64,000 nt of DNA, taken from NCBI GenBank assembly GCA_041666485.1, contig JBAYGW010000002.1, positions 7,711 to 71,710 of the forward strand. The letters are read 5' to 3'. How positions within the stretch are numbered: the stretch's first letter is position 1; the number at the start of each line of letters is the position of its first letter. Made by a program: the position numbers and the translations under genes. The stretch is from Patescibacteria group bacterium. GTDB taxonomy: Bacteria > Patescibacteriota > Patescibacteriia > UM-FILTER-42-10. The notes beneath the pieces are model-generated. The model ran no database searches. It was given only the letters and a program-made list of their open reading frames with translations, and had not been told where the DNA came from. Shown one piece after another: positions 1 through 64,000 of this stretch.

Positions 1-879
1 AAGCACAAATTTAATCTCATTAATTATTGAGCTGACAATAAATTCAATCGTCCGTGGTATCTGACCCTGTGAAGAATCACCCGCTGCTGATATGCCGAAA
101 TCCCTTTTAAACTGCTCAGCACGATCCAGATTTACATTAAGGCTATTTGCTATGGCCTTAGTGATCGTGTTACCGCCGATATCAACACTCCGGTTCAATA
201 TCGGAATACCGTCAACAATAACACTGATATCACAGGCAATAGCCCCAATATCAACAATCATAGTCGCCGACCGATCATTACCGATCAGAGAGCGTTCCAA
301 GGCGAATGATTCAGTCTCCAAACTCACCAATTGGAGGTTCGCCTGCTTAAATATATCAACATACCTTTTTACTAGTGTCTTTGGTGCCGCTGTAAGCAAT
401 ATTCTGATATTTTTTGATCCACCGGTCGGTTGAGCAGTGTTAATCCTTTTATCATTGACTTCGTCCTCTTTTGCTCCCTTATCTTCCTTCTTGTCGGAAT
501 TCAACACCTTCCAATCCAGAATCATTTCTTCCAGAGGCATTGGAACGAATTTTTTTGCTTCCCAGCGAACCGCGGCAACTAAGTCCTTTTTTGACATTGA
601 TGGCAGACTGATGATTGAACTGAAAACCGCAAAACTGGGTAATGCTGCGACTGCTTTCATGGTAGTGACTTTTGCCTGGGAAATGATAGCTTTCAAAGCC
701 GCCACAATCTCCTTTTGAGCTTCCTGAGAATCACTTTTAATCACGTCCGTTGACTGCTCAGCAAAACCGTAGGTTATTAGTTTCGGCCTTCCTTTTTCGT
801 TCTCTAACTCAACAACTTTGATACTGGATGTCCCCAAATCAATTCCGATGAAACTTTTTTTTGAGCTGAATAATGCCAT
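1..879 (-). CDS. pilM: Type IV pilus assembly ATPase-like protein PilM. The N-terminus is in the window; the C-terminus runs off the left edge.
   Basis: My reverse-complement translation from the ATG at 877-879 gives MALFSSKKSFIGIDLGTSSIKVVELE..., then ...DIGAIACDISVIVDGIPIL...DIGGNTITKAIANSL... These are the characteristic actin-like PilM motifs. The reading frame stays open to position 1. The plus-strand ORFs 92-433 and 437-718 are antisense to this gene. Confidence 0.8.
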   Translation of the reverse strand, partial: MALFSSKKSFIGIDLGTSSIKVVELENEKGRPKLITYGFAEQSTDVIKSDSQEAQKEIVAALKAIISQAKVTTMKAVAALPSFAVFSSIISLPSMSKKDLVAAVRWEAKKFVPMPLEEMILDWKVLNSDKKEDKGAKEDEVNDKRINTAQPTGGSKNIRILLTAAPKTLVKRYVDIFKQANLQLVSLETESFALERSLIGNDRSATMIVDIGAIACDISVIVDGIPILNRSVDIGGNTITKAIANSLNVNLDRAEQFKRDFGISAAGDSSQGQIPRTIEFIVSSIINEIKFVL

Positions 880-918
880 AGGTTTATTTTTATATTTTAC
901 TGTATTTTTTGATTTTGT

Positions 919-3147
919 TTAAGGGGTGATCTCTATTGGTGCTACCTCACGCACAACCGGCAACGCTTCAGCAAAATCTCCGATCCCCGGAGGAGTGTTA
1001 ATTATTATTCTACCGTCATAGAAAATGCGCTCCGCTGCCTGAATATCTTCTACAGTACCAATCCCTGATCGCTGTAAAAATAGCTCGTGCGCAATTACTA
1101 ATCCGCTGATCACCAAATTTTCATCCCCGGCACCGGTATAAAACTCTCCAGTTCCGCCAACTAGTGATCCGCCGGTAGCCTCGCCTACAACTACAAAATT
1201 TCCTGCTACTTTGGAAACATTCGGGTTGATATGTACACTACCTTTAACAATCCATACTACTGAAGGGATATCTTTCAGTTCAGTATCAGCAGCATCAGTT
1301 GGTTGATACGTAATATTTTGTTCAATATACATATCACCGTCCACAACCACCGTGCCTGACGCAGTTTCATTCTGCACTTCAAGTCCGCTTTGAATTTCCG
1401 TCGCGAGATCTACGGTAAGATCGCCCTGGATATGATATACCTTTCCTTGCAACTGAGACAGCCCATTTAACCACAAATTCTGTCCAAGAGTGCCGCCGGG
1501 ATACACCTCTACGACATTACCAAACTTATTTCTGAAGTCACCCGGTAATACTTCCACACGACTGGTAATTCCGTCCAAATCCAGCTTGCCCATGACATTC
1601 GTGTATTTATTGGTGGCTAGCGGCGGTACTAGCGGGTCATATCCCGGTCGTAAATAGTCGGAACCGCTTTCGCTGGTATATCTTTGGATTGCACCGCCCG
1701 TTTGTATTAAAAAGGTGGAATTATAGAAAAGTCCGGCGGTTAAAGGGCTTGTCGGCAGGTTAAATATTTCTCCAGAACCCACTCCTTCCTTTGAATAAAC
1801 ATCTCCCTGCACTGTCTGTAAAAATGGCGCCACGTAGGTCGGCGGTAATTGACTTACACCGGTATAGTCGCTGAAGGATATCCACCCTAAACCTACAGAT
1901 TCATTATAGCACGTTAATCCGATACATTCTGTTCCTCCGCCCGACCAACCATCACCGTCAAACTCCCCCGTATCTATGCTCATTGAAACCCCGTAATCAA
2001 CCGTATCATCATCTGTTGCGTGCATTTTAACCCATCCCCAGTTTTCAAAATGGCCCTTTGCCCCCTCTTTTTGTAAAGAAATGAGTCGCGCCCAGCCCAC
2101 AACATCGCCTAATTGATAATTCCCGTTTGAATCAGCGGCAGCAGTCGCGCTGTCCAGAAATACTTTTGCCGAATAGTCAGGACTTTCAGGATAAGGATTT
2201 GGGTCAAAATCTATCCATCCGATCGGGTTGCCATCAGAAGATTCACCGATCCAAGCATAGCCTGATACATTACCCGAGACAGAATCAACAGATACTTTAA
2301 AATCAGATGTCGCACAAACATTAGCTCCTCCCGCCCCGGCGGTGTTACAGTTCAAGGCAATCCAACCGATATTAGTATCATACAAAACATCCAGTTTGTC
2401 AGTATTACCGATCCAGGCATAACCCTCCAGAGCACCACTGGCCAGATTTACGTCAGTATCAACTGGATCAAATGAAATCCAGCCCAAACCGGTAGTAACA
2501 TTTTCATATGTGCTTGGCGGCAACTGATCATTTGCCAGATGTCCGCCAGCCCAGGCATAGCCTGATACATTATTAGTGGCAAAATCAATGTTTACACCGA
2601 ACTGACGGTTAGTACTCGGCGCCGGTCCCAGCAAAATCCAACCCCAATCCTCATAACCCAAATATTCTCCCGCTTCTTTGATTGATTTTATCCGCGCCCA
2701 ACCGGAAACCTGCCCGGCATAGGGAGATCCGACCGGTTCTACTCTTGCGGAATAATACGGCTGACCCGGAAATGGCTGTGGTGCAAAATCCAACCAACCC
2801 ACGCCCGTAACCGCACCGGAATCATCCAGTATCCCGTTCCAGCTGTAGCCTGTAATATCACCAGACACAGGATCAACGCGTACGCCGTAACGCGTTCCGC
2901 ACCGGCTTTCCATATCCGTTGTGAAATAGTTATAACAGTTGTTGCTGAACCAGCCAATATGGGTAAACTCGGGAGTGTCAATATTCTCTGTTCCGATACC
3001 TGACCAATTCCATCCCGAAACATTTGTTTCATCCCAAGCCGGCTGCGCAGCGACAACTCTATTTATGTTAAAGACCGCCAGAAAAACAAACACCGAAAAA
3101 ATTACGACTGAACTTAATATTATTAATTTTTTTTTGTGTTTTTGCAT
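919..3147 (-). CDS. Large secreted or membrane-anchored repeat protein, 742 aa. It has an N-terminal signal-anchor and about eight aromatic repeats, and lies directly upstream of pilM on the same strand.
   Basis: Complete ORF. The N-terminus MQKHKKKLIILSSVVIFSVFVFLAVF is hydrophobic. Repeated motifs include NVSGYAWIG...GWISFDP, GWIDFDPNP, GWLDFAP and GWARI. I cannot assign a family with certainty. Confidence 0.6.
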   Translation of the reverse strand: MQKHKKKLIILSSVVIFSVFVFLAVFNINRVVAAQPAWDETNVSGWNWSGIGTENIDTPEFTHIGWFSNNCYNYFTTDMESRCGTRYGVRVDPVSGDITGYSWNGILDDSGAVTGVGWLDFAPQPFPGQPYYSARVEPVGSPYAGQVSGWARIKSIKEAGEYLGYEDWGWILLGPAPSTNRQFGVNIDFATNNVSGYAWAGGHLANDQLPPSTYENVTTGLGWISFDPVDTDVNLASGALEGYAWIGNTDKLDVLYDTNIGWIALNCNTAGAGGANVCATSDFKVSVDSVSGNVSGYAWIGESSDGNPIGWIDFDPNPYPESPDYSAKVFLDSATAAADSNGNYQLGDVVGWARLISLQKEGAKGHFENWGWVKMHATDDDTVDYGVSMSIDTGEFDGDGWSGGGTECIGLTCYNESVGLGWISFSDYTGVSQLPPTYVAPFLQTVQGDVYSKEGVGSGEIFNLPTSPLTAGLFYNSTFLIQTGGAIQRYTSESGSDYLRPGYDPLVPPLATNKYTNVMGKLDLDGITSRVEVLPGDFRNKFGNVVEVYPGGTLGQNLWLNGLSQLQGKVYHIQGDLTVDLATEIQSGLEVQNETASGTVVVDGDMYIEQNITYQPTDAADTELKDIPSVVWIVKGSVHINPNVSKVAGNFVVVGEATGGSLVGGTGEFYTGAGDENLVISGLVIAHELFLQRSGIGTVEDIQAAERIFYDGRIIINTPPGIGDFAEALPVVREVAPIEITP

Positions 3148-3175
3148 AACTTATTAACCGCTTAAACAGGTGGGA

Positions 3176-4645
3176 CTATATTGATACCGATTTCCATCCT
3201 GTATCATCACATACATATAATTTGTTACCTGTCGCGTCCAGTACCATCCTGCCTACTTCATCCGCAACATCACAATCACCGGCGGCAGGTGCTGCGGTTA
3301 TTGAATCTATCTGTAAATATGCCGGGCTGGCATCTTCATTATCAACCCGAAGACTACCTCTTACCCTTAATGCATCAGTCAGACTGGTTGTTCCGATTCC
3401 CACATTTGATCCGAAGGTGGTAGTCAGATCTCCCGTGACGTGTACATCGCCGGAGAAATACCCCGCGTAACTCACCCCACCGTTTACTTCCGCGCCTTCA
3501 GTGGCGTAAAGACCGTAAGTATTAATATGTTCAATTGGAGAATCTGCGCTAGCCGTTCCCGCTTTTGCATATACACCATATGTATCAACATAGCCATGAG
3601 ACAGATTCGTATCCGCGCTTTCACCTAACACGCCCGCTGATTTAGCATGATTAAAAATACCTGTGCCAAATATAACCGCACTCTTCCCTTTCAATCCCGG
3701 CGCAAAATAATCTGTACTGTTAATGCTATAACCGGAATTAAACCCGGCGGTACCGGCCCTGCTACTGCTACTTGTTACGCCCCTCACTCCGTAGGTGCCG
3801 GCTAATCCATCACCCTCCACACCAGCGCGCCAAGAACTGCCTGAGTTGACTCCGTAAATAGTTGACTCTGTACCATTACTAAATGCCTCTATCCCCCGAA
3901 TCGTTGTCACGGGGGATGTAGGTGTGCCGACATAGAGCGTGGCATTAGCGTCAGGAATTGTGGCTGATCCGATAATCATTCTACCATTTGCAATACTGGC
4001 ATCTCCATTATCAACATCCAGGGCATAAGTCGGTGCGGGAGTGCCGATACCCACTCTGTTATTTGTCGCATCAACGGCTAAGGTATATGAATCAATATTT
4101 ATTCCGCCCAGAGCTGTAATATTTCTTCCGGCCCAAAAATCTCCAATATGATTTATTGAACCCACTACTGTTGAAGCACCACTCTCTCCTTTAATAAAAT
4201 TGAATGTATGACTAGTGCTGTTGAAAGCTATTCCAACATTATTTGGAGAATTTTCAAAATGAATCCCATTAACAAATTCATCCGTTGTATTTGATTTCAG
4301 CCATATTTTATTCCAAGCGATTGATGATGCATATGTTCCGCTCCCAAGAGAATAGCTGCTATCCGAACCGGGGACAATACTTCCTTCAGAAAAAGTATCT
4401 CCTTCAACATATAGCTGGTACGCTCCCGGGGAGGCGGCACTGCCCAGCCGCAGACTGCCGATTTTGTATTGTTCAGCCGCTGAGATATTGATCGGTGCGG
4501 CAATATCCCCTGCCGGCGGAGTGCTGGAAGGAGCAGTCCAGGCTGCCAGGACGATGTTAACACCCATGCCAACAATTGCGCTGATAACCACAACGCTTAA
4601 ACTAACAATTGCTGTTCTGTTAAATTTATGAAACATTTTTTTCAT
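3176..4645 (-). CDS. Glycine-rich, tail-fibre-like secreted protein, paralog 1 of 3 (489 aa).
   Basis: N-terminal signal peptide with a likely cleavage site at VLAA|WTAP. Gly/Ser/Thr-rich body with VGIGTPAPTYALDV motifs of the kind seen in phage tail-fibre-like proteins. The C-terminus is GNKLYVCDDTGWKSV. Shares its N-terminal pattern (W-x-P-T...PP...N-S...Q-K-G-L) with the two downstream paralogs. Confidence 0.6.
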   Translation of the reverse strand: MKKMFHKFNRTAIVSLSVVVISAIVGMGVNIVLAAWTAPSSTPPAGDIAAPINISAAEQYKIGSLRLGSAASPGAYQLYVEGDTFSEGSIVPGSDSSYSLGSGTYASSIAWNKIWLKSNTTDEFVNGIHFENSPNNVGIAFNSTSHTFNFIKGESGASTVVGSINHIGDFWAGRNITALGGINIDSYTLAVDATNNRVGIGTPAPTYALDVDNGDASIANGRMIIGSATIPDANATLYVGTPTSPVTTIRGIEAFSNGTESTIYGVNSGSSWRAGVEGDGLAGTYGVRGVTSSSSRAGTAGFNSGYSINSTDYFAPGLKGKSAVIFGTGIFNHAKSAGVLGESADTNLSHGYVDTYGVYAKAGTASADSPIEHINTYGLYATEGAEVNGGVSYAGYFSGDVHVTGDLTTTFGSNVGIGTTSLTDALRVRGSLRVDNEDASPAYLQIDSITAAPAAGDCDVADEVGRMVLDATGNKLYVCDDTGWKSVSI

Positions 4646-4677
4646 TGTTATGTATGATTTTTAGTTGAGGCATTTAA

Positions 4678-6357
4678 TTAAGGAATAAACTCACCCTCCC
4701 CGGGATCTGAAGGCCATATATGCCCTCCCCCAATAGGAGGTAGTGGTGGTTCTAAACAAGTCACGGTGGTTAAATCATATCCGATATTTACCCAGCGATA
4801 ATTCATACGAACCATTATTGCTGTATAACGTTGTGTGTCACTAGCACACCATGAACAGGTAAACATAGTTCCTTCGGCATATACTGCCGGTGTGACATTG
4901 CAACCGCTTGACTCAGTACTCAAATACGGAAATCCGCCATCCATATACATTTTCCCTATGTACTCAATACCTCCACCCGCAGAAATATCATCCCTAAGCC
5001 ATATGTCACTATTTGTTCCGGTCAGATTAATATCACTGTCCGTACCGGCAAGGTTCAGATTACTAAAACCATTTATATCTGATTCTGCGGTTAGTGTGTT
5101 ATAAGCTTTTAGTTTAGACGTTACGGATAGATCTCCGTTCATTTGCACAAAACCATCAAACCACCCCGCATATGTATTACCGCCAATTTCATTTCCAACC
5201 CCCATTATTCCAACCGACTGACCATTGCCCGGATCACCCGCTTTACCAAAAACGCCAAAGTTCCATCCGGTGCCTGTGCCAGAATAAGTTACAGTTCCAC
5301 TTTCACCATATATTGCTGCTGCCGTCTCTGTCTGTGCGCCATAATCAACACCTGTACTATTACTACCTGCCAAACCATAGATTGTTGATGTATTATCCGA
5401 ACCAATCACATGCAATCTTGTTTTTGGATTGACCGTACTAACACCCACTTTATTCGTTAATGACCGAACAACTAATGTACTACCATCAACTACGAAATCA
5501 CTATTACCCCCTGTGCTGGAAATAATATCAACTGACCCTTCAAACAACCCTGCTCGTGTTGTACCGGACGCGTCAAAGTGTGGATCAAGTAAATCTTCAG
5601 TATTATCAAAACCCGCAACACCATACAGCCCCCTACCCACTAACCCATAGGCATTATTCCTCCCTCTTGCATATAAACCCCCATCCAATTCCGTCCATTC
5701 ATCCCTTTTTGCGTCAGCCAATACGCCGTACCCGGTCAGACTCCCGGAAGATACCCCATAACGGTAACCGGATCCGAAGACACCGGTTCCTCCCGAAGCG
5801 TCATTTATTCCTTGGATAGTCGCAAGAGCTATAGAATCATTTTCAACATCTATCCCCGGCTCATCTTCTGCTTTGACTGTCACAAATCCTTTAACGACAG
5901 AAGTGTTTATAAGGACGGAATCTCCCGGACCATCAACATATAGGACATTTAGCAATCCGTCGTGAACATCAAGTTTTGTACCAACAATTGCGCTACCAAT
6001 AGATGCTGACCATGTATCCAGACTGCCAGTAACATTCAAATCAGCCTCCATGCCGATATCACCCCCTAAATAAGAACTGCCCATTACATAAAATTTCTCG
6101 CCGGAAGCGACACCAGAGGCAACGCGTAGAACGCCTTCCTGAGTCGCCACATTCAGCCCGCCTATTTTTTCCTGTCCTGACAGCGAAGTATTCAGGGGTG
6201 GTTCCAGATCACCTAAGTTAGGAGCGACAGCCGTCGGATCTTGCCATGTGGCGGCAACTACGATATTTACACTAAGCCCCACAAAAAAACTCGTCAGGAT
6301 AAAAGAAATACTGATAATTGCTGTTTTGTTTAACTGTCTAAGTGCTTTTTTCATCAA
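4678..6357 (-). CDS. Glycine-rich, tail-fibre-like secreted protein, paralog 2 (559 aa).
   Basis: Signal peptide with cleavage site at VVAA|TWQDPT. Internal motif VGVSTVNPKTRLHVIGSDN. The Cys-containing C-terminal domain CNVTPAVYAEGTMFTCSWC...RMNYRWVNIGY is conserved in the 6366-8030 paralog. Confidence 0.65.
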   Translation of the reverse strand: MMKKALRQLNKTAIISISFILTSFFVGLSVNIVVAATWQDPTAVAPNLGDLEPPLNTSLSGQEKIGGLNVATQEGVLRVASGVASGEKFYVMGSSYLGGDIGMEADLNVTGSLDTWSASIGSAIVGTKLDVHDGLLNVLYVDGPGDSVLINTSVVKGFVTVKAEDEPGIDVENDSIALATIQGINDASGGTGVFGSGYRYGVSSGSLTGYGVLADAKRDEWTELDGGLYARGRNNAYGLVGRGLYGVAGFDNTEDLLDPHFDASGTTRAGLFEGSVDIISSTGGNSDFVVDGSTLVVRSLTNKVGVSTVNPKTRLHVIGSDNTSTIYGLAGSNSTGVDYGAQTETAAAIYGESGTVTYSGTGTGWNFGVFGKAGDPGNGQSVGIMGVGNEIGGNTYAGWFDGFVQMNGDLSVTSKLKAYNTLTAESDINGFSNLNLAGTDSDINLTGTNSDIWLRDDISAGGGIEYIGKMYMDGGFPYLSTESSGCNVTPAVYAEGTMFTCSWCASDTQRYTAIMVRMNYRWVNIGYDLTTVTCLEPPLPPIGGGHIWPSDPGEGEFIP

Positions 6358-6365
6358 ATCTTCCC

Positions 6366-8030
6366 CTATGGTTGCATATTAGGAAGCTCGGGATTATAAG
6401 GATCACCACCACAAAGCGCGCCTTTGGAATATCCGATATTAATCCACTTTCCGTTCAGTCTCGCCATTACCGCGTGAATACGCTGAGTTGTCAGACTGGG
6501 GCACCAATAACAGACAAACATTGTCCCTTCAGCATAGTACGTAGGCGCAACATTGCATTCCGCCGCGACCCCCCCCTCCATCGCCGGAAGCCCGCCGGTC
6601 ATAATCAGTTTTCCGTTATAAGTGATATCACCGCCCGCCGAAATATCACCGGTCAATGTGATATCACTGTCAGCGCTGGTCATAATAATATCACTACCTG
6701 TACCGGCTAAATTCAAGTCACCATAGCCATAAATGTTACCATCAACATCAAGAATATCACCGATCTCCACAGGACCTACTACTGAAAGTTGGCCATCTAT
6801 TTTTACGTCTCCATCAAAAAACCCGGCATATGAATTTACAGCTCCATTGAAATCCATACCCAAGATTCCCGCCGTCTTACCAGTTCCAGGGTTACCTGCT
6901 TTTCCATAGACACCAAAATTCCAACCTACCCCAGCAACACTATATGTTACTGTCCCGCCCTCACCATATACTCCTGCTACTGTATGTGTTGGATCACTAT
7001 AATCTGGCAATAAAGAATTTATTCCCGCCTGAGCATATATAGCAGATTGATTATCTGTTCCTAACACATGAAGTTTTACCGACGGATTGGTAGTCCCAAT
7101 CCCCACCCCATCAGTAGAAGAATTGACAACAAAAGTGTTAGTATCAACAGTGAAGTCGGCATTTCCACCTGAGCTCGGCACTATCTCTACTGATCCTTGA
7201 AATAGTGCCGCCAATGTTCCATCAGGACCATTTATAACTGGGTTATAAACATCTTCAGTATTATCTAATCCAACAACGCCATACAGCCCTCTTCCGACAG
7301 CTCCATACTTTTCATTTCCACCACGAGCGTAAAGACCTCCTATCCCGGTAAGGCTCGCGTCTGCCAGTACGCCATAACCATTTAGTGAAACACCCCATAC
7401 ACCAAATTGATCAGCATAACCATAGATTCCCGTTCCACCGACTGTGGAAATATTTGTTGCTTGAACAGCTGCCATTGTGGCTGAATTATTTTCCGAATAG
7501 ATTCCTGATCTGTCTCCGGTGGTAATACTCAACTTGCCCAGATCATTTGTTGAATTTATAAATACTGTATCTGTAACACTGTCTACTCTAAGTAATCCGC
7601 TTCGGACATTTAAATCATCAGTTATGGTTGCAATACCGGATACTAATAAATCTGACATTGTTATAGCACCAGAAACAGACTCGTTTCCAATGACATTAAC
7701 ATTTCCGTTTAATAATGTAGTGCCTTCAACATAAAGTTTATTACTACCCGCTGTGCTTGAAGAACCAACGACCAGCGCACCATCCTGAGTCGCCACATAG
7801 AGGCCTCCCTTCTTTGTCTGAGTAGAGGTGGATGTATTGATTGGCGGCTCTAATTCTGAAGGAAAATTCGGTGGTGTAACGGTTGGGTTCTGCCAAACAG
7901 CTGAAAATACGTATTTCGGTGCTAATATTCCTCCAAATATTGAAAAAATTCCAATAATCAAGCAAAAAACAGCCACCTTACTTACCTTCAGGGAAGCTGT
8001 TTTCATTATTTTAATGGTTTTTATCTTCAT
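6366..8030 (-). CDS. Glycine-rich, tail-fibre-like secreted protein, paralog 3 (554 aa).
   Basis: Signal peptide with cleavage site at VFSA|VWQNPT. Motif VGIGTTNPSVKLHVLGTDN. C-terminus CNVAPTYYAEGTMFVCYWC...RLNGKWINIGY, clearly homologous to paralog 2. Confidence 0.65.
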   Translation of the reverse strand: MKIKTIKIMKTASLKVSKVAVFCLIIGIFSIFGGILAPKYVFSAVWQNPTVTPPNFPSELEPPINTSTSTQTKKGGLYVATQDGALVVGSSSTAGSNKLYVEGTTLLNGNVNVIGNESVSGAITMSDLLVSGIATITDDLNVRSGLLRVDSVTDTVFINSTNDLGKLSITTGDRSGIYSENNSATMAAVQATNISTVGGTGIYGYADQFGVWGVSLNGYGVLADASLTGIGGLYARGGNEKYGAVGRGLYGVVGLDNTEDVYNPVINGPDGTLAALFQGSVEIVPSSGGNADFTVDTNTFVVNSSTDGVGIGTTNPSVKLHVLGTDNQSAIYAQAGINSLLPDYSDPTHTVAGVYGEGGTVTYSVAGVGWNFGVYGKAGNPGTGKTAGILGMDFNGAVNSYAGFFDGDVKIDGQLSVVGPVEIGDILDVDGNIYGYGDLNLAGTGSDIIMTSADSDITLTGDISAGGDITYNGKLIMTGGLPAMEGGVAAECNVAPTYYAEGTMFVCYWCPSLTTQRIHAVMARLNGKWINIGYSKGALCGGDPYNPELPNMQP

Positions 8031-8080
8031 TTTTGTTTAATTCAAGTAGAAAACTTCGTAAATAGCGACTTAACTACTCT

Positions 8081-8110
8081 TTGACAAAAGGTCTTATAAC
8101 ATTATATAAT
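8081..8110 (+). promoter_or_regulatory. Candidate sigma70-type promoter for the plus-strand block that starts at 8165, located in a divergent intergenic region.
   Basis: TTGACA at 8081-8086, followed 16-18 nt later by a TATATAAT-rich -10 region (8103-8110). The surrounding intergenic sequence is AT-rich. Confidence 0.3.
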
Positions 8111-8164
8111 ATAATCTGAAATAAGCCAAGTATATATTCAATATTTTACCACAAGTAAAAAGAA

Positions 8165-8689
8165 ATGTCAATAACAAAAAACCGTCAGTCAAACGATTCT
8201 AATATCCAGAAGAACATGGGTGTTGCCATTGTTGTAATAACAATCTGTGCAGGGATAGTTGCTATGGCAATTGGCTACCATTGGGGTTATTACAAAGGAA
8301 CACAAAAAAATCAAGAAAATGGCTCAATTATGGCTAATAATACGCTAAATGATGAATTTGGTAATGTTACCCTTTGCCAGGGTAAGGTAGTCAGTATTGA
8401 GGGTAATAAGCTCCTTATTACGGCAAAAGTGGATGAAAACGGAGAAAAAGTTGAAAAAACTGTCACAGTAAACACGACCGATAATACAACCTACCGTAAA
8501 GTTGACATATCAGTCCCCCCGATTGACCCTGAAGAGCTGGAAAACGGAGTGGAAAATTCGCGTGAAACGGCAATTGAGTTGAAAGATGTTCAAATCGGGG
8601 ATAATATTATTGCGGAGGCCAGTGAAAATATATATGGAAAAACTAGTTTTCAAACATATCAAGTAACCGTTCTTTCAATAGGTAATTAA
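8165..8689 (+). CDS. Hypothetical membrane-anchored protein (174 aa).
   Basis: Complete ORF with a single N-terminal TM segment (GVAIVVITICAGIVAMAIGYHWGYY). No motif I recognise. Confidence 0.5.
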   Translation: MSITKNRQSNDSNIQKNMGVAIVVITICAGIVAMAIGYHWGYYKGTQKNQENGSIMANNTLNDEFGNVTLCQGKVVSIEGNKLLITAKVDENGEKVEKTVTVNTTDNTTYRKVDISVPPIDPEELENGVENSRETAIELKDVQIGDNIIAEASENIYGKTSFQTYQVTVLSIGN

Positions 8690-8710
8690 TAATAAAAGAA
8701 AGGAATTTCC

Positions 8711-9268
8711 ATGGATACATTATTATGGGTCGTCGTGGGGTTGGTTGCCATAGTTGGTCTATGGTTCATTGCCACCTACAATGGACTCATCCGGTTAAAG
8801 AACAGGACTGACGAAGCTTGGTCCGATATTGACGTACAATTAAAACGCCGATACGATTTAATACCCAATCTTGTTGAAACAGTAAAAGGTTACGCAACAC
8901 ATGAACGTGAACTCTTTGAGAAAGTGACACAAGCTCGCAGTAATGCTATGCAGGCAACTACTCCGGAAACACAGGCTAAAGCTGAAAATATGTTGGCCGG
9001 TACATTGAAATCGCTTTTTGCCGTCGCAGAGAATTATCCGGACTTAAAGGCCAATCAGAATTTTGCAAAACTGCAGGATGAATTGTCCGACACTGAAAAT
9101 AAGATTCAGGCTTCCAGAAGATTCTACAATGGAAACGTACGCGACTTCAACACCAAGATTCAGGTCTTCCCCACCAATATGGTCGGCAATATGCTCGGTT
9201 TCAAACAAAGAGAATTCTTTGAGATTGAAGACGCGACACAGAAAGAAAATGTTGCTGTAAAATTCTAA
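8711..9268 (+). CDS. lemA: LemA family protein.
   Basis: N-terminal TM segment, then DVQLKRRYDLIPNLVETVKGYATHERELFEKVTQAR, ...NYPDLKANQNF...L.DEL..TENKI..SRRFYN. This is the canonical LemA signature. An RBS-like aaaggaa sits upstream of the ATG. Confidence 0.85.
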   Translation: MDTLLWVVVGLVAIVGLWFIATYNGLIRLKNRTDEAWSDIDVQLKRRYDLIPNLVETVKGYATHERELFEKVTQARSNAMQATTPETQAKAENMLAGTLKSLFAVAENYPDLKANQNFAKLQDELSDTENKIQASRRFYNGNVRDFNTKIQVFPTNMVGNMLGFKQREFFEIEDATQKENVAVKF

Positions 9269-9330
9269 TCTTTATTCTAATTAAGAACGAAGCGCGGAAT
9301 TATCATCCGCGCTTCAATTGCCTATAAAAA

Positions 9331-10227
9331 ATGTATAACCAAATTGATTCAAATAAAAGAAAGTCTATCACACTGATTATTCTTTTTGTTGTAATAGTTG
9401 CATTGATCGGTTGGGCATTTGGCGCAATGACTGATTTGGGGTATACCGGTTTAATCTTTGCGATAATTTTCGCGGTGTCAACTTCAATGTACGGTTACTA
9501 TTCGGGGGACAAGGTTGCATTATGGACTTCCGGGGCAAGGCAGATTACCAGTGAGGAAAATCCCTACGTTTATCGCATGGTTGAAAATCTGAGCATTACC
9601 GCTGGCATACCGGTACCGAAGGTTCACATCATCACTGACAGCACAATTAATGCATTTGCCACGGGTCGGGATCCGGAACATGCCTCAATTGCCGTCACCA
9701 CCGGCGCGGTTGAAAAGCTGGAAAACGAAGAACTGGAAGGAGTGCTGGCTCATGAGCTGTCGCATATCAAAAACTACGACATCCGTTTAATGACTCTGGT
9801 AATTATTTGTGTAGGGATTATCGCTTTGTTGTCTAACTGGTTTTTCCGTATCAGCTTTTTCGGTGGAAGAAAAAGTTCACGTGAAGGAGGAGGACAGATA
9901 CAATTAGTTATCATGGTAATTGGGATCATCTTACTGATTTTTGCACCGATTATCGCGCAATTGATTAAACTGGCTGTATCCAGAAAAAGAGAATTCCTTG
10001 CTGACGCCTCCGGAGCACTATTAACCAGATACCCGGCAGGTCTCGCAAATGCGCTGGAAAAAATTGAAAATCAAAACGTAGAACCAATGTTGCGGGCGAA
10101 TAATTCAACCGCTCACCTTTTCATTTCTAATCCGTTCGGTCAAAGAGCACGTAAAGGTTTGGCAAAACTATTCCTAACCCATCCTCCGATTGAAGAAAGG
10201 GTTACAGCACTTCGTGCAATGGCATAA
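9331..10227 (+). CDS. htpX: HtpX-like M48 family zinc metalloprotease.
   Basis: HELSHIKNYD (HExxH zinc motif), multiple TM segments, and a C-terminal ...HPPIEERV motif. Adjacent to lemA, which is the common LemA-HtpX pairing. Confidence 0.8.
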   Translation: MYNQIDSNKRKSITLIILFVVIVALIGWAFGAMTDLGYTGLIFAIIFAVSTSMYGYYSGDKVALWTSGARQITSEENPYVYRMVENLSITAGIPVPKVHIITDSTINAFATGRDPEHASIAVTTGAVEKLENEELEGVLAHELSHIKNYDIRLMTLVIICVGIIALLSNWFFRISFFGGRKSSREGGGQIQLVIMVIGIILLIFAPIIAQLIKLAVSRKREFLADASGALLTRYPAGLANALEKIENQNVEPMLRANNSTAHLFISNPFGQRARKGLAKLFLTHPPIEERVTALRAMA

Positions 10228-10241
10228 TCAATTATATTTCT

Positions 10242-12737
10242 ATGATACCAAACATATTAAACAAATTTACAACAAATCTTAAAAACACGCTCAAGACAGC
10301 GGCGGAGTTAGCCTTACGGTCCAAGCGCGAAAAAGTAGATCCCGTTGATCTGTTCAATGGCTTGCTTCAGCAGAAAGGAAGTATTGGTTCCGAGGTACTG
10401 GCAAAAGTCGGCTTCAAACAAAAAACGATAGATACCTTGCATCAGACATTTGGGATTAATGAGCCGGTTGATTCTGTAAAAAGCATGTCGTCATTAAATC
10501 CCCGATTTTCTGAAGAGAGCAAAAGAGCGCTTGAAAAATCCGCACTTGTATCCTCCCGCCACCAGCATAAATATGTCGGTACCGAACATTTACTCCACGC
10601 TCTGCTGGAAATAAAAGATCAAAAAATTGAAGAATTGCTTGCTCAATCAAACGTAAAGATCAGCGATTTGGTACAACATTTAAACACTGTATTGAAAAGT
10701 ACTTCAAAATTTCCTGACATAACACGAATTTTTGAAAATAACAAAGAACTGAGCATGGGCGAAATTGATTTGAAAGAAAGCCCCGCTGGAACCGCACTGG
10801 AATTTTTCTGCACGGATCTTACCAATAAAGATGTACAAAAAAACATTGATCCGGTAATCGGCAGAGAAGAAGAAATTAGCCGGCTGATTCATGTACTGGC
10901 CCGTCGGACAAAAAATAATCCCGTACTCATCGGCGAACCCGGCACCGGCAAAACTGCTATTGCTGAAGGACTGGCCAAGCGCATATCCGAAGGCAATGTC
11001 CCGGTGATTCTGCAGAACAAAAAAGTATTAAGTCTAGATTTGAGTCTGGTTGTTGCCGGTACGATTTATCGCGGTGAATTTGAAGGACGAATAAAACAAA
11101 TCATTGATGAAATAAAAGCCGATCCGAATATCATACTGTTTATTGATGAAGTACATATGATAATCGGTGCCGGTACTACTTCCGGGTCAATGGATGCGGC
11201 AAACATTCTTAAACCAGCTCTGGCAAAAGGAGAAATCCGTTGTATCGGTGCAACCACACTGGATGAATACCGTAAACATATAGAATCAGATGCGGCTCTG
11301 GAAAGAAGATTCCAGCCGATCCTGGTTGAAGAGCCTTCATTTGAAGAGACTTTAGCGGTATTAAAAGGTATTCGGGCAAATTATGAGAAATATCATCGGG
11401 TGACAATTACGGATGAAGCATTAGAAGCGGCAATTAAAATGAGTGAGCGTTATATGCAGGATAAATTCCTGCCGGACAAGGCCATTGACCTAATAGATGA
11501 ATCCGCCTCAAAATTCCGCATTCATCAAAAATTGGATCCGATTACCGAAAAATTAAATTCTGCTGAAAGGGATTTACGCAACTGCCGTAAAGATAAAGAA
11601 TCCGCCATATTGCAGGAAAGATTTGAAGAAGCAATGAATATTAGAAATCGGGAAATATCGCTGATAAAAGAACTGGAAGAGTTGAAAAAGAAACAAGAGA
11701 CTCTAAACCAGAAACCGCTTGGTAGAATTACGGAGAGAGAAATTACAGAAGTAATCAGCAATATTACTAAAATTCCATTAACCGAATTAAGTATTGAGGA
11801 AAAGGAAAAAATCATTAACCTGGAAAGTGAGATCAGTCGGCACATTGTCGGTCAATCGGAAGTGATTAATGATATCTGCGGATTTATCAAAAGATCGCGA
11901 GCGGGCCTCAGCAACCCGAACCGGCCGCTCGGTTCGTTCATTTTTCTCGGACCGACAGGTGTCGGTAAAACAGAAACAGCAAAAGTAATCGCCAGAACGA
12001 TTTTCGGCAGTGATGATTCCTTGGTCAGGATTGATATGTCGGAATATTCCGAAAGTTTTCAGGCATCTAAATTGATCGGCGCGCCGGCAGGTTACGTTGG
12101 CTATAAAGACGGCGGCAAGCTGACCGAAAGCGTACGACGAAAGCCATATTCAGTAGTTTTGTTTGATGAAATTGAAAAGGCACATCCGGAGATTTTCAAC
12201 CTACTACTGCAGGTTTTAGAGGATGGACATTTAACTGATGCTGTCGGGAAAAAAATAAACTTTAAAAATACAATCATTATTCTTACGTCCAACGTTGGTT
12301 TGTCATTATTGAACCAGGGTGTGATTGGATTTGAATCTGAGGAAAAAGAATCCCAGCTGAATTATCAGACATTAAAACAACAGGTGCTGAAAGAATTAGA
12401 AAAGAAATTTAAGCCGGAATTTTTAAACAGAGTTGATAAAATTTCTGTTTTCAAACCACTTGATAAAAATTCAATCAGAAAAATTGTTGAACTGCAAATT
12501 ACCGATTTGAAAGAGAGACTAAACGCACAGGGAATTGAGATGGAATTATCCAAAACAGCCATTGATCTGCTGACGAATAAAAGTTATGTTCCGGAAAAAG
12601 GTGCGCGCGAAGTAAGGCGTGTGATTCAGGAATATGTGGAAAATCCGTTAGCTGATAAAATCCTTAAAAATGATGTGCGCAAGGGCGAATCAATTAAAGT
12701 CAAAACTAAACTTAAAGAGGTTGTGCTTGAAGATTAA
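10242..12737 (+). CDS. clpC: Class III AAA+ chaperone, ATP-dependent Clp protease ATP-binding subunit (ClpC/ClpB-like), 831 aa.
   Basis: N-terminal Clp_N-like repeats. First AAA+ domain [15 protein letters not shown] with Walker B ILFIDEVH. Second AAA+ domain [15 protein letters not shown] with [12 protein letters not shown] short middle domain, which favours ClpC over ClpB. Confidence 0.8.
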
Positions 12738-12761
12738 ATAGTATATAATTTGAATATTAGA

Positions 12762-12786
12762 ACCGGGCGTCTTCTGTCCGGTTTTT
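12762..12786 (+). terminator. Rho-independent terminator downstream of clpC. It lies inside the N-terminal extension of the annotated comFC ORF.
   Basis: The ACCGG-gcgtcttctgt-CCGGT hairpin is followed by TTTTTG. Confidence 0.5.
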
Positions 12787-12794
12787 GTTATCAC

Positions 12795-13532
12795 ATGAAT
12801 ATATTAAATAAACTATTACAAAATATCATTGACCTGATTTTTCCTTCAAACTGTTTTGGGTGTGGTATTGAAGGAGTCTGGTTATGCAAAGATTGTATTG
12901 AGAAAATACCTATACTCAACAAGAATAATTGTTTCTGGTGTAATAATAAAGACAATAACATTTGTTTTTCTTGTCAGCAAGAATCAAAATTATCAGCATT
13001 ATTCGTCATTACCGCATATCAGAATCCTCTGTTTCAGGATATGCTGCACAATTTAAAATATAATTTTGCTTCCAGCATTGGTGATACATTTAAACTATTG
13101 CTAATCAAATATTTTGAGCAAAATAAAATTGACATTATCAATAAAGATTCCGTAATCGTTCCTATTCCATTACACAGAAAACGTTTAGCAGAACGGGGTT
13201 TCAACCAGTCAGAACTTATCGGCAACCATATTGCTGAAATATTACAGTTGAAGATTAATCCCAAATTATTAATCAGAAAAAAGAATACAAAATCGCAAAT
13301 GACCCTGAACAGAGCTGACCGGATTCTGAATATGCAGAAGTCATTTGTCTGCCCGGATCCTACCCAAATCAAAGGAAAAGACATTATTTTGATAGATGAT
13401 GTGCTTACTACCGGAACAACAATTAGAGAGGCCGCGCAAGCACTAAAATCCTCGGGCTGCAGGTCTGTAAGCGCTATTGTGCTAGCAAAAGGGGGGTTGA
13501 TAAATATGAAAAATAATGTTAGGATAGATTAG
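12795..13532 (+). CDS. comFC: ComF family protein, a phosphoribosyltransferase-domain competence protein ComFC.
   Basis: N-terminal zinc-finger-like CFGCG...CKDC. HRKRLAERGFNQSELI. PRTase motif DIILIDDVLTTGTT. I moved the start from the track ORF (12750) to the ATG at 12795 because the first 15 codons overlap the clpC terminator hairpin. Confidence 0.75.
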   Translation: MNILNKLLQNIIDLIFPSNCFGCGIEGVWLCKDCIEKIPILNKNNCFWCNNKDNNICFSCQQESKLSALFVITAYQNPLFQDMLHNLKYNFASSIGDTFKLLLIKYFEQNKIDIINKDSVIVPIPLHRKRLAERGFNQSELIGNHIAEILQLKINPKLLIRKKNTKSQMTLNRADRILNMQKSFVCPDPTQIKGKDIILIDDVLTTGTTIREAAQALKSSGCRSVSAIVLAKGGLINMKNNVRID

Positions 13533-13542
13533 TCCAAAAAAT

Positions 13543-13632
13543 GGAGGAGTGCCAGAGCGGTCGAATGGGACAGTCTTGAAAACTGTTAGACCTGCAAGGG
13601 TCTCGGGGGTTCGAATCCCTCCTCCTCCGCCA
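13543..13632 (+). tRNA. tRNA-Ser (anticodon TGA).
   Basis: Manual fold: acceptor GGAGGAG/CTCCTCC, anticodon stem ACAGT/ACTGT with loop CTTGAAA (anticodon UGA), a long variable arm, T-arm GGGGG-TTCGAAT-CCCTC, discriminator G, and an encoded CCA. Confidence 0.85.
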
Positions 13633-13816
13633 TTCGACTCCTCCTCACTATCGCTCGGAGTCGCTCATGGCCTATCGGCCACTCAATTAGTAACATACTA
13701 ATTAACAGCTAAAGTCGAATGCCTCGAGAGAAATTGAGAGGCACTCGCTCGTGACCTATCGGCCACTCATCAAAAACTACTGAGTCGAGTGTCTCGAGCA
13801 TGGCCGAGAGACATAA
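13633..13816 (+). repeat. Array of about three hairpin-forming repeat units in the tRNA trailer (family copy A). It ends in a conserved gene-leader element at 13784-13816.
   Basis: Units begin TCGA(C/A/G)T and contain the inverted repeats CGACTCC...GGAGTCG, GCCTC...GAGGC and TGGCC-tat-CGGCC-A. Similar units recur at 14525-14722 and 15423-15532. Confidence 0.55.
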
Positions 13817-13827
13817 CATATAGATTT

Positions 13828-14070
13828 ATGGAGAAATGGTATATCTATATAGCGCGATGTAAAGATAATAGTATATATACTGGTTTAAGCAGTGATCCAA
13901 ATAAAAGGATAATAAGACACAATGAAGGAAAAGGCGCACTATGGATAAAACAACATGGGGAAGCCAAAATTGTATATACAGAAGAATACGATAATTATCT
14001 GGATGCGCATAGAAGAGAATTACAGATAAAAAGATGGTCACGCAAAAAGAAAGAAGCATTGTATTGTTGA
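13828..14070 (+). CDS. Small GIY-YIG nuclease-superfamily protein (YhbQ-like), about 80 aa.
   Basis: MEKWYIYIARCKDNSIYTGLSSDPNKRIIRHNEG matches the GIY-YIG core (Y.Y.....G..Y.G.T.....R...H). The track ORF starts at a GTG at 13789. The ATG at 13828, just 3' of the conserved leader repeat, is the more likely start. Confidence 0.7.
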   Translation: MEKWYIYIARCKDNSIYTGLSSDPNKRIIRHNEGKGALWIKQHGEAKIVYTEEYDNYLDAHRRELQIKRWSRKKKEALYC

Positions 14071-14108
14071 AGAAAATAAGAAGCACTTTATTACAAAAAT
14101 TAGCACTC

Positions 14109-14129
14109 GGAGAGATACCCAAGAGGTTG
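14109..14129 (+). repeat. A 21-nt copy of the 5' end of tRNA-Ser(GCT) (acceptor plus D-arm). It forms a direct repeat with 14431-14451 and flanks the second GIY-YIG gene.
   Basis: GGAGAGATACCCAAGAGGTTG is identical at both positions. The left copy is followed by two short hairpins, CCAGCC-cgag-GCTGG and CGGCC-ttg-GGCCG, instead of the rest of the tRNA. Confidence 0.6.
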
Positions 14130-14185
14130 CCAGCCCGAGGCTGGTCGGCCTTGGGCCGAAAGGGGCTAGCAAAAAGACAAATAAC

Positions 14186-14452
14186 ATGTATTATGTTTAT
14201 ATAATTCAAAGTAAAAAAGATGGCCGTTTGTACAAAGGTTTTACCTCAGATTTAGAAAATCGATTAAAAGAGCATAAAGAAGGGAAAACAAAGTCAACTA
14301 AAAGTTTCAGACCCTGGAAACTGGTTTACTATGAAGTATTTGTAGATAAAAAGGATGCATTAAGAGAGGAATTATTTCTGAAGTCAGGAAAAGGTAAAAG
14401 CACATTAAAAGAGAAATTAAAAAACTACATGGAGAGATACCCAAGAGGTTGA
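14186..14452 (+). CDS. Small GIY-YIG nuclease-superfamily protein (YhbQ-like), 88 aa. Its last 7 codons and its stop are encoded by the 5' end of the downstream tRNA-Ser.
   Basis: MYYVYIIQSKKDGRLYKGFTSDLENRLKEHKEG is a GIY-YIG motif. The C-terminus ...MERYPRG* is read from atggagagatacccaagaggtTGA, which is tRNA positions 1-22. Confidence 0.7.
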   Translation: MYYVYIIQSKKDGRLYKGFTSDLENRLKEHKEGKTKSTKSFRPWKLVYYEVFVDKKDALREELFLKSGKGKSTLKEKLKNYMERYPRG

Positions 14453-14524
14453 AGGGGCGGGTTTGCTAAACCTGTAGGTCGGGTTTTTCCCGGCGCGAGG
14501 GTTCGAATCCCTCTCTCTCCGCCA
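14431..14524 (+). tRNA. tRNA-Ser (anticodon GCT).
   Basis: Manual fold: acceptor GGAGAGA/TCTCTCC, anticodon stem CGGGT/ACCTG with loop TTGCTAA (anticodon GCU), a long variable arm, T-arm GAGGG-TTCGAAT-CCCTC, discriminator G, and CCA. Confidence 0.8.
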
Positions 14525-14722
14525 CTCGATTCGCGTCTCACTAATTCGGCGCTCACTCGTGGTCTATGGTATCTAACGATACCCCCGACCATTTCATATT
14601 AGAATCGAGTGTCTCGAGAGAAATCGAGAGGCACTCGCTCATGGCCTATTGGCCACTCAATTAGTAATCTAACAACTTTATATATAAGTCGAATGCCCTG
14701 AGTAGTGCCGAAGGGCATAATG
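14525..14722 (+). repeat. tRNA-trailer hairpin repeat array (family copy B).
   Basis: Contains CTCGATTCGCG..., then TCGAGTGTCTCGAGAGAAATCGAGAGGCACTCGCTCATGGCCTATTGGCCACTCAATTAGTAA, which is near-identical to a unit at 13718-13775. It ends in the hairpin GCCCT-gagtagtgccga-AGGGC-ATAATG. Confidence 0.55.
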
Positions 14723-14772
14723 AAGGAAAATCTGCTATAATATAAGTACAGTTTATTATTTATATTACTTAT

Positions 14773-15303
14773 ATGGACTTAGACATTAAAAAACCAGAAC
14801 AGACAACGGAAGACATATCATCTGCTCAAGATGTCGGAGATACCCTGTTGCAATGGAAATTCCCTGAATACGAAGAACATGAAAGAGGAATTGTATGGTA
14901 TGTAATTGCCGGTTTGGTATCAGCAGCATTCTTAACATATGCTATTCTAGTATCAAACTACCTCTTTGCATTAATCGTAGTAATTGTTGACATGATAATT
15001 TTGATCCAGATTAATAGAAAACCGGATCGGATTGATTTTAAGATTACCGATGAAGGATTAATGATTGGTTCCTCTTTTACGCCCTATAGCAACATCAGAA
15101 AATTCTGGATTATCTACAATCCGCCAAAAGTAAAGACTCTATACATCAATTACAAATCAACAATCCGGCCGGACATTACCATACCGCTTGAAAATAAAAA
15201 TCCGTTGCGTGTACGTGAAATGTTGCTTAAATATATTGAAGAAGATTTGGAAAAAGAAGACGAGTCCAATAGTGAACAAATTAGAAAATTACTTAAATTA
15301 TAA
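14773..15303 (+). CDS. Hypothetical membrane protein (176 aa, two TM segments).
   Basis: Complete ORF. Hydrophobic segments VWYVIAGLVSAAFLTYAIL and LFALIVVIVDMIILIQI. No motif I recognise. Confidence 0.5.
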   Translation: MDLDIKKPEQTTEDISSAQDVGDTLLQWKFPEYEEHERGIVWYVIAGLVSAAFLTYAILVSNYLFALIVVIVDMIILIQINRKPDRIDFKITDEGLMIGSSFTPYSNIRKFWIIYNPPKVKTLYINYKSTIRPDITIPLENKNPLRVREMLLKYIEEDLEKEDESNSEQIRKLLKL

Positions 15304-15345
15304 AATTCGCATTACCAAGTTAAGATTTCTGCCCTGCTAAAACAT

Positions 15346-15422
15346 GCGGTCATAGCTCAGTTGGATAGAGCGTAGGATTGCGGATCCTAAGGTCGGAGGT
15401 TCAAATCCTCCTGACCGCACCA
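15346..15422 (+). tRNA. tRNA-Arg (anticodon GCG as I read it; an unusual isoacceptor).
   Basis: Manual fold: GCGGTCA/TGACCGC acceptor, D-arm GCTC-AGTTGGATA-GAGC, anticodon stem TAGGA/TCCTA with loop TTGCGGA, T-arm GGAGG-TTCAAAT-CCTCC, discriminator A, and CCA. Confidence 0.65.
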
Positions 15423-15532
15423 CTCGACTCACCCCGCCAAGGCGGGATTCGCTCGTGGTCTGCGACCACATCATTTTAATAAAGGCATATCAAAATAAAA
15501 TCGAGTGCCTCGAGCGTAGCCGAGAGACATAA
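15423..15532 (+). repeat. tRNA-trailer hairpin repeat array (family copy C), ending in the conserved gene-leader element at 15501-15532.
   Basis: CTCGACTCACCCCGCCAAGGCGGGATTCGCTCGTGGTCTGCGACCAC ... TCGAGTGCCTCGAGCGTAGCCGAGAGACATAA. The last part matches 13784-13816 and sits about 15 nt upstream of the recG ATG. Confidence 0.55.
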
Positions 15533-15546
15533 ATTATCTACGCATT

Positions 15547-17628
15547 ATGGCAACAGAATTATCTACTCCTATATCAAATTTCCCGACAGTAGGCCCCCGC
15601 ACGGCTCAACGCCTAATAAAACTAGGAATTGAAACGGCAGAAGACCTGCTTTTTTATTTTCCTTTCCGATATGAAGATTACAGCAATATATCAGTCATTG
15701 GTGAAGTTCAAAACAATCAGACAGCTACCATAAAGGCTAGAGTTGATTTGATCCGTAATAAGCGTTCGCCAAGAAAAAGAATGATTGTTACTGAAGCTAT
15801 GTTAGGCGACGATACCGGATCAATCAAAGCTGTCTGGTTCAGACAGCCATATCTGACTAAAACCATATTGCCGGGCGATGAACTATTTCTCTCGGGAAAA
15901 ATTGAAGGTGATTTATTTTCATTTCAAATGATTAATCCGATTTATGAAAAAGTAAAATCCATCCCCTTACACACTGCCCGGCTGGTACCGGTTTATCCCA
16001 CCACTTCCGGAATTACCCAAAAACAGCTGAGATTTCTGGTAAATGTGGCTCTACTTGTCGCTGATCATGTTACTGATTGGCTACCAATTTCAATAAAAAG
16101 AAAGTACAACTTTTTACAACTTAAGGAAGCGATTAGGCAAATTCATTACCCTAAAACAAAAGGGTTGCTGGAAGAAGCCCGCGCAAGAATTGGTTTTGAT
16201 GAGTTGTTTCTTATTCAACTTGGTGCGCTAAAAATAAAATCCGATCTTGCTGAAAAAGAAGCACCCAGCATAAATTTTCAAGAAAAAGAAATAAAATCTT
16301 TTGTTAATAATTTGCCGTTTGTCTTGACTGCATCACAAAAGAAATCTTCCTGGGAGATTATTAAAGATCTGGAAAAACACCATCCGATGAACCGGCTACT
16401 GGAGGGAGATGTCGGCTCCGGCAAAACAGTTGTTGCCGCTCTTAGTATACTCAATACGGCATTGAACGGATTTCAAGTAGCATTGATGGCACCGACAGAA
16501 ATACTGGCACAGCAACATTTTGATACGCTCAACCGGCTATTTCAAAAAGAAAAAAGCATCAAACTTTGCCTGCTAACAAGTCACACGGTAAAAATTGGTA
16601 AAGGAACAATGATCAAAAAAACAGACTGCCTTAAACAAATAAGTTCCGGGGAAATTAATGTAGTAATCGGCACCCATGCCATAATACAGAAGAGTGTATC
16701 CTTTAATAATCTGGCTTTTGTCATTATTGACGAACAACATCGGTTCGGAGTGAAACAAAGAGGTGAAATGAAAGTCAAGAATCCAAAAACCGTCAACTGG
16801 GCTCCTCATTTCCTTTCCATGACCGCCACGCCAATTCCCCGTTCTTTAGCGCTGACTGTTTATGGAGACCTGGATTTATCAATAATCAACGAATTGCCTA
16901 AGGGGAGAAAACGGATTTCAACAAGTATCATTCCTAAAGTAAAAAGACTGGCTGCCTACGATTTTATTGAAAAAGAGATTCAGAAAGGGAGGCAAGTTTT
17001 TGTTATCTGTCCTTTAATTGAGGAATCCGATAAATTGGGTGTTAAGGCAGTCACATCTGAATACGAAAAACTGAACAATAACATTTTCCCGAATATTGCG
17101 ATCGGCATGCTCCATGGCAAAATGAAGGCTGATCAAAAAGAAGATGTAATGAAAAAGTTTCTGGCAAATGAATACAGAATATTGGTATCAACATCCGTCA
17201 TTGAAGTAGGCGTGGATGTTCCAAATGCCACTATCATGATGATTGAGGGGGCAGAACGCTTCGGATTGGCACAATTACATCAATTCAGGGGTCGGGTAGG
17301 CCGGAGCACACATCAGTCCTATTGCTTTCTTTTTACTGATCAGGCCGGACCGGATGTGTTAAATAGGCTGGGAGCCTTAGTAAAAAGCCATGACGGTTTT
17401 GCCCTGGCGGAAAAAGACCTGGCGCTTCGGGGACCGGGGGAAGTATATGGCAGCAAACAATCCGGTTATTTCCCCAGTTTAAAAATCGCGAGCTTAACCG
17501 ATTATGAATTGGTGAAAAAAGCCCGACTTGAGGCCGGGCAATTATTAAGAAGCGATCCTCGCCTGACTGAAAATCAGTATATACGAAAAAAGATTACTGA
17601 ACTCACTAAAAATATTCACCTGGAATAA
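15547..17628 (+). CDS. recG: ATP-dependent DNA helicase RecG.
   Basis: 693 aa. Wedge-domain region, helicase motif I GDVGSGKT, motif II IIDEQHRFGV, LSMTATPIPRSL, HGKM...VSTSVIEVGVDVPNA, and QLHQFRGRVGR. Confidence 0.85.
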   Translation: MATELSTPISNFPTVGPRTAQRLIKLGIETAEDLLFYFPFRYEDYSNISVIGEVQNNQTATIKARVDLIRNKRSPRKRMIVTEAMLGDDTGSIKAVWFRQPYLTKTILPGDELFLSGKIEGDLFSFQMINPIYEKVKSIPLHTARLVPVYPTTSGITQKQLRFLVNVALLVADHVTDWLPISIKRKYNFLQLKEAIRQIHYPKTKGLLEEARARIGFDELFLIQLGALKIKSDLAEKEAPSINFQEKEIKSFVNNLPFVLTASQKKSSWEIIKDLEKHHPMNRLLEGDVGSGKTVVAALSILNTALNGFQVALMAPTEILAQQHFDTLNRLFQKEKSIKLCLLTSHTVKIGKGTMIKKTDCLKQISSGEINVVIGTHAIIQKSVSFNNLAFVIIDEQHRFGVKQRGEMKVKNPKTVNWAPHFLSMTATPIPRSLALTVYGDLDLSIINELPKGRKRISTSIIPKVKRLAAYDFIEKEIQKGRQVFVICPLIEESDKLGVKAVTSEYEKLNNNIFPNIAIGMLHGKMKADQKEDVMKKFLANEYRILVSTSVIEVGVDVPNATIMMIEGAERFGLAQLHQFRGRVGRSTHQSYCFLFTDQAGPDVLNRLGALVKSHDGFALAEKDLALRGPGEVYGSKQSGYFPSLKIASLTDYELVKKARLEAGQLLRSDPRLTENQYIRKKITELTKNIHLE

Positions 17629-17629
17629 T

Positions 17630-19015
17630 TTATTTAGTAAAGGCGATCTCCGATGCTTCTTTTATGCTTTTGACGTTATAGCACTCCGCATCTTTGTGAG
17701 CTTTTGCATTATTGGGAATAATTATTTTATTGTATCCGAGTTTTGCCGATTCTTCCAGACGCTTTTCAATATTAATTACCGGGCGAACTTCACCCCCTAA
17801 ACCGACCTCCCCCATAACTGAAAGCGTATTGGGCAGCGGGATATTCTTCAATGCGGAAATAATAGCAAGACACACGGCCAGATCAGCGGATGGTTCTTTT
17901 ATTTTCACCCCTCCGACAACATTGATATGAATATCCTGATCACCGATTCTTAGACCCATGCGTTTTGTCAGCACCGCCAATAACAACTGCAGTCTTTTCT
18001 GATCATAGCCAGAAGTTTTTCTTTGCGGATAACCGAATCCGGCTTTTGTTACCAACGCCTGTACTTCCACCAGAAATGGCCGGCTGCCTTCCATAATACA
18101 AGTGATCACCGATCCCGGAATTTGCTTTGCCCGGTCTTTCAATAACAGCTCTGATGGATTAGCAACTTCTGCTAAACCGCTTTCTTTCATTTCAAAGATA
18201 CCAATTTCGGCAGTAGAACCGAAACGGTTTTTTATCGCCCTCAAAACTCTCAGTGACTGATAACGGTCACCTTCCAGATACAAAACGCTGTCCACCAGAT
18301 GCTCCAAGGTACGTGGACCGGCTACCGCACCCTGTTTAGTAACATGCCCGATAATAATGATCGCTATTTTGCTTTTTTTTGCCACTTCCATCAACTGTGC
18401 CGTAACCGCTTTTATCTGCTGAAGACTGCCGGGTTGTGAATTAATTTCACTTGAAGTTAGCGTTTGGATTGAGTCAATCACCGCCACCCGCGGTTTTTTA
18501 TCATTTAAAGTTGCACATACCATTTCCGCGTCTGTCTCTGAAATAAAATGTAAATCTTTTGCGGTAATTTGCAGTCGATCCATCCGCTGTTTAACCTGTT
18601 CCGCCGATTCTTCTCCAGATACATAGATTACAGTCTCATTCTGGCTTATTCTCGCGGTTACCTGCAGAACAAGCGTTGATTTCCCGATTCCCGGATCACC
18701 ACCGAGCAAAACCACAGAACCGGACACCAACCCATCACCGAGCACTCGGTCAAATTCCTTAAAACCGGTCCTGAATTTAGGCGTATCCCCGCCCTGAATA
18801 TCATTAAACGAAATAGTCTCGGCCAAAGGCGACAGAGGTTTTTCACTGACTGATGCGACATATCTTCCCTCCACAATAGTGCCCCACTGCCCGCATTCTG
18901 AGCATCTGCCCTGCCATTTTGGGTATTGCGCATCGCAGTGTTCACAAGTGAATATTTTTTTTTCTTTGCTAACCATTATTTTAAGAAGAAAAGACTCTCC
19001 GAATACGGAGGCCAC
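17630..19015 (-). CDS. radA: DNA repair protein RadA/Sms.
   Basis: N-terminal C4 zinc finger CEHCDAQYPKWQGRCSECGQWGT, Walker A GGDPGIGKSTLVLQ, and a C-terminal Lon-protease-like domain. It is convergent with recG, with no spacer between them. Confidence 0.9.
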   Translation of the reverse strand: MASVFGESFLLKIMVSKEKKIFTCEHCDAQYPKWQGRCSECGQWGTIVEGRYVASVSEKPLSPLAETISFNDIQGGDTPKFRTGFKEFDRVLGDGLVSGSVVLLGGDPGIGKSTLVLQVTARISQNETVIYVSGEESAEQVKQRMDRLQITAKDLHFISETDAEMVCATLNDKKPRVAVIDSIQTLTSSEINSQPGSLQQIKAVTAQLMEVAKKSKIAIIIIGHVTKQGAVAGPRTLEHLVDSVLYLEGDRYQSLRVLRAIKNRFGSTAEIGIFEMKESGLAEVANPSELLLKDRAKQIPGSVITCIMEGSRPFLVEVQALVTKAGFGYPQRKTSGYDQKRLQLLLAVLTKRMGLRIGDQDIHINVVGGVKIKEPSADLAVCLAIISALKNIPLPNTLSVMGEVGLGGEVRPVINIEKRLEESAKLGYNKIIIPNNAKAHKDAECYNVKSIKEASEIAFTK

Positions 19016-19032
19016 AATTAATTATTCAGAGG

Positions 19033-19785
19033 CTATTTTTTTAACCCTGATTCAACCAGACTTTTTAAATCATCATAGCTTACCGTACCGCTGACTTCCT
19101 GATCATTAATAAAATAATACGGCAAACCGGCAATTTCCAATTCCGCCGCCTGATCAATACCATCCTGCACCAGGGAAGCCGTTGCACCGGAATCAACACA
19201 ACTGTTGAATTCATCCAGTTTTAGACCAAGGTCTTTTGCTAAATCAGCTATTCTCCCTTTGTTCAAGAACTGACTGTTTTTCAGCAACAGATCATGCATC
19301 TCCCAAAACTTTCCCTGAGCCTGGGCACAACGTCCGGCAAACGCCGCATTAACACTTGAAGCGGTCGGGACATCTTTCCATACCAGGTTAACCTCGTCAG
19401 GATAATCCGCCAATATTTTATTGATGGTTTTATTCATTGATTCACAGTTGGCGCAACTATAATCACCATATTCTATAATTGTAACCTTTGCATCGGCATT
19501 GCCTTTAATCGGGTCCGTGTCCAGCACGGTCGGTACATATGATTTAACTGAAACAAATAAATCATTTGCAACCACCCCTCTTTCCACCAAAGAAAAATCA
19601 CTAATTGATTCCGGGGTTTTCAATGCTGAACCGCGGTATATAGAAACGCCAAAAAGTACGATAACTACAAAACCCGCCAGACTCACCAAGCCGGTTATAA
19701 TTAATAACTTCGGAAAATGCACTGAAACTTTTTCTTTTGTTTTAATTCCTGAAGAAATGTTTTTCTCAACTTTTTTTATCGCCAT
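19033..19785 (-). CDS. DsbA-like thiol:disulfide oxidoreductase, membrane-anchored (thioredoxin fold).
   Basis: N-terminal TM segment and a CxxC active site (DYSCANCES). Overall DsbA/thioredoxin_4-like layout. Confidence 0.6.
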   Translation of the reverse strand: MAIKKVEKNISSGIKTKEKVSVHFPKLLIITGLVSLAGFVVIVLFGVSIYRGSALKTPESISDFSLVERGVVANDLFVSVKSYVPTVLDTDPIKGNADAKVTIIEYGDYSCANCESMNKTINKILADYPDEVNLVWKDVPTASSVNAAFAGRCAQAQGKFWEMHDLLLKNSQFLNKGRIADLAKDLGLKLDEFNSCVDSGATASLVQDGIDQAAELEIAGLPYYFINDQEVSGTVSYDDLKSLVESGLKK

Positions 19786-19795
19786 TTATCCTCTA

Positions 19796-21031
19796 TTATT
19801 TTAACCTGATAGAATTAAGCTCCCCGGTAGTTTTGTCGGTAAAATACAAGATTCTTTCGTCTGGTGACAGATATATCTGATCAATAACGTAACCACCACC
19901 ATCAACATTTGAAGGTGTCGCTAGCTTTGTCTTTGCTCCTGTCGTCAGATCAACCCGATATATATTATCATTTATTGAGTCGGCTAATTCAGGGTATAAG
20001 CCGCTTCCTTTTTCAAGTCCGATTGGAACGCCGCAATACAGAGCACCGCCGCCGATTGCACATTTGCTAGGCCAAGTTTTGAGCCCGGTGTTAATTGTAT
20101 TAGCACCCGTGTTGTCACCGCCGACATCCGCTATCTTTAGTTCCGGATTATAATCCGTAGTAGCGGAGTAAGTGCTGTAAATCATCTGGGTCCCGGTATT
20201 ATTCCATATCCCTTCAAACCCCCTGCCTTGAACCTCCAACGATTTGAAATTTTCACCATTTTGTCCGACAAAGAACACATCCTGCGCATCACCTGCTGAA
20301 GTCTTTCTGAATGTTGCAACCATCTGACTGGTCGGAGACCAATTGACCTCAACATCACTACTTTTATCCCCCAGTAATTCAATCTGCCTCATTGCTGTCC
20401 CATCCACATTGGAAACTCCCAGGAAGTTGTTGTTGGTGTTTTCATCAATGTATTCAAATCCCAACTGTTCGCCGGTTGCGGAAAATTTGATTTCATTCAG
20501 TTCTTTCGGCAGAGTTATCTGACTTTTGGAATCAAAATCATAAACAATATTCGTACCGTCCGGGAAAGTAATGATCGCTTTATTTCCGGTTGGAGACCAT
20601 TCTACACTTTCCGCATCCGGAAAAAGATCTTCTGTTAAAAGGCTCTTAATCTTTCCATCGGAAGAAATCTGATAAAATTTTCCGGTTTCTTTGTCATAAA
20701 ACCGCAGATTTGTGCCGATCACTTTTGCCGCCTTAATATCACCGTCAGCTACATTATTGGTCAGTGTATTTCCGCCATTGGCGATCGGTGACACCACTGG
20801 CAGGCCGGCGTTCGTATTGGCATTTACATTCTCAACCGGGCGGTTAACATTTTGGTTGGCAATCGGCAGTTCACCGGAATTAACGATCACTCCGTTGATA
20901 TTTACCTGACCGGGACCGGGACCTACATCACCGCGGAAAAATATTACATAAATCAAATATCCCATAAATATCACAATTGCAATAAAACCGATGATAATCC
21001 CTGCAATTTTAAGAAAATTTTTATATTTCAT
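19796..21031 (-). CDS. Membrane-anchored protein with a TolB-like (PD40-type) beta-propeller domain.
   Basis: N-terminal TM segment IAGIIIGFIAIVIFMGYLIYVIFF. Repeated segments such as FSATGEQLGF, WSPTSQMVAT and YLSPDERILYF resemble PD40/WD40-like propeller blades. Confidence 0.45.
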   Translation of the reverse strand: MKYKNFLKIAGIIIGFIAIVIFMGYLIYVIFFRGDVGPGPGQVNINGVIVNSGELPIANQNVNRPVENVNANTNAGLPVVSPIANGGNTLTNNVADGDIKAAKVIGTNLRFYDKETGKFYQISSDGKIKSLLTEDLFPDAESVEWSPTGNKAIITFPDGTNIVYDFDSKSQITLPKELNEIKFSATGEQLGFEYIDENTNNNFLGVSNVDGTAMRQIELLGDKSSDVEVNWSPTSQMVATFRKTSAGDAQDVFFVGQNGENFKSLEVQGRGFEGIWNNTGTQMIYSTYSATTDYNPELKIADVGGDNTGANTINTGLKTWPSKCAIGGGALYCGVPIGLEKGSGLYPELADSINDNIYRVDLTTGAKTKLATPSNVDGGGYVIDQIYLSPDERILYFTDKTTGELNSIRLK

Positions 21032-21060
21032 AATTTTTGGTGATTGCTACTTGATTATAA

Positions 21061-22008
21061 TTAATTGGCACATTCCATATTACTTAAATATCCGCATCCG
21101 GCTTTAATTTGAGCTGCCGTTAATTGTGTTCCATCCTTATGTGTATAAGGATAGCCATCATCCAAAACATAACTGCAAATTGCTTCGTCAATTGTGAAAT
21201 TACCATACGGTCCGTTTAATACGCATCTTTCCCCCTGTTGATCACCACCCTCTATGGGTACTTTCGGACATGAAGTACCCACATTCCATACTTTATCCAT
21301 AAAATTCCAAAATACTTTACCACAGTCCTTGAAGGCTAGATTTACGGAAGTAGTCGTTTCAAAATCCTGTTGAGTTGTGATTGCTCCATGATTCATAATC
21401 TTGACCGTCTTCACCTCTTCCGCGGTAAACATGGCTGGGGTTGTGTTAGTGCCGATCACTTTACAGACTTTATCCGCATCATTATTCCAAACACCGATGC
21501 ATTTGTCCTGATTTTCGGCGTTAATAACAATGGATGAACCGCATCTGACCGGTTCTTTTTCCCCTTTTATATTTGTGGTTAGTTCTGTATCAAAATCGCA
21601 TTTTCTGGATGCTTCTCCGCCGAGCGTCATAGTGTCAACAACCGGTATCACAAGCGGCTGCAATGAAACAATATTCGGATTGATGGCGTTTAATATCATA
21701 TACGAAGTGAGTGCCAAAATCAGTCCGAAAACAGCGCTCATTATTTGTTCTTTAGCACCGCTGATTATGGAAGTATTGCCGGCCGCTGTAATCCATTTGT
21801 ATCCGGCAATCACCATCATGGCCGCGGCCAAAATTCCGGCGGAAGTAACAAAAAACTCATAAAATATTCTGATATACTCCCCCAAATCATCCACTGATTT
21901 TGTATCACCAATCGGAATGTTCAGCGGTATCGGCGCGGCAGAGACAATCAGCGGTAGCAATATTATCCCCAGTGAAATGACAAATATTTTGAGAGATGAT
22001 TTATTCAT
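21061..22008 (-). CDS. TrbC/VirB2-like pilin-fold protein with a C-terminal Cys-rich extension (315 aa).
   Basis: A signal peptide followed by two long hydrophobic helices (FFVTSAGILAAAMMVIAGYKWI and IMSAVFGLILALTSYMILNAI), which is the VirB2/TrbC topology. It is the last gene of the VirB4-containing minus-strand cluster. Confidence 0.45.
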   Translation of the reverse strand: MNKSSLKIFVISLGIILLPLIVSAAPIPLNIPIGDTKSVDDLGEYIRIFYEFFVTSAGILAAAMMVIAGYKWITAAGNTSIISGAKEQIMSAVFGLILALTSYMILNAINPNIVSLQPLVIPVVDTMTLGGEASRKCDFDTELTTNIKGEKEPVRCGSSIVINAENQDKCIGVWNNDADKVCKVIGTNTTPAMFTAEEVKTVKIMNHGAITTQQDFETTTSVNLAFKDCGKVFWNFMDKVWNVGTSCPKVPIEGGDQQGERCVLNGPYGNFTIDEAICSYVLDDGYPYTHKDGTQLTAAQIKAGCGYLSNMECAN

Positions 22009-22032
22009 AGTACTATTGTCAATAATTTTGAG

Positions 22033-23214
22033 TTATTTTGAATCAGGTAAATTATATAGAGCTAATAAAGCTTGGATTGATTTATTTAATTTCTTCTCTT
22101 CTTCTTTTCGTCTTTTGCTAAGATCGGCGATTTCTTTATTTCTGTTAATAATCGCCAATACTACACGCATTGTCCAAGCCGGCAACATGTCAATATAAGG
22201 GATAAGCTCCACACTATTGATTGCCCATCCGATTACCTTAGCCCTACCGTCACCAGGTTTTTCAATTTTTAAAACGAATGCTGCAATTAATAGCGGGAGA
22301 TCCAACATCCAGTCCAGCCAGGACCAAACCCCTATACTCAACGCCTCAGCTATGATATCAAATAAATCTTTTGATATAGCAACCGCCAGTACAGTGAATA
22401 ACATAATTAGCGTTCGCTTTGCCGCCGAATTTTCTTTATCTAATTTTTCAACTTTTTTCCTCTGGGCAGTTACTCTTGCCTGCTCTATAGCTATTAGATC
22501 CGTTGGTCCTGATTCATTATCATCTTCATTTTTTGATTCATTCCTCTGTTCATTCAATTGCTGTTCAGTGTCATTCTCTTCATCTTCTGAAATATTCAGC
22601 GGTTGTTCATTACCAGTATCTTCATTTTCATCTGAGTCTTCTTGATCAGACAGCGAATCATCCAAATCTCTTAGCCCGCTCAAACCACTGCTGTATTCGG
22701 GGATTATTTGACCTGTCCTAACCGTACTGTTATCCCCCCTATTCTTTGATCTTCTCATCAACCGGTTTGCTTTTGGCTGTTGTCCTTCACTAAGATCTTC
22801 GGGTAGAACATTTGCTGATGATTCTTGTATGGGAGAACCGAGATTAACCATCCCGCGTGATGCCTGTCTTTTCTTTTTATACTCTCTTTTTCTGTTGCTC
22901 AGTTCTCTCTGCTTGTCTTTTTCGGTTACCGCTTCTCTTGAATAATCTCCTCCAACTTGAGGCAGAGCGGACTCCGTGCTGTTCGGCTGGTCAGTGTCCC
23001 TGATCACTACTTTAATTTTCGTTCCGCCGTCATCCGAAGGCAGTATACTGGCTGAAAATCCTTCTGAAGCTGCCGTAGATGTCCCTGGTTCATTTACTGG
23101 ATTTTGCGGAGAATTCGCCTCAGTACCGGCGGACTCTTCAGTATCAACAGCATTTACTTTAATATTATTTTCAGTGTCCTTAACTGTTTCGGATCTTTCC
23201 ATTTTTTTATGCAA
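22033..23214 (-). CDS. Hypothetical protein with an acidic, low-complexity N-terminal half and a polytopic membrane C-terminal half (393 aa).
   Basis: D/E/N/S-rich region (SDQEDSDENEDTGNEQ...). C-terminal TM helices LIMLFTVLAVAISKDLF, LPLLIAAFVLKI and VVLAIINRN. Confidence 0.5.
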   Translation of the reverse strand: MHKKMERSETVKDTENNIKVNAVDTEESAGTEANSPQNPVNEPGTSTAASEGFSASILPSDDGGTKIKVVIRDTDQPNSTESALPQVGGDYSREAVTEKDKQRELSNRKREYKKKRQASRGMVNLGSPIQESSANVLPEDLSEGQQPKANRLMRRSKNRGDNSTVRTGQIIPEYSSGLSGLRDLDDSLSDQEDSDENEDTGNEQPLNISEDEENDTEQQLNEQRNESKNEDDNESGPTDLIAIEQARVTAQRKKVEKLDKENSAAKRTLIMLFTVLAVAISKDLFDIIAEALSIGVWSWLDWMLDLPLLIAAFVLKIEKPGDGRAKVIGWAINSVELIPYIDMLPAWTMRVVLAIINRNKEIADLSKRRKEEEKKLNKSIQALLALYNLPDSK

Positions 23215-23228
23215 CTAGATTAGCTTAT

Positions 23229-23855
23229 TTACAGCCAGTTTGCTTCGTTAACTTTCCATTCATCATTTTCCAAAATAAATTTCAACTTGATGTTCTGATA
23301 AATTATTTCTGATTCCTCATTCAACTTTGTCTGATTCCTCTGCGTTGAAACGGTAAATTCCGCCTTGCCACCTTTTTCATCTATCAAATCTGTTGTTAGA
23401 CTAAGTGCCCTGGTAGTTACGCCGTAGTAAGGATCGTCAACGCTGGTTTTTGCCTGTTGATCTGCTACATAATTTTCCGCCCATTTTTTTAGACTTGCTG
23501 ACATGTATATTTCCAGCTTGGTAATATTCTCAAAATTACTGTCGGAAGAATAACTGCCGAACCTTTCAGCAAAGTTCCGTGCAATCGGCTTGAGTAGCGT
23601 TTCCACACTGGCATTAACGTCTGAAGTGGGACTGTTAGTATTGACTGATGCGCTGTTTATGTTGGCATTATCGCTGTTCGTATTTACAGACTGGTTTGTA
23701 TTAGAATTAGTCGTTGTATTTATATTTGTTACTGAGTTGGTATTTGTTTCACCTTTGCGTTCTTGGGTAAAATAGACAACGGCAAATATGACAACAGTGG
23801 CTACCAGAATAATTGCCATTGCTACAATCAGCGCTATTTTTAGCTTTTTGTTCAT
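23229..23855 (-). CDS. Hypothetical membrane-anchored protein rich in Asn/Ser/Thr (208 aa).
   Basis: N-terminal TM segment IALIVAMAIILVATVVIFAVVYF, followed by an N/T/S-rich linker. Confidence 0.5.
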   Translation of the reverse strand: MNKKLKIALIVAMAIILVATVVIFAVVYFTQERKGETNTNSVTNINTTTNSNTNQSVNTNSDNANINSASVNTNSPTSDVNASVETLLKPIARNFAERFGSYSSDSNFENITKLEIYMSASLKKWAENYVADQQAKTSVDDPYYGVTTRALSLTTDLIDEKGGKAEFTVSTQRNQTKLNEESEIIYQNIKLKFILENDEWKVNEANWL

Positions 23856-23874
23856 TCGGATATTGATTTAAAAA

Positions 23875-25770
23875 TTATGATTCTGTTTGATTTGCCATTT
23901 CCGCTTCAAACTCTTTTTTGGCATCTTCAATTTCCAAAAGCTGCCGCGGATCGGATGTAATCAGCTGGTCTTCGGTATATGAAGCGACGATTTTTATTGC
24001 GGCGTGTTTTGCCCCCGCAAAAAATATGCCCTCACCTAAACCCGACTCAATTAATAAATATTTTTCTCCTTCCGTCAGCATAAAGGTGTTTACCAGGAGA
24101 TCAATGCCGGCCGGCGATTGTTTCAAAAGAAGCTGTAGAGATGAGTTGGTAACAATCGCCTGTCCGTATGGCGAGCGCAGAAAGTCATTGACATCCTGTG
24201 TGATTGTGGTGACACCAAGATAATACTTACGGCAGCGTTTCACCAGCGCATAAATAAACTTCGCCGAATCCTCATTCTGCATCAGCCACCATGCTTCATC
24301 AATTACTAGCACTCTTTTTTTCACTTCGGAACGGACAATGTTCCAGATGTAGTTGATAATAGTGTAAATTCCGATCGGACGCAGTTCGTCCTCTAAATCA
24401 CGGACACTGAACACTACCAGTTGATTTTGCGTATCAATATTGGTCGGGCTGTTAAACAGTCCGGCAAAAGTACCTTTGGTATATTTTTTCAGTCTTTCCG
24501 ATAAATCCGCGCCGCCTTCCATCCCCAATAATATATCTTCAAAATCCTGCATGATAGGCGCCTCAATTTTTGTCAGATCCGATTCAGCGGATATGTCTTT
24601 TTTCGCGTAGGTTTCAATCAATGCACGGTCAACTAGTGAATCTTCAGCATGTGTCAGATCACCAAGCATCAAACGAACTAAACCTTTGAGCGTGATTACT
24701 GCGGAACGGATAATATCCGCCGGTTTATCCCTGCCAGATACAGGACGCGGCAGATCAAACGGGTTGATCTTACTTTCGGAGTTTAAAGAGATATCAATGT
24801 AAGCACCGCCCACCGCATCGCTTAAATGTTTATACTCCATTTCTGGATCAATAATAATAACTTCCGTACCAAGCATTAAGCTCCTGAGCACTTCTAATTT
24901 AACCGCGTAGCTTTTCCCGGCGCCGGAAGTGGCAAATACGACCGTATTGGCGTTTTGCAGGCTGAAACGATCAAACAGGATTAAACTGTTGTTATGCCGG
25001 TTAACTCCGTACAAGATGCCGTTATCAGATGTAAGTTCAGACGAAATGAAAGGAAAAGACGAGGCGCAGGGAGACGTGTTCATATTAAACGTGATATACA
25101 ATTCATCATTGCCGATCGGCAAAGTTGAATTAAATCCCTGCTCCGACTGAAATAAAACGCGTTTGGAATAGACAAGTTTAGAACCGAATATGGATTCAAT
25201 TCTTTCTGTGATTCGGTCTAATTCTTTTGTATCATCCGCGTAGGCAGAGATATATAAAGCATATTGAAAGAATTTTTCCGTGCCCTGAGTAATTTCATCC
25301 CGGAGCATTTCAATGTCTTTTAACGCGGTCTCTCTCAAAGGATCGCGCGGAGCGCCTTTTTCCGCATCAGAAAGAATCTGCGCTTCCAGCGCACCGACCT
25401 TGTTCTTTAACTGTTTCAAAATTGCCTCGGGTTTTACCGGATAAAAATACATGGCAATGTCCATCGGGATATTCAGATTGATCACCGGGGCAAACCAGCC
25501 GACACTGATGTACCTGGGATAAGTAACCACAAAAACAGTACTGACAAATTTGGTGCCGAGCTGGACATAGCGCGCGTCAACTTTGAAAGCTGAAGGGGCT
25601 ATTAAATCACGGACTGAAACCACACCGCGCTGAAAAGATCTTTCCGCTTCAAGAATTTCTTTCTCTTCCTGAGCAAGCGTCCTTTCGCGTTCAGCCTGTT
25701 TCAGGGAAGATGCTTCCTTCTTTGCTTCCTCTTCATCTTTGATATCCGCCTTTTTGAATAGTTGAACCAT
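23875..25770 (-). CDS. virB4: VirB4/TrbE/CagE-family T4SS ATPase.
   Basis: Walker A VVFATSGAGKSYAV and Walker B VLVIDEAWWLM, with VirB4-like overall length and motif spacing. Confidence 0.8.
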   Translation of the reverse strand: MVQLFKKADIKDEEEAKKEASSLKQAERERTLAQEEKEILEAERSFQRGVVSVRDLIAPSAFKVDARYVQLGTKFVSTVFVVTYPRYISVGWFAPVINLNIPMDIAMYFYPVKPEAILKQLKNKVGALEAQILSDAEKGAPRDPLRETALKDIEMLRDEITQGTEKFFQYALYISAYADDTKELDRITERIESIFGSKLVYSKRVLFQSEQGFNSTLPIGNDELYITFNMNTSPCASSFPFISSELTSDNGILYGVNRHNNSLILFDRFSLQNANTVVFATSGAGKSYAVKLEVLRSLMLGTEVIIIDPEMEYKHLSDAVGGAYIDISLNSESKINPFDLPRPVSGRDKPADIIRSAVITLKGLVRLMLGDLTHAEDSLVDRALIETYAKKDISAESDLTKIEAPIMQDFEDILLGMEGGADLSERLKKYTKGTFAGLFNSPTNIDTQNQLVVFSVRDLEDELRPIGIYTIINYIWNIVRSEVKKRVLVIDEAWWLMQNEDSAKFIYALVKRCRKYYLGVTTITQDVNDFLRSPYGQAIVTNSSLQLLLKQSPAGIDLLVNTFMLTEGEKYLLIESGLGEGIFFAGAKHAAIKIVASYTEDQLITSDPRQLLEIEDAKKEFEAEMANQTES

Positions 25771-25782
25771 AGTATCCTTTTT

Positions 25783-26496
25783 TTATTTTTTATCGTCTTC
25801 TTCCATTGAGCTAGAATCTTCTTCTACCTGAAGTTTATCCAAATCTACTAACTGCTCCTGGCTGAAAACTTCCGGATTATATGTATTGTAGAAAAGCTCA
25901 ATAATACTTTGAGTGTCCAGCTGTACTGATTTCAGCCCGATTGATGACAATCCGTCAGTCACATAATCTACCCTTTTGAATAATTCAGTCCGGTATTTAT
26001 CAAACTTTTTACGTTTCAAATGGATAACCGACGTCGGTGACAGTACTTCCTTCAATCTGGAAAAATATTTTTTTTGTTTATCAGAAATTGGTGAATAAGG
26101 CACAATGACATAAAATCTTTTGCTCATAATATCAGCAATCTCCACCAGTTCTTTAATGTATTGCTGATACTCAGCAGTCTGCATCCTAAGCAGTTCATTG
26201 GACTGTTCTTTCTCCACTTTCTTCAGGCGGTCCAGATATTCTTCAATATTCAATTTCCTGGATTGGATGACAATCTGGATGGAAAAATCAAATGAATTAA
26301 GGAACTGAGTATAACCCTGGATAACAGCCACCTGCTCATCTTCCGATTTCAACGCGAAATTTATTGAAGAAACTAAGATTATCGCCCTCAAGGTTCCGTC
26401 CTTCATCGCAACCACGTTATCTTTAATCTCCAAAATATCAAGATGACTCTGCGTGGAAGCTTTTGGTTTTTGTCCTGCTAACTGGTTAGAATGCAT
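25783..26496 (-). CDS. Hypothetical protein in the T4SS-like cluster (237 aa).
   Basis: Complete ORF, translationally adjacent to virB4. No motif I recognise. Confidence 0.45.
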   Translation of the reverse strand: MHSNQLAGQKPKASTQSHLDILEIKDNVVAMKDGTLRAIILVSSINFALKSEDEQVAVIQGYTQFLNSFDFSIQIVIQSRKLNIEEYLDRLKKVEKEQSNELLRMQTAEYQQYIKELVEIADIMSKRFYVIVPYSPISDKQKKYFSRLKEVLSPTSVIHLKRKKFDKYRTELFKRVDYVTDGLSSIGLKSVQLDTQSIIELFYNTYNPEVFSQEQLVDLDKLQVEEDSSSMEEDDKK

Positions 26497-26513
26497 ATTT
26501 GTTTTATTTAGAC

Positions 26514-26951
26514 TTAAAAAACGCTGTCTTCGTCTTCTTCTTTGAACGCCCCGCCGGTGTCAACTACTAAAGACAAGCGGGTTAATTTTGAGTTTGTCAC
26601 TACCATTTTGGGCGGAACAACTACCGTGGTCTTGATCGGACCTTTGTGCGCGGATGAATTCCTTTCCTGAACTGCTGTTTTATTCCAAATTTTAATTTTT
26701 GGTTTTCTGATTGTATATACGATATTCAAAATAAAATAGTGAAATGACTGGCCGTTAATTTTTGCAAAGGCAACGATGCCGGCAAACCCAAATGTGAATA
26801 GGGCAATAAATATGAACAGCACAAAACCAAAAATCTTATATTCAATGAAAATAATACCAAAAGCAACCAGGAAAATCACAAACTGCCGGACCGAAATAGG
26901 TCCGATGATTTTATCCTCCACTTCAATAAACTGCGGCACCACAAAACGCAT
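26514..26951 (-). CDS. Small two-TM membrane protein, possibly VirB3/PrgI-like (145 aa).
   Basis: Hydrophobic segments FVIFLVAFGIIFIEYKIFGFVLFIFIALFTFGFAGIVAF. Its position just upstream of virB4 matches the VirB3/PrgI arrangement in Gram-positive-type T4SS. Confidence 0.4.
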   Translation of the reverse strand: MRFVVPQFIEVEDKIIGPISVRQFVIFLVAFGIIFIEYKIFGFVLFIFIALFTFGFAGIVAFAKINGQSFHYFILNIVYTIRKPKIKIWNKTAVQERNSSAHKGPIKTTVVVPPKMVVTNSKLTRLSLVVDTGGAFKEEDEDSVF

Positions 26952-26956
26952 ATAGG

Positions 26957-28351
26957 CTAAAATCTTAATTGCTTATTTAGATCCCCTACCGCTTCAAATT
27001 CTTCATCCGTCAGATATGAACGGCCGTCTATTTTCCTGCTGGTAATCACTTCCTGCACCGACTTCCCTTTGTTCATGCCTTCGTTACCTATATCAAGATA
27101 AATCTGGTAGATTTCCGATTTTTTCCACGCCTGAATCGCTTCCGATTTCTTGGTAAATGACTCCTCCTCCAACAAATCAACCTTCTCTTTTATCTTTTCT
27201 ATTGCCTGACGGGGGTTACCTCCTAGCCTCCTGAAATCAACCAGATTTAAACTCCTTATTTCTTCAATCGGTCCCATCAATCTTGGCGGTGTTTTAATAT
27301 CTACAATCTTCGGTCGGGAATCAAATTCCGGCATCGGCCGCTGTATCTTCGGCAAAATCGGAATTCTTCTTTCTACAACAGGGGTAACCGGGATAGCCGG
27401 CTGACTGGCTTTCGTCTTTATTTCATTTTCCAGTTCATTCTTATTTTGCTGATGCAAATTGAGCACTGCTTTTTTTATTTGCTCATTGGCTACCGCTTTT
27501 CTCATCCTCTCCTGCTGCTCTTTTTCTTTCTCCGCTTCCTGCATTTTCATCCTTTGCCGCATCTCTATCTTCTTAATCTCCCCCTCATCATGAAAACTCA
27601 TTGCTTTTTCCGCTGTTATCTTCACTATCTGTTCAACAACTTCGGGAGCAAGTTCCAAGCCACCGACTTTTTTTGAACGAACCAGCAATTCTCTCAGCTG
27701 AACGGATGTCCGAATATCACGTAGACGTGATGTGATAAGACTTTCAAATCTTTTTTGCATGAGCTCATCGGAAAAACTGACTCCAACCTGACCTGCAATT
27801 TCTTTAACAACCGCACCGTAATCAATCGCTCTGGTTACTGACGATATTTCTTTGTTATGTAATCTTTTTACCTCCTCCTCATCCTCAACATCAAAATAGA
27901 AACTGGCGTTTACACCTTTACCGGGAATCATCCTACTCGCCAGTCCTGGCTTCAATTGGGAAGCTGTAATCTGCTGGACGCCCTCTTGCTTTTCAGATGC
28001 GGGTGTAACCATTTCTTTGCTTACCGGTTCTTGCTTGGGAACTGTCTGGATAACGGGTGCGGTCGGGACGGGAGTATTTGGTGTTTTCTTTACTGACAAT
28101 TGTGCAACCGCCTTCTGGATGACGGAGGGATTTATCGCAGTCGGTTTCGGTACACGAGCAACATTTACCGGAGCAACAACCGTATTTTCTTCGCCTAATA
28201 ATTTAGCGCCATTAACATAACTGAACTGACCTTTTTGGTCCTTAATCAATATTTTAGCGCCTTTTAAAATTTCTTTTTCCTCGTTATCTTTTTTGCCACT
28301 TGCGACATTTACGGATATTGAGGGGTTACTTTTGTTTTTTTGATCCTCCAT
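26957..28351 (-). CDS. Hypothetical protein (464 aa) with a Lys/Glu-rich coiled-coil region.
   Basis: Complete ORF. It overlaps the upstream gene by 26 nt, which suggests translational coupling. No motif I recognise. Confidence 0.45.
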   Translation of the reverse strand: MEDQKNKSNPSISVNVASGKKDNEEKEILKGAKILIKDQKGQFSYVNGAKLLGEENTVVAPVNVARVPKPTAINPSVIQKAVAQLSVKKTPNTPVPTAPVIQTVPKQEPVSKEMVTPASEKQEGVQQITASQLKPGLASRMIPGKGVNASFYFDVEDEEEVKRLHNKEISSVTRAIDYGAVVKEIAGQVGVSFSDELMQKRFESLITSRLRDIRTSVQLRELLVRSKKVGGLELAPEVVEQIVKITAEKAMSFHDEGEIKKIEMRQRMKMQEAEKEKEQQERMRKAVANEQIKKAVLNLHQQNKNELENEIKTKASQPAIPVTPVVERRIPILPKIQRPMPEFDSRPKIVDIKTPPRLMGPIEEIRSLNLVDFRRLGGNPRQAIEKIKEKVDLLEEESFTKKSEAIQAWKKSEIYQIYLDIGNEGMNKGKSVQEVITSRKIDGRSYLTDEEFEAVGDLNKQLRF

Positions 28352-29300
28352 TATATTTCAGTGTTGTTATTGGTCTTGACTGCGTAATGTATATTTTATT
28401 TTTTTCCAGCGCCCACTCTATGTCCTGCGGATGCCGATAATGTTTTTCAATTTTCTCGCAGATTCCGGCTAATTGGATTATTTGTTTGCCCGTGAGTTTC
28501 TGCTTCTCCTGCATTATCTTTGGAACCTTCACTTTTTTTACTCCGCTGGTTCCGGCCTGAACAATCATTTCTTTTTGCTCGGAAATATTGATATCCAGGA
28601 TTGTTTTTTCCTTTTTATCAATAATGTACGTATCCGGCGTAATCTGCCCGGAAACGATCGCCTCCCCCTGGCCGTATCCCGCTTCAATCACCATTTGATC
28701 CCGGTCGTTTGTCACCGGATGAGCCGTAAAGGCAACTCCGGATATTTCAGAATTCACCATGCTCTGCACCACTACACCCACACTGACTTTGGTTTTGTGC
28801 AGTTTCTTTTCAAAACGGTAAAAAATAGCGCGCGGAGTGAATAGTGATGACCAGCATTTACGGACTGCTTCGGCTAGATTCTTCCTGGTAATGAACAAAT
28901 ATGTCTCTAACTCGCCCGCCCATGACGCGACAGAGGAATCTTCAGCTGTTGCAGAAGAACGGACAGCAACATATTTGGTTTTCAATTTATCAAAAGCCGC
29001 CAATATCTCTTTTTGTATATCCTCCGGAATTATGAAATCGTGGATTAAGTCCCGAATTGTGTTGGAAACACGGTCCACACTGTTTATATCATTCAACTTT
29101 ACTTTCTTTAACAGTGCGTCTATCTCCACATCCAGATCTGTTTCCTCTAAAAAACGCTCAAAAGTGCCGGAAAGTACTACAAACCCGGGTGGGACCGGCA
29201 TTTTTACCATTGTCATCTCCCCCAGTTGCGCGCCCTTTCCCCCAGCTTCTGCAACACTCTTTCTATTTAATTGCGAAAAAGTTTTGGTAAATTTTGCCAT
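28326..29300 (-). CDS. Stand-alone PPDK_N-type ATP-grasp (nucleotide-binding) domain protein, homologous to the N-terminal domain of PEP synthase, pyruvate-phosphate dikinase and rifampin phosphotransferase (324 aa).
   Basis: VAEAGGKGAQLGEM...GFVVLSGTFERF, VAVRSSATAEDSSVASWAGELETYL, and DIEWALEKNKIYITQSRPITT match PPDK_N motifs throughout. It has no phosphohistidine or PEP-binding domain. Confidence 0.8.
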   Translation of the reverse strand: MAKFTKTFSQLNRKSVAEAGGKGAQLGEMTMVKMPVPPGFVVLSGTFERFLEETDLDVEIDALLKKVKLNDINSVDRVSNTIRDLIHDFIIPEDIQKEILAAFDKLKTKYVAVRSSATAEDSSVASWAGELETYLFITRKNLAEAVRKCWSSLFTPRAIFYRFEKKLHKTKVSVGVVVQSMVNSEISGVAFTAHPVTNDRDQMVIEAGYGQGEAIVSGQITPDTYIIDKKEKTILDINISEQKEMIVQAGTSGVKKVKVPKIMQEKQKLTGKQIIQLAGICEKIEKHYRHPQDIEWALEKNKIYITQSRPITTLKYNGGSKKQK

Positions 29301-29383
29301 GAAAAATCTTTTATATTATAGCATAACTGATAATAATTCACAACATTACATACAGGCACAATCGCGCTTGCTTTGGCCATTGA

Positions 29384-29411
29384 CCCCGTTAGAGCAAATG
29401 CTCTAACGGGG
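29384..29411. other. Perfect hairpin with a 13-bp stem immediately upstream of the cassette promoter.
   Basis: CCCCGTTAGAGCA-aat-GCTCTAACGGGG. No flanking T-tract. Confidence 0.5.
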
Positions 29412-29440
29412 TTGACAAATTTGTAAAAAAGGTATATAAT
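29412..29440 (+). promoter_or_regulatory. Perfect consensus sigma70 promoter (TTGACA-N17-TATAAT) driving high-GC cassette 1.
   Basis: TTGACA at 29412-29417, exactly 17 nt of spacer, then TATAAT at 29435-29440. It is followed by a ~170-nt leader containing the hairpin GAGGA-gtaa-TCCTC (29531-29544), the palindrome CCACGTG-AA-CACGTGG (29560-29575), and the SD AAGGAG (29598-29603) placed 6 nt before the ATG. Confidence 0.6.
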
Positions 29441-29609
29441 CCCCGGTTAAAAGTACGCCGTTTTGCTTGATGATGTTTCCTTAAACAAATCGGCGTGCTT
29501 TTGCACATAGTTGCCCATTCAAAAACGATTGAGGAGTAATCCTCATAACAATACCTTCACCACGTGAACACGTGGCGAAACAGGAGTCCCCCCAGCCAAG
29601 GAGTTTGTG

Positions 29610-30272
29610 ATGGTACTAGTACAAGTTTCGCAGATCCTGGCCAGGATCCCCGATGGCACCACTCGCATCTCCCTGCTCGGCCGGCATTCGCTGTCCGTGC
29701 AGGACGGGCCGAACGAGACCCGCACGCTCAGCGCAGATGGTATTCAGCTCTGCAACGAGGTGAGTGGGTTCTACACCCAGCTCGTCCATGAGTTGGAGGT
29801 GCTCACTTCCTCCTCTGAGGCCGCGTTCTACTGCTCTGACATGGCACGCTCGTTCGCGACCATCCAGGAGATTTTCCATCCGGACAGCATCTACCAGGAC
29901 GACCGGCTCAACCTGCTGGCCAGCTTGAAGAAGATCGATGGCGGCGCCTGGTTCAAGGAACAGAAGGATGCCGGGTGTTCCGAGAGGGAGATCATCTCCA
30001 ACTTCATTGTCCTGACTGATCCCAGCGTCGGCGCCGACCAGCCGTTCGAGCTGAACGCGCGGAATTACCTGCACTGGGCCGCCGAACCGAGCGGACCCCG
30101 TCTGCGGGTCGCCTTCGCGCACGAGGTGGCCTGCACCATGGCCGCCTACCCTTACTTCTTCTTCGGGGAGCAGTGGCCCGGCCTCAAGGAGTGCGAGTCG
30201 TACATGTTCTGCATGAACGACTGGGGTCACATCCTGCGCATGATCAAGGTCACCCCTCCGGCTACCCAGTAG
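29610..30272 (+). CDS. Compositionally foreign (high-GC) ORF of unknown function, 220 aa, in cassette 1.
   Basis: The ATG at 29610 is preceded by a consensus SD. Codons are strongly GC3-biased and the ORF is about 60% GC against a host background of about 38%. I see no recognisable catalytic motif. Confidence 0.6.
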   Translation: MVLVQVSQILARIPDGTTRISLLGRHSLSVQDGPNETRTLSADGIQLCNEVSGFYTQLVHELEVLTSSSEAAFYCSDMARSFATIQEIFHPDSIYQDDRLNLLASLKKIDGGAWFKEQKDAGCSEREIISNFIVLTDPSVGADQPFELNARNYLHWAAEPSGPRLRVAFAHEVACTMAAYPYFFFGEQWPGLKECESYMFCMNDWGHILRMIKVTPPATQ

Positions 30273-30289
30273 CCAACCGTACCTTCTCA

Positions 30290-30362
30290 GTCGAGCACAA
30301 ACTCGACCCACCGTTCCCGAAAGGTTCCCATTCACTCTCATGAATGTTCGGAGCCTTTTTTC
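30290..30362 (+). terminator. Terminator-like region after cassette 1.
   Basis: Hairpin GTCGAG-cacaaa-CTCGAC (30290-30307), then GGAGCC followed by TTTTTTC (30351-30362). Confidence 0.3.
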
Positions 30363-30473
30363 TTTGCCGAAAATAATATTATCGCCGGCGGGGCGCAATT
30401 ATTTCCGCAACTTTAACTTGAATTTTCACAATAAAAAGGCTACTATTAATGACTGACCATTAACCATGAATAT

Positions 30474-31376
30474 ATGAGAGAATCAACACTAGCCCCTACA
30501 ACTCTTGACGGAATTGTTGAACAAGGAAAGGAAAAAGAAAGAGAATTGCCAAAAATGACCGTATTTTTATTGCGTCATGGAGAAAGTAATAATGACAAAA
30601 CAAATCCCAACCGAGGACTTACCGAGAGAGGTATGGAGCAGGTAACAGAAAGTATCAACCAGATATTGAATAGTTTATTGTTAGAAAGCAATCCGGAATT
30701 TGAAGAATGGGATAATGAAGAATCAAGAATAACCGCCGTTCAAAATGCCATCCAAAATATAGAATTCCAGCTGAAAGATTCCGGCACCACTAGAACATTG
30801 GAACAAGTTTGGCTGGAATATGAAATACTGGAACAATACGGCGTGCCGGCAGAACACATTTATCTGCCACAAAGCGCATTTGAATACAAAGATAAAGAAC
30901 CGAATGAAAAAGCGGGCCCCGGCATAGCTAAAAGGCTCAAAGGAGTACGGGGGCTGGATCAGAATCCGGAATATAGGACTAAAATCAAATCAAAGGAGTA
31001 CCAAGAACGTGTTGGTGCAACCGGAGACATGATGGCCTGGGCCGTCTCCCCCGATGAAGATGTTCCGGATAACGTAGAAAAAAGAAGTCATATGGAAGAA
31101 CGCTACGCATCTGATATTGCAAAACTTGATAGAGTAGTCGCCCATAAAATGGAAGACTATCCGAAACGGGTGGTAGCGATTGCCAACGCCCATGCATCCA
31201 TCGCCACAATTGCCGCCGCCAAAGAATCCGGAATTCCACTGGAAAAACTTATGGGAAAAATTGGGGAAGTGCCGGAAGCCCAGGGCTTGCGCTATGATTT
31301 TTATGAAGGCGACACGGAACATACAGCTAAACCTTTTGGCCCTGAGATGGAACAGGCTGTGGCGGAATTAAAATAA
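30474..31376 (+). CDS. Histidine phosphatase superfamily protein (phosphoglycerate-mutase or SixA-like).
   Basis: MTVFLLRHGESNNDKTNPNRGLTERG contains the RHGE catalytic motif. The true start may be the internal ATG at about 30555. Confidence 0.65.
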   Translation: MRESTLAPTTLDGIVEQGKEKERELPKMTVFLLRHGESNNDKTNPNRGLTERGMEQVTESINQILNSLLLESNPEFEEWDNEESRITAVQNAIQNIEFQLKDSGTTRTLEQVWLEYEILEQYGVPAEHIYLPQSAFEYKDKEPNEKAGPGIAKRLKGVRGLDQNPEYRTKIKSKEYQERVGATGDMMAWAVSPDEDVPDNVEKRSHMEERYASDIAKLDRVVAHKMEDYPKRVVAIANAHASIATIAAAKESGIPLEKLMGKIGEVPEAQGLRYDFYEGDTEHTAKPFGPEMEQAVAELK

Positions 31377-31385
31377 TAGAGACCT

Positions 31386-31448
31386 TAAAAAAACCGTCCC
31401 CCACTTCCGCCTCCGCCGATTGGCGAATGGCAGATGGGACGGTTTTTT
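31386..31448. terminator. Bidirectional rho-independent terminator between convergent genes.
   Basis: AAAAAAACCGTCCC...GGGACGGTTTTTT: an A-tract, a GC-rich stem and a T-tract, located between the gene ending at 31376 (+) and the gene ending at 31457 (-). Confidence 0.6.
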
Positions 31449-31456
31449 GATTTACA

Positions 31457-32965
31457 TTATTTAATCTTCAGTATTCCGGTATTACCATCCACTTCCACAA
31501 CCTGTCCGTCTTTGAGAATTTTGGTAGTCATACGCAGACCGATTATTCCCGGGATACCTGCCTCCCGAGCCAGAGTTGCCGGGTGAGAGGTAATTCCCGG
31601 CCCTCCATCACAGATCAGTGCCGAAGCTATAGAGAGCACCTGAGTAAACACCGGCGTAGCCTGCAGAGTACATATAATATCTCCCTTTTTCACTTTATGA
31701 AATGAATCCGGATTAATTACGATCTTCACCGGCCCTTTGGTAACACCCGGTGAAACAGCCATTCCTACTAACTCTTTTACGTTCTTGTCTACTTCCACAA
31801 ATTTTTTATAATAATGCTTCGCTTTTTCCCCTGTATACAGGCTCGTTCTGCCATTTTCCATAATAAACGCACACAGCTTTATTCTTTCATTAAGGGCGTT
31901 ACTCATATTTAAACCTTTGGTAAGCATCGGTCTGACTTCTGCTGTCCTCAAATGACGCGTCTGGCGCATAGAAAGCCCGCCACGCCGGGCTATTTCCATT
32001 AAGATCGGGTCATAATAATAAAGGGTTTGTGAGACGATACTTTTTCTTAATTCTTTGTAATAGATTCCTTCGCGCATAGTTTGAAATAAGCGCTGATGTT
32101 TTTTATCAATCTTTAATTTATCTTGAATCTCATTAATTTTTGTGCCAATCCTTTCCTCTTCTTTTAGCATCTTTTCTAATGCATTTTTCGGATTCCCCTT
32201 TAGATGCTTTTTGAAACGAATAATAAAATCTTCGTATGTTAATATCGGATCATCATAATCTCTAGTGATCCAAAAGAATTTTTTTTCATGATTCTTTATC
32301 AATCTCAACAGCTCCTTATCTTTTTGAATTAAGTTAATAGTATTTATTACGTTTCCTTTAAAATAATCCGCCCATTTTTTCCGCTTATTGATAATTTTAC
32401 ATATTTTTAAAGCGGCTAAAGTTTCCTGCCTGCTTACCATTGCTTTTGTTTCAGTAATAAGAGCATCTACATAATGCGCGGCTTTTTTGGAATCTGCTTC
32501 TTTGGTGGCAATATACTCTTGCAAATATTTGAACAAATAGTTTTCTATAGCTAGAATCGGAAAATAATGGGAATACACCTGTTTATAGCGCCTCTCGTAT
32601 TCCTCGTGCAATCCCGCCAGTCTACTATTACTTAGCAATCCAAGTTTCTTTAGACTGTTATTCTCCTTTAGAAATGCATAAAAGCTCTTGGCAAAAGCCC
32701 TCTGTATTTTACCAAGTTTAATAAACATATCCGGCTGTTGGAATGCTTTTTCCAATACATTCATCCCCACCCGTTCATGATCAGCCTTATCAAAATACAA
32801 ATACATATGGTTCTCTTCAAACATTTGTACTATTCTTTTATAGGTAACCCCGACCACATCCTTCAGTTCCTTTCCTATTGATTCCATAGAAAGGTAGTTT
32901 GGGAAAGGACTCATCCGTTGCCTTTGGGATATTTGAAACCATACGATTTTTTTATTTTTGATCAT
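31457..32965 (-). CDS. PEP-utilizing-enzyme phosphohistidine (swivel) domain protein, rifampin-phosphotransferase or PEP-synthase-like but lacking an ATP-grasp domain. Paralog 1 of 6 (502 aa).
   Basis: The C-terminus GDIICTLQATPVFTQVLSIASALICDGGPGITSHPATLAREAGIPGIIGL is the PEP-utilizers mobile-domain motif with its catalytic His. The N-terminal ~400 aa is a domain I cannot assign. Confidence 0.7.
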   Translation of the reverse strand: MIKNKKIVWFQISQRQRMSPFPNYLSMESIGKELKDVVGVTYKRIVQMFEENHMYLYFDKADHERVGMNVLEKAFQQPDMFIKLGKIQRAFAKSFYAFLKENNSLKKLGLLSNSRLAGLHEEYERRYKQVYSHYFPILAIENYLFKYLQEYIATKEADSKKAAHYVDALITETKAMVSRQETLAALKICKIINKRKKWADYFKGNVINTINLIQKDKELLRLIKNHEKKFFWITRDYDDPILTYEDFIIRFKKHLKGNPKNALEKMLKEEERIGTKINEIQDKLKIDKKHQRLFQTMREGIYYKELRKSIVSQTLYYYDPILMEIARRGGLSMRQTRHLRTAEVRPMLTKGLNMSNALNERIKLCAFIMENGRTSLYTGEKAKHYYKKFVEVDKNVKELVGMAVSPGVTKGPVKIVINPDSFHKVKKGDIICTLQATPVFTQVLSIASALICDGGPGITSHPATLAREAGIPGIIGLRMTTKILKDGQVVEVDGNTGILKIK

Positions 32966-33563
32966 GATCCAAATATATGTTTAGTTCTTTATTAAATTGA
33001 CTGAAACTTTTCACTAAGACAGTCTTCATCCCCAGCGCTTTCGCATCCACAAGGTTTGATTCCTGATCATCCGCATACACAATTTCCCTTGGAGTTACAT
33101 TGAAACGCTTCATAACCACCCGCAGCGTTTTTTTACTCGCCTTCGGCAGATTAAGCTCCCAGGTATTGATAATATTCTTGAATTCATTTCTGAGGCGGAA
33201 TTTTTTGACAATCGCATCAACAAATTGGGAACGCGTATTTTTGGTAAGAAGTAGCGTCACATACCCCCTCCTGTTTAAATCCCTATTTACTACCAGCACC
33301 CGGTTATCAATTTTCATGAGTTTGTAATGCACATCCCTTAACTGTTGCCAGGTTATCGGCAGATTAAAATATTCTACCGTTTTTTGCCACGCTTCTTTCT
33401 GTGATATCTTCCGGATTGCCGCCAGATTAAAATATTCTGAATACATTTTCTGCTGATATGTCTTCCAGTTACCGCCATAACGTTTTGCCAGTTCCTTAGA
33501 AGTATTCGGATATCCGGCATTCAGAATTAACCCATAGCAGTCAAATATTATTAGTTTAACCAT
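32952..33563 (-). CDS. HAD-superfamily hydrolase (haloacid-dehalogenase-like, with a DxYG-type motif I).
   Basis: N-terminus IIFDCYGLIL (compare FDxYGTL) and C-terminus IVYADDQESNLVDAKALGMKTVLV (motif IV). It overlaps the downstream dikinase-like gene by 14 nt. Confidence 0.5.
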   Translation of the reverse strand: MVKLIIFDCYGLILNAGYPNTSKELAKRYGGNWKTYQQKMYSEYFNLAAIRKISQKEAWQKTVEYFNLPITWQQLRDVHYKLMKIDNRVLVVNRDLNRRGYVTLLLTKNTRSQFVDAIVKKFRLRNEFKNIINTWELNLPKASKKTLRVVMKRFNVTPREIVYADDQESNLVDAKALGMKTVLVKSFSQFNKELNIYLDHDQK

Positions 33564-33703
33564 ATATTGATCAATTATTTATTTGTTTACTCACATATCT
33601 TATATAATATCATGTTTGGTATACTTTGGTTATTATGCAGTTTCTATTCTACTTGATTTTTTTGCCCAGATGTGTTACAATAAGCATATTAACCCTCTCA
33701 AAC

Positions 33704-34036
33704 ATGAATGTAGAAATAATCCGTAATGTAATACTGGCAATCGGTTGGCCAGTTTTATTTGTTTTCAGCATTTATATATTTAAAGTTGGAAAACGGGCAT
33801 ATTCCGCAGTCAATGGTTCTTTGGTCGGGAAAATTATTAAAGTACTCGTTTATTCAATGTTAGTTGAGATGTACAGCCTGGGCATCGTCAGTACAGTATA
33901 TCTTTTGAATAACGCTAATGGCATATATATTGTGCTGCCTATATTTATTGTCTGGGGGTTTGTTTTCGTCTGGAGCATCAATACGATTAAAAAATCAAGT
34001 GATTTAGCCAATAACATTACATTACAAAATAATTAA
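33704..34036 (+). CDS. Small polytopic membrane protein, tandem paralog A.
   Basis: MNVEIIRNVILAIGWPVLFVFSIYIF...LVGKIIKVLVYSMLVEMYSLGIVSTVY aligns with the next ORF. I moved the start to the internal ATG (33704) to match that paralog. Confidence 0.55.
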   Translation: MNVEIIRNVILAIGWPVLFVFSIYIFKVGKRAYSAVNGSLVGKIIKVLVYSMLVEMYSLGIVSTVYLLNNANGIYIVLPIFIVWGFVFVWSINTIKKSSDLANNITLQNN

Positions 34037-34048
34037 CTAATTAAATTT

Positions 34049-34375
34049 ATGTCGCTAGAACTTATGAGAAATACAATTTTGTTTATTGGGTGGCCGGTTT
34101 TGATTGCCGGTTCGGTCTATATTTTCATAAAAGGCCGAAATGTCTATCAATTAGTTAAGGGGTCATTGGTCGGTAAAATTACTAAGGTATTGGTTTACAC
34201 CATGTTGGTTGAAATGTATTCTCTAGGGATCGTCAGCACCGCTTATATGTTTGAAAATGCCAAAGGAGTTTACTGGGTACTGCCGGTATTTGCCGTGTGG
34301 TTCATTACCTTTGTTTGGTCTCTAAAAACACTCAAATCCGCAGGTGAAGAAGCCAAAAAAATTACCCAGGGATAA
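34049..34375 (+). CDS. Small polytopic membrane protein, tandem paralog B.
   Basis: MSLELMRNTILFIGWPVLIAGSVYIF...LVGKITKVLVYTMLVEMYSLGIVSTAY. About 60% identical to paralog A. Confidence 0.6.
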   Translation: MSLELMRNTILFIGWPVLIAGSVYIFIKGRNVYQLVKGSLVGKITKVLVYTMLVEMYSLGIVSTAYMFENAKGVYWVLPVFAVWFITFVWSLKTLKSAGEEAKKITQG

Positions 34376-34396
34376 AAAATCATTAACTATAAAACA

Positions 34397-34666
34397 ATGG
34401 CAAACGGAGAAGAATACAAAAATATAATGAGCGAGATGATTAAAAAGCAAATAGTCATCCTAGGGCCGGATATCGCGATTATGAAGGCAAAAAATGTCAC
34501 AGAACTGGCGATCAACCCAGATGGAGAGGTAACAGAGATTAACGGTGAACCGCAGGTGGCACTACAAAGATTAATTGATGAATATGTCGCCTTATCGGGT
34601 TTGATTGTCAAAAAAACCATGGAACCTTTGCTGGCAAAATATCCATCGGTTAAAGTAGATCAGTAA
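34397..34666 (+). CDS. Hypothetical small protein (89 aa).
   Basis: Complete ORF positioned between the membrane-protein paralogs and the histidine kinase. No motif I recognise. Confidence 0.4.
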   Translation: MANGEEYKNIMSEMIKKQIVILGPDIAIMKAKNVTELAINPDGEVTEINGEPQVALQRLIDEYVALSGLIVKKTMEPLLAKYPSVKVDQ

Positions 34667-34687
34667 AAGAATAAATAGATCCAGACA

Positions 34688-36436
34688 ATGGATAATTGGA
34701 ATCTTACAGTTGTTTTAATTTTTTCAGTTGCTATTACCGGGATAGTGATCAGTTTTTGCGTATATATTAGAAAATTGAAAGGAACGTTAAAAGCAGAAGG
34801 TGAAAAAAGAGAATCAGAAAATAACCGGCGCATGTATGAACTGTCCATTCTTAAAGAAATAGGAGAAAGAGCCGGTTATTCTTTAAATACCCAGAGAATT
34901 GCTGATATTATCACCGGATCATTAAAAGAACTGATTGATTACTCTACGACTTCCTATATTCTGGAAGATTCCCAAAAAAAAGAATTGCTTTTCAAGTGCG
35001 AAGTTGAAGAAAGTGTCAGCCCTAAATTTGTGGAAGATGTAAAAAGCAGGATGGTCGCGGCGCTGTCAATTTTGACAGACCAGAACTATCAGGAACGAAA
35101 GATTGAAGAAGTCGTCGCGGGGACTATTTTGGATGATGAAAACAATGAGCCTTTAAGCTCATTTTTCAATATTCCGCTGACAGTCGGCGATAAAGTCGTC
35201 GGCATTTTGAACGTATCCAGCACCAAGACCGGCCTGTACAAGGAAGATGAAATGACTATTCTGTATAAAATAACCGCGCAGGCATCCAATGCTGTTACCC
35301 GCCTGCAGGATGTACTGGATTCCGAACAGAGCAAACTCAATGCTATGGTAGTCAGCATGGCTGACGGAGTATTGATGATTGACATGGAAAACAGGGTCTA
35401 TGTGATTAATCCTAAAGTAAAAGAGCTTTTGGGGATTGAGAGTGAGGAAATTTCCATTTTTGATATTATTGAGGCATTTGAAGGCAAGGTGGATTTCAGA
35501 ACTAAGCTTGAAGAATGCGTTAAATTGAACCGCCAGGAAATTGTAGAAGAAACTTATCTTCAGCACCGTTATATTAGAATTTTGTTTTCGCCGGTAAAAG
35601 ATAAAAATGACGATACTTTGGGAGCAGTAATTATTTTACACGATATTACACACGATAAAGAACTGGAAAAAGTAAAAGAAGATTTTACCAGCATGATGGT
35701 ACATGATCTGCGATCTCCTCTGAATGGTATCCGGCTGATCGCTGAAATGTTGCAGGATAAGAAAATGCCCAAGGACCAGTTTTTGCAATCAGCTAAAATG
35801 ATTCACGAAAGCACTACGAATATTTTAGAGCTGGTAAATGATTTATTGGATGTCGCTAAATTAGAAGCCGGTAAATTCATTGTGGCCAAAGAAAAGGGCG
35901 ACCTGCAAGCGGTAATTGCCAGCAGGATTAATTTCTTTCAGGCTCTGGCGAATGAAAAAAATATAAAACTTGATTCATATTGGGAGCCCGACATTGAACA
36001 AATACCGTTTGATGAAAAAGAGATAGTTCAAGTGCTGAATAACTTACTGTCCAATGCAATCAAATTCACCGATAAAGATGGTAAGGTAACTGTGCAAACA
36101 CTACTTTTAAGAAAAGATGAGGACGTTAAAAATAAGGCCGATTCCAATAAGATAAAATGGTTTATTTCCAATACATCCCCCGCTCTGATGAAACGTAGTA
36201 GTGACCTGTTAATTTGTGCTGTAACTGATAATGGGAACGGTATTGCACAAGAAAAAATTAAGAGTTTGTTTAATAAATTTCAACAGGCGGAAAACGGTAA
36301 AAAGTCAGAAATTAAAGGAACGGGGCTGGGTTTGGTAATCGCCAAGGGGATAATTGAAGCACATGGCGGCGCGGTTGGTGTTGAGTCTGTGATTGGCAAG
36401 GGCAGCACATTTTATTTTACATTACCATTAGAATAA
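34688..36436 (+). CDS. Sensor histidine kinase (TM, GAF/PAS-like sensor, HisKA and HATPase_c domains).
   Basis: N-terminal TM segment. H-box MVHDLRSPLNGI, N-box LLSNAIKFT, and G-boxes TDNGNGIAQE and GTGLGLVIAKGIIEAHGG. Confidence 0.85.
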   Translation: MDNWNLTVVLIFSVAITGIVISFCVYIRKLKGTLKAEGEKRESENNRRMYELSILKEIGERAGYSLNTQRIADIITGSLKELIDYSTTSYILEDSQKKELLFKCEVEESVSPKFVEDVKSRMVAALSILTDQNYQERKIEEVVAGTILDDENNEPLSSFFNIPLTVGDKVVGILNVSSTKTGLYKEDEMTILYKITAQASNAVTRLQDVLDSEQSKLNAMVVSMADGVLMIDMENRVYVINPKVKELLGIESEEISIFDIIEAFEGKVDFRTKLEECVKLNRQEIVEETYLQHRYIRILFSPVKDKNDDTLGAVIILHDITHDKELEKVKEDFTSMMVHDLRSPLNGIRLIAEMLQDKKMPKDQFLQSAKMIHESTTNILELVNDLLDVAKLEAGKFIVAKEKGDLQAVIASRINFFQALANEKNIKLDSYWEPDIEQIPFDEKEIVQVLNNLLSNAIKFTDKDGKVTVQTLLLRKDEDVKNKADSNKIKWFISNTSPALMKRSSDLLICAVTDNGNGIAQEKIKSLFNKFQQAENGKKSEIKGTGLGLVIAKGIIEAHGGAVGVESVIGKGSTFYFTLPLE

Positions 36437-36451
36437 TTAAATAATACGAAC

Positions 36452-36820
36452 ATGGCAAAAAAAATATTAGTCATCGACGACGATGATGCGATACAACAAG
36501 TGATAAAATCAGCCCTCGTTTCTGAAGGCTATGAAGTAAGAATTGCCGATGACGGCAAAGAAGGTTTAAAAGTAGTAAAAGAATTCCAACCGGACTTGAT
36601 AATACTGGATATTATAATGCCGGTAATGGATGGTTTGGGATTTCTAAAAGAAAATAAAAATAGATCAATTCCTGTTATTATCCTAACCTCCCTGGGTAAG
36701 GATGATAATGAGCAGAAATTTATTGATCTGGGGGCCAGACACTTTCTACAGAAGAGCATTGTACATGTTGACGATATTAAACAAAAAATTTCTGATGTAT
36801 TAAAAGAAGAGAGTAAATAA
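36452..36820 (+). CDS. Single-domain response regulator (CheY-like receiver).
   Basis: KILVIDDDDAIQQVIKSAL...DLIILDIIMPVMDG...ILTS...K contains the receiver-domain acidic pocket and the conserved Lys. Confidence 0.85.
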   Translation: MAKKILVIDDDDAIQQVIKSALVSEGYEVRIADDGKEGLKVVKEFQPDLIILDIIMPVMDGLGFLKENKNRSIPVIILTSLGKDDNEQKFIDLGARHFLQKSIVHVDDIKQKISDVLKEESK

Positions 36821-36868
36821 TATATTAGACAAATAAAAAACCGATGGTAATTATCCCTCGGTTTTTTG

Positions 36869-38383
36869 TTAGATCTTTTTTACAATCCCCTTCGTCGCGT
36901 CCACTTCCACCAGATCGCCGTCTTTGAATACTTTGGTGGCAATTCCTGTGCCGATAATACAGGGTATTTTGAGTTCTCTGGAAACAATGGCTGCGTGGCA
37001 AGTAATGCCGCCCGTATTAGTGACAATAGCCACTGCTTTGTTCATTGCCGGCACCAATGATGGGTTGGTGGAATAGCTAATCAAAATATCTCCTTCATTG
37101 AATTTGTTTAAATCACTTGTAGAATTGATTATTTTCACCATGCCCTTGGCTTTGCCCGGATAAGCCACTTGACCACTGATAATATTATTATGCTTAATCT
37201 TAATAGTAGGTTTGGTTTGGACAAATAATTTCTTAAATTTTTTAGCTTTAGCACCAGTATAAAAACCGACTTTACCATTTACTAAAATATGAGCCGAACA
37301 TTGATACCGTTCATTTAATTGATCACTGGTAAAGGCTTTTTTATCGTTTATCAGGATATCCTGATACTCAGCCCTGGTGACATAACGGGCCTGCAGTGGA
37401 GACCAATAAAAACGACCAGCAATTTCTTGATACCATCTACCCATAGCATAATTATGGTAGTAAACCTGAACCTCTTTCCGAATTTCTTTTAAATAAGCTA
37501 ATTCCCGGACAATCTCAATTTGGTACAATTCTTCTTTATTAAAAAATAATTTTGCTTTGTTGTGAAATTTTTTAAGTTCAGCTAATTTATTTTGTTTAAT
37601 CCTTATCTCTCTATCAGGAAATATCCCCCATCGCCTTTTGACTAAATCAAAATAATATTCTGGCCCAGCGGCTGGACCTACAAAATAATACTGTAGCCAA
37701 CCAAATTTATCAGCCAGTTTTTTAAAACTACTTTGAGCGCCAGCTGATAATTCCTTAAGACTTTTACAATTTTTAAATTGTTTTAATAGAGTTTTATTTT
37801 TCTTTATCCTACTGATCAATTTTAAAACCGCCATATTTTCTTCACTGATAGCTGTCGGCTTAATAGAAGTAACTAAATTACTAAAAACAATTTCCGGGTT
37901 ACCTAATTTTTTTAGCTTGGGTTCTAGTTCTTGATATAAATTTACCGAGAATTTAACTCTGCTCATATCCAGTGTTTGTACTACTAGACCCCATTTCCAA
38001 CATTCAGCAAAAACATCATACAAATTACAATAAATCTTAAATAGCTGACTATTTGTTTTTATTTTCAAATTGTCTACCAATAAACGCCGACATAATATTT
38101 TCATCATTTTAAAAGCATCATAGTGGCCGTGACAAAGCTGTTGAAAAAATTCTTTATCTCTAATTAGCTTCTGACCAAAGTAATCCCCGGCTTTTATAAA
38201 CTGCAATTCTACGGGCCCCCAAACCACAAAATCTTTTTCAAAAACAAATAAGCTGTCCAATTTTAGCTTGTTGGCAGATAATTTTGGCAAATCTACTTTA
38301 AAATTTTTTTCATTTAAAACACACCAAGGAGTCAAAGCCACATTATAATCTTCAACTAATATGATAAACTGTCTTTTTGGCAT
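36869..38383 (-). CDS. Phosphohistidine swivel-domain (PEP-utilizers) protein, paralog 2 (504 aa).
   Basis: C-terminus GQVAYPGKAKGMVKIINSTSDLNKFNEGDILISYSTNPSLVPAMNKAVAIVTNTGGITCHAAIVSRELKIPCIIGTG. Confidence 0.75.
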   Translation of the reverse strand: MPKRQFIILVEDYNVALTPWCVLNEKNFKVDLPKLSANKLKLDSLFVFEKDFVVWGPVELQFIKAGDYFGQKLIRDKEFFQQLCHGHYDAFKMMKILCRRLLVDNLKIKTNSQLFKIYCNLYDVFAECWKWGLVVQTLDMSRVKFSVNLYQELEPKLKKLGNPEIVFSNLVTSIKPTAISEENMAVLKLISRIKKNKTLLKQFKNCKSLKELSAGAQSSFKKLADKFGWLQYYFVGPAAGPEYYFDLVKRRWGIFPDREIRIKQNKLAELKKFHNKAKLFFNKEELYQIEIVRELAYLKEIRKEVQVYYHNYAMGRWYQEIAGRFYWSPLQARYVTRAEYQDILINDKKAFTSDQLNERYQCSAHILVNGKVGFYTGAKAKKFKKLFVQTKPTIKIKHNNIISGQVAYPGKAKGMVKIINSTSDLNKFNEGDILISYSTNPSLVPAMNKAVAIVTNTGGITCHAAIVSRELKIPCIIGTGIATKVFKDGDLVEVDATKGIVKKI

Positions 38384-38401
38384 ATTATTTGATGTCTTAT
38401 T

Positions 38402-39880
38402 CTACTCATTTAACTTTTTTACAACCCCCTTTATCGCGTCTACTTCCACTATGTCGCCGTCTTTTAATACTTTGGTAGCAATTCTGGTCCCAATGACACA
38501 GGGCGTTTTTAATTCTCTGGCGACAATAGCTGCGTGGCAAGTAATGCCGCCAGAATCAGTGATTATTGCACTGGCCTTTTGCATAGCAGGTACAACCTGA
38601 GGATTTGTAGAAGTGGAAACCAGAATGTCGCCTTTGTGCATTTTCTTCATATCCGCTAGCTCATCAACTCTCCTTACAATACCTTTCGCTTTACCTGGAT
38701 AAGCGGTACTGCCTTCAATTATCTTTATGTTGGGGTTAACAAACAGTGACTGTTTTATTTCCTGAGAAATTCTTTTGACTTTTTTCCCTGACATAACCTG
38801 ATAATTAGTCCCCTTAAAAAGAACTACTGATTCCTTGATTCTTTCGTTCATCAGATCGGCACTAATATTTTCTTTGAGCAGAGCTTGTTTTATTTCGTCG
38901 GGCGTAATCATAAAGGACTGCAACCGTGATAAATTATTTCTTCTTGCAACTTCATTAATGAAACCCTCCATTAATAAATGAGCTTTCTGGTTCAAAAACT
39001 TCCGCTCAAATTTCCAGAAGCCTAGCGTTTGTAAAGCATGAATGATTCTCAGCTCTCTTTTGTTCAATTTGAGTTCCTTCTCAACCGCCCTCTGTTTTGC
39101 TGCTAGAATCTTTCCGGTCTTACCCTTTTCATTCAGCAATTTGACTATTACCTCCATTTTCCTTGGCAGTGCACTCAACCGGCGCCGGATATCATGCGTT
39201 TGCCAAGCTGGCCCGTTATAACCATAACCGATCCAAGTATATTGTTTAAGATGACTAGCAATATCTTTCTTTGACAACTTCCGCTTCAACTGTTTAAGCC
39301 GTAACTTCAATAAGGCCACTTCCTCACGCGATGCCACTGTTTCTCTAGAAGAAGAAGATAATAGTTGAAAGTATTCTCCAATTTTATCATTATCCTTTCC
39401 TAATTTTATACCAATAATTTTTTCTACTTGGTTGCTCAAAAGAGGCGCCTCCATTTCAGCCGCAGTAGCCATTACACTATAAGTCATCATGGAAATAAAT
39501 TTTTTCAACCAATCCTGCCAACGCGTTATGAGCTCTTGACCGCTCAAAGTAGATAAATCACCTGAAAGCCTTTTAGCTGCTTCAAGCATTATTGGTATTT
39601 CTTCTTTATTTACTGACTCAATCTTTTTTAGCAAAATATCATTCTGTTCTAGACGCTTTAAAATTTTTCTTCCAGGAGCAATTAAGGATCCTTCTTTTAC
39701 CAGATAGCTAAACCAATGATTTTTATACCAACAACCAATTACACCATTTTCTATGCCCACTTTTTTTGCCGCATACTGCGCACACCACCAGTACAGCATG
39801 GTAGGGTAAAGATAAGCGTTCTTATCATGGGCTAGTTCAAGCCATCTTTTTTGATGTTGATTATTCATTCTAACTAACAA
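38402..39880 (-). CDS. Phosphohistidine swivel-domain (PEP-utilizers) protein, paralog 3 (492 aa).
   Basis: C-terminus GSTAYPGKAKGIVRRV...GDILVSTSTNPQVVPAMQKASAIITDSGGITCHAAIVARELKTPCVIGT. Confidence 0.75.
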   Translation of the reverse strand: MLVRMNNQHQKRWLELAHDKNAYLYPTMLYWWCAQYAAKKVGIENGVIGCWYKNHWFSYLVKEGSLIAPGRKILKRLEQNDILLKKIESVNKEEIPIMLEAAKRLSGDLSTLSGQELITRWQDWLKKFISMMTYSVMATAAEMEAPLLSNQVEKIIGIKLGKDNDKIGEYFQLLSSSSRETVASREEVALLKLRLKQLKRKLSKKDIASHLKQYTWIGYGYNGPAWQTHDIRRRLSALPRKMEVIVKLLNEKGKTGKILAAKQRAVEKELKLNKRELRIIHALQTLGFWKFERKFLNQKAHLLMEGFINEVARRNNLSRLQSFMITPDEIKQALLKENISADLMNERIKESVVLFKGTNYQVMSGKKVKRISQEIKQSLFVNPNIKIIEGSTAYPGKAKGIVRRVDELADMKKMHKGDILVSTSTNPQVVPAMQKASAIITDSGGITCHAAIVARELKTPCVIGTRIATKVLKDGDIVEVDAIKGVVKKLNE

Positions 39881-41348
39881 TCTTAATATCCCCTTTTCTG
39901 GTATCCAGCTCCACTAAATCGCCGTCTTTCAGAACTTTTGTGGCAATCTTTGCGCCGATAATGCAGGGCTTTTTCATTTCTCGGGCAACGATGGCCGCAT
40001 GCGAAGTCAATCCGCCCACATCCGTGACAAACGCCGAAGCTCTTTTCATCGCCGGTAATAGCGACGGGGTAGTAGCAACCGATACTAATATATCACCATT
40101 CTTCACTTTTGCTATTTTTGACGCTTCATTTACGATTTTCACTCTTCCTTTAGCGTAACCGGCTGAGGCTACAGTCCCATGGATAACAATAACCTGTTGT
40201 ATTTTTTGTTTTTCTCTTTTTACATTTTGCTTTACATACTCTCTTGCCTTTTTACCAGTAAGAATAATCTGCCGATCTTCACTAAGCGCAATCCAAACGC
40301 AATATTTACTTCGCTCCTGTAATACCTCAGGCAGAACCGCTTTCCCTGCACTCAGCCAGTTGACCAACTCCGACTTTGAACAATAATACAGTAATTTTTT
40401 GGGCAGTTTAAATCTCTTTGATGCTACAGACAGAATCTTTTCCCATTGAGAATATACACCAAATAGCACCTCCATACGTAGTCCTTTTAGATAAGTAAAT
40501 ATCTGGGCAACACTAAAGAGATATTTTTCTTGATCATTTAGACCAAGCTTTTTAAATACAGCAAGCTGTTTTTCCCGCAGTGCAGCGGCATAGTTAAGCA
40601 GATCAGTTAGTTCTTTCTTTGCTTCTTTTTTATTTTTAACCAGCTCCTGAATAGAAAGCTTCACTTCTTCAAATGTTGTACGAGGACCAAGTTGTCCGAA
40701 ATTTACCCAGTTCCATTTCTTATAATAATTACTGACCTTTCTTTCTTCTACATTTCTCCCGGCAGTATTAACAATCATTTTCATGAGTTCAATTCTGGCT
40801 GTCTTTGATGGTATAGGTTTTACTGGAGAAGAAAGTGTGTTCACTATTTCTGGAATTGACAGAGATTTATTATTTTTATCCACTGCTCTTTTTACTATTT
40901 TTTTTAGTAAATGGGAATATTTTTGAAAATAGTGATCAGAAAACACCGGCACATAACCCCAAACACAAAGTTCGTTAGCCAGTTTGTAGGTTTTTTGTAA
41001 ATAACTTGCCAGCTGACGGTTAGTCCACTGATCTAGGTCTTCATTTTCTACATCTCGGATTAATTTCAATAGAACTTTCACTATAGCCTCTGATTCTTTC
41101 CGGACTTGCTTTACAAACTCAGGTTTTTCCTGAATCTTGCCAATCAAATAATCCGAGCCCTTATCCCACGCAACATAGTCAACATAAAACAAAAGCATTT
41201 GTTTTTTGTGTTCGCAAAAAGTTTTCTCACCTACCCTACGACCGTCCAATAACTTAATTAATAAATTACTTGGCCAAGCATTATGATTCGGTGAAATAGT
41301 CAGTGGGCTTATGGAATATTCTTCATGTGATAGTACGTATTTTTTCAT
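39870..41348 (-). CDS. Phosphohistidine swivel-domain (PEP-utilizers) protein, paralog 4 (492 aa).
   Basis: C-terminus GTVASAGYAKGRVKIV...GDILVSVATTPSLLPAMKRASAFVTDVGGLTSHAAIVAREMKKPCIIGA. It overlaps paralog 3 by 11 nt. Confidence 0.75.
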   Translation of the reverse strand: MKKYVLSHEEYSISPLTISPNHNAWPSNLLIKLLDGRRVGEKTFCEHKKQMLLFYVDYVAWDKGSDYLIGKIQEKPEFVKQVRKESEAIVKVLLKLIRDVENEDLDQWTNRQLASYLQKTYKLANELCVWGYVPVFSDHYFQKYSHLLKKIVKRAVDKNNKSLSIPEIVNTLSSPVKPIPSKTARIELMKMIVNTAGRNVEERKVSNYYKKWNWVNFGQLGPRTTFEEVKLSIQELVKNKKEAKKELTDLLNYAAALREKQLAVFKKLGLNDQEKYLFSVAQIFTYLKGLRMEVLFGVYSQWEKILSVASKRFKLPKKLLYYCSKSELVNWLSAGKAVLPEVLQERSKYCVWIALSEDRQIILTGKKAREYVKQNVKREKQKIQQVIVIHGTVASAGYAKGRVKIVNEASKIAKVKNGDILVSVATTPSLLPAMKRASAFVTDVGGLTSHAAIVAREMKKPCIIGAKIATKVLKDGDLVELDTRKGDIKIVS

Positions 41349-41402
41349 ATCTTTTCCCCATAAAGTGATGCACGGGGCGCTTCTATAAAAGAAATTATAT
41401 TA

Positions 41403-43028
41403 TTAAAGTTTTCTCACTACCCCCTTCGTCGCGTCCACTTCCACCAGATCGCCGTCTTTTAAAATTTTGGTTACTATCTTAGTACCAATTACACAGGGGA
41501 TGCCCAGTTCTCTGGCAATGATTGCAGCATGAGAAGTTACTCCCCCCTGTTCTGTAACAATGGCTGATGCTTTTCTCATGGCCGGCATAATGTCTGGATC
41601 TGTTGCGATTGATACCAAAACATCACCATTTTTCATTTTATTCATATCGGAGGCTCTGATAATTATCCTTACCGTTCCCTTACCCCTGCCGACGCATCCG
41701 CATTGTCCTTGTATTTCTGTTATTTCCTCATCAATTGCCATTTTAGTTTTTTCGGCCAGTTTTTTTGCTGTATTTCCAGTAAATACTTTCTCAATTCCTT
41801 TTTCAACATAATACACGCAAAATCTAGTGCGCTGTTGTAATTCTTTTTTGTCGGGCTTTTCCCCGCCGATTAATGCGTCTCTAACCTCTGATTTGAGCAT
41901 AAACCTCGCCTGCATCAGGGAAATATCCAACCGTCTGGCTATCTCCCCTAATACCGGTTGCATGTTATAAATTGCATATATTTGAGCAAAACGGCGGTAA
42001 ATTTTTGTAATCATGAAATCAGACCAACTTGCGAATATTGTTTTCCAGGGGTTTTTTATCTTAAGCCGTTTGATTAGTATATTACGTTTCAGTATTAAAT
42101 CCTTATATTCTTTTTTTTCTTTTTTAATAATTTCGGATGTATTAATCCCTTCTCCGACCAGTTTTACCAGTTCCTTCAAATAATAGTCAAAAGTATAGAT
42201 ACCATCCTTGCCGATCCACATAAATTTTACATAGTGATACTTAACATAATGATACTGAATCAGTTTCAGTATTTCCATTTTAATCTGATCTTTGATATCG
42301 GCAACCTTTTTTTCAAACGCATCCTCATATTCAGGCGTATGCGTTTCCAGTCCGTACGGAGAAGCACTGTATTCTAAAAACTCCTGGTATAATTCCTGAA
42401 AAAGTTTTTTATGATACGGGTCTTTTTGAATTTTTGCCGCGATTGTTAAAAACTCTTCACGTTCAACCTGGATTAGAGATTTTTTTTCAGGTGCAGTCAG
42501 AGTTACTAAATATTCATTAATCTTTTCTTTTCTGACTCCGATTGATTTTAAATATTTTTTAAGCTCCCCGGTAAAGTTGCTATGAAACATATCAGCGGCA
42601 ACGGGTAACCAGCCCCATTGGTAATACTTCGTGTGGATCTCATCATGTCTGCGATAAAGATACCAAAGCTGTTTTTTCGTCATTCTCTCCAGATTTTCTT
42701 GAGGAAGATTATGTGCATAGTAACACAATTTGTCAGACCATTTTATAATCTCTTCATTCGCTTCCACCGAAAATTGAGGATTTTTAATGAACTTATCAAC
42801 TAGATGTTCCCCCTGCTTATACGAGTCATTTTCACCGAGATAAAACAGCATGCGGTATCCCTTGAAAATAGCCATTACTTTTTCGTTGGCAAATCCGCCC
42901 GGCCTGGCAAATTCATTGGCAAAACAGGATAGCCAAATTTGAGAAAAAAATAAATCAATATCCGGTATGTCTTCAGCTAGCATCCACGGATCTGCGCTAT
43001 TTATATACTTAATTTTTCTTGTAGACAT
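41403..43028 (-). CDS. Phosphohistidine swivel-domain (PEP-utilizers) protein, paralog 5 (541 aa).
   Basis: C-terminus GQCGCVGRGKGTVRIIIRASDMNKMKNGDVLVSIATDPDIMPAMRKASAIVTEQGGVTSHAAIIARELGIPCVIGT. Confidence 0.75.
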   Translation of the reverse strand: MSTRKIKYINSADPWMLAEDIPDIDLFFSQIWLSCFANEFARPGGFANEKVMAIFKGYRMLFYLGENDSYKQGEHLVDKFIKNPQFSVEANEEIIKWSDKLCYYAHNLPQENLERMTKKQLWYLYRRHDEIHTKYYQWGWLPVAADMFHSNFTGELKKYLKSIGVRKEKINEYLVTLTAPEKKSLIQVEREEFLTIAAKIQKDPYHKKLFQELYQEFLEYSASPYGLETHTPEYEDAFEKKVADIKDQIKMEILKLIQYHYVKYHYVKFMWIGKDGIYTFDYYLKELVKLVGEGINTSEIIKKEKKEYKDLILKRNILIKRLKIKNPWKTIFASWSDFMITKIYRRFAQIYAIYNMQPVLGEIARRLDISLMQARFMLKSEVRDALIGGEKPDKKELQQRTRFCVYYVEKGIEKVFTGNTAKKLAEKTKMAIDEEITEIQGQCGCVGRGKGTVRIIIRASDMNKMKNGDVLVSIATDPDIMPAMRKASAIVTEQGGVTSHAAIIARELGIPCVIGTKIVTKILKDGDLVEVDATKGVVRKL

Positions 43029-43109
43029 TTTGCGTGCTTATCAAATACAGACAGCTTCTTTGTTATTTTATCATACTGTTTTCACGTGACATATACTTTT
43101 GTTCATTAA

Positions 43110-43622
43110 CTAAAACCTTCCTCCGCATATTGTAGACCATGTTCCGCCCCATTCGTCAGGACATTCATTTATCTTGGGCTTTGTCTCTAATCTATACATG
43201 ATGAAATATTTCTGGGAAGCCGCTTCATCACTTGCCTCCCATCTATTATAAAGGTATATATAGTGCTGATTGGTTTCATTATCCAATATGTTTAAGGGGT
43301 CATTGGGTAATGTCGGCATATATTTTGGCACAAGCGAAGGAATCCAATTGCCTGGCTGAAAACCCGGAGCTGAATTACAAGCAGAAACTGCGGGCAAGTT
43401 ATTGCATAAATGATAATCAGGATACACTCCATAATCATGATAATAGAGCTCTAGGGCGTTTCGGATCGCGCTGATATCCGCCACCCTTTTAGCATCACGT
43501 GCTTCTGCTCGGGCATGTTGCATGGATACGAATGCAATTGAGGAAATAAGACCCATAATAGCAACCACTACTAAAAGTTCCAGCAATGTGAAGCCTCTTT
43601 GTCCTTTGAATTGATGTTTCAT
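43110..43622 (-). CDS. Type IV pilin or pseudopilin with a prepilin N-terminal cleavage and methylation motif.
   Basis: MKHQFKGQRG|FTLLELLVVVAIMGLISSIAFVSM is the classic class III signal peptide, with Gly at -1 and Glu at +5. Confidence 0.85.
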   Translation of the reverse strand: MKHQFKGQRGFTLLELLVVVAIMGLISSIAFVSMQHARAEARDAKRVADISAIRNALELYYHDYGVYPDYHLCNNLPAVSACNSAPGFQPGNWIPSLVPKYMPTLPNDPLNILDNETNQHYIYLYNRWEASDEAASQKYFIMYRLETKPKINECPDEWGGTWSTICGGRF

Positions 43623-43632
43623 ATGTTTTTTA

Positions 43633-45279
43633 TTATTGCGGCAAGAAGAATCTGCCCACCGCTATGTTTATACCTGATGTCATTTCATTCGGGAAAGCTA
43701 CCACTTCATAAAGCGGATATTCGCCCATCCCTTTCCAAATTTTGATCACTGCCCGGTCGCCTGATTGTACCGCAGTTACTATCTCATCTTTACCATTATA
43801 ATTAAAATCGCCTGTAGCCAAACTTACTCCTCCGCGGAATTCAGGATGATAGGCAAAAAAACCATTGTGATACAGGGTCATGGAGCCGTCGGGTAAACGC
43901 CGGAATATCCGGACGTGCGGACCACCAACCGCCACCGGCGCCGTGATTATTTCATCGCCGTCGTTACCCACCAGATCACCCGTCGCAATATTTACCCCTC
44001 CTCTGAAACTGGTGGGATAAGCCATGAATCCTAAAATATGCGGCCAAATTTTATTTCCTTCGTAATGAAAAATCCGGACATGCGGTCCGCCGGTCAATTT
44101 TCCCGGAACTGTAATAATGTCAGCATGTCCGTCACCATCCAAGTCACCGCTTGCCACTTCCCAGCTTCCTCTCAGCCACTCATTGTAGGCAAAAAAGTTT
44201 TCAATCGTCGGTACATACACGCCATCGCGCTTGCCAAATATCCTGATATTCGGCCCGCCGCCTGATGCAGGAGATACGATTATCTCGCTATTGCCTTTCT
44301 TGTCCACATCACCAATTGCCACTTTTACGCCGTTTCGGAATCCATCCTGATATACTGATATTTCATCAAGCAGATCACCTTTCCAGTTGAAAATACGTAC
44401 TCTCGGCTCATAACCGGCACCCGGGCCAACAACTATTTCATCAATACCGTCTGAATCAAGATCACCGGCGGCAACATTTACGCCACCACGAAATGACTGG
44501 GAATAGGCGAAAAATTGGGAGAGCAAATGTCCTTCTTTTGTAAAAATTCTTACCTGGGGTCCGCCGCCCTGGTTCGGAACAGCAACTAAATAACTCTCCT
44601 GAAGCTGTAAATCACCCCCGCCAACCGGTGGTTGCGAAGGATTATCGGGCGGGTTGTCGTCTACAGGGATTTCCGTTGGCGGACTAACCACAGTACATTC
44701 ATCGGTCAGGTACGGTATTTCTTCTTGTGTGCCGCAACTATTTAAATCACTGCAGGTTCTGGACTTTACTCCGTCAACACATTCTGACCAGGCGGAACAC
44801 GTCCAAGATTCCACACAGTCCGTCCTGTGTGTAGCAATATTTGAAAGCGCGGACCATTGACCTTCATTATCCGCGGTCTTGATTGCAAAATAATAAGTGG
44901 TGTTTGGCGCCAGACCCATAACTATAAATGTTTCTCTGGTGCCGGCGGATGAGGGAGTGAGCGGATCAACCACTTGTGTCGCGCTACCCCAATTGGAATC
45001 ATTAATCGCCTGTGTACTGTAACGAATATCATATTCAACTGCTGTGCCGGTAAAACCGTCATCACCAGGCGCTGTCCAGTTAAGTGTCACTGAATTTGCT
45101 GAGGTGGCGCTGAACCCAGCTTGTACTTCAGTTAAGTGCAGTTGACTCCCGTATGGATATAACAAGCTGTATACCAATCCGATCAGCGCTGAAAGACCGG
45201 CAATAACGGCAATTTCAATGCTTAACCTGACAAGGAGTATTGGTTTGTTCTTAATTATTGAATCTGTCTTCACTTGCAC
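43633..45279 (-). CDS. Membrane-anchored protein with a fibronectin type III-like domain and FG-GAP (integrin-alpha-type) beta-propeller repeats.
   Basis: N-terminal TM segment. Five or more repeats of the form GDLDSDGIDEIVVGPGAG...PRVRIF, GDVDKKGNSEIIV, GDLDGDGHADIITVPG...PHVRIF, GDLVGNDGDEIITAP and GDFNYNGKDEIVTA. Confidence 0.7.
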   Translation of the reverse strand: MQVKTDSIIKNKPILLVRLSIEIAVIAGLSALIGLVYSLLYPYGSQLHLTEVQAGFSATSANSVTLNWTAPGDDGFTGTAVEYDIRYSTQAINDSNWGSATQVVDPLTPSSAGTRETFIVMGLAPNTTYYFAIKTADNEGQWSALSNIATHRTDCVESWTCSAWSECVDGVKSRTCSDLNSCGTQEEIPYLTDECTVVSPPTEIPVDDNPPDNPSQPPVGGGDLQLQESYLVAVPNQGGGPQVRIFTKEGHLLSQFFAYSQSFRGGVNVAAGDLDSDGIDEIVVGPGAGYEPRVRIFNWKGDLLDEISVYQDGFRNGVKVAIGDVDKKGNSEIIVSPASGGGPNIRIFGKRDGVYVPTIENFFAYNEWLRGSWEVASGDLDGDGHADIITVPGKLTGGPHVRIFHYEGNKIWPHILGFMAYPTSFRGGVNIATGDLVGNDGDEIITAPVAVGGPHVRIFRRLPDGSMTLYHNGFFAYHPEFRGGVSLATGDFNYNGKDEIVTAVQSGDRAVIKIWKGMGEYPLYEVVAFPNEMTSGINIAVGRFFLPQ

Positions 45280-47826
45280 TTAATTAGCAGTTAAATTACT
45301 AATCATGCCCGGAGGAGTACTATCCACCGGCGGTAAGGGGTTGAGCAGTATCCTGCCGTCATACCAGTTTAACGTTACCGAGGTTGTTTCACCTCCCGGA
45401 TTTGCGGCTGGATCTTGTCCGCCATTTGTAGCATCAAGATAGCGATATGTGCCTCCAAGATCTACTGTTGAAGATCCTATATTATTGTTGAGTAATACAA
45501 TCCCGTGCTCAAAGTCCCTTCTATATACTCCGGTTTGAATTTGGACGTAATCAGTCACCGGCAGGCCTAAATAACCCCTTCCGGTGGCATAATCATCTGT
45601 TGGCTGTCCGGTATTAAAATCAACCCAATATTCATCAAACCAGGACTGTGATCTGTTCCCATCAGGGCTTTGCGAATTATAATAAATACCCGTCATTAGA
45701 CTGGCGGCAAGACCATATCTATGATACCGATAGTAAGACGTACTACCCAGAAGGTATGCATTTTCAAATAAATTGTCATTCAGACGGGGTGAAAGCGAAT
45801 GCTCCTCCCAATATTCAAATCCGCGCGTATTGGCCGGATCAAAATAATAAGTTAGCGTACTTGGTTGGAAGAACCTTTCCCACAAATTCCCATTATAATC
45901 AGCATGGTATTCAGCATTGCCATTACCGACTGTCAGCATGTCCTGACCTAAATGCGCCCTATTTTTTTGCATTTGAGCATGCATTCCTTCAATCCAAATT
46001 TGTGTTGCTTTAGCAAGATCCGCATTATCATTTAAATCTTCATCAATTCCGTCAAAATCAAAATCACAATACTGCTCGTAGATCCCCGGATTCTTTACAT
46101 AATCATATAAAAACCAAAAGGAGGATCCGGTTACATCCCACCAAATTCCATCAAAGTAATTCAGCCGGTCAAAAATATCTTTTTCCATGTGTTCCGCTGA
46201 AATATCCGTATACGGAGAAACAACGTTTAAATTATAAATCAAATTACTTGGGAAGCTGGGATTTACGCAATAAGTTCCCGGGTTTTCCGAACTCTGCAAC
46301 CGAAGACTGGGGTTCAAACGGTCATTAAAAGTCTTAAAAGCCACCCCGCTGTAATCCTGATACCCAATCGCATCTTTATACAAAAGAACTACTTCCTGAG
46401 GATTAGCTTCCTTGATTTGGCGGATAACATCAGGAACTAGTATTGAGGCCTTAGAAAAACTCACCAAGTCATATTTTCTTAGATAATCTACTTCGCTTAC
46501 AGATGGAGCATTGCTCCACCACAATTCCGAAATTTTTGGATAGGTCTGCGGAACATCCGGCAGAACCCGGAACTGGCGGAAAAAGCCGTAATCATCCGGA
46601 TCATCTGATGCCCCCTGGCATTTAATGGCAACAGGAAACTGATCAACGATATCATCAACTGTCTGTGTTATTGAATGCTCGGTTCCCACGGCACCAGTAG
46701 AATTTTCAAGTACACTGTATTGCTCCGGCTTCGTACCGTAACGGCAAGCCATGGGTGATGATGTTGTGAAGTTTATGGTAAATTGCTCCGTATTCGGTAT
46801 GAAATACCCGTCGGGACTGGTTACGGATATTTTAGAATCCAAAACAGTCGCGCTACTGTTTAATGCATCACCGCTACCCGTGACAGTCAGGCTGAATTCA
46901 TTACCAACCGCAAAATCACCACTATAATAGATATCGCTTTCGGAAAACGGCACGGATCTTTTATAATATTCATGTATCTGATCTGTTCCGAGCGGAGTAT
47001 TCAAAAATCTCATCTCGTCCACAATTACATCATCATTTCCGATAACCATATCCCCTGCCCCGGGAACGATAGACGGGAAATTTTCCGCCTCTGTGTAATC
47101 TCTCCTGGAAACCTGTTCGCCGTTATAATAATATTTAACGACTTTTTCGGAGGCAGACCAGGTGGCGGTCAGTAATATTGGCGTGTTAGTCGGCATCTCA
47201 ACACGATCATTTCCAGCCTGCGCAGAAAGTTCCCAGCCATCAGTCCCGTCATACATTGTAAATTTGAGTACATTTATTTCATGCACGTTCATCATGAATG
47301 AATCGCCCGTAGAATCATTGTGATACCTGAAAATATACGGACTCGCATCAAACGCCGGATCGCTGAGCGGTTTTTTCAGCGTTAACCAGATATCCATTGT
47401 TCCTTCGTTGAAATCAACATTATTATCAAGTGAATAATTTGCGCTACCGATCATTCCTTTTCCAAATTTTCCATTTTCATATGTTACAGAATCGGAAGAG
47501 ACAGGATTCTCGCCATTCACCGTTGTCTGAGTATCATCAAAATGAGCTAAAAAAGTTGTAGGTACTACGCCGTTTTCAGAAGTAACATCATTTACTGACC
47601 ATTCATAAAGTGAACCCTCAGCTGCATCAGATTGCGCAACTATTTCACTGCCAATATACGGCTGGATAATGTTTAGGTAGGAATCAGTCGCCTGGGTTTC
47701 CGGTGCTAACACACCACCTTTCCACAAATAAAAAACCGCCGATGAAACGGCAGCACTAAAAACAAAAATAACAACTACTTTAGTTATTATACTTCTGACT
47801 CTGAATGCGCTGATATCATTACGCAT
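45280..47826 (-). CDS. Large secreted or membrane-anchored hypothetical protein (848 aa).
   Basis: Complete ORF with an N-terminal TM segment VVVIFVFSAAVSSAVFYLW. It directly abuts the FG-GAP gene. No family I can name. Confidence 0.5.
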   Translation of the reverse strand: MRNDISAFRVRSIITKVVVIFVFSAAVSSAVFYLWKGGVLAPETQATDSYLNIIQPYIGSEIVAQSDAAEGSLYEWSVNDVTSENGVVPTTFLAHFDDTQTTVNGENPVSSDSVTYENGKFGKGMIGSANYSLDNNVDFNEGTMDIWLTLKKPLSDPAFDASPYIFRYHNDSTGDSFMMNVHEINVLKFTMYDGTDGWELSAQAGNDRVEMPTNTPILLTATWSASEKVVKYYYNGEQVSRRDYTEAENFPSIVPGAGDMVIGNDDVIVDEMRFLNTPLGTDQIHEYYKRSVPFSESDIYYSGDFAVGNEFSLTVTGSGDALNSSATVLDSKISVTSPDGYFIPNTEQFTINFTTSSPMACRYGTKPEQYSVLENSTGAVGTEHSITQTVDDIVDQFPVAIKCQGASDDPDDYGFFRQFRVLPDVPQTYPKISELWWSNAPSVSEVDYLRKYDLVSFSKASILVPDVIRQIKEANPQEVVLLYKDAIGYQDYSGVAFKTFNDRLNPSLRLQSSENPGTYCVNPSFPSNLIYNLNVVSPYTDISAEHMEKDIFDRLNYFDGIWWDVTGSSFWFLYDYVKNPGIYEQYCDFDFDGIDEDLNDNADLAKATQIWIEGMHAQMQKNRAHLGQDMLTVGNGNAEYHADYNGNLWERFFQPSTLTYYFDPANTRGFEYWEEHSLSPRLNDNLFENAYLLGSTSYYRYHRYGLAASLMTGIYYNSQSPDGNRSQSWFDEYWVDFNTGQPTDDYATGRGYLGLPVTDYVQIQTGVYRRDFEHGIVLLNNNIGSSTVDLGGTYRYLDATNGGQDPAANPGGETTSVTLNWYDGRILLNPLPPVDSTPPGMISNLTAN

Positions 47827-47918
47827 AGTTTTTTTATACTCAATTTACACATTTAATGATAACAGAAAAATCACATTTTGTCAATCAAGGACGCAACGCT
47901 TCAACATTCTTATTGAGT

Positions 47919-48596
47919 CTACATTTTATTACTTTTTATTTTTTCACAATCTCTTTTCCAATTCAAGAATTTCTTCCAAATTTTCTTATCCTTGTGCCAA
48001 TTATCCCGATCCGCCTCATAAGCTTGTTCTAATTCCCATACAACTTCACTGAAGAATCCTATCTTTCTAAAATAAAGGTCCCGGTCTTTTTTGTTAAAAA
48101 GCGCTTCAAATTTAATTTTACGCCTGCTAATCCACTCAGGATATTTTCCGCCAGTATCATCTAAAATAACAATAATTTTTTGAATGTTCAATTCCCCTCT
48201 GACATTTTCAATAAATATTTCCTTACTTGCTCCTGTAGCGATTACATCATCAACCAAAACTGCCCTGGCACCCTTGCTATATATTCCCTCTATTAATGAG
48301 TCTGTGGAATAACCCTTTGCTTTTTTTCTAATGTAAACCCAAGGGAGTTTTGTTTCCAACGCTATGGCAGCAGCCAGGCCAATCCCACCAGTTTCCCCTC
48401 CGGCAATTATTTCAATCTTTGGTTTGATTATTCTAATAATTTCGGCTAATTCTCGCGCTACCATTTTTAGAACAGCCGGATCAGATAGTGCCGCCTTAGG
48501 ATCCCAATAGATTGGAACAATCCGGTTCGCCTGGATCTTTACTCCGGGAGTATAAAAACGCTTCTGGGCTAATATTTTGAATACCTCATTTTTCAT
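47919..48596 (-). CDS. Type I phosphoribosyltransferase (OPRT-like) domain protein, paralog 1 of 5, with a W-rich C-terminal tail.
   Basis: PRPP-binding loop VLVDDVIATGAS. Tail NWHKDKKIWKKFLNWKR. Confidence 0.65.
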   Translation of the reverse strand: MKNEVFKILAQKRFYTPGVKIQANRIVPIYWDPKAALSDPAVLKMVARELAEIIRIIKPKIEIIAGGETGGIGLAAAIALETKLPWVYIRKKAKGYSTDSLIEGIYSKGARAVLVDDVIATGASKEIFIENVRGELNIQKIIVILDDTGGKYPEWISRRKIKFEALFNKKDRDLYFRKIGFFSEVVWELEQAYEADRDNWHKDKKIWKKFLNWKRDCEKIKSNKM

Positions 48597-49222
48597 TTTT
48601 TTACCCTTCCTCCCCAGTTAATTGGATCTTTAAGATATTGTCTAATCGCTAAAGTATCCTCAACATTAAAAATGCCGTGCTCAATACCAAAGTTGGCAAT
48701 CTCTTGAAAAGTAACCAGATAGTGAATCTTTATCCTATTAGCTTTCTCTATTTTCTTTACCAGTTCCTTTTTGACTATAGAAATTACTAAAACATCTTTT
48801 ATTTTTGCCTTGTTTTTTCTTAACACTTTGACAGCATAATTAATATTGCTCCCGGTCACCACCATATCATCAATCAACACCACTTTCTGACGAGGATTAA
48901 TGATTCCTTCAATTTGTTTTTTAGTACCATTCCTCTTCGGCTTTTTTCTTACATAAACCATTGGTTTGGCAAGTGCCTGAGCAAGAATACCAGCAAATGC
49001 AATACCCGCTGATTCATTTCCCGCAATTATATCATAATAACTTGGCAATAATTTTTTTAGTTGGTTAAAAACCGCTGATAATTCTTTTGGGTAAGATAAT
49101 AAATTTCTATGATCAAGATAAATAGGTTGATATAGCCCCGCTCCACCCAATAGCGGCTTCTTGGAATTACAATAAACATTCTGTGCCTTGTATAATGCTT
49201 TAATAATTTTTAGCTTGTTCAT
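48593..49222 (-). CDS. Type I phosphoribosyltransferase-domain protein, paralog 2.
   Basis: VVLIDDMVVTGSNI. It overlaps paralog 1 by 4 nt, and the upstream gene by 4 nt. Confidence 0.65.
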   Translation of the reverse strand: MNKLKIIKALYKAQNVYCNSKKPLLGGAGLYQPIYLDHRNLLSYPKELSAVFNQLKKLLPSYYDIIAGNESAGIAFAGILAQALAKPMVYVRKKPKRNGTKKQIEGIINPRQKVVLIDDMVVTGSNINYAVKVLRKNKAKIKDVLVISIVKKELVKKIEKANRIKIHYLVTFQEIANFGIEHGIFNVEDTLAIRQYLKDPINWGGRVKK

Positions 49223-50817
49223 AGCTTTTTGATTATCCCTCTTTCCGCATCAACCGATATCTTATCGCCATCTTTCAACAGTTTATCACAATCTGCTACA
49301 CCGACCACGCATGGTATTTTCATTTCTCTGGCTACAATCGCAGTGTGACAGGTCAGCCCGCCGGCTCCGCCAATCAACGCTGATGCCTTTTTCATGGCCG
49401 GCACTAAATTCGGGTTGGTGTTATGAGCAACCATAATATCGCCCTGCTTCATTTTTTTTATATCTTCTGGTATGTTAACTATTTTTACAATTCCTTTGAC
49501 TTTACCGGGATAAGCACAGGTCCCGGAAAGCTGTTTTTTGGCATAATTTGGCTTTTTCAGATTAATAGATTGCATAAACTGTACCGCCTGTTCTCCTGTC
49601 ATGACTTTATTTGCAAATCCCGTTTTTCCTTTTCGTTGCCAGTAATCAACAGCTTTCTTTAGCCTTTCATTCAGAATATGTGGATCAACCTTACCACCTC
49701 TCAGTACAGTAATTATTTCACGTGATTTTAAAGCCTGAACTTGACTTACCGATAGTCCAAATCTCTTTCCTACTTCTTTAAAAATATTTTCATAATAATA
49801 CATCGCATTGTACAGCGCATCTTTACGGAAACTCTTGATATAGACCATTTGCCGAGCCATTTTTAAGATATTTTTTTCATGCTTTGAAAATCCCATCTCA
49901 CTGGTAAGCCTTTTCTGCTCTTTGAATAAATCATTTCTATCATTTTTCTTTTGATTTAACATCGCTTGCGGATCTTTTCTTTCACGCAAAAATGCCTGCC
50001 AACGAACTAAATAATCTCCCAGAGGATAAGCTGGACCTTTGTATTGATAGGTAATCGGACTAAATTTATAATAATGCTGATTGATACTTCGCTGAATTTG
50101 TGGATCAATTCCTGATAAATTATTTATCAGGCTTTTCAAACTAGACTGGACAAAAACCTCCCTTAGCTTTCTTTTTTTACTAATCATTAATGCAATTTTT
50201 AGAAAGCTTGTTTCCTCCTGATCAAGCAAGCTGCGTTTAACCGGCGAAGTAAGGATGGAAAAAATCCTTGATGCGCTTTCTTGTATTTTTGCTTTGTTTA
50301 ATTGTTTTTGCACTATTTTCAAGATTGCCTTGGTCAACAGTTGTTCTCCGGCATCCACATGCCAACTTACGCTAGTTGCATATCCATGACTTTGCATGTG
50401 AACTTTGCGAATTTCTGCCATGAGTTCAGCAATTTGCAGATTGCTCATTTTTGATAGATTCATTCTTTTCACTCGGTTCATTATTCTGAAGAATTCTTGA
50501 TTTGCCTCCTCAACTTTTTTCATAATTCCCAAGGCCCATTCTGGTTTTTTTATCGCCTTATCTGCTAGATATCTGCACTGTGTATTAAATTCTTTTTGCA
50601 CATAAATCATTTGGGAGAATTCACCGTCAAAATATGTGAAATATTCTTTTTCAAAATTACCTGCCCCCTGTTTTGGATATACAGAAAAAAACGCCTCAGC
50701 CGGAATTTCCATCATAAAGATAGTGTTCTGGGGGATGCCCTCAACCGCTTCCCATATTTTTTTGCTGGTTGTATTAGGTTTTATTCTTTTCTTTTTCATA
50801 TTATTTGGTGCCCCCAT
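49219..50817 (-). CDS. Phosphohistidine swivel-domain (PEP-utilizers) protein, paralog 6.
   Basis: C-terminus GTCAYPGKVKGIVKIVNIPEDIKKMKQGDIMVAHNTNPNLVPAMKKASALIGGAGGLTCHTAIVAREMKIPCVVGV. The track ORF (to 50931) runs into the tRNA-Arg gene. I chose the internal ATG at about 50817 (MGAPNNMKKK...). An alternative start is the ATG at 50799. Confidence 0.7.
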   Translation of the reverse strand: MGAPNNMKKKRIKPNTTSKKIWEAVEGIPQNTIFMMEIPAEAFFSVYPKQGAGNFEKEYFTYFDGEFSQMIYVQKEFNTQCRYLADKAIKKPEWALGIMKKVEEANQEFFRIMNRVKRMNLSKMSNLQIAELMAEIRKVHMQSHGYATSVSWHVDAGEQLLTKAILKIVQKQLNKAKIQESASRIFSILTSPVKRSLLDQEETSFLKIALMISKKRKLREVFVQSSLKSLINNLSGIDPQIQRSINQHYYKFSPITYQYKGPAYPLGDYLVRWQAFLRERKDPQAMLNQKKNDRNDLFKEQKRLTSEMGFSKHEKNILKMARQMVYIKSFRKDALYNAMYYYENIFKEVGKRFGLSVSQVQALKSREIITVLRGGKVDPHILNERLKKAVDYWQRKGKTGFANKVMTGEQAVQFMQSINLKKPNYAKKQLSGTCAYPGKVKGIVKIVNIPEDIKKMKQGDIMVAHNTNPNLVPAMKKASALIGGAGGLTCHTAIVAREMKIPCVVGVADCDKLLKDGDKISVDAERGIIKKL

Positions 50818-50880
50818 GAGGAATCCCCGCCAGAGGCGGGTGCGCCTCGGGCGCAGAACCTTTAACTTAATACTCCAGAT

Positions 50881-50957
50881 TGGTGTGCCCGACAGGACTT
50901 GAACCTGTGGCCTTGAGATCCGGAATCTCACGCTCTATCCAACTGAGCTACGGGCAC
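50881..50957 (-). tRNA. tRNA-Arg (anticodon CCG).
   Basis: The reverse complement folds as GTGCCCG/CGGGCAC acceptor, GCTC-AGTTGGATA-GAGC, anticodon stem TGAGA/TCTCA with loop TTCCGGA, T-arm ACAGG-TTCAAGT-CCTGT, discriminator A, and CCA. Confidence 0.8.
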
Positions 50958-50962
50958 ATGAC

Positions 50963-51682
50963 TTAAATTTTATAAAAACTTTGATCAAAAGTTAAGTTTC
51001 TCTCTTTTGCCGCCAATTCTTTGAATCGTTTCCAGTTGGCGGGGACTTTTTGCCAGGCTAATGGATCCTTGAGTTGTTCAATAATCAAATCCCCTAATTT
51101 TTTACTGATAAATTTATTATCAGCCGCATATTTCATCATTTCCGGCCAGGTAAAAAGAGCGATGAATTTATATTTTTTATTTTCCCTGAGCCAACGTTGC
51201 GGTTTACGGTATTTTGGTCCATAAAATGCATCCATAATCACGATGATGCCTTTAACCTTCAAACCAGCCGCTGTTAATGTTTTAATAATTTCTTTTTTAT
51301 CCCCGCCTGTTGACATCGCATCATCAATAACCACCACGCTTTGGCCTTTCCGATACATACCTTCAATTACATTCCTAGTATTGTACCCTTTTGGCTTCTT
51401 CCTTAGATACAGGAAATCTTTTTTCAAAATACTGGCCACTGCTACACCGTAAGGCACCCCCGCCGCTTCTCGGCTGGCAATCAGATCCGACTTCACACTT
51501 CTTGCTGATTTTGCCAGTTCTTGGGTCAGTATACTAAAGACCTTATTCCGGGAGAAGGCCTTGCGGTGGTCTGGATATAAGGGAAAATGTCCGATACGCG
51601 GACTAATAAAGTTCCCTGCCATAAAATATCCTTTGAATAACAATGCTTTCGCTGCCCGCTTATTCATATTATATTCTGACAT
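50963..51682 (-). CDS. Type I phosphoribosyltransferase-domain protein, paralog 3.
   Basis: VVVIDDAMSTGGDK. Tail PLAWQKVPANWKRFKELAAK. Confidence 0.65.
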   Translation of the reverse strand: MSEYNMNKRAAKALLFKGYFMAGNFISPRIGHFPLYPDHRKAFSRNKVFSILTQELAKSARSVKSDLIASREAAGVPYGVAVASILKKDFLYLRKKPKGYNTRNVIEGMYRKGQSVVVIDDAMSTGGDKKEIIKTLTAAGLKVKGIIVIMDAFYGPKYRKPQRWLRENKKYKFIALFTWPEMMKYAADNKFISKKLGDLIIEQLKDPLAWQKVPANWKRFKELAAKERNLTFDQSFYKI

Positions 51683-51737
51683 TGAATCTTATAAATTTAT
51701 TTCATCCAGAGAATATTCAGAAGACCGCCAGTAGTAT

Positions 51738-52445
51738 TTACTTTCCTGAGTCAGTGAAACCCTCCGATTTTGCCAGTGATACAAACTCATTCCACTTTTT
51801 ATTATCCTTTTGCCATACCTTCAAATTTTTCCAGATATCATACATATAATCGCCCAGCTTTTTTGAAATATAGCCGTTCTTAACCATATACTTCACCAAG
51901 TCATTATGTTTCACAAATGAATGTATTTTAATTTTATTTTTGGCATAAAACGGAATATATTCCACCCCGGCATCATAAAGCACCAACACATCGCTTACAA
52001 CCAGACCTTTTCTCTGCAGTGTCTTGATAAAACGTTCCTTTGTACTGCCGGTACCGATCCCGTCATCTACCACTAATACATTTTCACCCTTCCTGTATAA
52101 TCCTTCCAATAAAGTTACTGTTGAGCCGTCCTTTTTTGTTTTCTGCCTGAGATAAATAAACGGTTTATGGGATGCTAGCGATACAGCCATGGCCAGCGGA
52201 GTACCGGAAACCATGGTGCCGGCCACTAAATCAATCTTTTTTCCTTTCATAAAGTCGGCGATTTCTTCTGATACCACTTTCATTTTATCCGGATGGGAAT
52301 AGAGCCGTTTACTGGTAATATAGATCGGCGACGGCTCGCCAAGTGATCCATAAAATTTACCAAAGACAAAAAAACCGAAATCACTGAGTAGCTTGGCGAT
52401 ACGTTTATTCATACGGACAATAATTATTAGAGTATTAGATAGCAA
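51738..52445 (-). CDS. Type I phosphoribosyltransferase-domain protein, paralog 4.
   Basis: VLVVDDGIGTGSTK. Tail LKVWQKDNKKWNEFVSLAKS. Confidence 0.65.
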   Translation of the reverse strand: MLSNTLIIIVRMNKRIAKLLSDFGFFVFGKFYGSLGEPSPIYITSKRLYSHPDKMKVVSEEIADFMKGKKIDLVAGTMVSGTPLAMAVSLASHKPFIYLRQKTKKDGSTVTLLEGLYRKGENVLVVDDGIGTGSTKERFIKTLQRKGLVVSDVLVLYDAGVEYIPFYAKNKIKIHSFVKHNDLVKYMVKNGYISKKLGDYMYDIWKNLKVWQKDNKKWNEFVSLAKSEGFTDSGK

Positions 52446-52483
52446 CTACTATCATAATGGATTTTCTGCTTTTTGAAAACCCT

Positions 52484-53218
52484 TCATTTCCTCATATCAT
52501 CCACTGCATTAATTACTGACTGCGGAATCTGACATTTTAATTTATTCAAGACCTCAAAATAAACATCCCATTTTGATACATCCTTCTGCCAGACTTCCGG
52601 ATGCAGGGCATAATCCATAAAATGCGGATAGATTTCCTTATCAATTTTTCCCCGTCTGTATAAACCATCAATTAGTTCTTCCCAGGTAAAAAGATTATAA
52701 ATGGGTATACCACTAACTTCTAAATTTTCTCTTGCTTCGTTTTTAGTAAAATATTCTGCCATAGTTTTAAAGATCATGGCCAGAGCAACAGTTACCACGC
52801 CGTCATGCTTCATATTTTCAACAAACAATGTTTTAGCTTCCCCCTTAGCCATCAGATCATCTACCAGAATCGCCCGGTCGCCCGGTCTGGCCCGTCCGGA
52901 AATGTAAGTATCCTCGCCTCGGCCACGCTGCTTTTTCCGAACGTAACTGAAAGGAATCCTAGTTTTATAGGATAAAAGCGTTGCTAATGGCATGCCGGCC
53001 GTTTCTGCTCCTACAATCAAATCAATTCCGTGCCAGTCAACCAGCTTAAGCAGTTCATCGGTAACTAAATCCATAAGCTCCGGATTGGAGAACGCTTTTC
53101 GATTATCCGTCTGTAACGGAATCGGCCCGACTGAAACGACTACCGGATATTCACCAACCAGATTAGGCGTGGCCGCATATAAATCAAAAATTTTTTCTTT
53201 AGTTTCTTGGTTAATCAT
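52484..53218 (-). CDS. Type I phosphoribosyltransferase-domain protein, paralog 5.
   Basis: AILVDDLMAKGEAK. Tail PEVWQKDVSKWDVYFEVLNK. Confidence 0.6.
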   Translation of the reverse strand: MINQETKEKIFDLYAATPNLVGEYPVVVSVGPIPLQTDNRKAFSNPELMDLVTDELLKLVDWHGIDLIVGAETAGMPLATLLSYKTRIPFSYVRKKQRGRGEDTYISGRARPGDRAILVDDLMAKGEAKTLFVENMKHDGVVTVALAMIFKTMAEYFTKNEARENLEVSGIPIYNLFTWEELIDGLYRRGKIDKEIYPHFMDYALHPEVWQKDVSKWDVYFEVLNKLKCQIPQSVINAVDDMRK

Positions 53219-53328
53219 GGTTATTCTAATTACTTTTCCTTGTTTTATTTTAGCATGAAATCTATTATTTTGTACTGGTTAATAATTAACTGACGAAATT
53301 GATTCCCATACTAAGTACTGTCGCAGGA

Positions 53329-53357
53329 GTTGACAAAAGCGAGAAATAGGTGTATAA
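53329..53357 (+). promoter_or_regulatory. Perfect consensus sigma70 promoter (TTGACA-N17-TATAAT) driving high-GC cassette 2.
   Basis: TTGACA at 53329-53334, a 17-nt spacer, then TATAAT at 53352-53357. Confidence 0.6.
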
Positions 53358-53522
53358 TTGTCTGTTAAAATTTATTCTCTTTTGGAGAGAATGCGGGCAC
53401 TCTCTTGCAAGTGAAAAATTCATTTTCAGCAGAGTGCCTACTTTACTGGCACATTGACATAAAACACAACCAGTCCAGAAATTCTGGCTGGTTTAGAATC
53501 ACCACTGTCATGGAGGTAACCA
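53358..53522 (+). promoter_or_regulatory. Structured ~165-nt 5' leader of cassette 2, possibly a cis-regulatory RNA.
   Basis: Nested inverted repeats TTCTC-ttttg-GAGAA, GGCACTCT...AGAGTGCC (8-bp stem) and CCAG-tCCAGAAatTTCTGG-CTGG, then the SD GGAGGT placed 6 nt before the ATG. Confidence 0.4.
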
Positions 53523-54125
53523 ATGACGAAGCGAGTATTCGTCCAGGGTGATCGTGATCCTGGCGTAGATCTCTCCGCATGCGCGCTGAAGACTGCTCAG
53601 CTCCTCAAGCAGAGTGGCTGGGAAGCGAACGTCGGCGCGTACGGCGGACTGGTTCGGATCTTTGAGGAGTCTGGCATGCGCTGCCATGCGCATGTTATGG
53701 CACCTCGCGGCAGGGAAGTTCAGTTCAGCGACTGCATCGTGTCGGTCACGGACTGTAACCAACTCGTGCGGTCTCTCCCGGCGAATATCCGCTGGGGAGG
53801 CGAAGCCGACCAGATTCTCACTTGGGGGCTCCGTCTCAGCGTCTGGATGGCCCATTCCGATGCCTTCATTTTCTTCGCCGGCCGGGAAGGCACGATGGCC
53901 CATCTCGTGCCGATCCTGGCCTGGAACCGCAAAGTTCTGGCCAAGGAAGGCCGGGCCAAGAAGGTCGTCCTGATCGGATGGGACAAGCTGCAGCGGGATG
54001 CACTCTACACCTTGGGATTGATCACAATCCCGGAAGGTGATTGGGCCTCCGATGACGCGGAATGGTTCCGCACATACTCAATGTACAACGTTGAGGGAGC
54101 CGTCAACTTCCTCACCGAGGAGTGA
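53523..54125 (+). CDS. Divergent LOG/SLOG-family (Lonely-guy, TIGR00730-like Rossmann fold) protein. High-GC and foreign. 200 aa.
   Basis: HSDAFIFFAGREGTMAHLVPILAW aligns with the LOG signature [24 protein letters not shown], and AYGGLVRIF is in the position of GGGxxGLMG. The catalytic Glu of the PGGxGTxEE motif is replaced (MAH). GC3-rich codons. Confidence 0.55.
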   Translation: MTKRVFVQGDRDPGVDLSACALKTAQLLKQSGWEANVGAYGGLVRIFEESGMRCHAHVMAPRGREVQFSDCIVSVTDCNQLVRSLPANIRWGGEADQILTWGLRLSVWMAHSDAFIFFAGREGTMAHLVPILAWNRKVLAKEGRAKKVVLIGWDKLQRDALYTLGLITIPEGDWASDDAEWFRTYSMYNVEGAVNFLTEE

Positions 54126-54131
54126 CAACAC

Positions 54132-54263
54132 ATGGACTTCATCAAGCCTCTCCTGCTGGTGGTGTCACTAGTGTGTTTGCTGACTGCGGCGAAGGACCAT
54201 CGTGGTGATGGACCGCTCGCCAAAATCGGCACCCTGCTCCTTATCGTTGGCGCTATGGCGTAA
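54132..54263 (+). CDS. 43-aa hydrophobic membrane peptide, translationally coupled to the LOG-like gene.
   Basis: MDFIKPLLLVVSLVCLLTAAKDHRGDGPLAKIGTLLLIVGAMA. The ATG lies 6 nt after the upstream stop. High GC. Too short to appear in the ORF track. Confidence 0.4.
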   Translation: MDFIKPLLLVVSLVCLLTAAKDHRGDGPLAKIGTLLLIVGAMA

Positions 54264-54285
54264 GCCTGGGGCGCCCTCACCCTTT

Positions 54286-54338
54286 CCCCCGCGTGTCGTA
54301 CTGATTAGTTTCGGTACGATGCGCGGGGTGTTTATTTT
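54286..54338. terminator. Rho-independent terminator ending cassette 2. It overlaps the 3' end of the convergent APH-like gene.
   Basis: CCCCGCGTGTCGTAC...GTACGATGCGCGGGG is a long imperfect stem, followed by TGTTTATTTT. Confidence 0.55.
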
Positions 54339-55378
54339 GTCAAAATATCTGTATACCAATCAGCCGTTTTGTTTTCACTTCTGGTTATTAAAGCCAATCC
54401 GGTTTCTCTGATTTTTGCCTCCAATCGTGGCTGATTCTTATAATATGACCCGGACCGACCATCAGTTCTGGAAACCATATATACCCCGGTCCAGACAGTG
54501 ATTCGCCTAATAATCCCCTCAATCTCTTGAGCAGAAATGCCGAAGGATCTCATTGTTTCAATGTATGCTTTGTTAAAATATTTAATGAAATATCGGCAAT
54601 CTCTGACAACCTGCTCATTGCCTTCTAATAACTTGATTACCCAATGTGCTAGAAATATGCCATTATCAAAAGCCGGATCATGATGTATGGCAAAATCAAA
54701 ATCTAACACCGAAAAATTGTATTTACTGACAAAGATATTTCTATGCACAGGATCGCCCCAAATGAAGGCCTTTTTGGCTTTATCAGATTGGTTGGTGAAT
54801 TTACTGATTACTTCCTTGGCCACAAGTTTTTTAGCACCAAACATAACCCAATCCCGCCATATGCCATGAATTCTTTTTTGCCAATCAGCACCATCAAATG
54901 CAAGCGGTGTATTATAGGTTTTTCCATGCAGTGTGCCAAAAAAAATGCCAAATTTTTCTGCTAGCTGAGGATACACTTTATGTTTATCAAATTCTTCAAC
55001 CAAGATCTTCTTTTTTCCTTGTATATCATCCATCACCAAAATATAATTTTGAAGATCAATATATAAGACCATTGGTACAATTTCTTTGCCGAGTAATGAT
55101 TCTAATAACCTCAGTTTTTCACCTTCAATTATTACTCTTTCCGGATCTACGCGAATTCTCCTGTTTCTCTTAACATACCCGTCAGACTGTTTCAAATACA
55201 AAATCTTTTTACCCCGACTGGTAAGACAGTTCACCCGATAGACAAAACAGGCATTGGTATATTTTGTTACCTCCTCTACGCTAGTTACTTTTTTTAATTC
55301 AAAAGAAAATTCTTTCGCTGCTTGAGTGAGCAAATATTCAGCAATGTTTCCTTCAGTTAGAAAAAATCTTTTTCCCAT
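54332..55378 (-). CDS. Protein-kinase-like fold phosphotransferase (APH, choline-kinase or MTR-kinase family).
   Basis: WGDPVHRNIF aligns with the HGD...N catalytic loop, and VLDFDFAIHHD with the DFG/DFE metal-binding motif. Overall ~350 aa, typical of the APH family. Confidence 0.5.
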   Translation of the reverse strand: MGKRFFLTEGNIAEYLLTQAAKEFSFELKKVTSVEEVTKYTNACFVYRVNCLTSRGKKILYLKQSDGYVKRNRRIRVDPERVIIEGEKLRLLESLLGKEIVPMVLYIDLQNYILVMDDIQGKKKILVEEFDKHKVYPQLAEKFGIFFGTLHGKTYNTPLAFDGADWQKRIHGIWRDWVMFGAKKLVAKEVISKFTNQSDKAKKAFIWGDPVHRNIFVSKYNFSVLDFDFAIHHDPAFDNGIFLAHWVIKLLEGNEQVVRDCRYFIKYFNKAYIETMRSFGISAQEIEGIIRRITVWTGVYMVSRTDGRSGSYYKNQPRLEAKIRETGLALITRSENKTADWYTDILTK

Positions 55379-55422
55379 GATATTTTCATCTTAGCGCTTG
55401 CCCGACCGCTTGTAAACCCAAG

Positions 55423-55446
55423 AAAAAACAGCCTGCTAGGGCTGTC
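55423..55446 (-). terminator. Rho-independent terminator for the minus-strand gene ending at 55489.
   Basis: On the minus strand: ACAGCCCTAGCAGGCTGT hairpin followed by TTTTTTC. Confidence 0.55.
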
Positions 55447-55488
55447 TCTAAAATAAGGGGGTAAACTCTCCGCCTACTTTTATTGATT

Positions 55489-56838
55489 TTAAACTGGTTC
55501 CGGTATAGATAATTTCACACCGTTATCTTCAACGTCCTGCCACACGTATTTTCCGCTGACCAAATCGCCATACACCATCCCCTGCACGGAAGTCTCACCT
55601 TTCTCCACTAACATATTTTCCAGCTGTATGCCGAAACGGGCGGATTCCGGGTCGCTCAGATTCATTTTTTCTTTGAAAATATTTTGTAGAAAAGCGCTGA
55701 GATACGGAGCGGTAAATCCGTTGCGTTGAAAATCGGCCATAACTTCCGGTTTATATTTTTTCTGCAGTAGAGCTTTGGTAAAGAAACTGATTCTTTCATT
55801 CAACTTTAGCTCTTCAATCAAATCCCCCTTCTCCGCTATAAACCGCAGGGCCGCGACCGCTTTATATTTATCTTTCTGGTCAACTGCTGACATGAATATT
55901 TCAACAATTGCACTTAAATTACCATTATTCAACTGCTCCAGGCCGGTTTCTGCATCATGAATCATAATTCTTTCCCCTTCGGAACCGAGGAATTCTTCAA
56001 TCAGTTTTTCACGCTGTTTTTCCGGATCAATATTCTCTGCAGGAATTGGTTTCACTGAAGTAACCACCTCTTCTTCAACCATATGCCCGGTAGTCGGCGT
56101 ATAAAGCGGGGTCGGAAAGCGCAGATAATCATAAACGCGGATGACTTTCAGTATCAGATTTTTTTCCGCCGGAGCGAGATTACGTACATTTTTACCCTGG
56201 TTGATATAGCTCACTTCTTCCACAGGCGAATGCAAGCTGGATGAATTAAAAAACGCTTCAAAATCAACCAGCCAATTACCTACTGTCGGCTCTTTCGTCT
56301 GCTTCGGACCGTCATCTAAGTTATAAGCACCACCGATCGGCATTTTACCGATTTTTTCCTTGTTCTCCCTGATACTCTGAATCAATCGCTGACGTAAGAC
56401 CACCAGTAAATCAAATGGAAACCCTTTAAACACCATCATATTGTAAAACAGCTCTTCAACCGGTAATTCCCAAAGAAACGCTTTAACCAAAAAATTTCTT
56501 AATAGCCAGGTGATTTCCAGTTCGCCGCGGACAGGCATAGTTCGGAACATACCATAAACCACCAAGTCCTGGTATTTCAGATATAATTTCGGATCCTGTT
56601 CCTGAAAACCTTTGATCAAATTCTGCAGAACAAAAATCATTTCCGATGAATCACCCAGTTCCATGCCGAATTGCGGATCTATAAAAGTTATAAAAAGCCG
56701 TTCATATATCTTCTCATTTTTCAGATCTTCAGCGGATATTTTGCGGATGGAGTCCGGGGTAAACAAAACAATTCGTTCCTGAACGATTTTATTCACTATA
56801 TCTTCGCGTAATGGAATTGAATTTAAATCCATGATCAA
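55489..56838 (-). CDS. Hypothetical protein (449 aa).
   Basis: Complete ORF with its own downstream terminator. No motif I recognise. Confidence 0.5.
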   Translation of the reverse strand: MIMDLNSIPLREDIVNKIVQERIVLFTPDSIRKISAEDLKNEKIYERLFITFIDPQFGMELGDSSEMIFVLQNLIKGFQEQDPKLYLKYQDLVVYGMFRTMPVRGELEITWLLRNFLVKAFLWELPVEELFYNMMVFKGFPFDLLVVLRQRLIQSIRENKEKIGKMPIGGAYNLDDGPKQTKEPTVGNWLVDFEAFFNSSSLHSPVEEVSYINQGKNVRNLAPAEKNLILKVIRVYDYLRFPTPLYTPTTGHMVEEEVVTSVKPIPAENIDPEKQREKLIEEFLGSEGERIMIHDAETGLEQLNNGNLSAIVEIFMSAVDQKDKYKAVAALRFIAEKGDLIEELKLNERISFFTKALLQKKYKPEVMADFQRNGFTAPYLSAFLQNIFKEKMNLSDPESARFGIQLENMLVEKGETSVQGMVYGDLVSGKYVWQDVEDNGVKLSIPEPV

Positions 56839-56868
56839 TTTGATATTAAATAACTGAAAATAAGATTA

Positions 56869-59800
56869 TTATTCCTCGCTGTCCGGTTTAGGATTCGGCT
56901 CTGCCGGAGGCTCCGGTGTTGGTCCGGAAGCAGGTGGAACATCACCTGTCGCAGGTGCCTGCTCCGTTGTAGCAGTGTTTGGATTTCTAGTATCCGGTTT
57001 AGATGCCTCGGGTTTCGGAGTAACTTCATGCCAATCCGTAGTCCCCGCAGGACTCGGCGCGGGGCCGGCACCGCCTTGCGGACGGCTGGGTCTCGGGTTA
57101 GGTCCGCTAGATCTGGAAGCTGCCGGTCTTGGACCTGTCTGTCCGCCTCCGCTAGATGGTTTTGGAGCGCCGTCTCCTGACGGAGCTTCTTCTCCCTTAC
57201 CGGCTTTTTCACCTTTCAATGTCTTTACTAACTGCGTTAACGCGTAAACCAGTGTCTGTTGCATCATCGGATTGTTCATTTTTCCGCTAGCAACCAATTC
57301 TGAATGAAGGCCAAAAGCATCAACCGCATCCCGGGCTTTATTTTGTTTTTCCGGATCTTTTATTTTATCAATATTTTCTTTCAGTGCCAGGACCATGTTA
57401 CCGATACTCTGGTTCAAATCAAGGAATGACTGCGGATCAATCACCTTGCCAAGTGTTGCAAACTGGTTGCTTAAGTCAGCCAGTCCGGCGGCGAGTGCAT
57501 CCATTCCTGTCATAGATTCCGCGTCCTTCGGCATCAGATCAGCCAACCCCTGTTCAATTGCCGCTTGATTCGCAGCTTCCAGATCATCGGATAGTTTCTT
57601 CACACCCGCAACCTGAGCATTCACTACTCCTTCCATTGCATCATCATCCAATGTATCCACAAATTCCCCGTCCATTTTCTTCTTTGCCCACTTTTTCTTT
57701 CCGCCTGTTTTCTTGTCTAATACTTCATCATACTCATATGTAAAATCGCCGTCACTAATCGGGGTTCTGTCTTTAAGACTGGTACGTAAATCTTTTTCGT
57801 GCTTTTCCGCTGCCGCCTTAGGTTCCAGAACTGGTTTTTCTTTTGGTAATTCACCCAGACCCGGTTTCATTCTGGATACATCTACAGGCATCTTTTCCTT
57901 ATCATTACTATAGTTATAGTAATCTTCATCTATCGGAATAGACAATTCAGGTTTTTTTGCTCCACGGTAGGCACTATTCCACAACGCCCTGATCATAGAT
58001 GGATTAATTGCGTATATATCTTCAAATCTTTTCTTGGCAACTGGATCAGGCTTTGGCATTCCTTTCTCGTCCAGAACTACATTGTTATTTTCATCTTTTT
58101 CTGGCACAAAATTTCCTTTTTCATCAAATATCCGATCTCGCCAGTTTTCATCACTGATTCCATTGTGACTGCCGACCAGAATCTGGGACAGGCGCGCCTG
58201 AAAATGATGCGCTTCCGGAATCATGGAAGGTGTCAGTACTTCACCCAAAAATCTTTTCTGGGAAACAGACATAAGATCCGCGTCAGTTGAAAAATCCCAA
58301 CCAGCACCTAAATCTTTTCCATCTTCATCTTTTCTGTTTTCTTTATACACTAGCGAGTGCATGGCATGAGGAGCCACACCCTGCATAAAAGCACGAGATC
58401 CGCGTTTGCGCGCTTCCCCTTTTACTTCGCCGATTCTTTCATCCTCGTTCATAATCCGATACTTGCCGGTTTTCGCATCCAAAGTAGCCATCGTCTGCTC
58501 CCAGTGGCCGACATTACGTGACGACTGGCTGATTGTATACATGGTACGTAATGCAGTCTGCTCTTCATGTGTAGCATTTTCCGCACTCTTATTGGATTCT
58601 GCAGTAGCTTCTTTCATTAATCTACTTCTCTCTTTTGGATCAGCCTTATCGTAATCAATATTCTGTTCTTTTGCTTTTCTTTTAGCAATGGTTGTGGGGT
58701 CAAATTTACCACGATCCAACTGCAAATAACCCATGGTAAACTGCTTGAACCCTTCATCATCCATGACTTTGGCTTTTTCCCAGCTATCAAACCCGAATTG
58801 CTGGGCTGTTGTATTATCCTTAATCAGACCGCTGGAAAGAAAATGGGCATACACATCATCCAAATTGCCTCGTTCCGCGGCTAATTCAATAATAGCCTCA
58901 CGGGAACGCTCCCCTTTGATACCACCCAAACGCATCGCTTGTTCCGCCAGTTCCGCCATTTTCTCCTTGCCGGCGCCGGACTCCGAGATCTCTTTCATCA
59001 TTTCGCCTTTGTATTCACCCACCACTGCACTACGGGCCATTTCCGCTCGCTGCATAGCTGCGCCCTTGGGTGAAACTTTAAGATTACCCCGTTTCTGACG
59101 GAAAAAACGCGGTAACCATTCGTCCATTACCTTTTCCGCCATCTCTTCTCCCTTACCGGCTATTTCCCTGTTTTGTTGGGTGGCTAAACGCTCTCCTCTC
59201 TGGCCGATACCCTTCCAATAGGAAGGGCTCAATATCGGGGCTTTTTCTGTGATCTTTCTGCCGATTGCACCGTAGGTTCGCTTGGCAAACCGGTTGTTGA
59301 AAGGCTTCTTTAAGGTCTTCATACCCATTGATTTCAGCTTGTCCGGGAACCGGCCGACGGTTGAACCGCCCATCACGCCGAATTCCTGAGTCAGCATAAT
59401 ACCGGTCAGAAGCAGTGCAATAGTAATAATATAATTAAACATGTTCTGGGTGTTCATGATTGCCGAAGCACCCTTTGGCAGTTTTGTAGCATCAACAGCA
59501 TCAGAGTCTGCTAATGTTCCATCGCTCACTCCAATATCAGACAAATCAATCGGCGCTCCCGCGCTGGTAGAGATCACGGAAAGTGATAACCACAAAAAGA
59601 AAGCCAGCACCGGACCGGCCGTCAGATTTTTACCCAGTTCCGTCCACCACCTGCTGGCATAGCGTGAAGTATTGGGTAACACTGATGCAATGTAGGCAAC
59701 CGGAGAAAGAATAACCAGGATCCAGATCATCAGAATTCTTGCTATTAAGATAACTAGCATGGCAAGTAAAACCGCAATCGCAACCACCAGCATCCCGTTG

Positions 59801-60411
59801 GCTAAAAAAATAGCCATTATTACGGAACCGATGCCTAACATACCGTCTGTATCTTTAGCAAAACTGGTCATTTGAGCGAGATTCAAACCAACCGTCAAGA
59901 CAATCGCCGCGGAATCTTTAAATGAATTCACAAATGTCAGCATGATCACCTGTGAAAAATCCACAAAGATGCCGGTGATCGTTTTACTGAAGTTAATCAG
60001 CACCGCCATGATAATCATTTTTGTCAGCAGACTGCGCGCGTGATACTGCTGGAGTTTCATGATTGTACCGAAAGCGATGACAATCAGAATTACGATAAAC
60101 ATCATGTTGGACAGATCCCTGATAATCGTCCAGCCGATATGCACCGCCGGCGGCGCTTTCATGTTGACGAAATTATTATAGCTGAATATTTTAATTACCA
60201 ATTCAATCAGCATACCCAGCAATGCTCCCAACAATTTCATAATATTTGCCCCAAAGCTTCCAATCGCACCAATAATCGCATCAGAAACATCAACACCTAA
60301 AATTGCTTCCGTTTTTACCGGGAAAACCAGTCCGACAAATATAAGCACAGCCAACACACCAAGTATTGGTAATAGCGCTTTTCTGAACCGTGACAAAATC
60401 TTTCTGAACAT
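56869..60411 (-). CDS. Giant polytopic membrane protein (1180 aa) with about 8-10 N-terminal TM helices and a long C-terminal extension ending in a Pro/Gly/Ala-rich low-complexity tail. Possibly VirB6/TrbL-like.
   Basis: Multiple hydrophobic helices in the first ~330 aa (LPILGVLAVLIFVGLVF, MMFIVILIVIAFGTIM, LVVAIAVLLAMLVILIARILMIWILVILSPVAYI...). C-terminus GEEAPSGDGAPKPSSGGGQTGPRPAASRSSGPNPRPSRPQGG... The small ORF 56835-57212 in another frame is probably spurious. Confidence 0.55.
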   Translation of the reverse strand: MFRKILSRFRKALLPILGVLAVLIFVGLVFPVKTEAILGVDVSDAIIGAIGSFGANIMKLLGALLGMLIELVIKIFSYNNFVNMKAPPAVHIGWTIIRDLSNMMFIVILIVIAFGTIMKLQQYHARSLLTKMIIMAVLINFSKTITGIFVDFSQVIMLTFVNSFKDSAAIVLTVGLNLAQMTSFAKDTDGMLGIGSVIMAIFLANGMLVVAIAVLLAMLVILIARILMIWILVILSPVAYIASVLPNTSRYASRWWTELGKNLTAGPVLAFFLWLSLSVISTSAGAPIDLSDIGVSDGTLADSDAVDATKLPKGASAIMNTQNMFNYIITIALLLTGIMLTQEFGVMGGSTVGRFPDKLKSMGMKTLKKPFNNRFAKRTYGAIGRKITEKAPILSPSYWKGIGQRGERLATQQNREIAGKGEEMAEKVMDEWLPRFFRQKRGNLKVSPKGAAMQRAEMARSAVVGEYKGEMMKEISESGAGKEKMAELAEQAMRLGGIKGERSREAIIELAAERGNLDDVYAHFLSSGLIKDNTTAQQFGFDSWEKAKVMDDEGFKQFTMGYLQLDRGKFDPTTIAKRKAKEQNIDYDKADPKERSRLMKEATAESNKSAENATHEEQTALRTMYTISQSSRNVGHWEQTMATLDAKTGKYRIMNEDERIGEVKGEARKRGSRAFMQGVAPHAMHSLVYKENRKDEDGKDLGAGWDFSTDADLMSVSQKRFLGEVLTPSMIPEAHHFQARLSQILVGSHNGISDENWRDRIFDEKGNFVPEKDENNNVVLDEKGMPKPDPVAKKRFEDIYAINPSMIRALWNSAYRGAKKPELSIPIDEDYYNYSNDKEKMPVDVSRMKPGLGELPKEKPVLEPKAAAEKHEKDLRTSLKDRTPISDGDFTYEYDEVLDKKTGGKKKWAKKKMDGEFVDTLDDDAMEGVVNAQVAGVKKLSDDLEAANQAAIEQGLADLMPKDAESMTGMDALAAGLADLSNQFATLGKVIDPQSFLDLNQSIGNMVLALKENIDKIKDPEKQNKARDAVDAFGLHSELVASGKMNNPMMQQTLVYALTQLVKTLKGEKAGKGEEAPSGDGAPKPSSGGGQTGPRPAASRSSGPNPRPSRPQGGAGPAPSPAGTTDWHEVTPKPEASKPDTRNPNTATTEQAPATGDVPPASGPTPEPPAEPNPKPDSEE

Positions 60412-60427
60412 TCTTGATTGATATAAT

Positions 60428-63400
60428 TTAACTTGGCTGTACCGTTATTGTTCCGCCGAACTCCTGATAATCCTGGGTATTTATATCACACGGACGATGT
60501 CCGGGTGCCGCATCATTCTGGTCATTACAGAATCCCCAGTTATCTTTCAGCATAATCTCAATATTATAGACTTGTGTTGAACCGGGCTCGTCATAAGTAT
60601 GCGACATCAAATGCGGCTGGCTCGGATCAGATTTCGGCGCGCCGTTCCAGACGATAGAGCTGGTAGAACCGTCACCCCAGTCAATAACTATATTTTTCAA
60701 AGCTTCCTGCTCCGGATCCACAAAACTGGTGAATGAAAGAGTGATGGATCCACCGCCGAATAATTCCACGTCACCTTCAGCACCGTTGATCAAAACATTA
60801 TCAATCGCCGGAAGAATTGCGCAGTAGTCATTATCTGGCGGCCAGGTTGGACGTGGCCCGACACCGCCGGCATTACAGAGCGGCATAGTGTTGAAATCAT
60901 CATTCCATTCATAGTTCCAGCTTCCGATTGCGCCCGGAATTTTTTCGTATGTTGCCGTATCTACATCCCAGAACCAGGCATCATAAACATAGGCAAAGAT
61001 TCTTTGCAGATTATCCACCGCCCATACATTGCCATCAAACCCTGATGTTTGTCTTACCCCATCCCCGGCGTTTCTAGCTGCCAATCCGACACAAGATCCA
61101 GCGTTGATGCTGGTGCAATACGCATCATCGGTACAATACTTTGTCGCATCACCACTGCAATAGCCAAGCCCTACGCACACGCCGCGATTGCCGTCTTCTC
61201 CTCCGCAATCAGCATCTGTTGTACAGGAATATTGAGTACCACGATGCACCGTGTCATAACTACCGCCCATACAAACTTTCGGCACGCAATCGCCTTCGCA
61301 ACTGTATGGACTACCCGCTCGTGTATTATTTACAGGTGGCGTGGGTGTGTTGTCAAAATTCTCAATATATAAAGGCTGTAAACCGTCCGATATACTACTG
61401 TCCCAAGTTGATCCCGGATCATCACCCTGCCCCGCTACAATCGCGCCGAACGGAGCGGCGTTTTCACCATACTTGTACAGTAAATCGCGAATTTGATATG
61501 AGCTGGTATTGGCAGTTCTCTGTGCCCAAGCTTTATCGTCGGAAATACTAGCCACTTTTGCCACCTCTGTACAAACGTCACGCAAATACACATATCCCAT
61601 CACCCACATCCCACCAGTATCGCCGCTGCCATCTTCCATATAAACATAATAACTGTCTATGGTGTGATCTGTGGCCGAAAAATTCGTTTTAATTCTAAAA
61701 TGGTTATCATTACCGTCCCAACTGATATCCCAGTCATTTTCAGCATTGGCTACCCAGGTAGCTCCGCCACCCGGCCAGTCAGCATGTGACGACCGCTGTT
61801 GCACCCATTCAATCCGGTCAATTTCCCAGTCATGGTAAGTCCGGTCGCTTCCTTGGGCGGTAATTGTACTGTTTATCCCGCCTCCACCACGGCAACTGCA
61901 GAATCCAATACCGTCAGCCGGAGTGTGATTAACTAATGTATCATTACACCAACCAATATCTTCAAGTGATCCGCATTCATTGTCATCTCCTTCACAACTT
62001 TCACTCATTATTCCTGCATTAGCCCATACAGTCACCAAGTTACGACGATAGCCGGCAATCTGACCGACTAAATCAGTTTTAATATTAGAAGCACCACAAG
62101 TGCTGTTTTCATCATCATTACCGAGAAGTGTTGTAGTATTATCCCAATTACCGGTTGCTTCCACGCACATGTATAACGGCCTGCGGCCTTTATAGCCCGC
62201 CGGATCCACCGTGCCGAACACGCTGGACTCGCCGGAAATGACATCCACCGGCCACCAGGTAATACACTTATCAGGGTTGGAAGGATCCGATTCTATACAG
62301 TAACCCTGCCAGCCGTTGAACTGCACCAGATCACTGTTGGTATATTGGCATACCTCCGAATCCTCTCTCGGATAAGCACGGCAGGAACGTACCAGATATT
62401 TCTGATCACCGTCAGTAGTGGAAAGGTTTTCCGCCGGAACCGCTGTGATCCCCGGCGCTCCAGGTGGCTGCCAGTTGAATTGCATAGATGAATTACCCAG
62501 TTTCTGATAATACTCAATCATGATCGGATGCCAGCCGGCGTCCAATCCGTTGACGGTAAACGAATCATCATGCACACCATCCGTCCAATTTTCATGGACC
62601 GGCACAGTAAGATCGTCAATAAAGAATTTATATCCGTCGTCAGCAACTAAATTAAACAAATGATTACCTGCGTTTTCTACCAGAATCTTTCCGGTCCAGC
62701 GCACCGCGACCATTTCCGTAGCCCCGGCATTGTCATTTAAAAGCGTCGGCATGGAAGCATTGTCATACTGCAGGTAATCGCTGACATAGGTTCCTAAATA
62801 ATTTCCATAAGTCAACTCCAGTTCTGTAGTCAGGTTTGTTTGTGGTACTAAATAGTTGCTCGGAATGGCGGTAATTCTATTATACGTCGGGAAAAGCATT
62901 CCTTCGGTGAGCGGGCTTATTACACCGTCACCATTTTGATCCCAGGCATAGTTGATACAGAATGCGTCCGGTATTCCGCCACCGCAATTTGTCGGATTCC
63001 ATTGACCCGGATACCAGCCCATCTGCAAGCCACCATAACCACCTCCGTTAGTGAACTCAATTTTAACCGGATGCCAGCCGGCAGTGAAATACTGCGACCA
63101 CATATAACCCAGTGTCGGGATACTACCCCAGGCACTGACAATTTCCGCGCCCGGTGCCATGTCATCCACCCAAATTCTGACTCCGTCATTCACATTGAAA
63201 AACAATGTATGATATCCGGATGTTGTGAAATTAATTCCACCCTCCCACCTACCGGAACTGATATTAACTATGAAATCACCATCATCCGGAACTAGCGGAT
63301 CCATTTCTCCGGGGATTGATACGGTTGCATCTCCGTTTCCGCATAGTGTACAAATTGCCCCTCCTGCTGCATCACACGCAACACATGGTTCATACCAATT

Positions 63401-63928
63401 TAATTTTGGTACGATGTAGGGATTTCCGGGGCATGCCGTCACTAAGTTACCATCAGTAAAACATTGTTCATTCAATCCGGATTGACTGGTTGAACTCGGT
63501 TGATAAACAAAAGTATAAAAATCTCCACGGATTCCCGGTGAATCAGAAGCTTTGACTGCCAGCGCCGGTTTCATAGATACATTGTCTACGGCAAAGGAGA
63601 CATTACCACCCATATTTCTGATTAAAAGGAATGTTTCCGCGTTCTCATCCGGGATACCGTTAATCTCCACCGGTTTCAACACCTGCTGTTCCCAGCCGGT
63701 TGAGCCGTCAAAATATCCCAGGAAGTTTTCACCGACAATATCGCCGTTAAAATCAAACTGAGCAAGTGAAACAGAAATCGTTTCCTGTCCAACTTCCGGC
63801 AGGTTTTCAAACCGGAAATCCAGACTGGCAATGTATTCAGCATTGTTCAAAATATTCGTTCCCAAACTGGTTTTGACGCCCAGTCCAGTAAACTCACAAC
63901 TGCCGATCACACACTCACCACCCGCCAC
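60428..63928 (-). CDS. Giant Cys-rich secreted protein (about 1166 aa) with two PA14-like domains.
   Basis: GYHTLFFNVNDGVRIWVDDMAPGAEIVSAWG and NHLFNLVADDGYKFFIDDLTVPVHENWTDG...GWHPIMIEYYQKLGNSSMQFNWQ resemble PA14 carbohydrate-binding modules. Many Cys residues. The start is a GTG at 63928 (a TTG at 63934 is an alternative), bounded by an upstream in-frame stop at 63947. Confidence 0.55.
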   Translation of the reverse strand: MAGGECVIGSCEFTGLGVKTSLGTNILNNAEYIASLDFRFENLPEVGQETISVSLAQFDFNGDIVGENFLGYFDGSTGWEQQVLKPVEINGIPDENAETFLLIRNMGGNVSFAVDNVSMKPALAVKASDSPGIRGDFYTFVYQPSSTSQSGLNEQCFTDGNLVTACPGNPYIVPKLNWYEPCVACDAAGGAICTLCGNGDATVSIPGEMDPLVPDDGDFIVNISSGRWEGGINFTTSGYHTLFFNVNDGVRIWVDDMAPGAEIVSAWGSIPTLGYMWSQYFTAGWHPVKIEFTNGGGYGGLQMGWYPGQWNPTNCGGGIPDAFCINYAWDQNGDGVISPLTEGMLFPTYNRITAIPSNYLVPQTNLTTELELTYGNYLGTYVSDYLQYDNASMPTLLNDNAGATEMVAVRWTGKILVENAGNHLFNLVADDGYKFFIDDLTVPVHENWTDGVHDDSFTVNGLDAGWHPIMIEYYQKLGNSSMQFNWQPPGAPGITAVPAENLSTTDGDQKYLVRSCRAYPREDSEVCQYTNSDLVQFNGWQGYCIESDPSNPDKCITWWPVDVISGESSVFGTVDPAGYKGRRPLYMCVEATGNWDNTTTLLGNDDENSTCGASNIKTDLVGQIAGYRRNLVTVWANAGIMSESCEGDDNECGSLEDIGWCNDTLVNHTPADGIGFCSCRGGGGINSTITAQGSDRTYHDWEIDRIEWVQQRSSHADWPGGGATWVANAENDWDISWDGNDNHFRIKTNFSATDHTIDSYYVYMEDGSGDTGGMWVMGYVYLRDVCTEVAKVASISDDKAWAQRTANTSSYQIRDLLYKYGENAAPFGAIVAGQGDDPGSTWDSSISDGLQPLYIENFDNTPTPPVNNTRAGSPYSCEGDCVPKVCMGGSYDTVHRGTQYSCTTDADCGGEDGNRGVCVGLGYCSGDATKYCTDDAYCTSINAGSCVGLAARNAGDGVRQTSGFDGNVWAVDNLQRIFAYVYDAWFWDVDTATYEKIPGAIGSWNYEWNDDFNTMPLCNAGGVGPRPTWPPDNDYCAILPAIDNVLINGAEGDVELFGGGSITLSFTSFVDPEQEALKNIVIDWGDGSTSSIVWNGAPKSDPSQPHLMSHTYDEPGSTQVYNIEIMLKDNWGFCNDQNDAAPGHRPCDINTQDYQEFGGTITVQPS

Positions 63929-64000
63929 AGTACAAACTGTTCCCTGATTAGTGGACAGATCATCACAGACACCCTGTGATCCGGCAGAGTAGAGCAGGTA

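Follow-up and report, generated by a model that had tools for sequence, protein, structure and literature searches.

The question raised by this locus is whether a single GC-rich gene, lying beside dikinase-like genes on a Patescibacteria contig and preceded by a textbook promoter, was inserted there from a foreign source, as a sequence-only reading had proposed, or is instead a native component of its surroundings, and what its product might do. The stretch of DNA that was analysed (the ‘window’, 64,000 nucleotides) has a GC content of 41.7%, rather than the 38% or so that had been given for the genome, and contains a segment (Table 1) that is a self-contained, probably monocistronic expression unit encoding a protein of 220 amino acids. 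Within that unit a perfect TTGACA-N17-TATAAT element (12 of 12 positions) is followed by a 163-nucleotide leader with three hairpins, an AAGGAG Shine-Dalgarno sequence, the open reading frame and an intrinsic terminator. Each of the parts that the sequence-only reading had listed was found where that reading had placed it, including the GAGGA/TCCTC hairpin and the element CCACGTGaaCACGTGG in a leader estimated at about 170 nucleotides, the consensus Shine-Dalgarno sequence 6 nucleotides before the ATG, and the hairpin and T-tract at the 3' end. The further suggestion that these parts form one module was borne out by the related genome L001, where the duplicated unit runs exactly from the -35 box (window position 29412) to the terminator (30366).

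Table 1. Features of the GC-rich unit, of its neighbours and of the second cassette (window coordinates)
Feature	Position	Strand	Remarks
PPDK_N (ATP-grasp) gene	28326..29300	-	conserved upstream neighbour, divergent; Pfam E 9e-101
28-nt perfect palindrome	29384..29411	.	adjoins -35 box; dG -26.6, z -8.7
Predicted sigma70-type consensus promoter	29412..29440	+	TTGACA 29412-29417, N17, TATAAT 29435-29440
5' leader, ~163 nt, three hairpins	29447..29609	+	dG -49.4, z -4.5
Leader hairpin P1	29448-29503	+	alone z -6.0
Leader hairpin P2 (GAGGA/TCCTC)	29530-29545	+	from folding
Leader hairpin P3, includes CCACGTGaaCACGTGG	29556-29579	+	from folding
Shine-Dalgarno AAGGAG	29598-29603	+	6 nt 5' of ATG 29610
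CDS, 220 aa, divergent histidine-phosphatase-superfamily protein	29610..30272	+	RHS...R...S.MxR..T...HE
Antisense 260-aa ORF, no gene	29616..30398	-	codon-aligned with sense frame
3' UTR, GC 0.51	30273..30366	+	small hairpin 30290-30307 and intrinsic terminator
Intrinsic terminator	30319-30359	+	hairpin and T-tract; z -4.7
300-aa RHGE-motif protein, histidine-phosphatase-like	30474..31376	+	conserved downstream neighbour; canonical RHGE motif
First of six PEP-utilizers (swivel phospho-His domain) proteins in window	31457..32965	-	domain match
Cassette 2, architecture like cassette 1	53330..54338	+	promoter, leader, CDS, small ORF, terminator
Cassette 2 perfect promoter	53330-53358	+	12/12 match
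Cassette 2 LOG-fold CDS	53523-54125	+	GC3 0.72
Cassette 2 43-aa hydrophobic ORF	54132-54263	+	within cassette 2

The compositional anomaly itself is pronounced. The GC content of the coding sequence is 0.611, with values of 0.57, 0.42 and 0.84 at the first, second and third codon positions; the last of these, set against 0.384 +/- 0.043 for the other 45 open reading frames of the window, corresponds to z = +10.8 and confirms the GC3 bias that had been noted. Codon adaptation to the bulk genes, a comparison that had been recommended previously, is lower for this reading frame than for any other in the window, and its codon usage resembles that of bacteria with 60-65% GC. A correction concerns the extent of the GC richness, which is confined to the coding sequence and the 3' UTR; AT-rich sequence (GC 0.40-0.42) makes up the promoter and the greater part of the leader.

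A second unit, referred to as cassette 2, lies 23 kb from the first in a conserved slot of its own, and the architectural likeness between the two that had been claimed was upheld, in that both share the promoter type, the composition, and the layout of promoter, leader and terminator. Its product is a LOG-fold enzyme unrelated to the protein of the first cassette. Only two perfect promoter matches occur in the 64 kb (at one mismatch or fewer, the expected count is 0.77), and they stand before its sole two GC-rich genes; a self-comparison of cassette 1, cassette 2 and the rest of the window revealed no common repeat beyond the promoter hexamers. It had been suggested that the two cassettes might be the halves of one system; they were found together in two genomes only, and these are closely syntenic.

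We infer promoter activity at the consensus site upstream of the 220-residue protein, where the sequence is accompanied by a pattern of conservation: TTGACA(AA)-N17 and a -10-like hexamer precede both L001 copies (a and b), the homologs in L004, L013 and L016, and both L018 copies, while the L005 homolog has a weaker -10 element and L010 is the sole exception among homologs whose upstream region was checked. Promoter, Shine-Dalgarno sequence and terminator recur across the family of homologs.

Concern had also been voiced that the GC boundaries might reflect misassembly. The sharpness of those boundaries and the length of the antisense reading frame could indeed be the marks of an artefact, whether through chimeric assembly or contamination or through taking a structured RNA or an antisense gene for a sense gene, but such an origin is scarcely credible: an independent Logan contig (SRR6484324) matches window positions 29299-30605 at 100% identity and crosses both GC junctions, and the same architecture was seen again in independent assemblies of several related genomes. 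The sense frame is favoured by its pattern of GC across the three codon positions, by a dN/dS below 1 and by its confident fold. The antisense frame, rightly set aside in the sequence-only reading, was rejected here as a codon-aligned artefact: it stays open because the sense frame is nearly devoid of TTA, CTA and TCA (0, 1 and 0 occurrences, respectively), and the lone CTA coincides with its end. Searches against Rfam returned only tRNAs at the gathering threshold across the whole window, and chance-level matches only (E of at least 0.29) at a permissive threshold on positions 29300-30450.

While no motif had been recognised in the 220-residue protein, it in fact belongs to the histidine-phosphatase superfamily, as a divergent member that had gone unannotated, with a PGAM/SixA-like fold. 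That fold is confident and of the alpha/beta type, with the central mixed beta-sheet typical of PGAM-like phosphatases (branch 1). The RHG-type motif near the N-terminus is represented by R25-H26-S27 (within ‘GRHSLS’), in which H26 occupies the position of the nucleophile; the triplet is invariant in the 12 closest sequences, with R25 conserved at 90% or more in 42 sequences, and aligns with ‘liRHS’ of PGAM5 and with the RH motif of SixA. A few distant members (P0049, which reads ‘IRRS’, P0065 and P0070) are without the motif histidine. Two further elements, S76-x3-R80-x3-T84 and H171-E172, vary little if at all and fall at the expected positions in the sequence, and the Arg-His...Arg...His catalytic set appears to be intact; E87, the candidate proton donor, varies among homologs.

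No family match was obtained at E <= 0.1-1 from Pfam (including His_Phos_1, PF00300), NCBIfam, PHROG or PADLOC, phmmer returned nothing for this protein from the PDB, and a profile search against PDB sequences reached only E ~0.1 at best. Given these results, with the database searches empty and the PDB profile match so weak, the protein represents a new family inside the superfamily and outside the existing Pfam model. That family comprises approximately 80 clusters at 50% identity, with members typically of 200-230 residues that, where named, are ‘hypothetical proteins’ of Patescibacteria or Komeilibacteria, and which can now be placed in the histidine-phosphatase superfamily. A word-indexed profile search added two further distant members only, and a narrow-alignment search for related loci in GTDB genomes and JGI metagenomes recovered only genomes that were already known.

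Comparison with characterised members of the superfamily offers some guidance as to function. SixA and PGAM5 are phospho-histidine phosphatases, and the protein described here resembles SixA in its N-terminal Arg-His nucleophile motif, later arginine and C-terminal histidine, in being a small single-domain cytoplasmic protein, and in its setting, which is rich in phospho-histidine proteins (the PEP-utilizers swivel domains and a histidine kinase). It differs from SixA in being some 60 residues longer, with extra helices, in having RHS for RHG, in sharing only 13-14% identity, and in that the SixA substrates ArcB HPt and NPr are not evident at its locus. The weak matches of the profile search against PDB sequences align on the ‘liRHS’ motif shared with PGAM5. 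Identity to the PGAM-like small-molecule phosphatases (RosC, PhoE/YhfR, CobC and the phosphoserine phosphatase PspA) and to PGAM5 is 10-17%, and the cap and insert regions of their substrate pockets cannot be aligned; to our knowledge, none of those enzymes has a link to split dikinase clusters.

Homologs of the gene directly follow PPDK_N in four other Patescibacteria lineages (L001, L004, L016 and L018), including copies of 33-43% identity. A histidine-phosphatase-like gene, the counterpart of the 300-residue RHGE protein, lies 3' of the homolog in three of the four (L001, L004 and L016) and also occurs in L005, on the opposite strand; PEP-utilizers genes follow in every one of the four that extends far enough. 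A partial form of the arrangement, in which a PEP-utilizers and/or histidine-phosphatase-like neighbour is kept, is found in L005 and L010, and in total PPDK_N and/or PEP-utilizers genes adjoin homologs in six other Patescibacteria lineages. Eight family members could be traced to contigs, and most of these adjoin such genes; the one relative seen in a different setting lies in a genome of 54% GC. Paralogy between the 220-residue protein and its 300-residue neighbour was considered and rejected, as their alignment is limited to the region of the RH motif (hhalign probability 49%).

The array as a whole consists of one PPDK_N gene and several swivel phospho-histidine subunits, together with HAD and phosphoribosyltransferase genes; a histidine kinase lies nearby, and type IV secretion-like genes are located 3-6 kb upstream of the unit. 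Its nearest parallels are the two-component small-molecule dikinases such as HpeHI, CreHI and PpsAB (RPH-like), in which an ATP-grasp PPDK_N subunit is separate from the substrate and swivel subunits and phosphate passes through a phospho-histidine intermediate (PMC12167813). The array differs from those systems in having one ATP-grasp gene with six swivel subunits, two histidine-phosphatase-like genes, HAD and phosphoribosyltransferases. We know of no dedicated phosphatase partner described for the two-component dikinases; phenylphosphate synthase has a third subunit, which is unrelated.

Because the same slot after PPDK_N is occupied in distant lineages, and because its synonymous divergence (dS 0.6-1.2) does not exceed the values for its flanking genes (0.6-2.6), the gene is taken to be a native, conserved part of a phosphotransfer cluster in Patescibacteria rather than the foreign insertion that had been suspected. 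A GC excess over the surroundings was present in 11 of the 11 copies examined (+0.04 to +0.21, smallest in L010), and GC richness thus characterises the family as a whole and does not go back to a recent transfer. While the unit resembles genomic islands in that its GC, GC3 and codon usage deviate strongly and change sharply at its edges, it differs from them in its conserved syntenic slot across distant relatives, in the lack of mobility genes (no integrase, transposase or other such gene was found among the neighbouring genes), in a deviation that is common to the whole gene family, each member in its own genome, and in the native-like composition of promoter and leader. Repeats flanking the unit are restricted to small palindromes and a 5-bp TTGAC duplication upstream, and the palindromes that flank the L004 copy are not conserved in the window. 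An integron-type cassette was ruled out, the unit having its own promoter and terminator and being without integrase or attC, as was a mobile cassette or defence system, given the lack of an integrase, attC or PADLOC match. The target of a diversity-generating retroelement (DGR) was likewise dismissed: no reverse transcriptase or template repeat was present among the genes examined, and the bias lies at GC3 without adenine depletion. A gene whose GC and GC3 can exceed those of its genome by as much as about 20 and 46 points, respectively, yet is syntenic and diverges like its neighbours, counsels caution in reading compositional islands as horizontal transfer.

Matters differ for an ancient event, in which a GC-rich donor, perhaps the host of the epibiont, would have supplied the gene by horizontal acquisition or xenologous replacement, and the gene would have come under a native promoter and be ameliorating slowly still; this account has appreciable if clearly minor weight. 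It would account for the elevation of GC1 and GC2 along with GC3, for the GC-rich 3' UTR, and for codon usage typical of bacteria with 60-65% GC; the Patescibacteria hosts already known are GC-rich (preprint 10.64898/2026.06.21.733656), and the most extreme GC is limited to one sub-clade (the window, L001 and L004). Synonymous changes that could be polarised in the window clade run from GC to AT in 20 cases and from AT to GC in 6, and on the strength of that bias L001 and L004 seem to be losing GC3, which is the behaviour of a slowly ameliorating gene and not of one under tight maintenance. Arrayed against an ancient acquisition are the four lineages with the same slot, in which the copies examined all exceed their own genomes in GC, the unremarkable dS, and the observation that no homolog among the eight members on contigs was traced to a recognisably GC-rich source outside Patescibacteria. 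Moreover, the unrelated cassette 2 has the same signature and promoter type, which suggests that the cause is linked to the mode of expression.

Protein divergence at the locus follows a pattern of its own: dN/dS is 0.35-0.43 for the 220-codon gene and 0.04-0.10 for the flanks, a difference of 4-8 times. Identity to L001 is 91% over the 3' part of the leader and 77% over the coding sequence, and the terminator reaches about 92% identity to L001 and L004. These figures could be explained by a recombination hot spot, in which exchange or conversion proceeds via the conserved promoter/leader and terminator as ‘arms’, GC-biased gene conversion enriches the interior, and the protein diversifies. 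The duplicated or tandem copies in L001 and L018, the near-identical 3' ends of the two L001 copies, the GC-rich 3' UTR and the frequency with which assemblies break at cassette edges are all compatible with such a process, but the leader is AT-rich despite lying inside the tracts that would be converted, and GC-biased gene conversion in bacteria is usually weak, far below what a GC3 difference of +0.46 would demand; we regard this account as improbable.

The properties of the transcript provide an additional perspective. Messages of the 220-codon gene family fold more stably than their synonymous-codon shuffles (mean z -2.2, n=10) when compared with control genes (mean z -0.4, n=11; Mann-Whitney p = 7e-4), a moderate signal drawn from non-independent homologs and from controls of a single genome; messages of the cassette 2 family gave z values of -1.9 to -5.2 in the same kind of comparison. 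Within the leader, P1 and P2 are retained with compensatory changes in L004 and L013, and a motif, ACGCNGTTTTGCTNGA, that is confined to the leaders of homologous units is located in P1. The arrangement recalls the E. coli ompA leader and the 5' stem-loops of the B. subtilis aprE/ermC type, with a stable hairpin 1-2 nucleotides from the predicted 5' end and a strong Shine-Dalgarno sequence downstream; in comparison with those leaders, a stabilising role here is suggested by sequence alone, and P1 also carries the conserved ACGCNGTTTTGCTNGA, a hint that this hairpin may have a dedicated binding partner and be more than a stabiliser of the general kind. The element CCACGTG..CACGTGG was considered as a DNA operator and discarded, since variants in L001 preserve RNA pairing via G-U wobbles and L004 is without the element; an RNA hairpin appears to fit it better.

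Taken with the neighbourhood, these features lead us to favour, with somewhat better than even confidence, a native unit encoding a conserved, phosphotransfer-linked phosphatase, in which GC richness is a family property probably kept at the level of the mRNA. A consensus sigma70-type promoter would yield a message that opens with a stable 5' stem-loop and continues through a consensus Shine-Dalgarno sequence and a GC-rich, unusually structured coding region to a strong terminator, a design that, judging from the consensus matches and from folding, would give very high and long-lived expression. What preserves the GC bias is most plausibly the mRNA itself, through the structure or stability that a very highly expressed message may require. 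A phosphatase role in the array is most likely for the 220-residue protein: lying beside the two-component dikinase array in most genomes examined, and in the window clade between the single PPDK_N subunit and the second histidine-phosphatase-like gene, the enzyme would remove phosphate within the phosphotransfer network, acting either (i) on phospho-histidine, whether in the swivel subunits or in the histidine kinase close by; or (ii) on phosphorylated small-molecule products. It is probably a very strongly expressed phosphatase that works with the split dikinases, and this offers a specific and testable idea about a puzzling phosphotransfer cluster, rich in paralogs, of organisms with minimal metabolism. 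Observations that count against the native reading are the failure of Pfam His_Phos_1 to detect the protein, the variability of E87 and the 20-to-6 preponderance of changes from GC to AT.

The joint occurrence of promoter, 5' stem-loop, GC-rich structured coding sequence and strong terminator on two unrelated genes suggests a distinct ‘high-expression design’, a subject made topical by the claim, put forward recently, that Patescibacteria tune their codon usage against the codons of GC-rich hosts. One such study describes the codon usage of Patescibacteria and of their GC-rich hosts as complementary and reports that host RNA is imported (preprint 10.64898/2026.06.21.733656). It might thus be supposed that host-like codons are adaptive here, with the message or gene being used in the GC-rich host, or translation needing host tRNA or RNA; the genes of cassettes 1 and 2 are exceptions that have host-like codons, and the type IV secretion-like genes lie close by. 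The protein has no signal peptide or secretion signal, the promoter and Shine-Dalgarno sequence are bacterial and conserved with the parasite genome, and the GC excess is small in some members, L010 among them, all of which makes coding directed at the host very unlikely. The broader notion that the GC-rich, host-like codons and excess mRNA structure of both cassettes form a conserved, adaptive device of RNA-scavenging Patescibacteria deserves mention as a long shot in either of two versions. In the first, a small number of very highly expressed phosphate- and nucleotide-salvage enzymes would be made from nuclease-resistant messages in a cytoplasm that degrades imported RNA; in the second, translation would be gated by the supply of host-derived codons and tRNAs, and expression would report host contact. 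If correct, it would amount to a gene-specific ‘codon dialect’ held against the AT pressure of the genome.

A minor feature concerns the sequence immediately upstream of the promoter, which had been described as a hairpin with a perfect 13-bp stem. The inverted repeat is indeed perfect, but it folds, as RNA or DNA, into 12 bp with a 4-nucleotide loop, or into 16 bp when its flanks are included. TTGAC occurs on both of its sides (29380-29384 and 29412-29416). The palindrome is present in L001 copy a and absent from copy b (cagccaTTGACaaat), and for that reason it looks like a small insertion accompanied by a 5-bp duplication; a conserved operator was ruled out by its absence from L001 copy b and from other homologs, and it does not belong to the conserved parts of the module.

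WCT33_00710 of a Patescibacteria MAG is the same protein as the product of X, the GC-rich gene of cassette 1, and an independently assembled Logan contig of 1307 bp (SRR6484324) matches positions 29299-30605 of the window at 100% identity and therefore covers both GC junctions. Related genomes assembled independently (JGI, ENA and NCBI) show the same architecture; X is a genuine gene and its assembly is correct. The family members at loci L003, L004, L011, L012 and L013 lie on contigs of 1-2.4 kb with little besides X, and the contig breaks, seemingly at the cassette edges, may stem from strain variation, from repeated flanks or from coverage that depends on GC.

Searches with the X protein against Pfam, NCBIfam, PADLOC, PHROGs and, by phmmer, the PDB returned no match. 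AlphaFold2, run on an alignment of five homologs, produced a confident model (pLDDT 87.5, pTM 0.86), under which the names PGAM5, CobC, TIGAR and phytases are listed, and the family alignment displays the expected catalytic pattern of R25-H26 ('GRHSLS'), R38, S76-x3-R80-x3-T84 and H171-E172; a weak profile match aligns R25-H26 with 'liRHS' of PGAM5 and with the SixA RH motif. Silent sequence libraries, a confident model and this catalytic pattern together point to an unannotated family within the well-known histidine-phosphatase superfamily. Profile searching across 1.84 billion representatives (cut-off E <= 0.001) recovered 80 matches, 62 of them at E <= 1e-10 and most of 200-230 aa, and the named ones are each a 'hypothetical protein' of Patescibacteria or Komeilibacteria. 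New here is a branch of a known superfamily of enzymes that had not been annotated; its signature in composition and expression is unusual, conserved and puzzling.

Features of the X unit and the swivel-domain paralogs in the window
Feature	Position	Detail
Perfect palindrome	29384-29411	28 nt; dG -26.6 kcal/mol, z -8.7
-35 TTGACA	29412-29417	upstream of X; N17 spacer
-10 TATAAT	29435-29440	upstream of X
Leader of X		~163 nt
SD AAGGAG	29598-29603	6 nt 5' of ATG
X ORF	29610-30272 (+)	ATG at 29610; 220 codons
Hairpin + T-tract	30319-30366	3' of X
Six ~500-aa paralogs	31457-32965, 36869-38383, 38402-39880, 39870-41348, 41403-43028, 49219-50931	C-terminal PEP-utilizers swivel domain

Every part that the sequence-only reading had ascribed to the unit (palindrome, promoter, leader, SD, ORF, hairpin with T-tract) is present. 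A motif search of the 64 kb located exactly two perfect TTGACA-N17-TATAAT promoters, ahead of the two GC-rich genes, and six matches with at most one mismatch, compared with 0.77 expected. Three hairpins form in the X leader (z -4.5), the first of which (P1) begins 1-2 nt from the predicted 5' end of the mRNA (z -6.0), harbors the conserved motif ACGCNGTTTTGCTNGA, found only in X-family leaders, and is kept along with the second (P2) in L004 and L013 through compensatory and wobble changes; zero Rfam families match this leader. In distant homologs with flanks that were checked, TTGACA(AA)-N17 is again followed by a -10-like hexamer, and both the SD and the terminator are strong; the exceptions are L010, without a clear -35 box, and L005, with a weak -10. 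The proposed expression module is supported by the arms, which are more conserved between the window and L001 (promoter, 3' part of the leader and terminator, 91-93% identity) than the CDS (77-78%), and by duplication from promoter to terminator in L001, where a histidine-kinase module separates two X copies: homology of the second to the window begins exactly at the -35 box (29412), and that of the first stops exactly at the terminator (30366). The X unit is a module, despite its native locus.

Upstream of the -35 box, the palindrome is bracketed on both sides by TTGAC (29380-29416), and it is absent from copy b of L001, which reads 'cagccaTTGACaaat' (L001 5366-5396 and 9775-9790 compared); it thus looks like a miniature palindromic element that inserted as 32 bp, duplicating 5 bp of the target and so regenerating the -35 box. 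Its loop sequence differs, AAAT in the window against ATTT in L001 copy a. A further GC-rich palindrome, GCAGGCGCGAATTC(N)AATTCGCGCCTGC, lies on both sides of the L004 cassette (about 789-816 and 1797-1826), is split by an inner palindromic insert in L001 copy a (5281-5350) and persists in the window as only a degenerate remnant (29362-29380); such palindromes may represent a family of REP/MITE-like intergenic elements in these genomes.

The gene order of the window, PPDK_N(-), X(+), a 300-aa histidine-phosphatase-like RHGE protein(+), PEP-utilizers(-) and HAD(-), was found again in four other lineages and in partial form in two more. It recurs in L001/L002/L009 (MAG WC693), where X is present twice, in L004, in L016 (GCA_027341205.1), whose X is only 33% identical and is separated from PPDK_N by one additional gene, and in L018, which lacks the RHGE gene and has two X copies in tandem (43% and 38% identical); in L005 and L010, X adjoins a histidine-phosphatase-like and/or PEP-utilizers gene. 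Among the window, L001 and L004, dS is no higher for X (0.6-1.2) than for flanking genes (0.6-2.6), and dN/dS is 0.35-0.43 for X versus 0.04-0.10 for its neighbours, the X protein evolving faster. This divergence indicates vertical descent at the locus and confirms a coding sense frame, and together with the shared slot it leaves the earlier view of a foreign insert unsupported. Downstream of the HAD gene (33653-36881) lie small membrane proteins, a GAF-PAS histidine kinase and a response regulator, whose counterpart in L001 (6394-9620) sits between the two phosphatase cassette copies, so that the rearrangement of this module is bounded by cassette copies.

The X CDS has a GC content of 0.611 (GC1/2/3 of 0.57/0.42/0.84), and its GC3 stands at z = +10.8 relative to the other 45 long ORFs (0.384 +/- 0.043); cassette 2, the second GC-rich unit, stands at z = +7.8, and codon adaptation to the bulk genes is lowest for this pair. 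The high-GC segment originally described holds for the CDS and 3' UTR (0.51) and not for the promoter and most of the leader, which are AT-rich (0.40-0.42), and the supposed background of ~38% measures 41.7% across the window. The antisense ORF of 260 aa is, as had been proposed, an artefact: it is codon-aligned with the sense frame, stays open because sense TTA, CTA and TCA codons are nearly absent, and ends at the sole sense CTA.

GC content of X-family genes and their surroundings
Locus	X	Surroundings
Window	0.61	0.42
L001 (two copies)	0.59 / 0.60	0.40
L004	0.57	0.37
L005	0.52	0.40
L013	0.48	0.35
L018 (two copies)	0.45 / 0.44	0.33
L016	0.60	0.50
L010	0.40	0.36
L019	0.62	0.54

The GC anomaly is a trait of the X family, and a one-off recent transfer fails to explain a steady positive offset across genomes of 33 to 54% GC. 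Polarised synonymous singletons in the window clade number 20 for GC->AT and 6 for AT->GC, being near balance in the window lineage, whereas L001 and L004 are losing GC; it may therefore be that this sub-clade's very high GC3 is wearing away, and an old GC-rich ancestry is conceivable. Compared with their own synonymous-codon shuffles, X-family coding regions fold more stably (mean z -2.2, n=10; 11 control genes of the window, mean z -0.4; one-sided Mann-Whitney p = 7e-4), as does the cassette 2 family (z -3.6, -5.2 and -1.9), which is suggestive of selection on mRNA structure, the homologs being interrelated and the controls drawn from one genome only. The tandem paralogs P0017 and P0016 of L018 (3394-5011; 33% GC genome) each have a TTGACA promoter and terminator and lie ~12 GC points above that genome.

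In the surrounding window, one PPDK_N gene is accompanied by six genes for PEP-utilizers proteins with the swivel His domain, by five phosphoribosyltransferase-like genes, by genes for a HAD hydrolase and an APH-like kinase, and by a histidine kinase paired with a response regulator. Apart from that pair, they form an array of split dikinases (28326-50931). The PPDK_N and swivel subunits match the arrangement of the two-component small-molecule dikinases HpeHI, CreHI and PpsAB, which operate via a phospho-His intermediate (PMC12167813). Directly upstream of the dikinase cluster (23875-26951), and syntenic in L001, are type IV secretion-like genes for a TraG/VirB4-like ATPase, PrgI and a TraC-like protein, the last without a Pfam match in the window and labelled from its L001/L002 ortholog record.

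In the mechanism that we propose, the consensus promoter would drive very strong transcription of X, its mRNA would be stabilised by the 5' hairpin, GC-rich structure and 3' hairpins, and the consensus SD would permit efficient initiation. The putative phosphatase might act upon the phospho-His carried by the swivel subunits or by the histidine kinase, in the manner of SixA or PGAM5, or upon phosphorylated dikinase products, in a PhoE- or RosC-like fashion.

Cassette 2 encodes an unrelated protein of 200 aa (53523-54125) with a PGGxGTxxE-like motif ('GREGTMAHL'), is followed 3' of its CDS by a conserved 43-aa hydrophobic ORF, and occupies a conserved slot of its own between phosphoribosyltransferases and an APH-like kinase in three genomes. 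The extended TTGACAAA and the GTTAAAA start region are part of the perfect promoter common to both cassettes, which also share long structured leaders, GC-rich coding sequences and strong terminators. They were seen together in only two syntenic genomes, their functional coupling is conjectural, and both products plausibly serve as high-flux enzymes in the salvage of phosphate and nucleotides. According to a recent preprint, Patescibacteria take up host RNA, and their codon usage complements that of GC-rich hosts (10.64898/2026.06.21.733656). Against this background it is notable that two native genes use host-like codons, any link of these genes to the host being speculative. A local GC rise to 0.51 at 56869-57300 has a cause different from that of both cassettes: here an 1180-aa membrane protein has a low-complexity tail at its C-terminus, rich in Pro, Gly, Ala and Ser.

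Follow-up and report, generated by a model that had tools for sequence, protein, structure and literature searches.

In a reduced Patescibacteria genome, a dikinase split between one stand-alone ATP-grasp subunit and six swivel-domain subunits is encoded together with hydrolase genes that adjoin a single one of those subunits, here called SW1, and this SW1-specific linkage is conserved in related genomes. Because a HAD-type gene and two genes of the histidine-phosphatase fold are conserved beside one dikinase subunit, the arrangement suggests a kinase/phosphatase pathway. With moderate confidence, we read the system as a split small-molecule dikinase in which SW1 has a dedicated, conserved set of HAD and histidine-phosphatase-fold proteins acting on its phosphorylated product.

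The window is the whole stretch of DNA that was analysed, 64,000 nucleotides, and the features that concern us are these:

26957 to 28351, reverse strand: conserved 464-aa protein, function unassigned, whose gene overlaps the ATP-grasp gene by 26 nt.
28326 to 29300, reverse strand: stand-alone ATP-grasp (PPDK_N) subunit, 324 aa (PPDK_N E 9e-101).
29412 to 29606, forward strand: consensus sigma-70 promoter and structured GCorf leader of ~165 nt (from sequence and conservation).
29610 to 30272, forward strand: GCorf, second histidine-phosphatase-fold gene, 220 aa (fold and RH...H catalytic set).
30474 to 31376, forward strand: gene A, divergent branch-1 histidine-phosphatase-superfamily protein, 300 aa (motifs, profile, hhalign, predicted fold).
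31388 to 31448, no strand assigned: bidirectional intrinsic-terminator hairpin between A and SW1 (A-run, 13-bp stem with inner hairpin, T-run).
31457 to 32965, reverse strand: SW1, dikinase subunit, 502 aa, RPH-like substrate-binding region and phospho-His swivel domain (profiles, motif).
32952 to 33563, reverse strand: HAD-IA hydrolase, 203 aa (HAD_2, TIGR01509, motifs I-IV).
36869 to 43028, reverse strand: four more swivel-subunit paralogs (36869-38383, 38402-39880, 39870-41348, 41403-43028; swivel domain profile).
49219 to 50931, reverse strand: sixth swivel paralog, with five phosphoribosyltransferase paralogs around it; a tRNA overlaps the start of its ORF as listed.

Both components of a two-component dikinase were found, namely a stand-alone ATP-grasp protein resembling that of RPH and subunits that join an RPH-like substrate-binding region to a swivel domain with the T/SxxGGxxxH motif. 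Residues 4-314 of the ATP-grasp subunit match the RPH ATP-grasp (4-316) end to end (E 2e-60), and the protein also matches the 387-aa stand-alone chain 9goj (E 1e-50). Its gene was found in most related loci, followed in several lineages by an orthologue of the 464-aa protein. Positions 156-509 of the swivel-paralog profile match RPH 499-865, reaching beyond the swivel domain (E 9e-23), while PEP synthase and PPDK match that profile in the swivel domain only. The PEP-utilizers swivel domain is recognised in every paralog (E 1.5e-14 in SW1, down to 2.9e-26), and the T-x-H motif with its histidine is invariant over them, although the four paralogs at 36869-43028 are only 23-26% identical to SW1. 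The SW1 motif reads GGPGITSH461, with T459 and H461 invariant in orthologues. NCBIfam RPH-family models align with SW1 from residue 265 on, with scores all far under cut-off (58 vs 999 bits). On these sequence grounds the setting fits a split RPH/HpeHI-type small-molecule dikinase in which one ATP-grasp protein is presumed to be the ATP-binding partner of all six swivel paralogs.

Two-component dikinases of this kind, HpeHI, CreHI and the phenylphosphate synthase PpsAB, act in pathways with a later dephosphorylation step (PMC12167813). They likewise have a separate ATP-grasp subunit of ~35-40 kDa and a second subunit in which an RPH-like substrate-binding region is joined to a C-terminal swivel carrying T/S-x-x-G-G-x-x-x-H, and a later step of the Hpe pathway takes the phosphate off again, as proposed here. 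The present system differs from them in pairing six or more deeply divergent swivel paralogs with a single ATP-grasp gene, in the length of these subunits (~500 aa, compared with ~640 aa in HpeH), in its host, a reduced Patescibacteria genome rather than an aromatic degrader, and in the conserved HAD and histidine-phosphatase-fold partners of one paralog. RPH (PDB 5FBS, 5HV1) contains the same three modules as a single 867-aa fusion, whereas here they are split and the first ~150 residues of the paralogs are unaligned to its RIF-binding domain. A literature search on dikinases in CPR/Patescibacteria returned nothing relevant. The sequence-only reading had envisaged a regulated phosphorelay acting on small molecules or nucleotides; phosphoryl transfer to small molecules agrees with the RPH/HpeHI-like architecture (PMC12167813), and the regulated relay is a hypothesis.

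A functional connection between the hydrolase genes and the swivel system is well supported because the linkage recurs in other genomes. That reading had made its case depend on such recurrence, and the recurrence is strong: of the 24 independent SW1 lineages (clustered at 90%) whose downstream sequence extends for 1.2 kb or more, 20 have A or GCorf no further than 3.5 kb from the 3' end of SW1 and four lack both, and the subset of loci found via SW1 alone, read from the same table, gives 14 of 18. What A and GCorf are linked to is the SW1 orthogroup in particular, not swivel clusters generally. Of 35 places, 34 have the SW1 orthologue as the swivel gene nearest to A or GCorf, in loci with up to eight swivel ORFs, and four swivel clusters without an SW1 orthologue (L049-L052) contained neither A nor GCorf. 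Genes of the A family adjoined PPDK_N and swivel genes in all six context look-ups and did so again in all genome loci with enough contig. In about half of the lineages the HAD gene immediately precedes the SW1 orthologue, many lineages lack it, and related clusters hold further candidate hydrolase families, namely a canonical His_Phos_1, a Metallophos and a faint MBL-fold match. All of these lineages belong to one Patescibacteria subgroup, and part of the synteny may reflect common ancestry instead of selection.

Gene A, publicly annotated only as hypothetical protein WCT33_00715, is supported as a real but very divergent branch-1 member of the histidine phosphatase superfamily. Its LLRHGES motif underlay the original description of an RHGE-type histidine-phosphatase-family protein, a description now upheld by family profiles, hhalign and fold. 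A alone scores below the Pfam gathering threshold (His_Phos_1, PF00300, 12.7 bits against 21.7), but its membership follows from the matches of its family, from hhalign and from Foldseek. PF00300 is matched by 19 of the 22 family members at E <= 0.1 (best E 3.7e-6), four of six scanned distant relatives exceed the threshold (P0047, P0056, P0058, P0068), and in one distant member the match covers the C-terminal portion of the profile (positions 102-185). Comparison with short canonical His_Phos_1 proteins by hhalign gave a probability of 98.6% (E 1.2e-15), aligning the RHG of A with the canonical RHG and R107 with the arginine of S-x-T-x-R-T. R34-H35-G36, R107 and H240 do not vary in the 22-sequence alignment, and H240 lies in ANSHASI right behind strand 232-239, comparable to the canonical xxSHG. 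The AF2 model (pLDDT 87.9, pTM 0.84) agrees: the best 50 of 65 Foldseek PDB matches (E <= 0.001, down to 7e-7) are all histidine-phosphatase-superfamily proteins, and among the matches listed metabolite phosphatases and mutases prevail (GpgP, CobC, RosC, PSP, PGM). DSSP on this model assigns helix to residues ~122-230, between core strands, a stretch that contains an invariant GPG-x-x-K-R-L-x-G motif and that we read as a probable cap insertion. The family is tiny: a search of 1.84 billion representatives gave 47 matches, and 185,579 species yielded 12 loci.

GCorf shows the fold and the RH...H catalytic set of the same superfamily, with R26-H27 and H172-E173 invariant and RHS where the superfamily has RHG. 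A Pfam search found no domain in it, and no family was matched at sequence level; since BLASTP and hhalign comparisons with A were non-significant, GCorf was rejected as a detectable sequence paralog of A, and the two are related by fold and motif only. Small-molecule enzymes of branch 1 (PhoE, CobC, GpgP Rv2419c, RosC, dPGM) dominate the structural matches of both proteins and share the conserved Arg-His...Arg...His set, although identity is only 8-19% and the ~122-230 stretch of A has no described counterpart among them. The sequence-only reading had passed over GCorf, as it had the ATP-grasp core subunit, the specificity for a single swivel orthogroup and the missing Asp+2 of the HAD protein.

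The HAD gene overlaps SW1 by exactly 14 nt, as previously noted, and the two are probably translationally coupled. Its assignment, unlike that of A, stands on its own scores: HAD_2 44.3 against a threshold of 23.8, Hydrolase 37.3 against 26.4 and TIGR01509 (HAD-IA-v3) 31.3 against 29.4 bits. Motifs II (TKNT), III (PKASKK) and IV (DDQ) are present, and D8, the T/S in LLTKNT, the K in PKASKK and DDQ are conserved. Motif I, however, reads D8-C-Y10-G, with Tyr in place of the Asp at nucleophile+2 that, within DxDx[TV], provides the general acid/base of HAD phosphatases; D-[CA]-Y-G recurs in eight of nine aligned orthologues, and the ninth (L018) has D-F-N-G. Because this general acid is lacking, the protein is not a canonical phosphatase, and while its HAD-IA membership is secure, its earlier inclusion among phosphoryl-removing enzymes is uncertain. 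It resembles subfamily IA members (L-2-haloacid dehalogenases, TIGR01428; YigB-type phosphatases, a COG label in IMG) in motifs I-IV and in the dehalogenase-type DxYG. The match to TIGR01428 is a weak full-length alignment (37.3 vs 125.4 bits, E 2.8e-9), all equivalog cut-offs were failed, and the gene context lends dehalogenase chemistry no support.

On its other side SW1 converges with A, which has its own transcription unit. The 80-nt gap, containing AAAAAAACCGTCCC...GGGACGGTTTTTT, folds into a GC-rich hairpin with an A-run on one side and a T-run on the other (dG -30.4 and -38.0 kcal/mol on the two strands, z -5.1 and -6.0, no shuffle equally stable), the form of a bidirectional intrinsic terminator between convergent genes and in agreement with the shared terminator proposed before. 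A simple terminator scan skipped it because of its long loop. Similar hairpins separate the orthologues at related loci, most clearly in seven of them (L001, L007, L010, L026, L030, L033, L035).

Taken as a small-molecule pathway, the system would most likely operate as follows. By homology, the ATP-grasp protein would bind ATP and phosphorylate the swivel histidine of each of the six ~500-aa subunits, each of which would have its own RPH-like substrate-binding region. SW1, presumably acting on a small molecule, would phosphorylate its substrate and would be served by an accessory set comprising the co-transcribed upstream HAD-IA protein and A and/or GCorf, which faces its 3' end across the bidirectional terminator. 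These hydrolases may strip or relocate phosphate on the SW1 product, or on a derivative of it, giving a transient-phosphorylation pathway akin to the kinase-then-dephosphorylation logic of Hpe. A small-molecule target is favoured by the cap-like stretch of A, by the metabolite enzymes that make up most of its listed fold matches and by the further candidate hydrolases of related clusters. Against hydrolysis of the product stand the absence beside SW1 of any further conserved pathway enzyme that would explain adding a phosphate and then removing it, the convergent and hence not co-transcribed position of A, the Asp+2-less HAD protein, and the four of 24 lineages without phosphatase genes.

A tentative alternative, which we think rather unlikely, is that A and/or GCorf are protein phosphatases acting on phospho-His461 or a regulatory Thr459 of SW1, so that they reset or regulate this branch in the manner of SixA. 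The restriction of the link to the SW1 orthogroup would agree with this, as would the atypical swivel loop of SW1 (GGPGITSHP, against GGITSHA in the other paralogs) and the conserved Thr before the catalytic His, whose counterpart in PEP synthase and PPDK undergoes regulatory phosphorylation (PMC12167813). The sole significant NCBIfam match of A is to the N-terminal motif of SixA (E 5e-4), and its best PDB sequence match, Alr0221 (3f2i), ranks among SixA-like structures. However, that match is confined to residues 28-65 and fails the SixA model (TIGR00249, 19.9 vs 74.5 bits); A, at 300 aa with an apparent helical cap, is about twice the size of the uncapped SixA (~155 aa; PDB 1UJC), its listed structural neighbours are mostly small-molecule enzymes, and GCorf departs from SixA too, with RHS, 220 aa and no family sequence match. 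The high rank of SixA comes partly from its minimal fold core, RosC and PhoE scoring alike. SixA-like action of A, raised at the outset, seems less likely than action on small molecules, and two histidine-phosphatase-fold genes plus a HAD gene would look redundant for a simple reset. No swivel or ATP-grasp fusion turned up among the distant A relatives scanned, the long P0058 and P0068 having only His_Phos_1.

It is conceivable, if improbable, that SW1, the Asp+2-less HAD protein and the two histidine-phosphatase-fold proteins form a protein-level phosphoryl circuit, with His-to-Asp transfer and/or phospho-His removal, that gates or drains a hub built around one ATP-grasp 'charger' for six or more substrate-specific subunits; the SixA-like gene of high GC content would be induced through its conserved attenuator-like leader. 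Such a circuit, if true, would give swivel-domain enzymes of minimal-genome bacteria a layer of regulation not described before.

We regard as quite unlikely the narrower proposal that the HAD protein is a phospho-acceptor or phosphotransferase taking phosphate from the SW1 histidine onto Asp8, with the histidine-phosphatase-fold proteins downstream. The coupling of the gene to SW1 and its frequent upstream position would suit such a role, as would retention of the nucleophile Asp with loss of Asp+2. In HAD enzymes that loss slows leaving-group protonation and aspartyl-phosphate hydrolysis, and P-type ATPases have Thr at this position. But DxYG is equally the motif of 2-haloacid dehalogenases, the TIGR01428 alignment hints at such ancestry, many SW1 lineages lack the gene, and we know of no precedent for transfer from a swivel His to a HAD Asp. 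There is similarly little to recommend the view that the hydrolases are unrelated housekeeping or salvage phosphatases that stand beside SW1 through inheritance of gene order and have no functional tie to it: the single subgroup could have kept an ancestral synteny, A has a separate transcription unit, and nucleotide and cofactor salvage genes lie near the clusters (PRTases, flavokinase, NUDIX, dUTPase, ThyA), but the adjacency outlasts inversions (co-directional in L008 and L034), insertions (L003, L005, L009), substitution of A by GCorf or the reverse (L026, L033) and divergence of SW1 to 34-40% identity while surrounding genes vary, and the A family occurs in SW1-type clusters wherever its context was read.

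If the small-molecule pathway reading is right, the two-component dikinase subfamily, recently defined, extends beyond aromatic catabolism. That a tiny Patescibacteria genome keeps six or more dikinase paralogs, one ATP-grasp gene and dedicated hydrolases implies an important unrecognised function, possibly in scavenging or detoxification. The SW1-HAD-His-phosphatase module offers a three- or four-protein system for reconstitution, and two 'hypothetical protein' families gain a fold and a context.

Other neighbours were rejected as parts of the module. The APH-like kinase had been counted in a local concentration of phosphoryl-transfer enzymes; its ORF (54332-55378) is genuine, with an MTR-kinase-like match to PF01636 (E 2.3e-7), but it stands at a distance of 21 kb and neither it nor the PRTases had homologs within +-10 kb in any related locus, a weak test for genes more than 14 kb away in the window. 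The histidine kinase and response regulator at 34688-36820 have counterparts in just two of the related loci, that of the closest relative and one unrelated to it. PADLOC matched none of eight cluster proteins to a defence system.

GCorf is also distinctive in composition and upstream sequence, with 61% GC and a GC3 of 0.84 inside a window of 42% GC. Rfam identified four tRNAs over the whole window (gathering threshold) and no RNA family near the gene, including in E-value mode on 29300-30480; the GC-rich island is better explained by a coding gene, whose product has a confidently predicted fold, than by an RNA gene. Recent transfer from a GC-rich donor does not account for the gene, which has only five homologs, all in Patescibacteria, and shows GC3 excess in every lineage. 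A fold of the whole transcript (z -5.7) was discounted as inflated through mixed composition, and the CDS alone gave z -3.25 from only 20 shuffles. The promoter (TTGACA-17-TATAAT, 29412-29440) precedes a leader that is more conserved than the CDS and whose first hairpin is attenuator-like. Why AT-rich reduced genomes should maintain so GC3-rich a gene behind a conserved leader is a question of composition and regulation in its own right.

All domains considered here fall in known superfamilies, and the split type of dikinase was published in 2025 (PMC12167813). New are the one-charger/many-subunits arrangement in Patescibacteria, a conserved module of a swivel-domain dikinase subunit (SW1), a HAD-IA gene and a histidine phosphatase, two unannotated histidine-phosphatase subfamilies, and an atypical HAD motif; a literature search combining dikinase terms with CPR found no paper joining them.

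The module lies in a window that looks like part of a Patescibacteria (CPR) genome, with ~42% GC and with genes for PrgI, a T4SS pilin and VirB4/TraG-like proteins; publicly deposited copies of the window's proteins are labelled 'MAG: Patescibacteria group bacterium' and have locus tags beginning WCT33_.

Features of the window around SW1
28326-29300, minus strand: stand-alone PPDK_N ATP-grasp protein (E 9e-101)
29412-29440: GCorf promoter
29610-30272, plus strand: GCorf, 220 aa, predicted second histidine-phosphatase-fold gene
near 30318-30362: GCorf terminator
30474-31376, plus strand: A, 300 aa, with LLRHGES
31457-32965, minus strand: SW1, 502 aa, C-terminal PEP-utilizers swivel domain (E 1.5e-14)
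32952-33563, minus strand: HAD gene, 203 aa, 3' end sharing exactly 14 nt with the start of SW1
32952-36820: block of HAD gene, two membrane proteins, histidine kinase and response regulator
36869-38383, 38402-39880, 39870-41348, 41403-43028 and 49219-50931: the other swivel paralogs, making six of ~500-570 aa with SW1

An earlier sequence-only reading had described A, SW1 and the HAD gene, the convergence of the first two on a shared terminator hairpin, and the 14-nt overlap; all were confirmed from sequence and folding. The 80-nt gap between A and SW1 contains AAAAAAACCGTCCC...GGGACGGTTTTTT and has a folding energy of -30.4 kcal/mol (z -5.1) on one strand and -38.0 kcal/mol (z -6.0) on the other, a stability that none of the shuffled sequences reaches; a consensus terminator scan misses this hairpin because its loop is long and internally paired. 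A-run/stem/T-run hairpins also separate orthologous pairs elsewhere, most clearly at the related loci L001, L007, L010, L026, L030, L033 and L035. From their overlap, the HAD gene and SW1 are probably translationally coupled. GCorf and A are separate transcription units, GCorf having its own promoter and terminator.

The assignment of A to the histidine phosphatases, originally made from its RHGE motif, has a good case at the level of the family, although A alone stays under the model cut-offs (His_Phos_1 12.7 bits against 21.7; SixA 19.9 against 74.5), both alignments covering the N-terminal motif only. Across 22 homologs (47-88% identity, every one from Patescibacteria-type MAGs) R34-H35-G36, R107 and H240 are invariant, the last lying in ANSHASI, immediately after a beta strand. 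PF00300 is matched by 19 of the 22 (best E 3.7e-6), and when six more distant relatives were scanned, four exceeded the Pfam threshold, with matches over the C-terminal half of the model among them. By hhalign, the family matches canonical His_Phos_1 proteins of ~180 aa that have in common the signature RHGE-x-x-KDK-x-NP-x-R-x-LT (probability 98.6%, E 1.2e-15). Searching with the AF2 model of A (pLDDT 87.9, pTM 0.84) returned only histidine-phosphatase-superfamily structures among the 50 PDB matches listed; the neighbours among these matches are mostly small-molecule phosphatases and mutases. In the model, DSSP assigns strands at 96-100 and 232-239 with helices in between, which may be read as a cap insertion, and an invariant GPG-x-x-K-R-L-x-G motif lies inside this stretch. 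The family is very small: a search of 1.84 billion representative proteins gave 47 matches (E <= 1e-3), and one of 185,579 species, each represented by one genome, gave 12 loci.

The identification of A as SixA was rejected, as A is twice the size of SixA and has a helical stretch between core strands. The ~180-aa His_Phos_1 proteins with A's extended N-terminal signature (P0065-P0074) lack the cap-like stretch; they are probably a short sister group, with A derived from such a protein by insertion.

The swivel paralogs are deeply diverged, those other than SW1 being only 23-26% identical to it, and all six keep the motif G-G-x-T-[SC]-H. A profile of five paralogs aligns to residues 499-865 of RPH (E 9e-23), which comprise part of the rifampin-binding domain and the swivel domain; for PEP synthase, PPDK and enzyme I, the match to this profile is confined to the swivel domain. 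In the two-component dikinases HpeHI, CreHI and PpsAB the swivel His belongs to a substrate-binding subunit and receives its phosphoryl group from the ATP-grasp subunit; the charged substrate-binding subunit then phosphorylates a small molecule. The Hpe pathway takes this phosphate off at a later stage (PMC12167813). The window has the same domain split in its ATP-grasp and swivel subunits, but here a reduced genome combines a single ATP-grasp gene with many deeply diverged substrate subunits. A 464-aa Lys/Glu-rich protein (26957-28351, minus strand) overlaps the ATP-grasp gene by 26 nt, has orthologues after PPDK_N in L001, L010, L011, L015, L017, L019, L020, L026 and L039, and may belong to the dikinase system as a third component. 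The sixth swivel paralog (49219-50931) stands amid five phosphoribosyltransferase (PF00156) paralogs (47919-53218), a further PRTase-domain protein lying at 12750-13532; its true start is probably more downstream because a tRNA (50884-50957, minus strand) overlaps the listed one.

According to the model that we favour, the ATP-grasp protein would charge His461 of SW1, and charged SW1 would phosphorylate a small molecule. That the hydrolases then attack this phosphorylated product, or a derivative of it, has in our view an even chance of being correct, and is preferred because of A's apparent cap and metabolite-enzyme structural neighbours, because related clusters hold other candidate hydrolases (canonical His_Phos_1, Metallophos and a faint MBL-fold match), and because of the Hpe precedent. 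Several related clusters are flanked by cofactor and nucleotide salvage genes, namely an EamA-flavokinase fusion, NUDIX, NAPRTase_C and dTMP kinase/DHFR/ThyA/dUTPase/dCMP deaminase (L003 3846-5123, L005 318-1589, L007 5429-7147, L003 1-3572, L001 20286-20654), and the riboflavin-pathway histidine phosphatases RosC and HFP are among the fold matches; together these give only a hint of the substrate class.

The sequence-only reading named SixA as a member of A's superfamily, suggested a regulated phosphorelay acting on small molecules or nucleotides, and proposed an assay of phosphatase activity on the phospho-His swivel domain. A role as phosphatase of that phospho-His (or of phospho-Thr459) is rather doubtful and is viable mainly for GCorf, which that reading overlooked. 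GCorf has no match in Pfam, NCBIfam or PDB sequences. Its orthologues (L010 4783-5469 and 9145-9849, L033 11658-12329, L020 9100-9753, L016 9095-9775, L026 11575-12246) stand directly upstream of A in L010, L016 and L020 and replace A opposite SW1 in L026 and L033, which makes GCorf part of the SW1 module.

GCorf lies inside a sharp GC island (29550-30300; 59-63% against ~38% in the flanks), with a GC3 of 0.84 against 0.385 +- 0.043 for the 46 other window genes (z 10.7). The GC3 of its orthologues exceeds that of their neighbours in every lineage examined (0.75/0.77 against 0.38, 0.795 against 0.31, 0.57 against 0.35, 0.65 against 0.54, 0.30 against 0.18). A single old transfer was rejected as the source, since the excess persists at 34-63% amino-acid identity, and we know of no GC-rich donor. 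Its promoter is consensus and invariant (TTGACA-17-TATAAT); with the promoter, the ~165-nt leader occupies 29412-29606. This leader is 83% identical to both L010 copies (4590-4825, 8975-9210), the coding sequence being less conserved. Three hairpins are predicted in it (z -4.0), the first (29452-29503) followed by an attenuator-like UUUUG, and Rfam gave no match to it. The L020 leader has an analogous hairpin and U-run, and in distant orthologues the promoters are likewise consensus-like and the leaders measure roughly 50-240 nt. At L010 8613-9849 a fragment of the PPDK_N gene precedes the second GCorf copy, as if one segment with the 5' end of the ATP-grasp gene, the intergenic region and GCorf had been duplicated.

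The HAD-type hydrolase call agrees with the passing of the HAD_2, Hydrolase and TIGR01509 (HAD-IA variant-3) models, but the phosphoryl-removal role attached to it is unsafe, as is the IMG label 'FMN phosphatase YigB', because Asp+2, the general acid/base of HAD phosphatases and phosphomutases, is replaced by Tyr. Motif I reads D-[CA]-Y-G in the nine aligned orthologues, except for one D-F-N-G, with the nucleophile Asp retained and motifs II to IV intact. In established HAD enzymology DxYG is the 2-haloacid-dehalogenase signature, and the protein aligns weakly over its full length to TIGR01428, far under the cut-off. P-type ATPases have Thr at the Asp+2 position. His-to-Asp phosphoryl transfer onto this Asp+2-less HAD would be more novel and is improbable.

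The proposed linkage to swivel genes held in other genomes. For each of six A homologs (49-78% identity), the surrounding few kb include a stand-alone PPDK_N gene, one to eight swivel genes, or both, and each of these six clusters has a HAD gene; a genome scan gave 12 more A loci of the same kind. Metagenome contigs were also searched independently with an alignment of SW1 orthologues, and all 69 loci were annotated with profiles. At 90% identity there are 27 SW1 clusters, 24 with at least 1.2 kb downstream; in 20 of these 24 an A- or GCorf-family gene is found no more than 3.5 kb from the 3' end of SW1, mostly in convergent orientation and with gaps of 3-120 nt (14 of 18 for loci found via SW1 alone, by our reading of the same table). 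Loci have up to eight swivel ORFs, yet in 34 of 35 places the one closest to an A or GCorf gene is the SW1 orthologue; among the annotated loci, swivel clusters without that orthologue (L049-L052) have neither. The adjacency holds down to 34-40% SW1 identity and survives inversions (L008, L034), inserted genes (L003, L005, L009) and the substitution of GCorf for A (L026, L033). Purely inherited synteny is an unlikely explanation.

In about half of the lineages the HAD gene immediately precedes the SW1 orthologue. It is missing between SW1 and the neighbouring paralog SW2 in L010, the closest relative (88% A identity), and therefore the order of block 32952-36820 differs even among near relatives. 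The APH-like kinase that had been counted in the cluster is unsupported rather than refuted: neither it nor the PRTases have homologs at any related locus within the limited +-10 kb flanks searched.

In the window, the stretch 33626-36820 stands between HAD-SW1 and the remaining swivel paralogs; it encodes two tandem paralogous small membrane proteins (33626-34036 and 34049-34375), a response regulator and a GAF-PAS histidine kinase. The L010 membrane-protein pair (5444-6310) adjoins a GCorf copy instead, which indicates recent rearrangement. In L003 (15394-17380) and L005 (11157-12438) the HAD gene, in L003 a tandem double HAD of 409 aa, lies away from SW1, ahead of another swivel paralog and convergent with a canonical 201-216-aa His_Phos_1 gene; thus the arrangement of a histidine phosphatase opposite a HAD-swivel operon is seen again, with different members of the family.

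Follow-up and report, generated by a model that had tools for sequence, protein, structure and literature searches.

The locus raises the question of why a symbiotic-type bacterium should carry five type I phosphoribosyltransferase (PRTase) genes together on the minus strand, at positions 47919-53218 of the window (the whole 64-kb stretch of DNA that was analyzed). One of the five is a near-normal copy of orotate phosphoribosyltransferase (OPRT) and four are divergent copies belonging to an uncharacterized family. The reading favored here, to which we give about an even chance of being right, is that the array encodes active PRTases with diverged substrates within a PRPP-centered salvage island. 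It builds on what the sequences show: an OPRT fold, PRPP and catalytic-loop motifs that have been kept, a division into subfamilies, and synteny. The array comprises the following features:

47919-48596, minus strand: P1, tailed OPRT-like PRTase, 225 aa, 'ADRDxW' subfamily
47919-47999, minus strand: P1 C-terminal extension, W200 to stop codon
48593-49222, minus strand: P2, untailed, canonical-type (PyrE-like) OPRT homologue, 209 aa
49219-50817, minus strand: PEP-utilizer paralog 6, substrate-binding and phospho-His swivel domains, without an ATP-grasp domain
50881-50957, minus strand: tRNA-Arg(CCG) (ARAGORN; Rfam RF00005, 70.7 bits)
50963-51682, minus strand: P3, tailed OPRT-like PRTase, 239 aa, '...KNLxFDxSFxxI' subfamily
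50963-51055, minus strand: P3 C-terminal extension, W210 to stop codon
51738-52412, minus strand: P4, tailed OPRT-like PRTase, 224 aa from ATG 52412 (most likely start), '...AKSEGF' subfamily
51738-51815, minus strand: P4 C-terminal extension, WQKDNKKWNEF... to stop codon
52484-53218, minus strand: P5, tailed OPRT-like PRTase, 244 aa, '...IPxxVIEAVDEMRK' subfamily
52484-52591, minus strand: P5 C-terminal extension, WQKDVSKWDVY... to stop codon

All five proteins exceed the Pfam gathering score of PF00156 (27.4-45.1 bits against 26.3; P1, 30.6 bits) and have pyrE models as their top NCBIfam matches (E 1e-20 to 1e-36), which confirms the five PRTase ORFs of a preliminary description of this DNA. 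The PRPP-loop strings quoted there (VLVDDVIATG, VLIDDMVVTG, VVIDDAMSTG, VLVVDDGIGTG and ILVDDLMAKG) are all present, and Pfam, ARAGORN and Rfam agree that the array is broken only by PEP-utilizer paralog 6 and the tRNA. P5 is the first gene of the operon and has deviant loops (RKKQRGRG, DDLMAKG); P1 is the last and overlaps P2 by 4 nt. The ORF call for P4 (51738-52445, 235 aa) runs from TTG 52445 and includes 11 residues that are missing in orthologues, which the ATG start matches; P3 may begin at its sixth codon. The reported overlap between paralog 6 and the tRNA exists in the ORF call (49219-50931), but its GTG start inside the tRNA is an artifact, and translation most likely begins at ATG 50817 or 50799. 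The tRNA is co-oriented with the operon, lies 5 nt past the P3 stop codon, and occupies the same position in the closest relative (locus L005), while being missing from loci L001, L006, and L007.

The nearest known system is PyrE of the Gram-positive/eukaryote type (e.g., S. pyogenes 2aee, B. anthracis 3m3h/4rv4, B. cenocepacia 4ohc, human UMPS 2wns). The PRPP loop (hydrophobic residues-D-D-x-x-x-x-G), the flexible loop Y-x-R-K-K-x-K-G, and the 'DPxxW' C-terminal helix are the same. Judged by sequence, P1-P5 are all OPRT-derived type I PRTases, and P2 is a near-canonical PyrE-like copy: it matches the pyrE model NF001729 over its full length (126.5 bits against a cut-off of 245), can be aligned end-to-end with OPRTs 4ohc, 3m3h, 3dez, and 2aee, and its end (DPINWGGRVKK) resembles that of canonical Gram-positive-type OPRTs. 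In contrast to PyrE, all five fall under the curated pyrE cut-offs (P1 reaches 74 bits with TIGR00336, cut-off 106.8), and P1, P3, P4, and P5 run 15-53 residues past the canonical C-terminus, with a second invariant Trp and an F/Y. P3 also has a subfamily-specific insertion of about 20 residues (approximately residues 153-172) after the fifth core strand, and the genes form multi-copy arrays rather than a single pyrE. At the position that probably corresponds to E. coli Arg156 ('DR' motif), none of the paralogs has Arg. The paralogs do not divide cleanly into apt, hpt, upp, and pyrE; all are OPRT-like and below every curated NCBIfam cut-off. None shows a standard salvage PRTase signature in the NCBIfam scan. 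They are the candidate salvage enzymes, if base salvage takes place in these genomes.

An unusual W-rich tail had been ascribed to all five paralogs. The tail is present in P1, P3, P4, and P5 (W-x6-W-x2-F/Y; in P1, residues 200-210, WHKDKKIWKKF) and absent from P2, which has a canonical PyrE-type end. Its first Trp is not unusual, since it occupies the canonical OPRT position: its aligned counterpart in S. pyogenes OPRT 2aee ('...DQVNWQ') is the C-terminal Trp, and 30/45 untailed OPRT-like sequences have it. The portion after it is family-specific, comprising a second invariant Trp 7 residues on, F/Y at +3, and 15-53 residues beyond. In a collected set of 149 sequences (195-265 aa), the strict motif W-x6-W-x2-[FYWL] is found in 74 of the 104 extended sequences and in none of the 45 untailed ones, a distribution that is not due to chance. 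About 11 positions are conserved over all tailed subfamilies, including both Trp and the catalytic Asp-Asp. In the P3 tail, helices are predicted for residues 207-211, 214-225, and 234-237, along with a short strand at 231-232. Searched alone, as had been proposed earlier, it has no similarity in Pfam or PDB.

An extension past the common core of a type I PRTase is also seen in the trypanosomatid long-form adenine PRTases (Leishmania 1qb7/1mzv, T. brucei 5vn4), which are among the structural matches. There the extension probably serves dimerization; however, these enzymes belong to another subfamily (APRT), and their extension is dissimilar in sequence and lacks the W-x6-W motif. PRTase folds have repeatedly become regulators, and the array could encode PRPP- or nucleotide-sensing proteins of the PyrR, PurR, or archaeal GfcR type that control expression of the island. 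This is very unlikely: the proteins are single-domain (224-244 aa) without a DNA-binding domain, their tail resembles no known nucleic-acid-binding module, four or five such regulators in one operon are implausible, and the purR and GfcR models in NCBIfam match very weakly (16-23 bits against cut-offs of 258-300).

At least eight subfamilies make up the tailed proteins, a previously undescribed radiation. An exhaustive HMMER search returned 99 representatives with E<1e-30, and the named sources are all Patescibacteria (Patescibacteria, Buchananbacteria, and Magasanikiibacteriota). P1, P3, P4, and P5 belong to four different subfamilies; the P3 subfamily, P3 having also been the search query, is traced here in more loci than any other. 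The window paralogs share only 24-38% pairwise identity, whereas orthologues of each elsewhere are 52-96% identical (P1 in L005, 83%; P4 in L001 and L005, 85-96%), and the mutual divergence of the four tailed copies (25-35% identity) indicates that the duplications are old. In a neighbor-joining tree the tailed paralogs fall into separate deep clades, and P2 lies among untailed OPRTs. All tailed subfamilies keep the PRPP-loop Asp-Asp and the Tyr of the Y-x-R-K-K-x-K/R-G loop, the basic residues of which are retained in most; P1, P3, P4, and P5 retain both the Asp-Asp and the basic loop. In the 'ADPTGWHK' subfamily, which is not in the window, the loop Arg is replaced by Asn, and therefore not every tailed member need be catalytic.

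This loss of the loop Arg would suit a reading in which the paralogs are isozymes that still use orotate, or catalytically dead partners in a hetero-oligomeric OPRT; the dimer interface or the tail would join them to one another, in a regulatory or structural role. OPRT works only as a dimer, the catalytic loop of one subunit serving its neighbor, tailed genes nearly always occur as at least two adjacent copies, and the databases contain about 25 tandem fusions of two PRTases, 430-470 aa long. Yet the fusions lack the extended tail, the number of copies varies from locus to locus and is often odd, and the Asp-Asp and basic loop are intact in all four window paralogs. Moreover, de novo pyrimidine synthesis is generally considered to be missing from Patescibacteria, so that orotate may be scarce. 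We consider an arrangement of this kind unlikely.

The surroundings of the array include the following features:

53330-53358, plus strand: sigma-70-like promoter TTGACA-17-TATAAT, 12/12 consensus match; a candidate by consensus alone
53523-54125, plus strand: SLOG/LOG-fold protein, 200 aa, conserved partner of the array
54287-54328, plus strand: terminator-like hairpin, 18-bp stem and T-run, where the SLOG-like and APH-like genes converge
54332-55378, minus strand: APH-fold kinase, 348 aa, PF01636 31.3 bits, conserved partner
28326-29300, minus strand: stand-alone PPDK_N ATP-grasp subunit, PF01326 337.8 bits
31457-32965, 36869-38383, 38402-39880, 39870-41348, 41403-43028, and 49219-50817: six PEP-utilizer paralogs (Pfam)
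32952-33563, minus strand: HAD-family phosphatase, PF13419, overlapping PEP-utilizer paralog 1

The candidate promoter lies 5' of the SLOG-like gene, between it and the divergently oriented P5. The SLOG-like protein has no Pfam match at E<0.01 (PF03641 is weak, E 0.046); its AF2 model (pLDDT 83.3) has as top Foldseek matches type-II LOG 5wq3, TT1465, YgdH, and a Moco-carrier protein (E ~1e-6, TM ~0.6). Its LOG motif is degenerate (AGREGTMAH against PGGxGTxEE), the catalytic Glu being missing, and syntenic orthologues occur in L001, L003, L005, L006, L007, and L048. The closest characterized relative of the APH-like kinase is 5-methylthioribose kinase (TIGR01767 MTRK, 52 bits against a cut-off of 275; sole PDB match MtnK 2olc, E 2.8e-4). 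PEP-utilizer paralog 6 (PF00391, 86.4 bits) can be compared with the three-domain rifampin phosphotransferase/PEP-synthase-like kinases: its residues 315-530 match 653-864 of rifampin phosphotransferases 5fbs/5hv1, covering the C-terminal half of the substrate-binding domain and the His-swivel domain. In contrast to those enzymes, ATP-grasp is encoded separately and once in the window, whereas the substrate/His modules are present six-fold; the PPDK_N subunit is presumed to be the shared partner of all six. Orthologues of PPDK_N (58-63% identity) and of the HAD phosphatase adjoin tailed PRTases in L045 and L046.

The neighborhood comparison called for in the preliminary description reveals recurrent partners over 14 distinct loci with tailed genes, viewed as 20-kb loci. 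Tailed PRTases are accompanied by PEP-utilizer paralogs in 11/14 loci, an adjacent APH-like (MtnK-like) kinase in 10/14, a LOG/SLOG-fold protein in 9/14, NAPRTase in 4/14, and, inside the array and translationally coupled, PRPP synthetase in 3/14. The surroundings are of housekeeping type (ScpA/ScpB, TIM, and AspRS in L003; ClpB, RadA, and ComF in the window). This conserved synteny, in vertically inherited housekeeping regions, bears on the earlier remark that PRTase domains also occur as effectors in retrons and other defense systems. As anti-phage effectors, the proteins would resemble the retron type III-A PRTase or deplete nucleotides. P1, P2, and P4 give marginal PADLOC PRTase_III-A matches (best E 1.9e-6) to the generic PRTase core; the matches are limited to the PRPP-loop region, the strongest is that of the canonical-like P2, and P3, P5, the SLOG-like and APH-like proteins, and paralog 6 give none. 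Reverse-transcriptase families are absent from the Pfam matches of the scanned window ORFs and from the called genes in related loci, an Rfam scan of 47500-55700 found the tRNA alone, and no relative was found among 2.9 million viral contigs. The defense option is largely refuted and hardly credible.

Simple salvage would not call for the presence, so close by and in so many loci, of rifampin-phosphotransferase-like paralogs and of a LOG-fold protein without the catalytic Glu; this linkage may instead mark a dedicated pathway to a non-canonical nucleotide, ribosylated cofactor, or signal. Tailed PRTases would place phosphoribose on unusual acceptors, and the products would be processed by the split phosphotransferase-like enzymes (one ATP-grasp subunit with many substrate/His-swivel paralogs), the MtnK-like kinase, and the HAD and His phosphatases; the degenerate LOG-fold protein would bind or process these products. 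Consistent with this, stop and start codons of the co-localized genes often overlap (PEPut6-P2-P1 in the window; P3-PEPut in L001 and L007), four or five PRTases have multiplied in parallel with four to six PEP-utilizers, and PRTase folds have been recruited for nucleoside antibiotics (e.g., adenine phosphopsicosyltransferase 7f06). SLOG-PRTase gene pairs and SLOG-NAD-salvage neighborhoods are a theme that has been described (Burroughs et al. 2015, summarized in PMC6459960). As in those systems, a SLOG-superfamily protein is a conserved PRTase neighbor, and the islands also contain NAPRTase and an NnrD-like Carb_kinase; here, however, the SLOG protein is LOG/Moco-carrier-like rather than YpsA, no conflict-system effectors are seen among the neighbors, and the PRTases are OPRT-derived, several-fold, and vertically conserved in a housekeeping context. 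Against a dedicated pathway, the called genes of the 14 loci include no obvious unusual-base or scaffold family, dedicated transporter, or effector; several neighbors have no family match whatever. The canonical PRPP synthetase, LOG, and NAPRTase in the arrays suit primary metabolism. Nor is the composition fixed as in a biosynthetic pathway: genomes hold one to five subfamilies of varying identity (tailed copies number one in L045, three in L003, and four or five elsewhere), and the Buchananbacteria loci L003 and L008 have PRTases without PEP-utilizers within 10 kb, L003 also carrying the APH-like and SLOG-like genes. Such a pathway, like the synthesis of modified nucleotides that the preliminary description offered as one of three options without choosing among them, is possible, though improbable.

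The salvage island remains the preferred reading. Patescibacteria are generally held to have limited biosynthetic capacity, and the suggestion of salvage in an auxotrophic symbiont gains support from the origin of the window in a Patescibacteria MAG and from the PRPP synthetase, LOG, and NAPRTase found within or abutting the arrays of relatives. From the features above we infer catalysis, divergent base specificity, a role for the tail, and the logic of the pathway, as follows. Each paralog would most likely convert PRPP and a nitrogenous base to a nucleoside 5'-monophosphate and PPi, the base accepted probably differing from paralog to paralog. In type I PRTases the hood subdomain provides the base pocket and dimer contacts; the extra C-terminal helices, anchored by the two invariant Trp, may enlarge this hood. 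A scan for specificity-determining positions yields only 14, which are scattered and not enriched in the hood. Together with the MtnK-like kinase, the LOG-fold protein, and the phosphatases, to which relatives add PRPP synthetase, LOG, and NAPRTase, the PRTases would rebuild and rebalance nucleotide pools out of scavenged bases and ribose phosphate.

The SLOG-like gene and a His-phosphatase-like gene are extreme GC3 outliers, and their predicted mRNA folds are unusually stable.

Five genes for OPRT-like type I phosphoribosyltransferases (PRTases), P1 to P5, form a minus-strand array in the window, a chromosomal segment of a Patescibacteria MAG that also carries genes for ClpB, RadA, ComF, DsbA and a type IV pilin, as well as T4SS-like genes. 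P3 and the SLOG-like protein match NCBI proteins labeled “Patescibacteria group bacterium” with 100% identity. The array also includes a tRNA gene and a gene with a PEP-utilizer domain, and it is flanked by genes for an APH-fold kinase and a SLOG-like protein.

Gene order of the PRTase array (53218 to 47919) and its flank
P5, minus strand: PRTase of 244 aa; 71-nt gap before P4
P4, minus strand: PRTase of 224 aa from the ATG at 52412; 55-nt gap before P3
P3, minus strand: PRTase of 239 aa; stop codon 5 nt before the tRNA gene
50881-50957, minus strand: tRNA-Arg(CCG); about 63 nt before the PEP-utilizer-domain gene
49219-50817, minus strand: PEP-utilizer-domain gene; 4-nt overlap with P2
P2, minus strand: PRTase of 209 aa; 4-nt overlap with P1
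P1, minus strand: PRTase of 225 aa; last in the order
53523-54125, plus strand: SLOG-like gene, 200 aa; upstream of the array and divergent from it
54332-55378, minus strand: APH-fold kinase gene, upstream of the array and convergent with the SLOG-like gene

The tRNA-Arg(CCG) gene is genuine (ARAGORN and Rfam) and sits inside the operon. As the preliminary description pointed out, the neighboring PEP-utilizer ORF overlaps it: the ORF as called, from GTG 50931, runs through the tRNA. The likely start of the gene is ATG 50817 or 50799. A tRNA-Arg(CCG) at the same position is found only in the closest relative, L005 (11552-11626), where naive ORF calling likewise extends the PEP-utilizer ORF across it; L001, L006 and L007 lack it. 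No functional tie between this tRNA and the PRTase array was found. CGG accounts for 5 of the 14 Arg codons in the SLOG-like gene, versus 15% in the background, but the idea that the tRNA serves CGG-rich neighbors was rejected as weak: the SLOG-like orthologues use CGG one to five times, most of them without the tRNA.

All five proteins pass the gathering score of PF00156, the type I PRTase superfamily, and combine a Rossmann-like core with a hood subdomain. Their translations contain the PRPP-binding loops quoted in the preliminary description (VLVDDVIATG, VLIDDMVVTG, VVIDDAMSTG, LVVDDGIGTG and ILVDDLMAKG in P1 to P5), with the Asp-Asp pair retained throughout. The flexible catalytic loops (YIRKKAKG, YVRKKPKR, YLRKKPKG, YLRQKTKK and YVRKKQRG) follow the R-K-x-x-K pattern of OPRTs and keep the Tyr and basic residues of Y-x-R-K/Q-K-x-K/R; their residues are presumably the counterparts of E. 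coli R99, K100 and K103, and P5 has Arg at the K103-equivalent position. The “DR” (Arg156) position reads DA, DD, DA, KT and IV, a comparison that is uninformative because Gram-positive-type OPRTs also lack this Arg. By sequence, the solved structures nearest to the five proteins are those of OPRTs and UMP synthase. In a confident AF2 model of P3, built on a 10-sequence alignment (pLDDT 91.6), no more than 192-203 of the 239 residues align; what stays unaligned is the C-terminal extension and an insertion specific to the P3 subfamily (residues ~153-172).

The best NCBIfam match of each of the five paralogs is a pyrE model, yet none reaches a curated pyrE equivalog cut-off: TIGR00336 scores are 74, 86, 81, 76 and 63 bits for P1 to P5 (cut-off 106.8), and NF001729 scores range from 69 to 126.5 bits (cut-off 245). 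Models of the apt, hpt, xpt and upp type give best scores of 20-55 bits against cut-offs of 125-243, and no standard salvage PRTase can be assigned. The paralogs thus do not resolve cleanly into apt, hpt, upp and pyrE, as every curated NCBIfam cut-off is missed. No gene for pyrB, pyrC, pyrD or pyrF showed up when the window ORFs of 150 aa or more (all except 15547-17628, 56869-60411 and 60428-63928) were compared with Pfam; in L003, a related locus, an OTCase/ATCase-family gene lies 7 kb away. About 25 cluster representatives of 420-470 aa (P0036, P0039, P0044, P0052, P0064 and others) are tandem fusions of two PRTase domains, in which the C-terminal half is OPRT-like and lacks the extended tail. 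By analogy, these fusions hint that OPRT-like paralogs may be able to work as hetero-pairs; that P1 to P5 are hetero-oligomeric or isozyme OPRTs is decidedly unlikely. Regulators built on the PRTase fold (of the PurR, PyrR or GfcR type) are very improbable, since the five proteins are single-domain, carry no DNA- or RNA-binding module, and score 16-23 bits with purR/GfcR models whose cut-offs are 258-300. The window encodes a sixth PRTase-domain protein (12750-13532, plus strand), of the ComF type with an N-terminal double zinc ribbon and unrelated to the array; P1 to P5 lack this hallmark.

A W-rich tail had been attributed to all five PRTases, but P2 has no extension: only P1, P3, P4 and P5 bear the motif W-x6-W-x2-F/Y, followed by 15-35 further residues. 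The first Trp is part of the “DPxxW” C-terminus that is canonical for Gram-positive-type OPRTs: it matches the final Trp of 2aee, and 30 of 45 untailed relatives have it too. Among 149 non-redundant sequences of 195-265 aa, 104 continue for at least 14 residues past this Trp, and these extended sequences mostly have a second Trp at +7 (84 of 104) and F/Y at +10 (86 of 104). The strict motif is carried by 74 extended sequences and by no untailed one. Both Trp residues, like the Asp-Asp pair, belong to the only ~11 positions with an identical consensus across the seven subfamilies tested. Searches of Pfam and PDB with the tail by itself gave no significant match. In the structural model the tail is predicted to form two helices, with an additional short terminal strand in P3 (pLDDT of the tail >94). 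Because the hood that holds the base in type I PRTases is built by N- and C-terminal segments, we infer that the tail enlarges the hood.

Judged by sequence, the tailed PRTases are a family and not a local duplication. The paralogs in the window are only 24-38% identical to one another, and each is far closer to its orthologues in other genomes (82-96% for P4, 83% for P1, 48-79% for P3 and 38-69% for P5). In a neighbor-joining tree, P2 groups with untailed OPRTs, whereas the tailed proteins form separate deep clades, one each for P1, P3, P4 and P5. At least four further tailed subfamilies are missing from the window and are named here by their sequence signatures (“ADPTGWHK”, “...GKFI”, “...KSGI” and “...NYPFF”). 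An exhaustive HMMER profile search over 1.84 billion cluster representatives returned 11,790 matches at E<1e-3, which amount to the OPRT superfamily, of which 99 reached E<1e-30; word-indexed searches (with P3 or an 11-sequence alignment) returned 24-31 matches and badly under-reported the family by comparison. The genome scan used an alignment of the P3 subfamily and by construction recovers only P3 orthologues. When seven subfamilies were scanned for specificity-determining positions, 14 scattered ones emerged without enrichment in the hood, a result that speaks neither for nor against divergent specificity. All named sources of tailed PRTases are Patescibacteria (Buchananbacteria, Magasanikiibacteriota or “Patescibacteria group”), and no tailed PRTase turned up in 2.9 million viral contigs that were scanned.

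The preliminary description also raised the use of PRTases as effectors in retrons and other defense systems. This reading, which would liken the array to type III-A retron effectors, was rejected as extremely improbable, given the lack of relatives on the viral contigs scanned and the marginal PADLOC matches, the best of which (E 1.9e-6) belongs to the canonical-like P2; P3 and P5 have none. No reverse transcriptase family was matched when the neighbors were scanned with Pfam, and Rfam finds only the tRNA, and no msr-msd RNA, in 47500-55700.

The 14 distinct loci compared (the window, L001, L003, L005, L006, L007, L008/L050, L045, L046, L048, L049, L068, L069 and L070) carry one to five tailed PRTases each. 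These are accompanied by PEP-utilizer paralogs (11 loci), an APH-fold kinase (10), a LOG- or SLOG-fold protein (9) and NAPRTase (4), and further neighbors include PfkB, phosphatases of the HAD or His type and a PPDK_N ATP-grasp protein that stands alone. Three loci have PRPP synthetase, LOG and an NnrD-like Carb_kinase within the array, and there the P4 and PRPP synthetase genes overlap by 4 nt. In Buchananbacteria, the core of PRTase, kinase and SLOG genes lies between scpA/scpB, tpiA and aspS, which is a housekeeping setting.

The best explanation, held with about even confidence, is that these proteins are active PRTases of diverged acceptor specificity that serve primary nucleotide and PRPP metabolism in organisms of limited biosynthesis. 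Catalytic activity is probable because the proteins retain the motifs and the conservation of their orthologues shows purifying selection. Acceptor specificity would have diverged among the paralogs, which separated long ago and whose subfamilies each carry conserved signatures of their own. A role in primary metabolism is suggested by the array's association with PRPP synthetase, LOG and NAPRTase genes; LOG-type cleavage, PRPP synthetase and the PRTases may jointly swap the bases carried by ribose phosphate. Members of the Patescibacteria (the Candidate Phyla Radiation) have limited and variable biosynthetic repertoires (PMC7304191).

The sole PDB relative of the APH-fold kinase is 5-methylthioribose kinase (MtnK), a weak match. 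The SLOG-like protein has no Pfam match at E<0.01 (its sole match, to PF03641, has an E of 0.046), and its AF2 model (pLDDT 83) has a LOG/SLOG fold, resembling type-II LOG, YgdH and Moco-carrier proteins. The LOG motif PGGxGTxEE reads AGREGTMAH in this protein, and the catalytic Glu is therefore missing. Within a C-H-x-H motif, Cys54 is invariant, whereas conservation of His55 and His57 is limited to the closest orthologues. Upstream of the gene lies a perfect TTGACA-17-TATAAT sequence (12/12 match to the sigma-70-like promoter consensus) and downstream an 18-bp hairpin, and the gene is syntenic beside the PRTases in seven lineages; in L046 and L068, LDcluster4/LOG genes adjoin tailed PRTases. 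No effector, sensor or mobile context that would place the array in a conflict system was found: the neighbors are housekeeping genes, with no PADLOC systems and no relatives on the viral contigs scanned.

The PEP-utilizer paralogs correspond to the portion of rifampin phosphotransferase that comprises the substrate-binding and His-swivel domains; an ATP-grasp domain is missing from them and is encoded once in the window.

PEP-utilizer paralogs and the ATP-grasp gene
28326-29300, minus strand: stand-alone ATP-grasp gene (PPDK_N)
31457-32965, minus strand: PEP-utilizer paralog
36869-38383, minus strand: PEP-utilizer paralog
38402-39880, minus strand: PEP-utilizer paralog
39870-41348, minus strand: PEP-utilizer paralog
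41403-43028, minus strand: PEP-utilizer paralog
49219-50817, minus strand: PEP-utilizer paralog within the PRTase array

Together these genes resemble a split rifampin-phosphotransferase/PEP-synthase system, with one PPDK_N protein and six substrate-binding/phospho-His-swivel paralogs of ~500 aa. The one-to-many arrangement, with a HAD phosphatase, recurs in the distant Patescibacteria loci L045 and L046, and one paralog in L046 is fused to a HAD domain. A 464-aa protein beside PPDK_N (26957-28351) has no detectable homology to the 474- and 497-aa proteins in the equivalent place in L045 and L046.

The main rival to a role in primary metabolism, which we regard as unlikely, is that the genes form a pathway dedicated to some unusual nucleotide or cofactor. 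It is favored by the persistent and often translationally coupled link to multiplied rifampin-phosphotransferase-like genes, by the degenerate LOG-fold partner, and by the pairing of SLOG and PRTase genes, a theme of Burroughs 2015 that PMC6459960 summarizes. More speculatively, the tailed PRTases, the one-ATP-grasp/many-swivel paralogs, the MtnK-like kinase and the degenerate LOG-fold protein could constitute a previously undescribed Patescibacteria pathway, a quite unlikely proposal that has two versions. In one, free bases would be converted to nucleotides by activities not known in nature (e.g., PRTases that act on cytosine, thymine or modified bases, and phosphorylation of the dikinase type in place of the standard kinases); in the other, the product would be a ribosylated cofactor or signal peculiar to the lineage.

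Both the fold and the chemistry are of a known type. Curated family libraries and the searched literature, in which no description of these paralogs was found, do not contain the tailed subfamilies, nor their occurrence in many copies or their constant set of neighbors. Patescibacteria are abundant and mostly uncultured, and nucleotide acquisition and balance are central to grasping their host dependence. A lineage-wide, OPRT-derived radiation in which no member is assignable to a known specificity, hard-wired beside PRPP synthetase, LOG, NAPRTase, kinases and phosphatases, provides concrete candidates for missing biochemistry. As the proteins are small, soluble and confidently modeled, their base specificity is directly testable. 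If they are ordinary salvage enzymes, hundreds of “phosphoribosyltransferase family protein” entries gain a better annotation; if not, they may reveal new PRTase chemistry.

Two small conserved genes of this island are extreme outliers in composition. The SLOG-like gene (region 53451-54350) has a GC content of 0.594 and a GC3 of 0.72, and a His-phosphatase-like gene beside PPDK_N (29607-30272, plus strand; region 29501-30400) has values of 0.611 and 0.84; GC3 in the remaining 42 large ORFs is 0.29-0.45. Orthologues in six to eight other AT-rich genomes share this pattern (L001, L003, L005, L006, L007, L048, L068 at 4957-5544 and L046 at 7661-8251), with a GC3 maximum of 0.90 in a Magasanikiibacteriota locus of 34% GC. 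Canonical LOG genes from these islands do not share the high GC. For the GC-rich genes, the mRNA folds predicted exceed dinucleotide shuffles in stability by 2.2-5.8 sd, and z-scores for three neighboring PRTase genes used as controls range from -1.5 to +1.4. The pattern suggests selection on synonymous sites, through mRNA structure or rare-codon control.

Downstream of the GC-rich 221-aa ORF lies a 300-aa ORF (30474-31376, plus strand) with the histidine-phosphatase “RHGE” signature (VFLLRHGESNN) and a marginal Pfam match (E 0.099), so that two divergent His-phosphatase-like genes stand beside PPDK_N. Adjacent paralogous ORFs for small membrane proteins of 136 and 108 aa (33626-34036 and 34049-34375, both plus strand) share the string “...VLVY(S/T)MLVEMYSLGIVST(V/A)Y...” and lie directly upstream of a GAF-PAS histidine kinase gene (34688-36436) that interrupts the PEP-utilizer array. 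Two very large minus-strand ORFs, 56869-60411 and 60428-63928, encode 1180 and 1166 aa. In close relatives, a conserved 449-aa protein of unassigned function (55489-56838 in the window) always separates the large protein from the APH-like kinase. Of the two large ORFs, the translation of the former has long hydrophobic stretches and a Pro/Ala/Gly-rich C-terminus encoded by GC-rich DNA (56851-57300). Genes for a VirB4/TraG-like ATPase and T4SS-pilin-like proteins are also present in the window (21061-25770).
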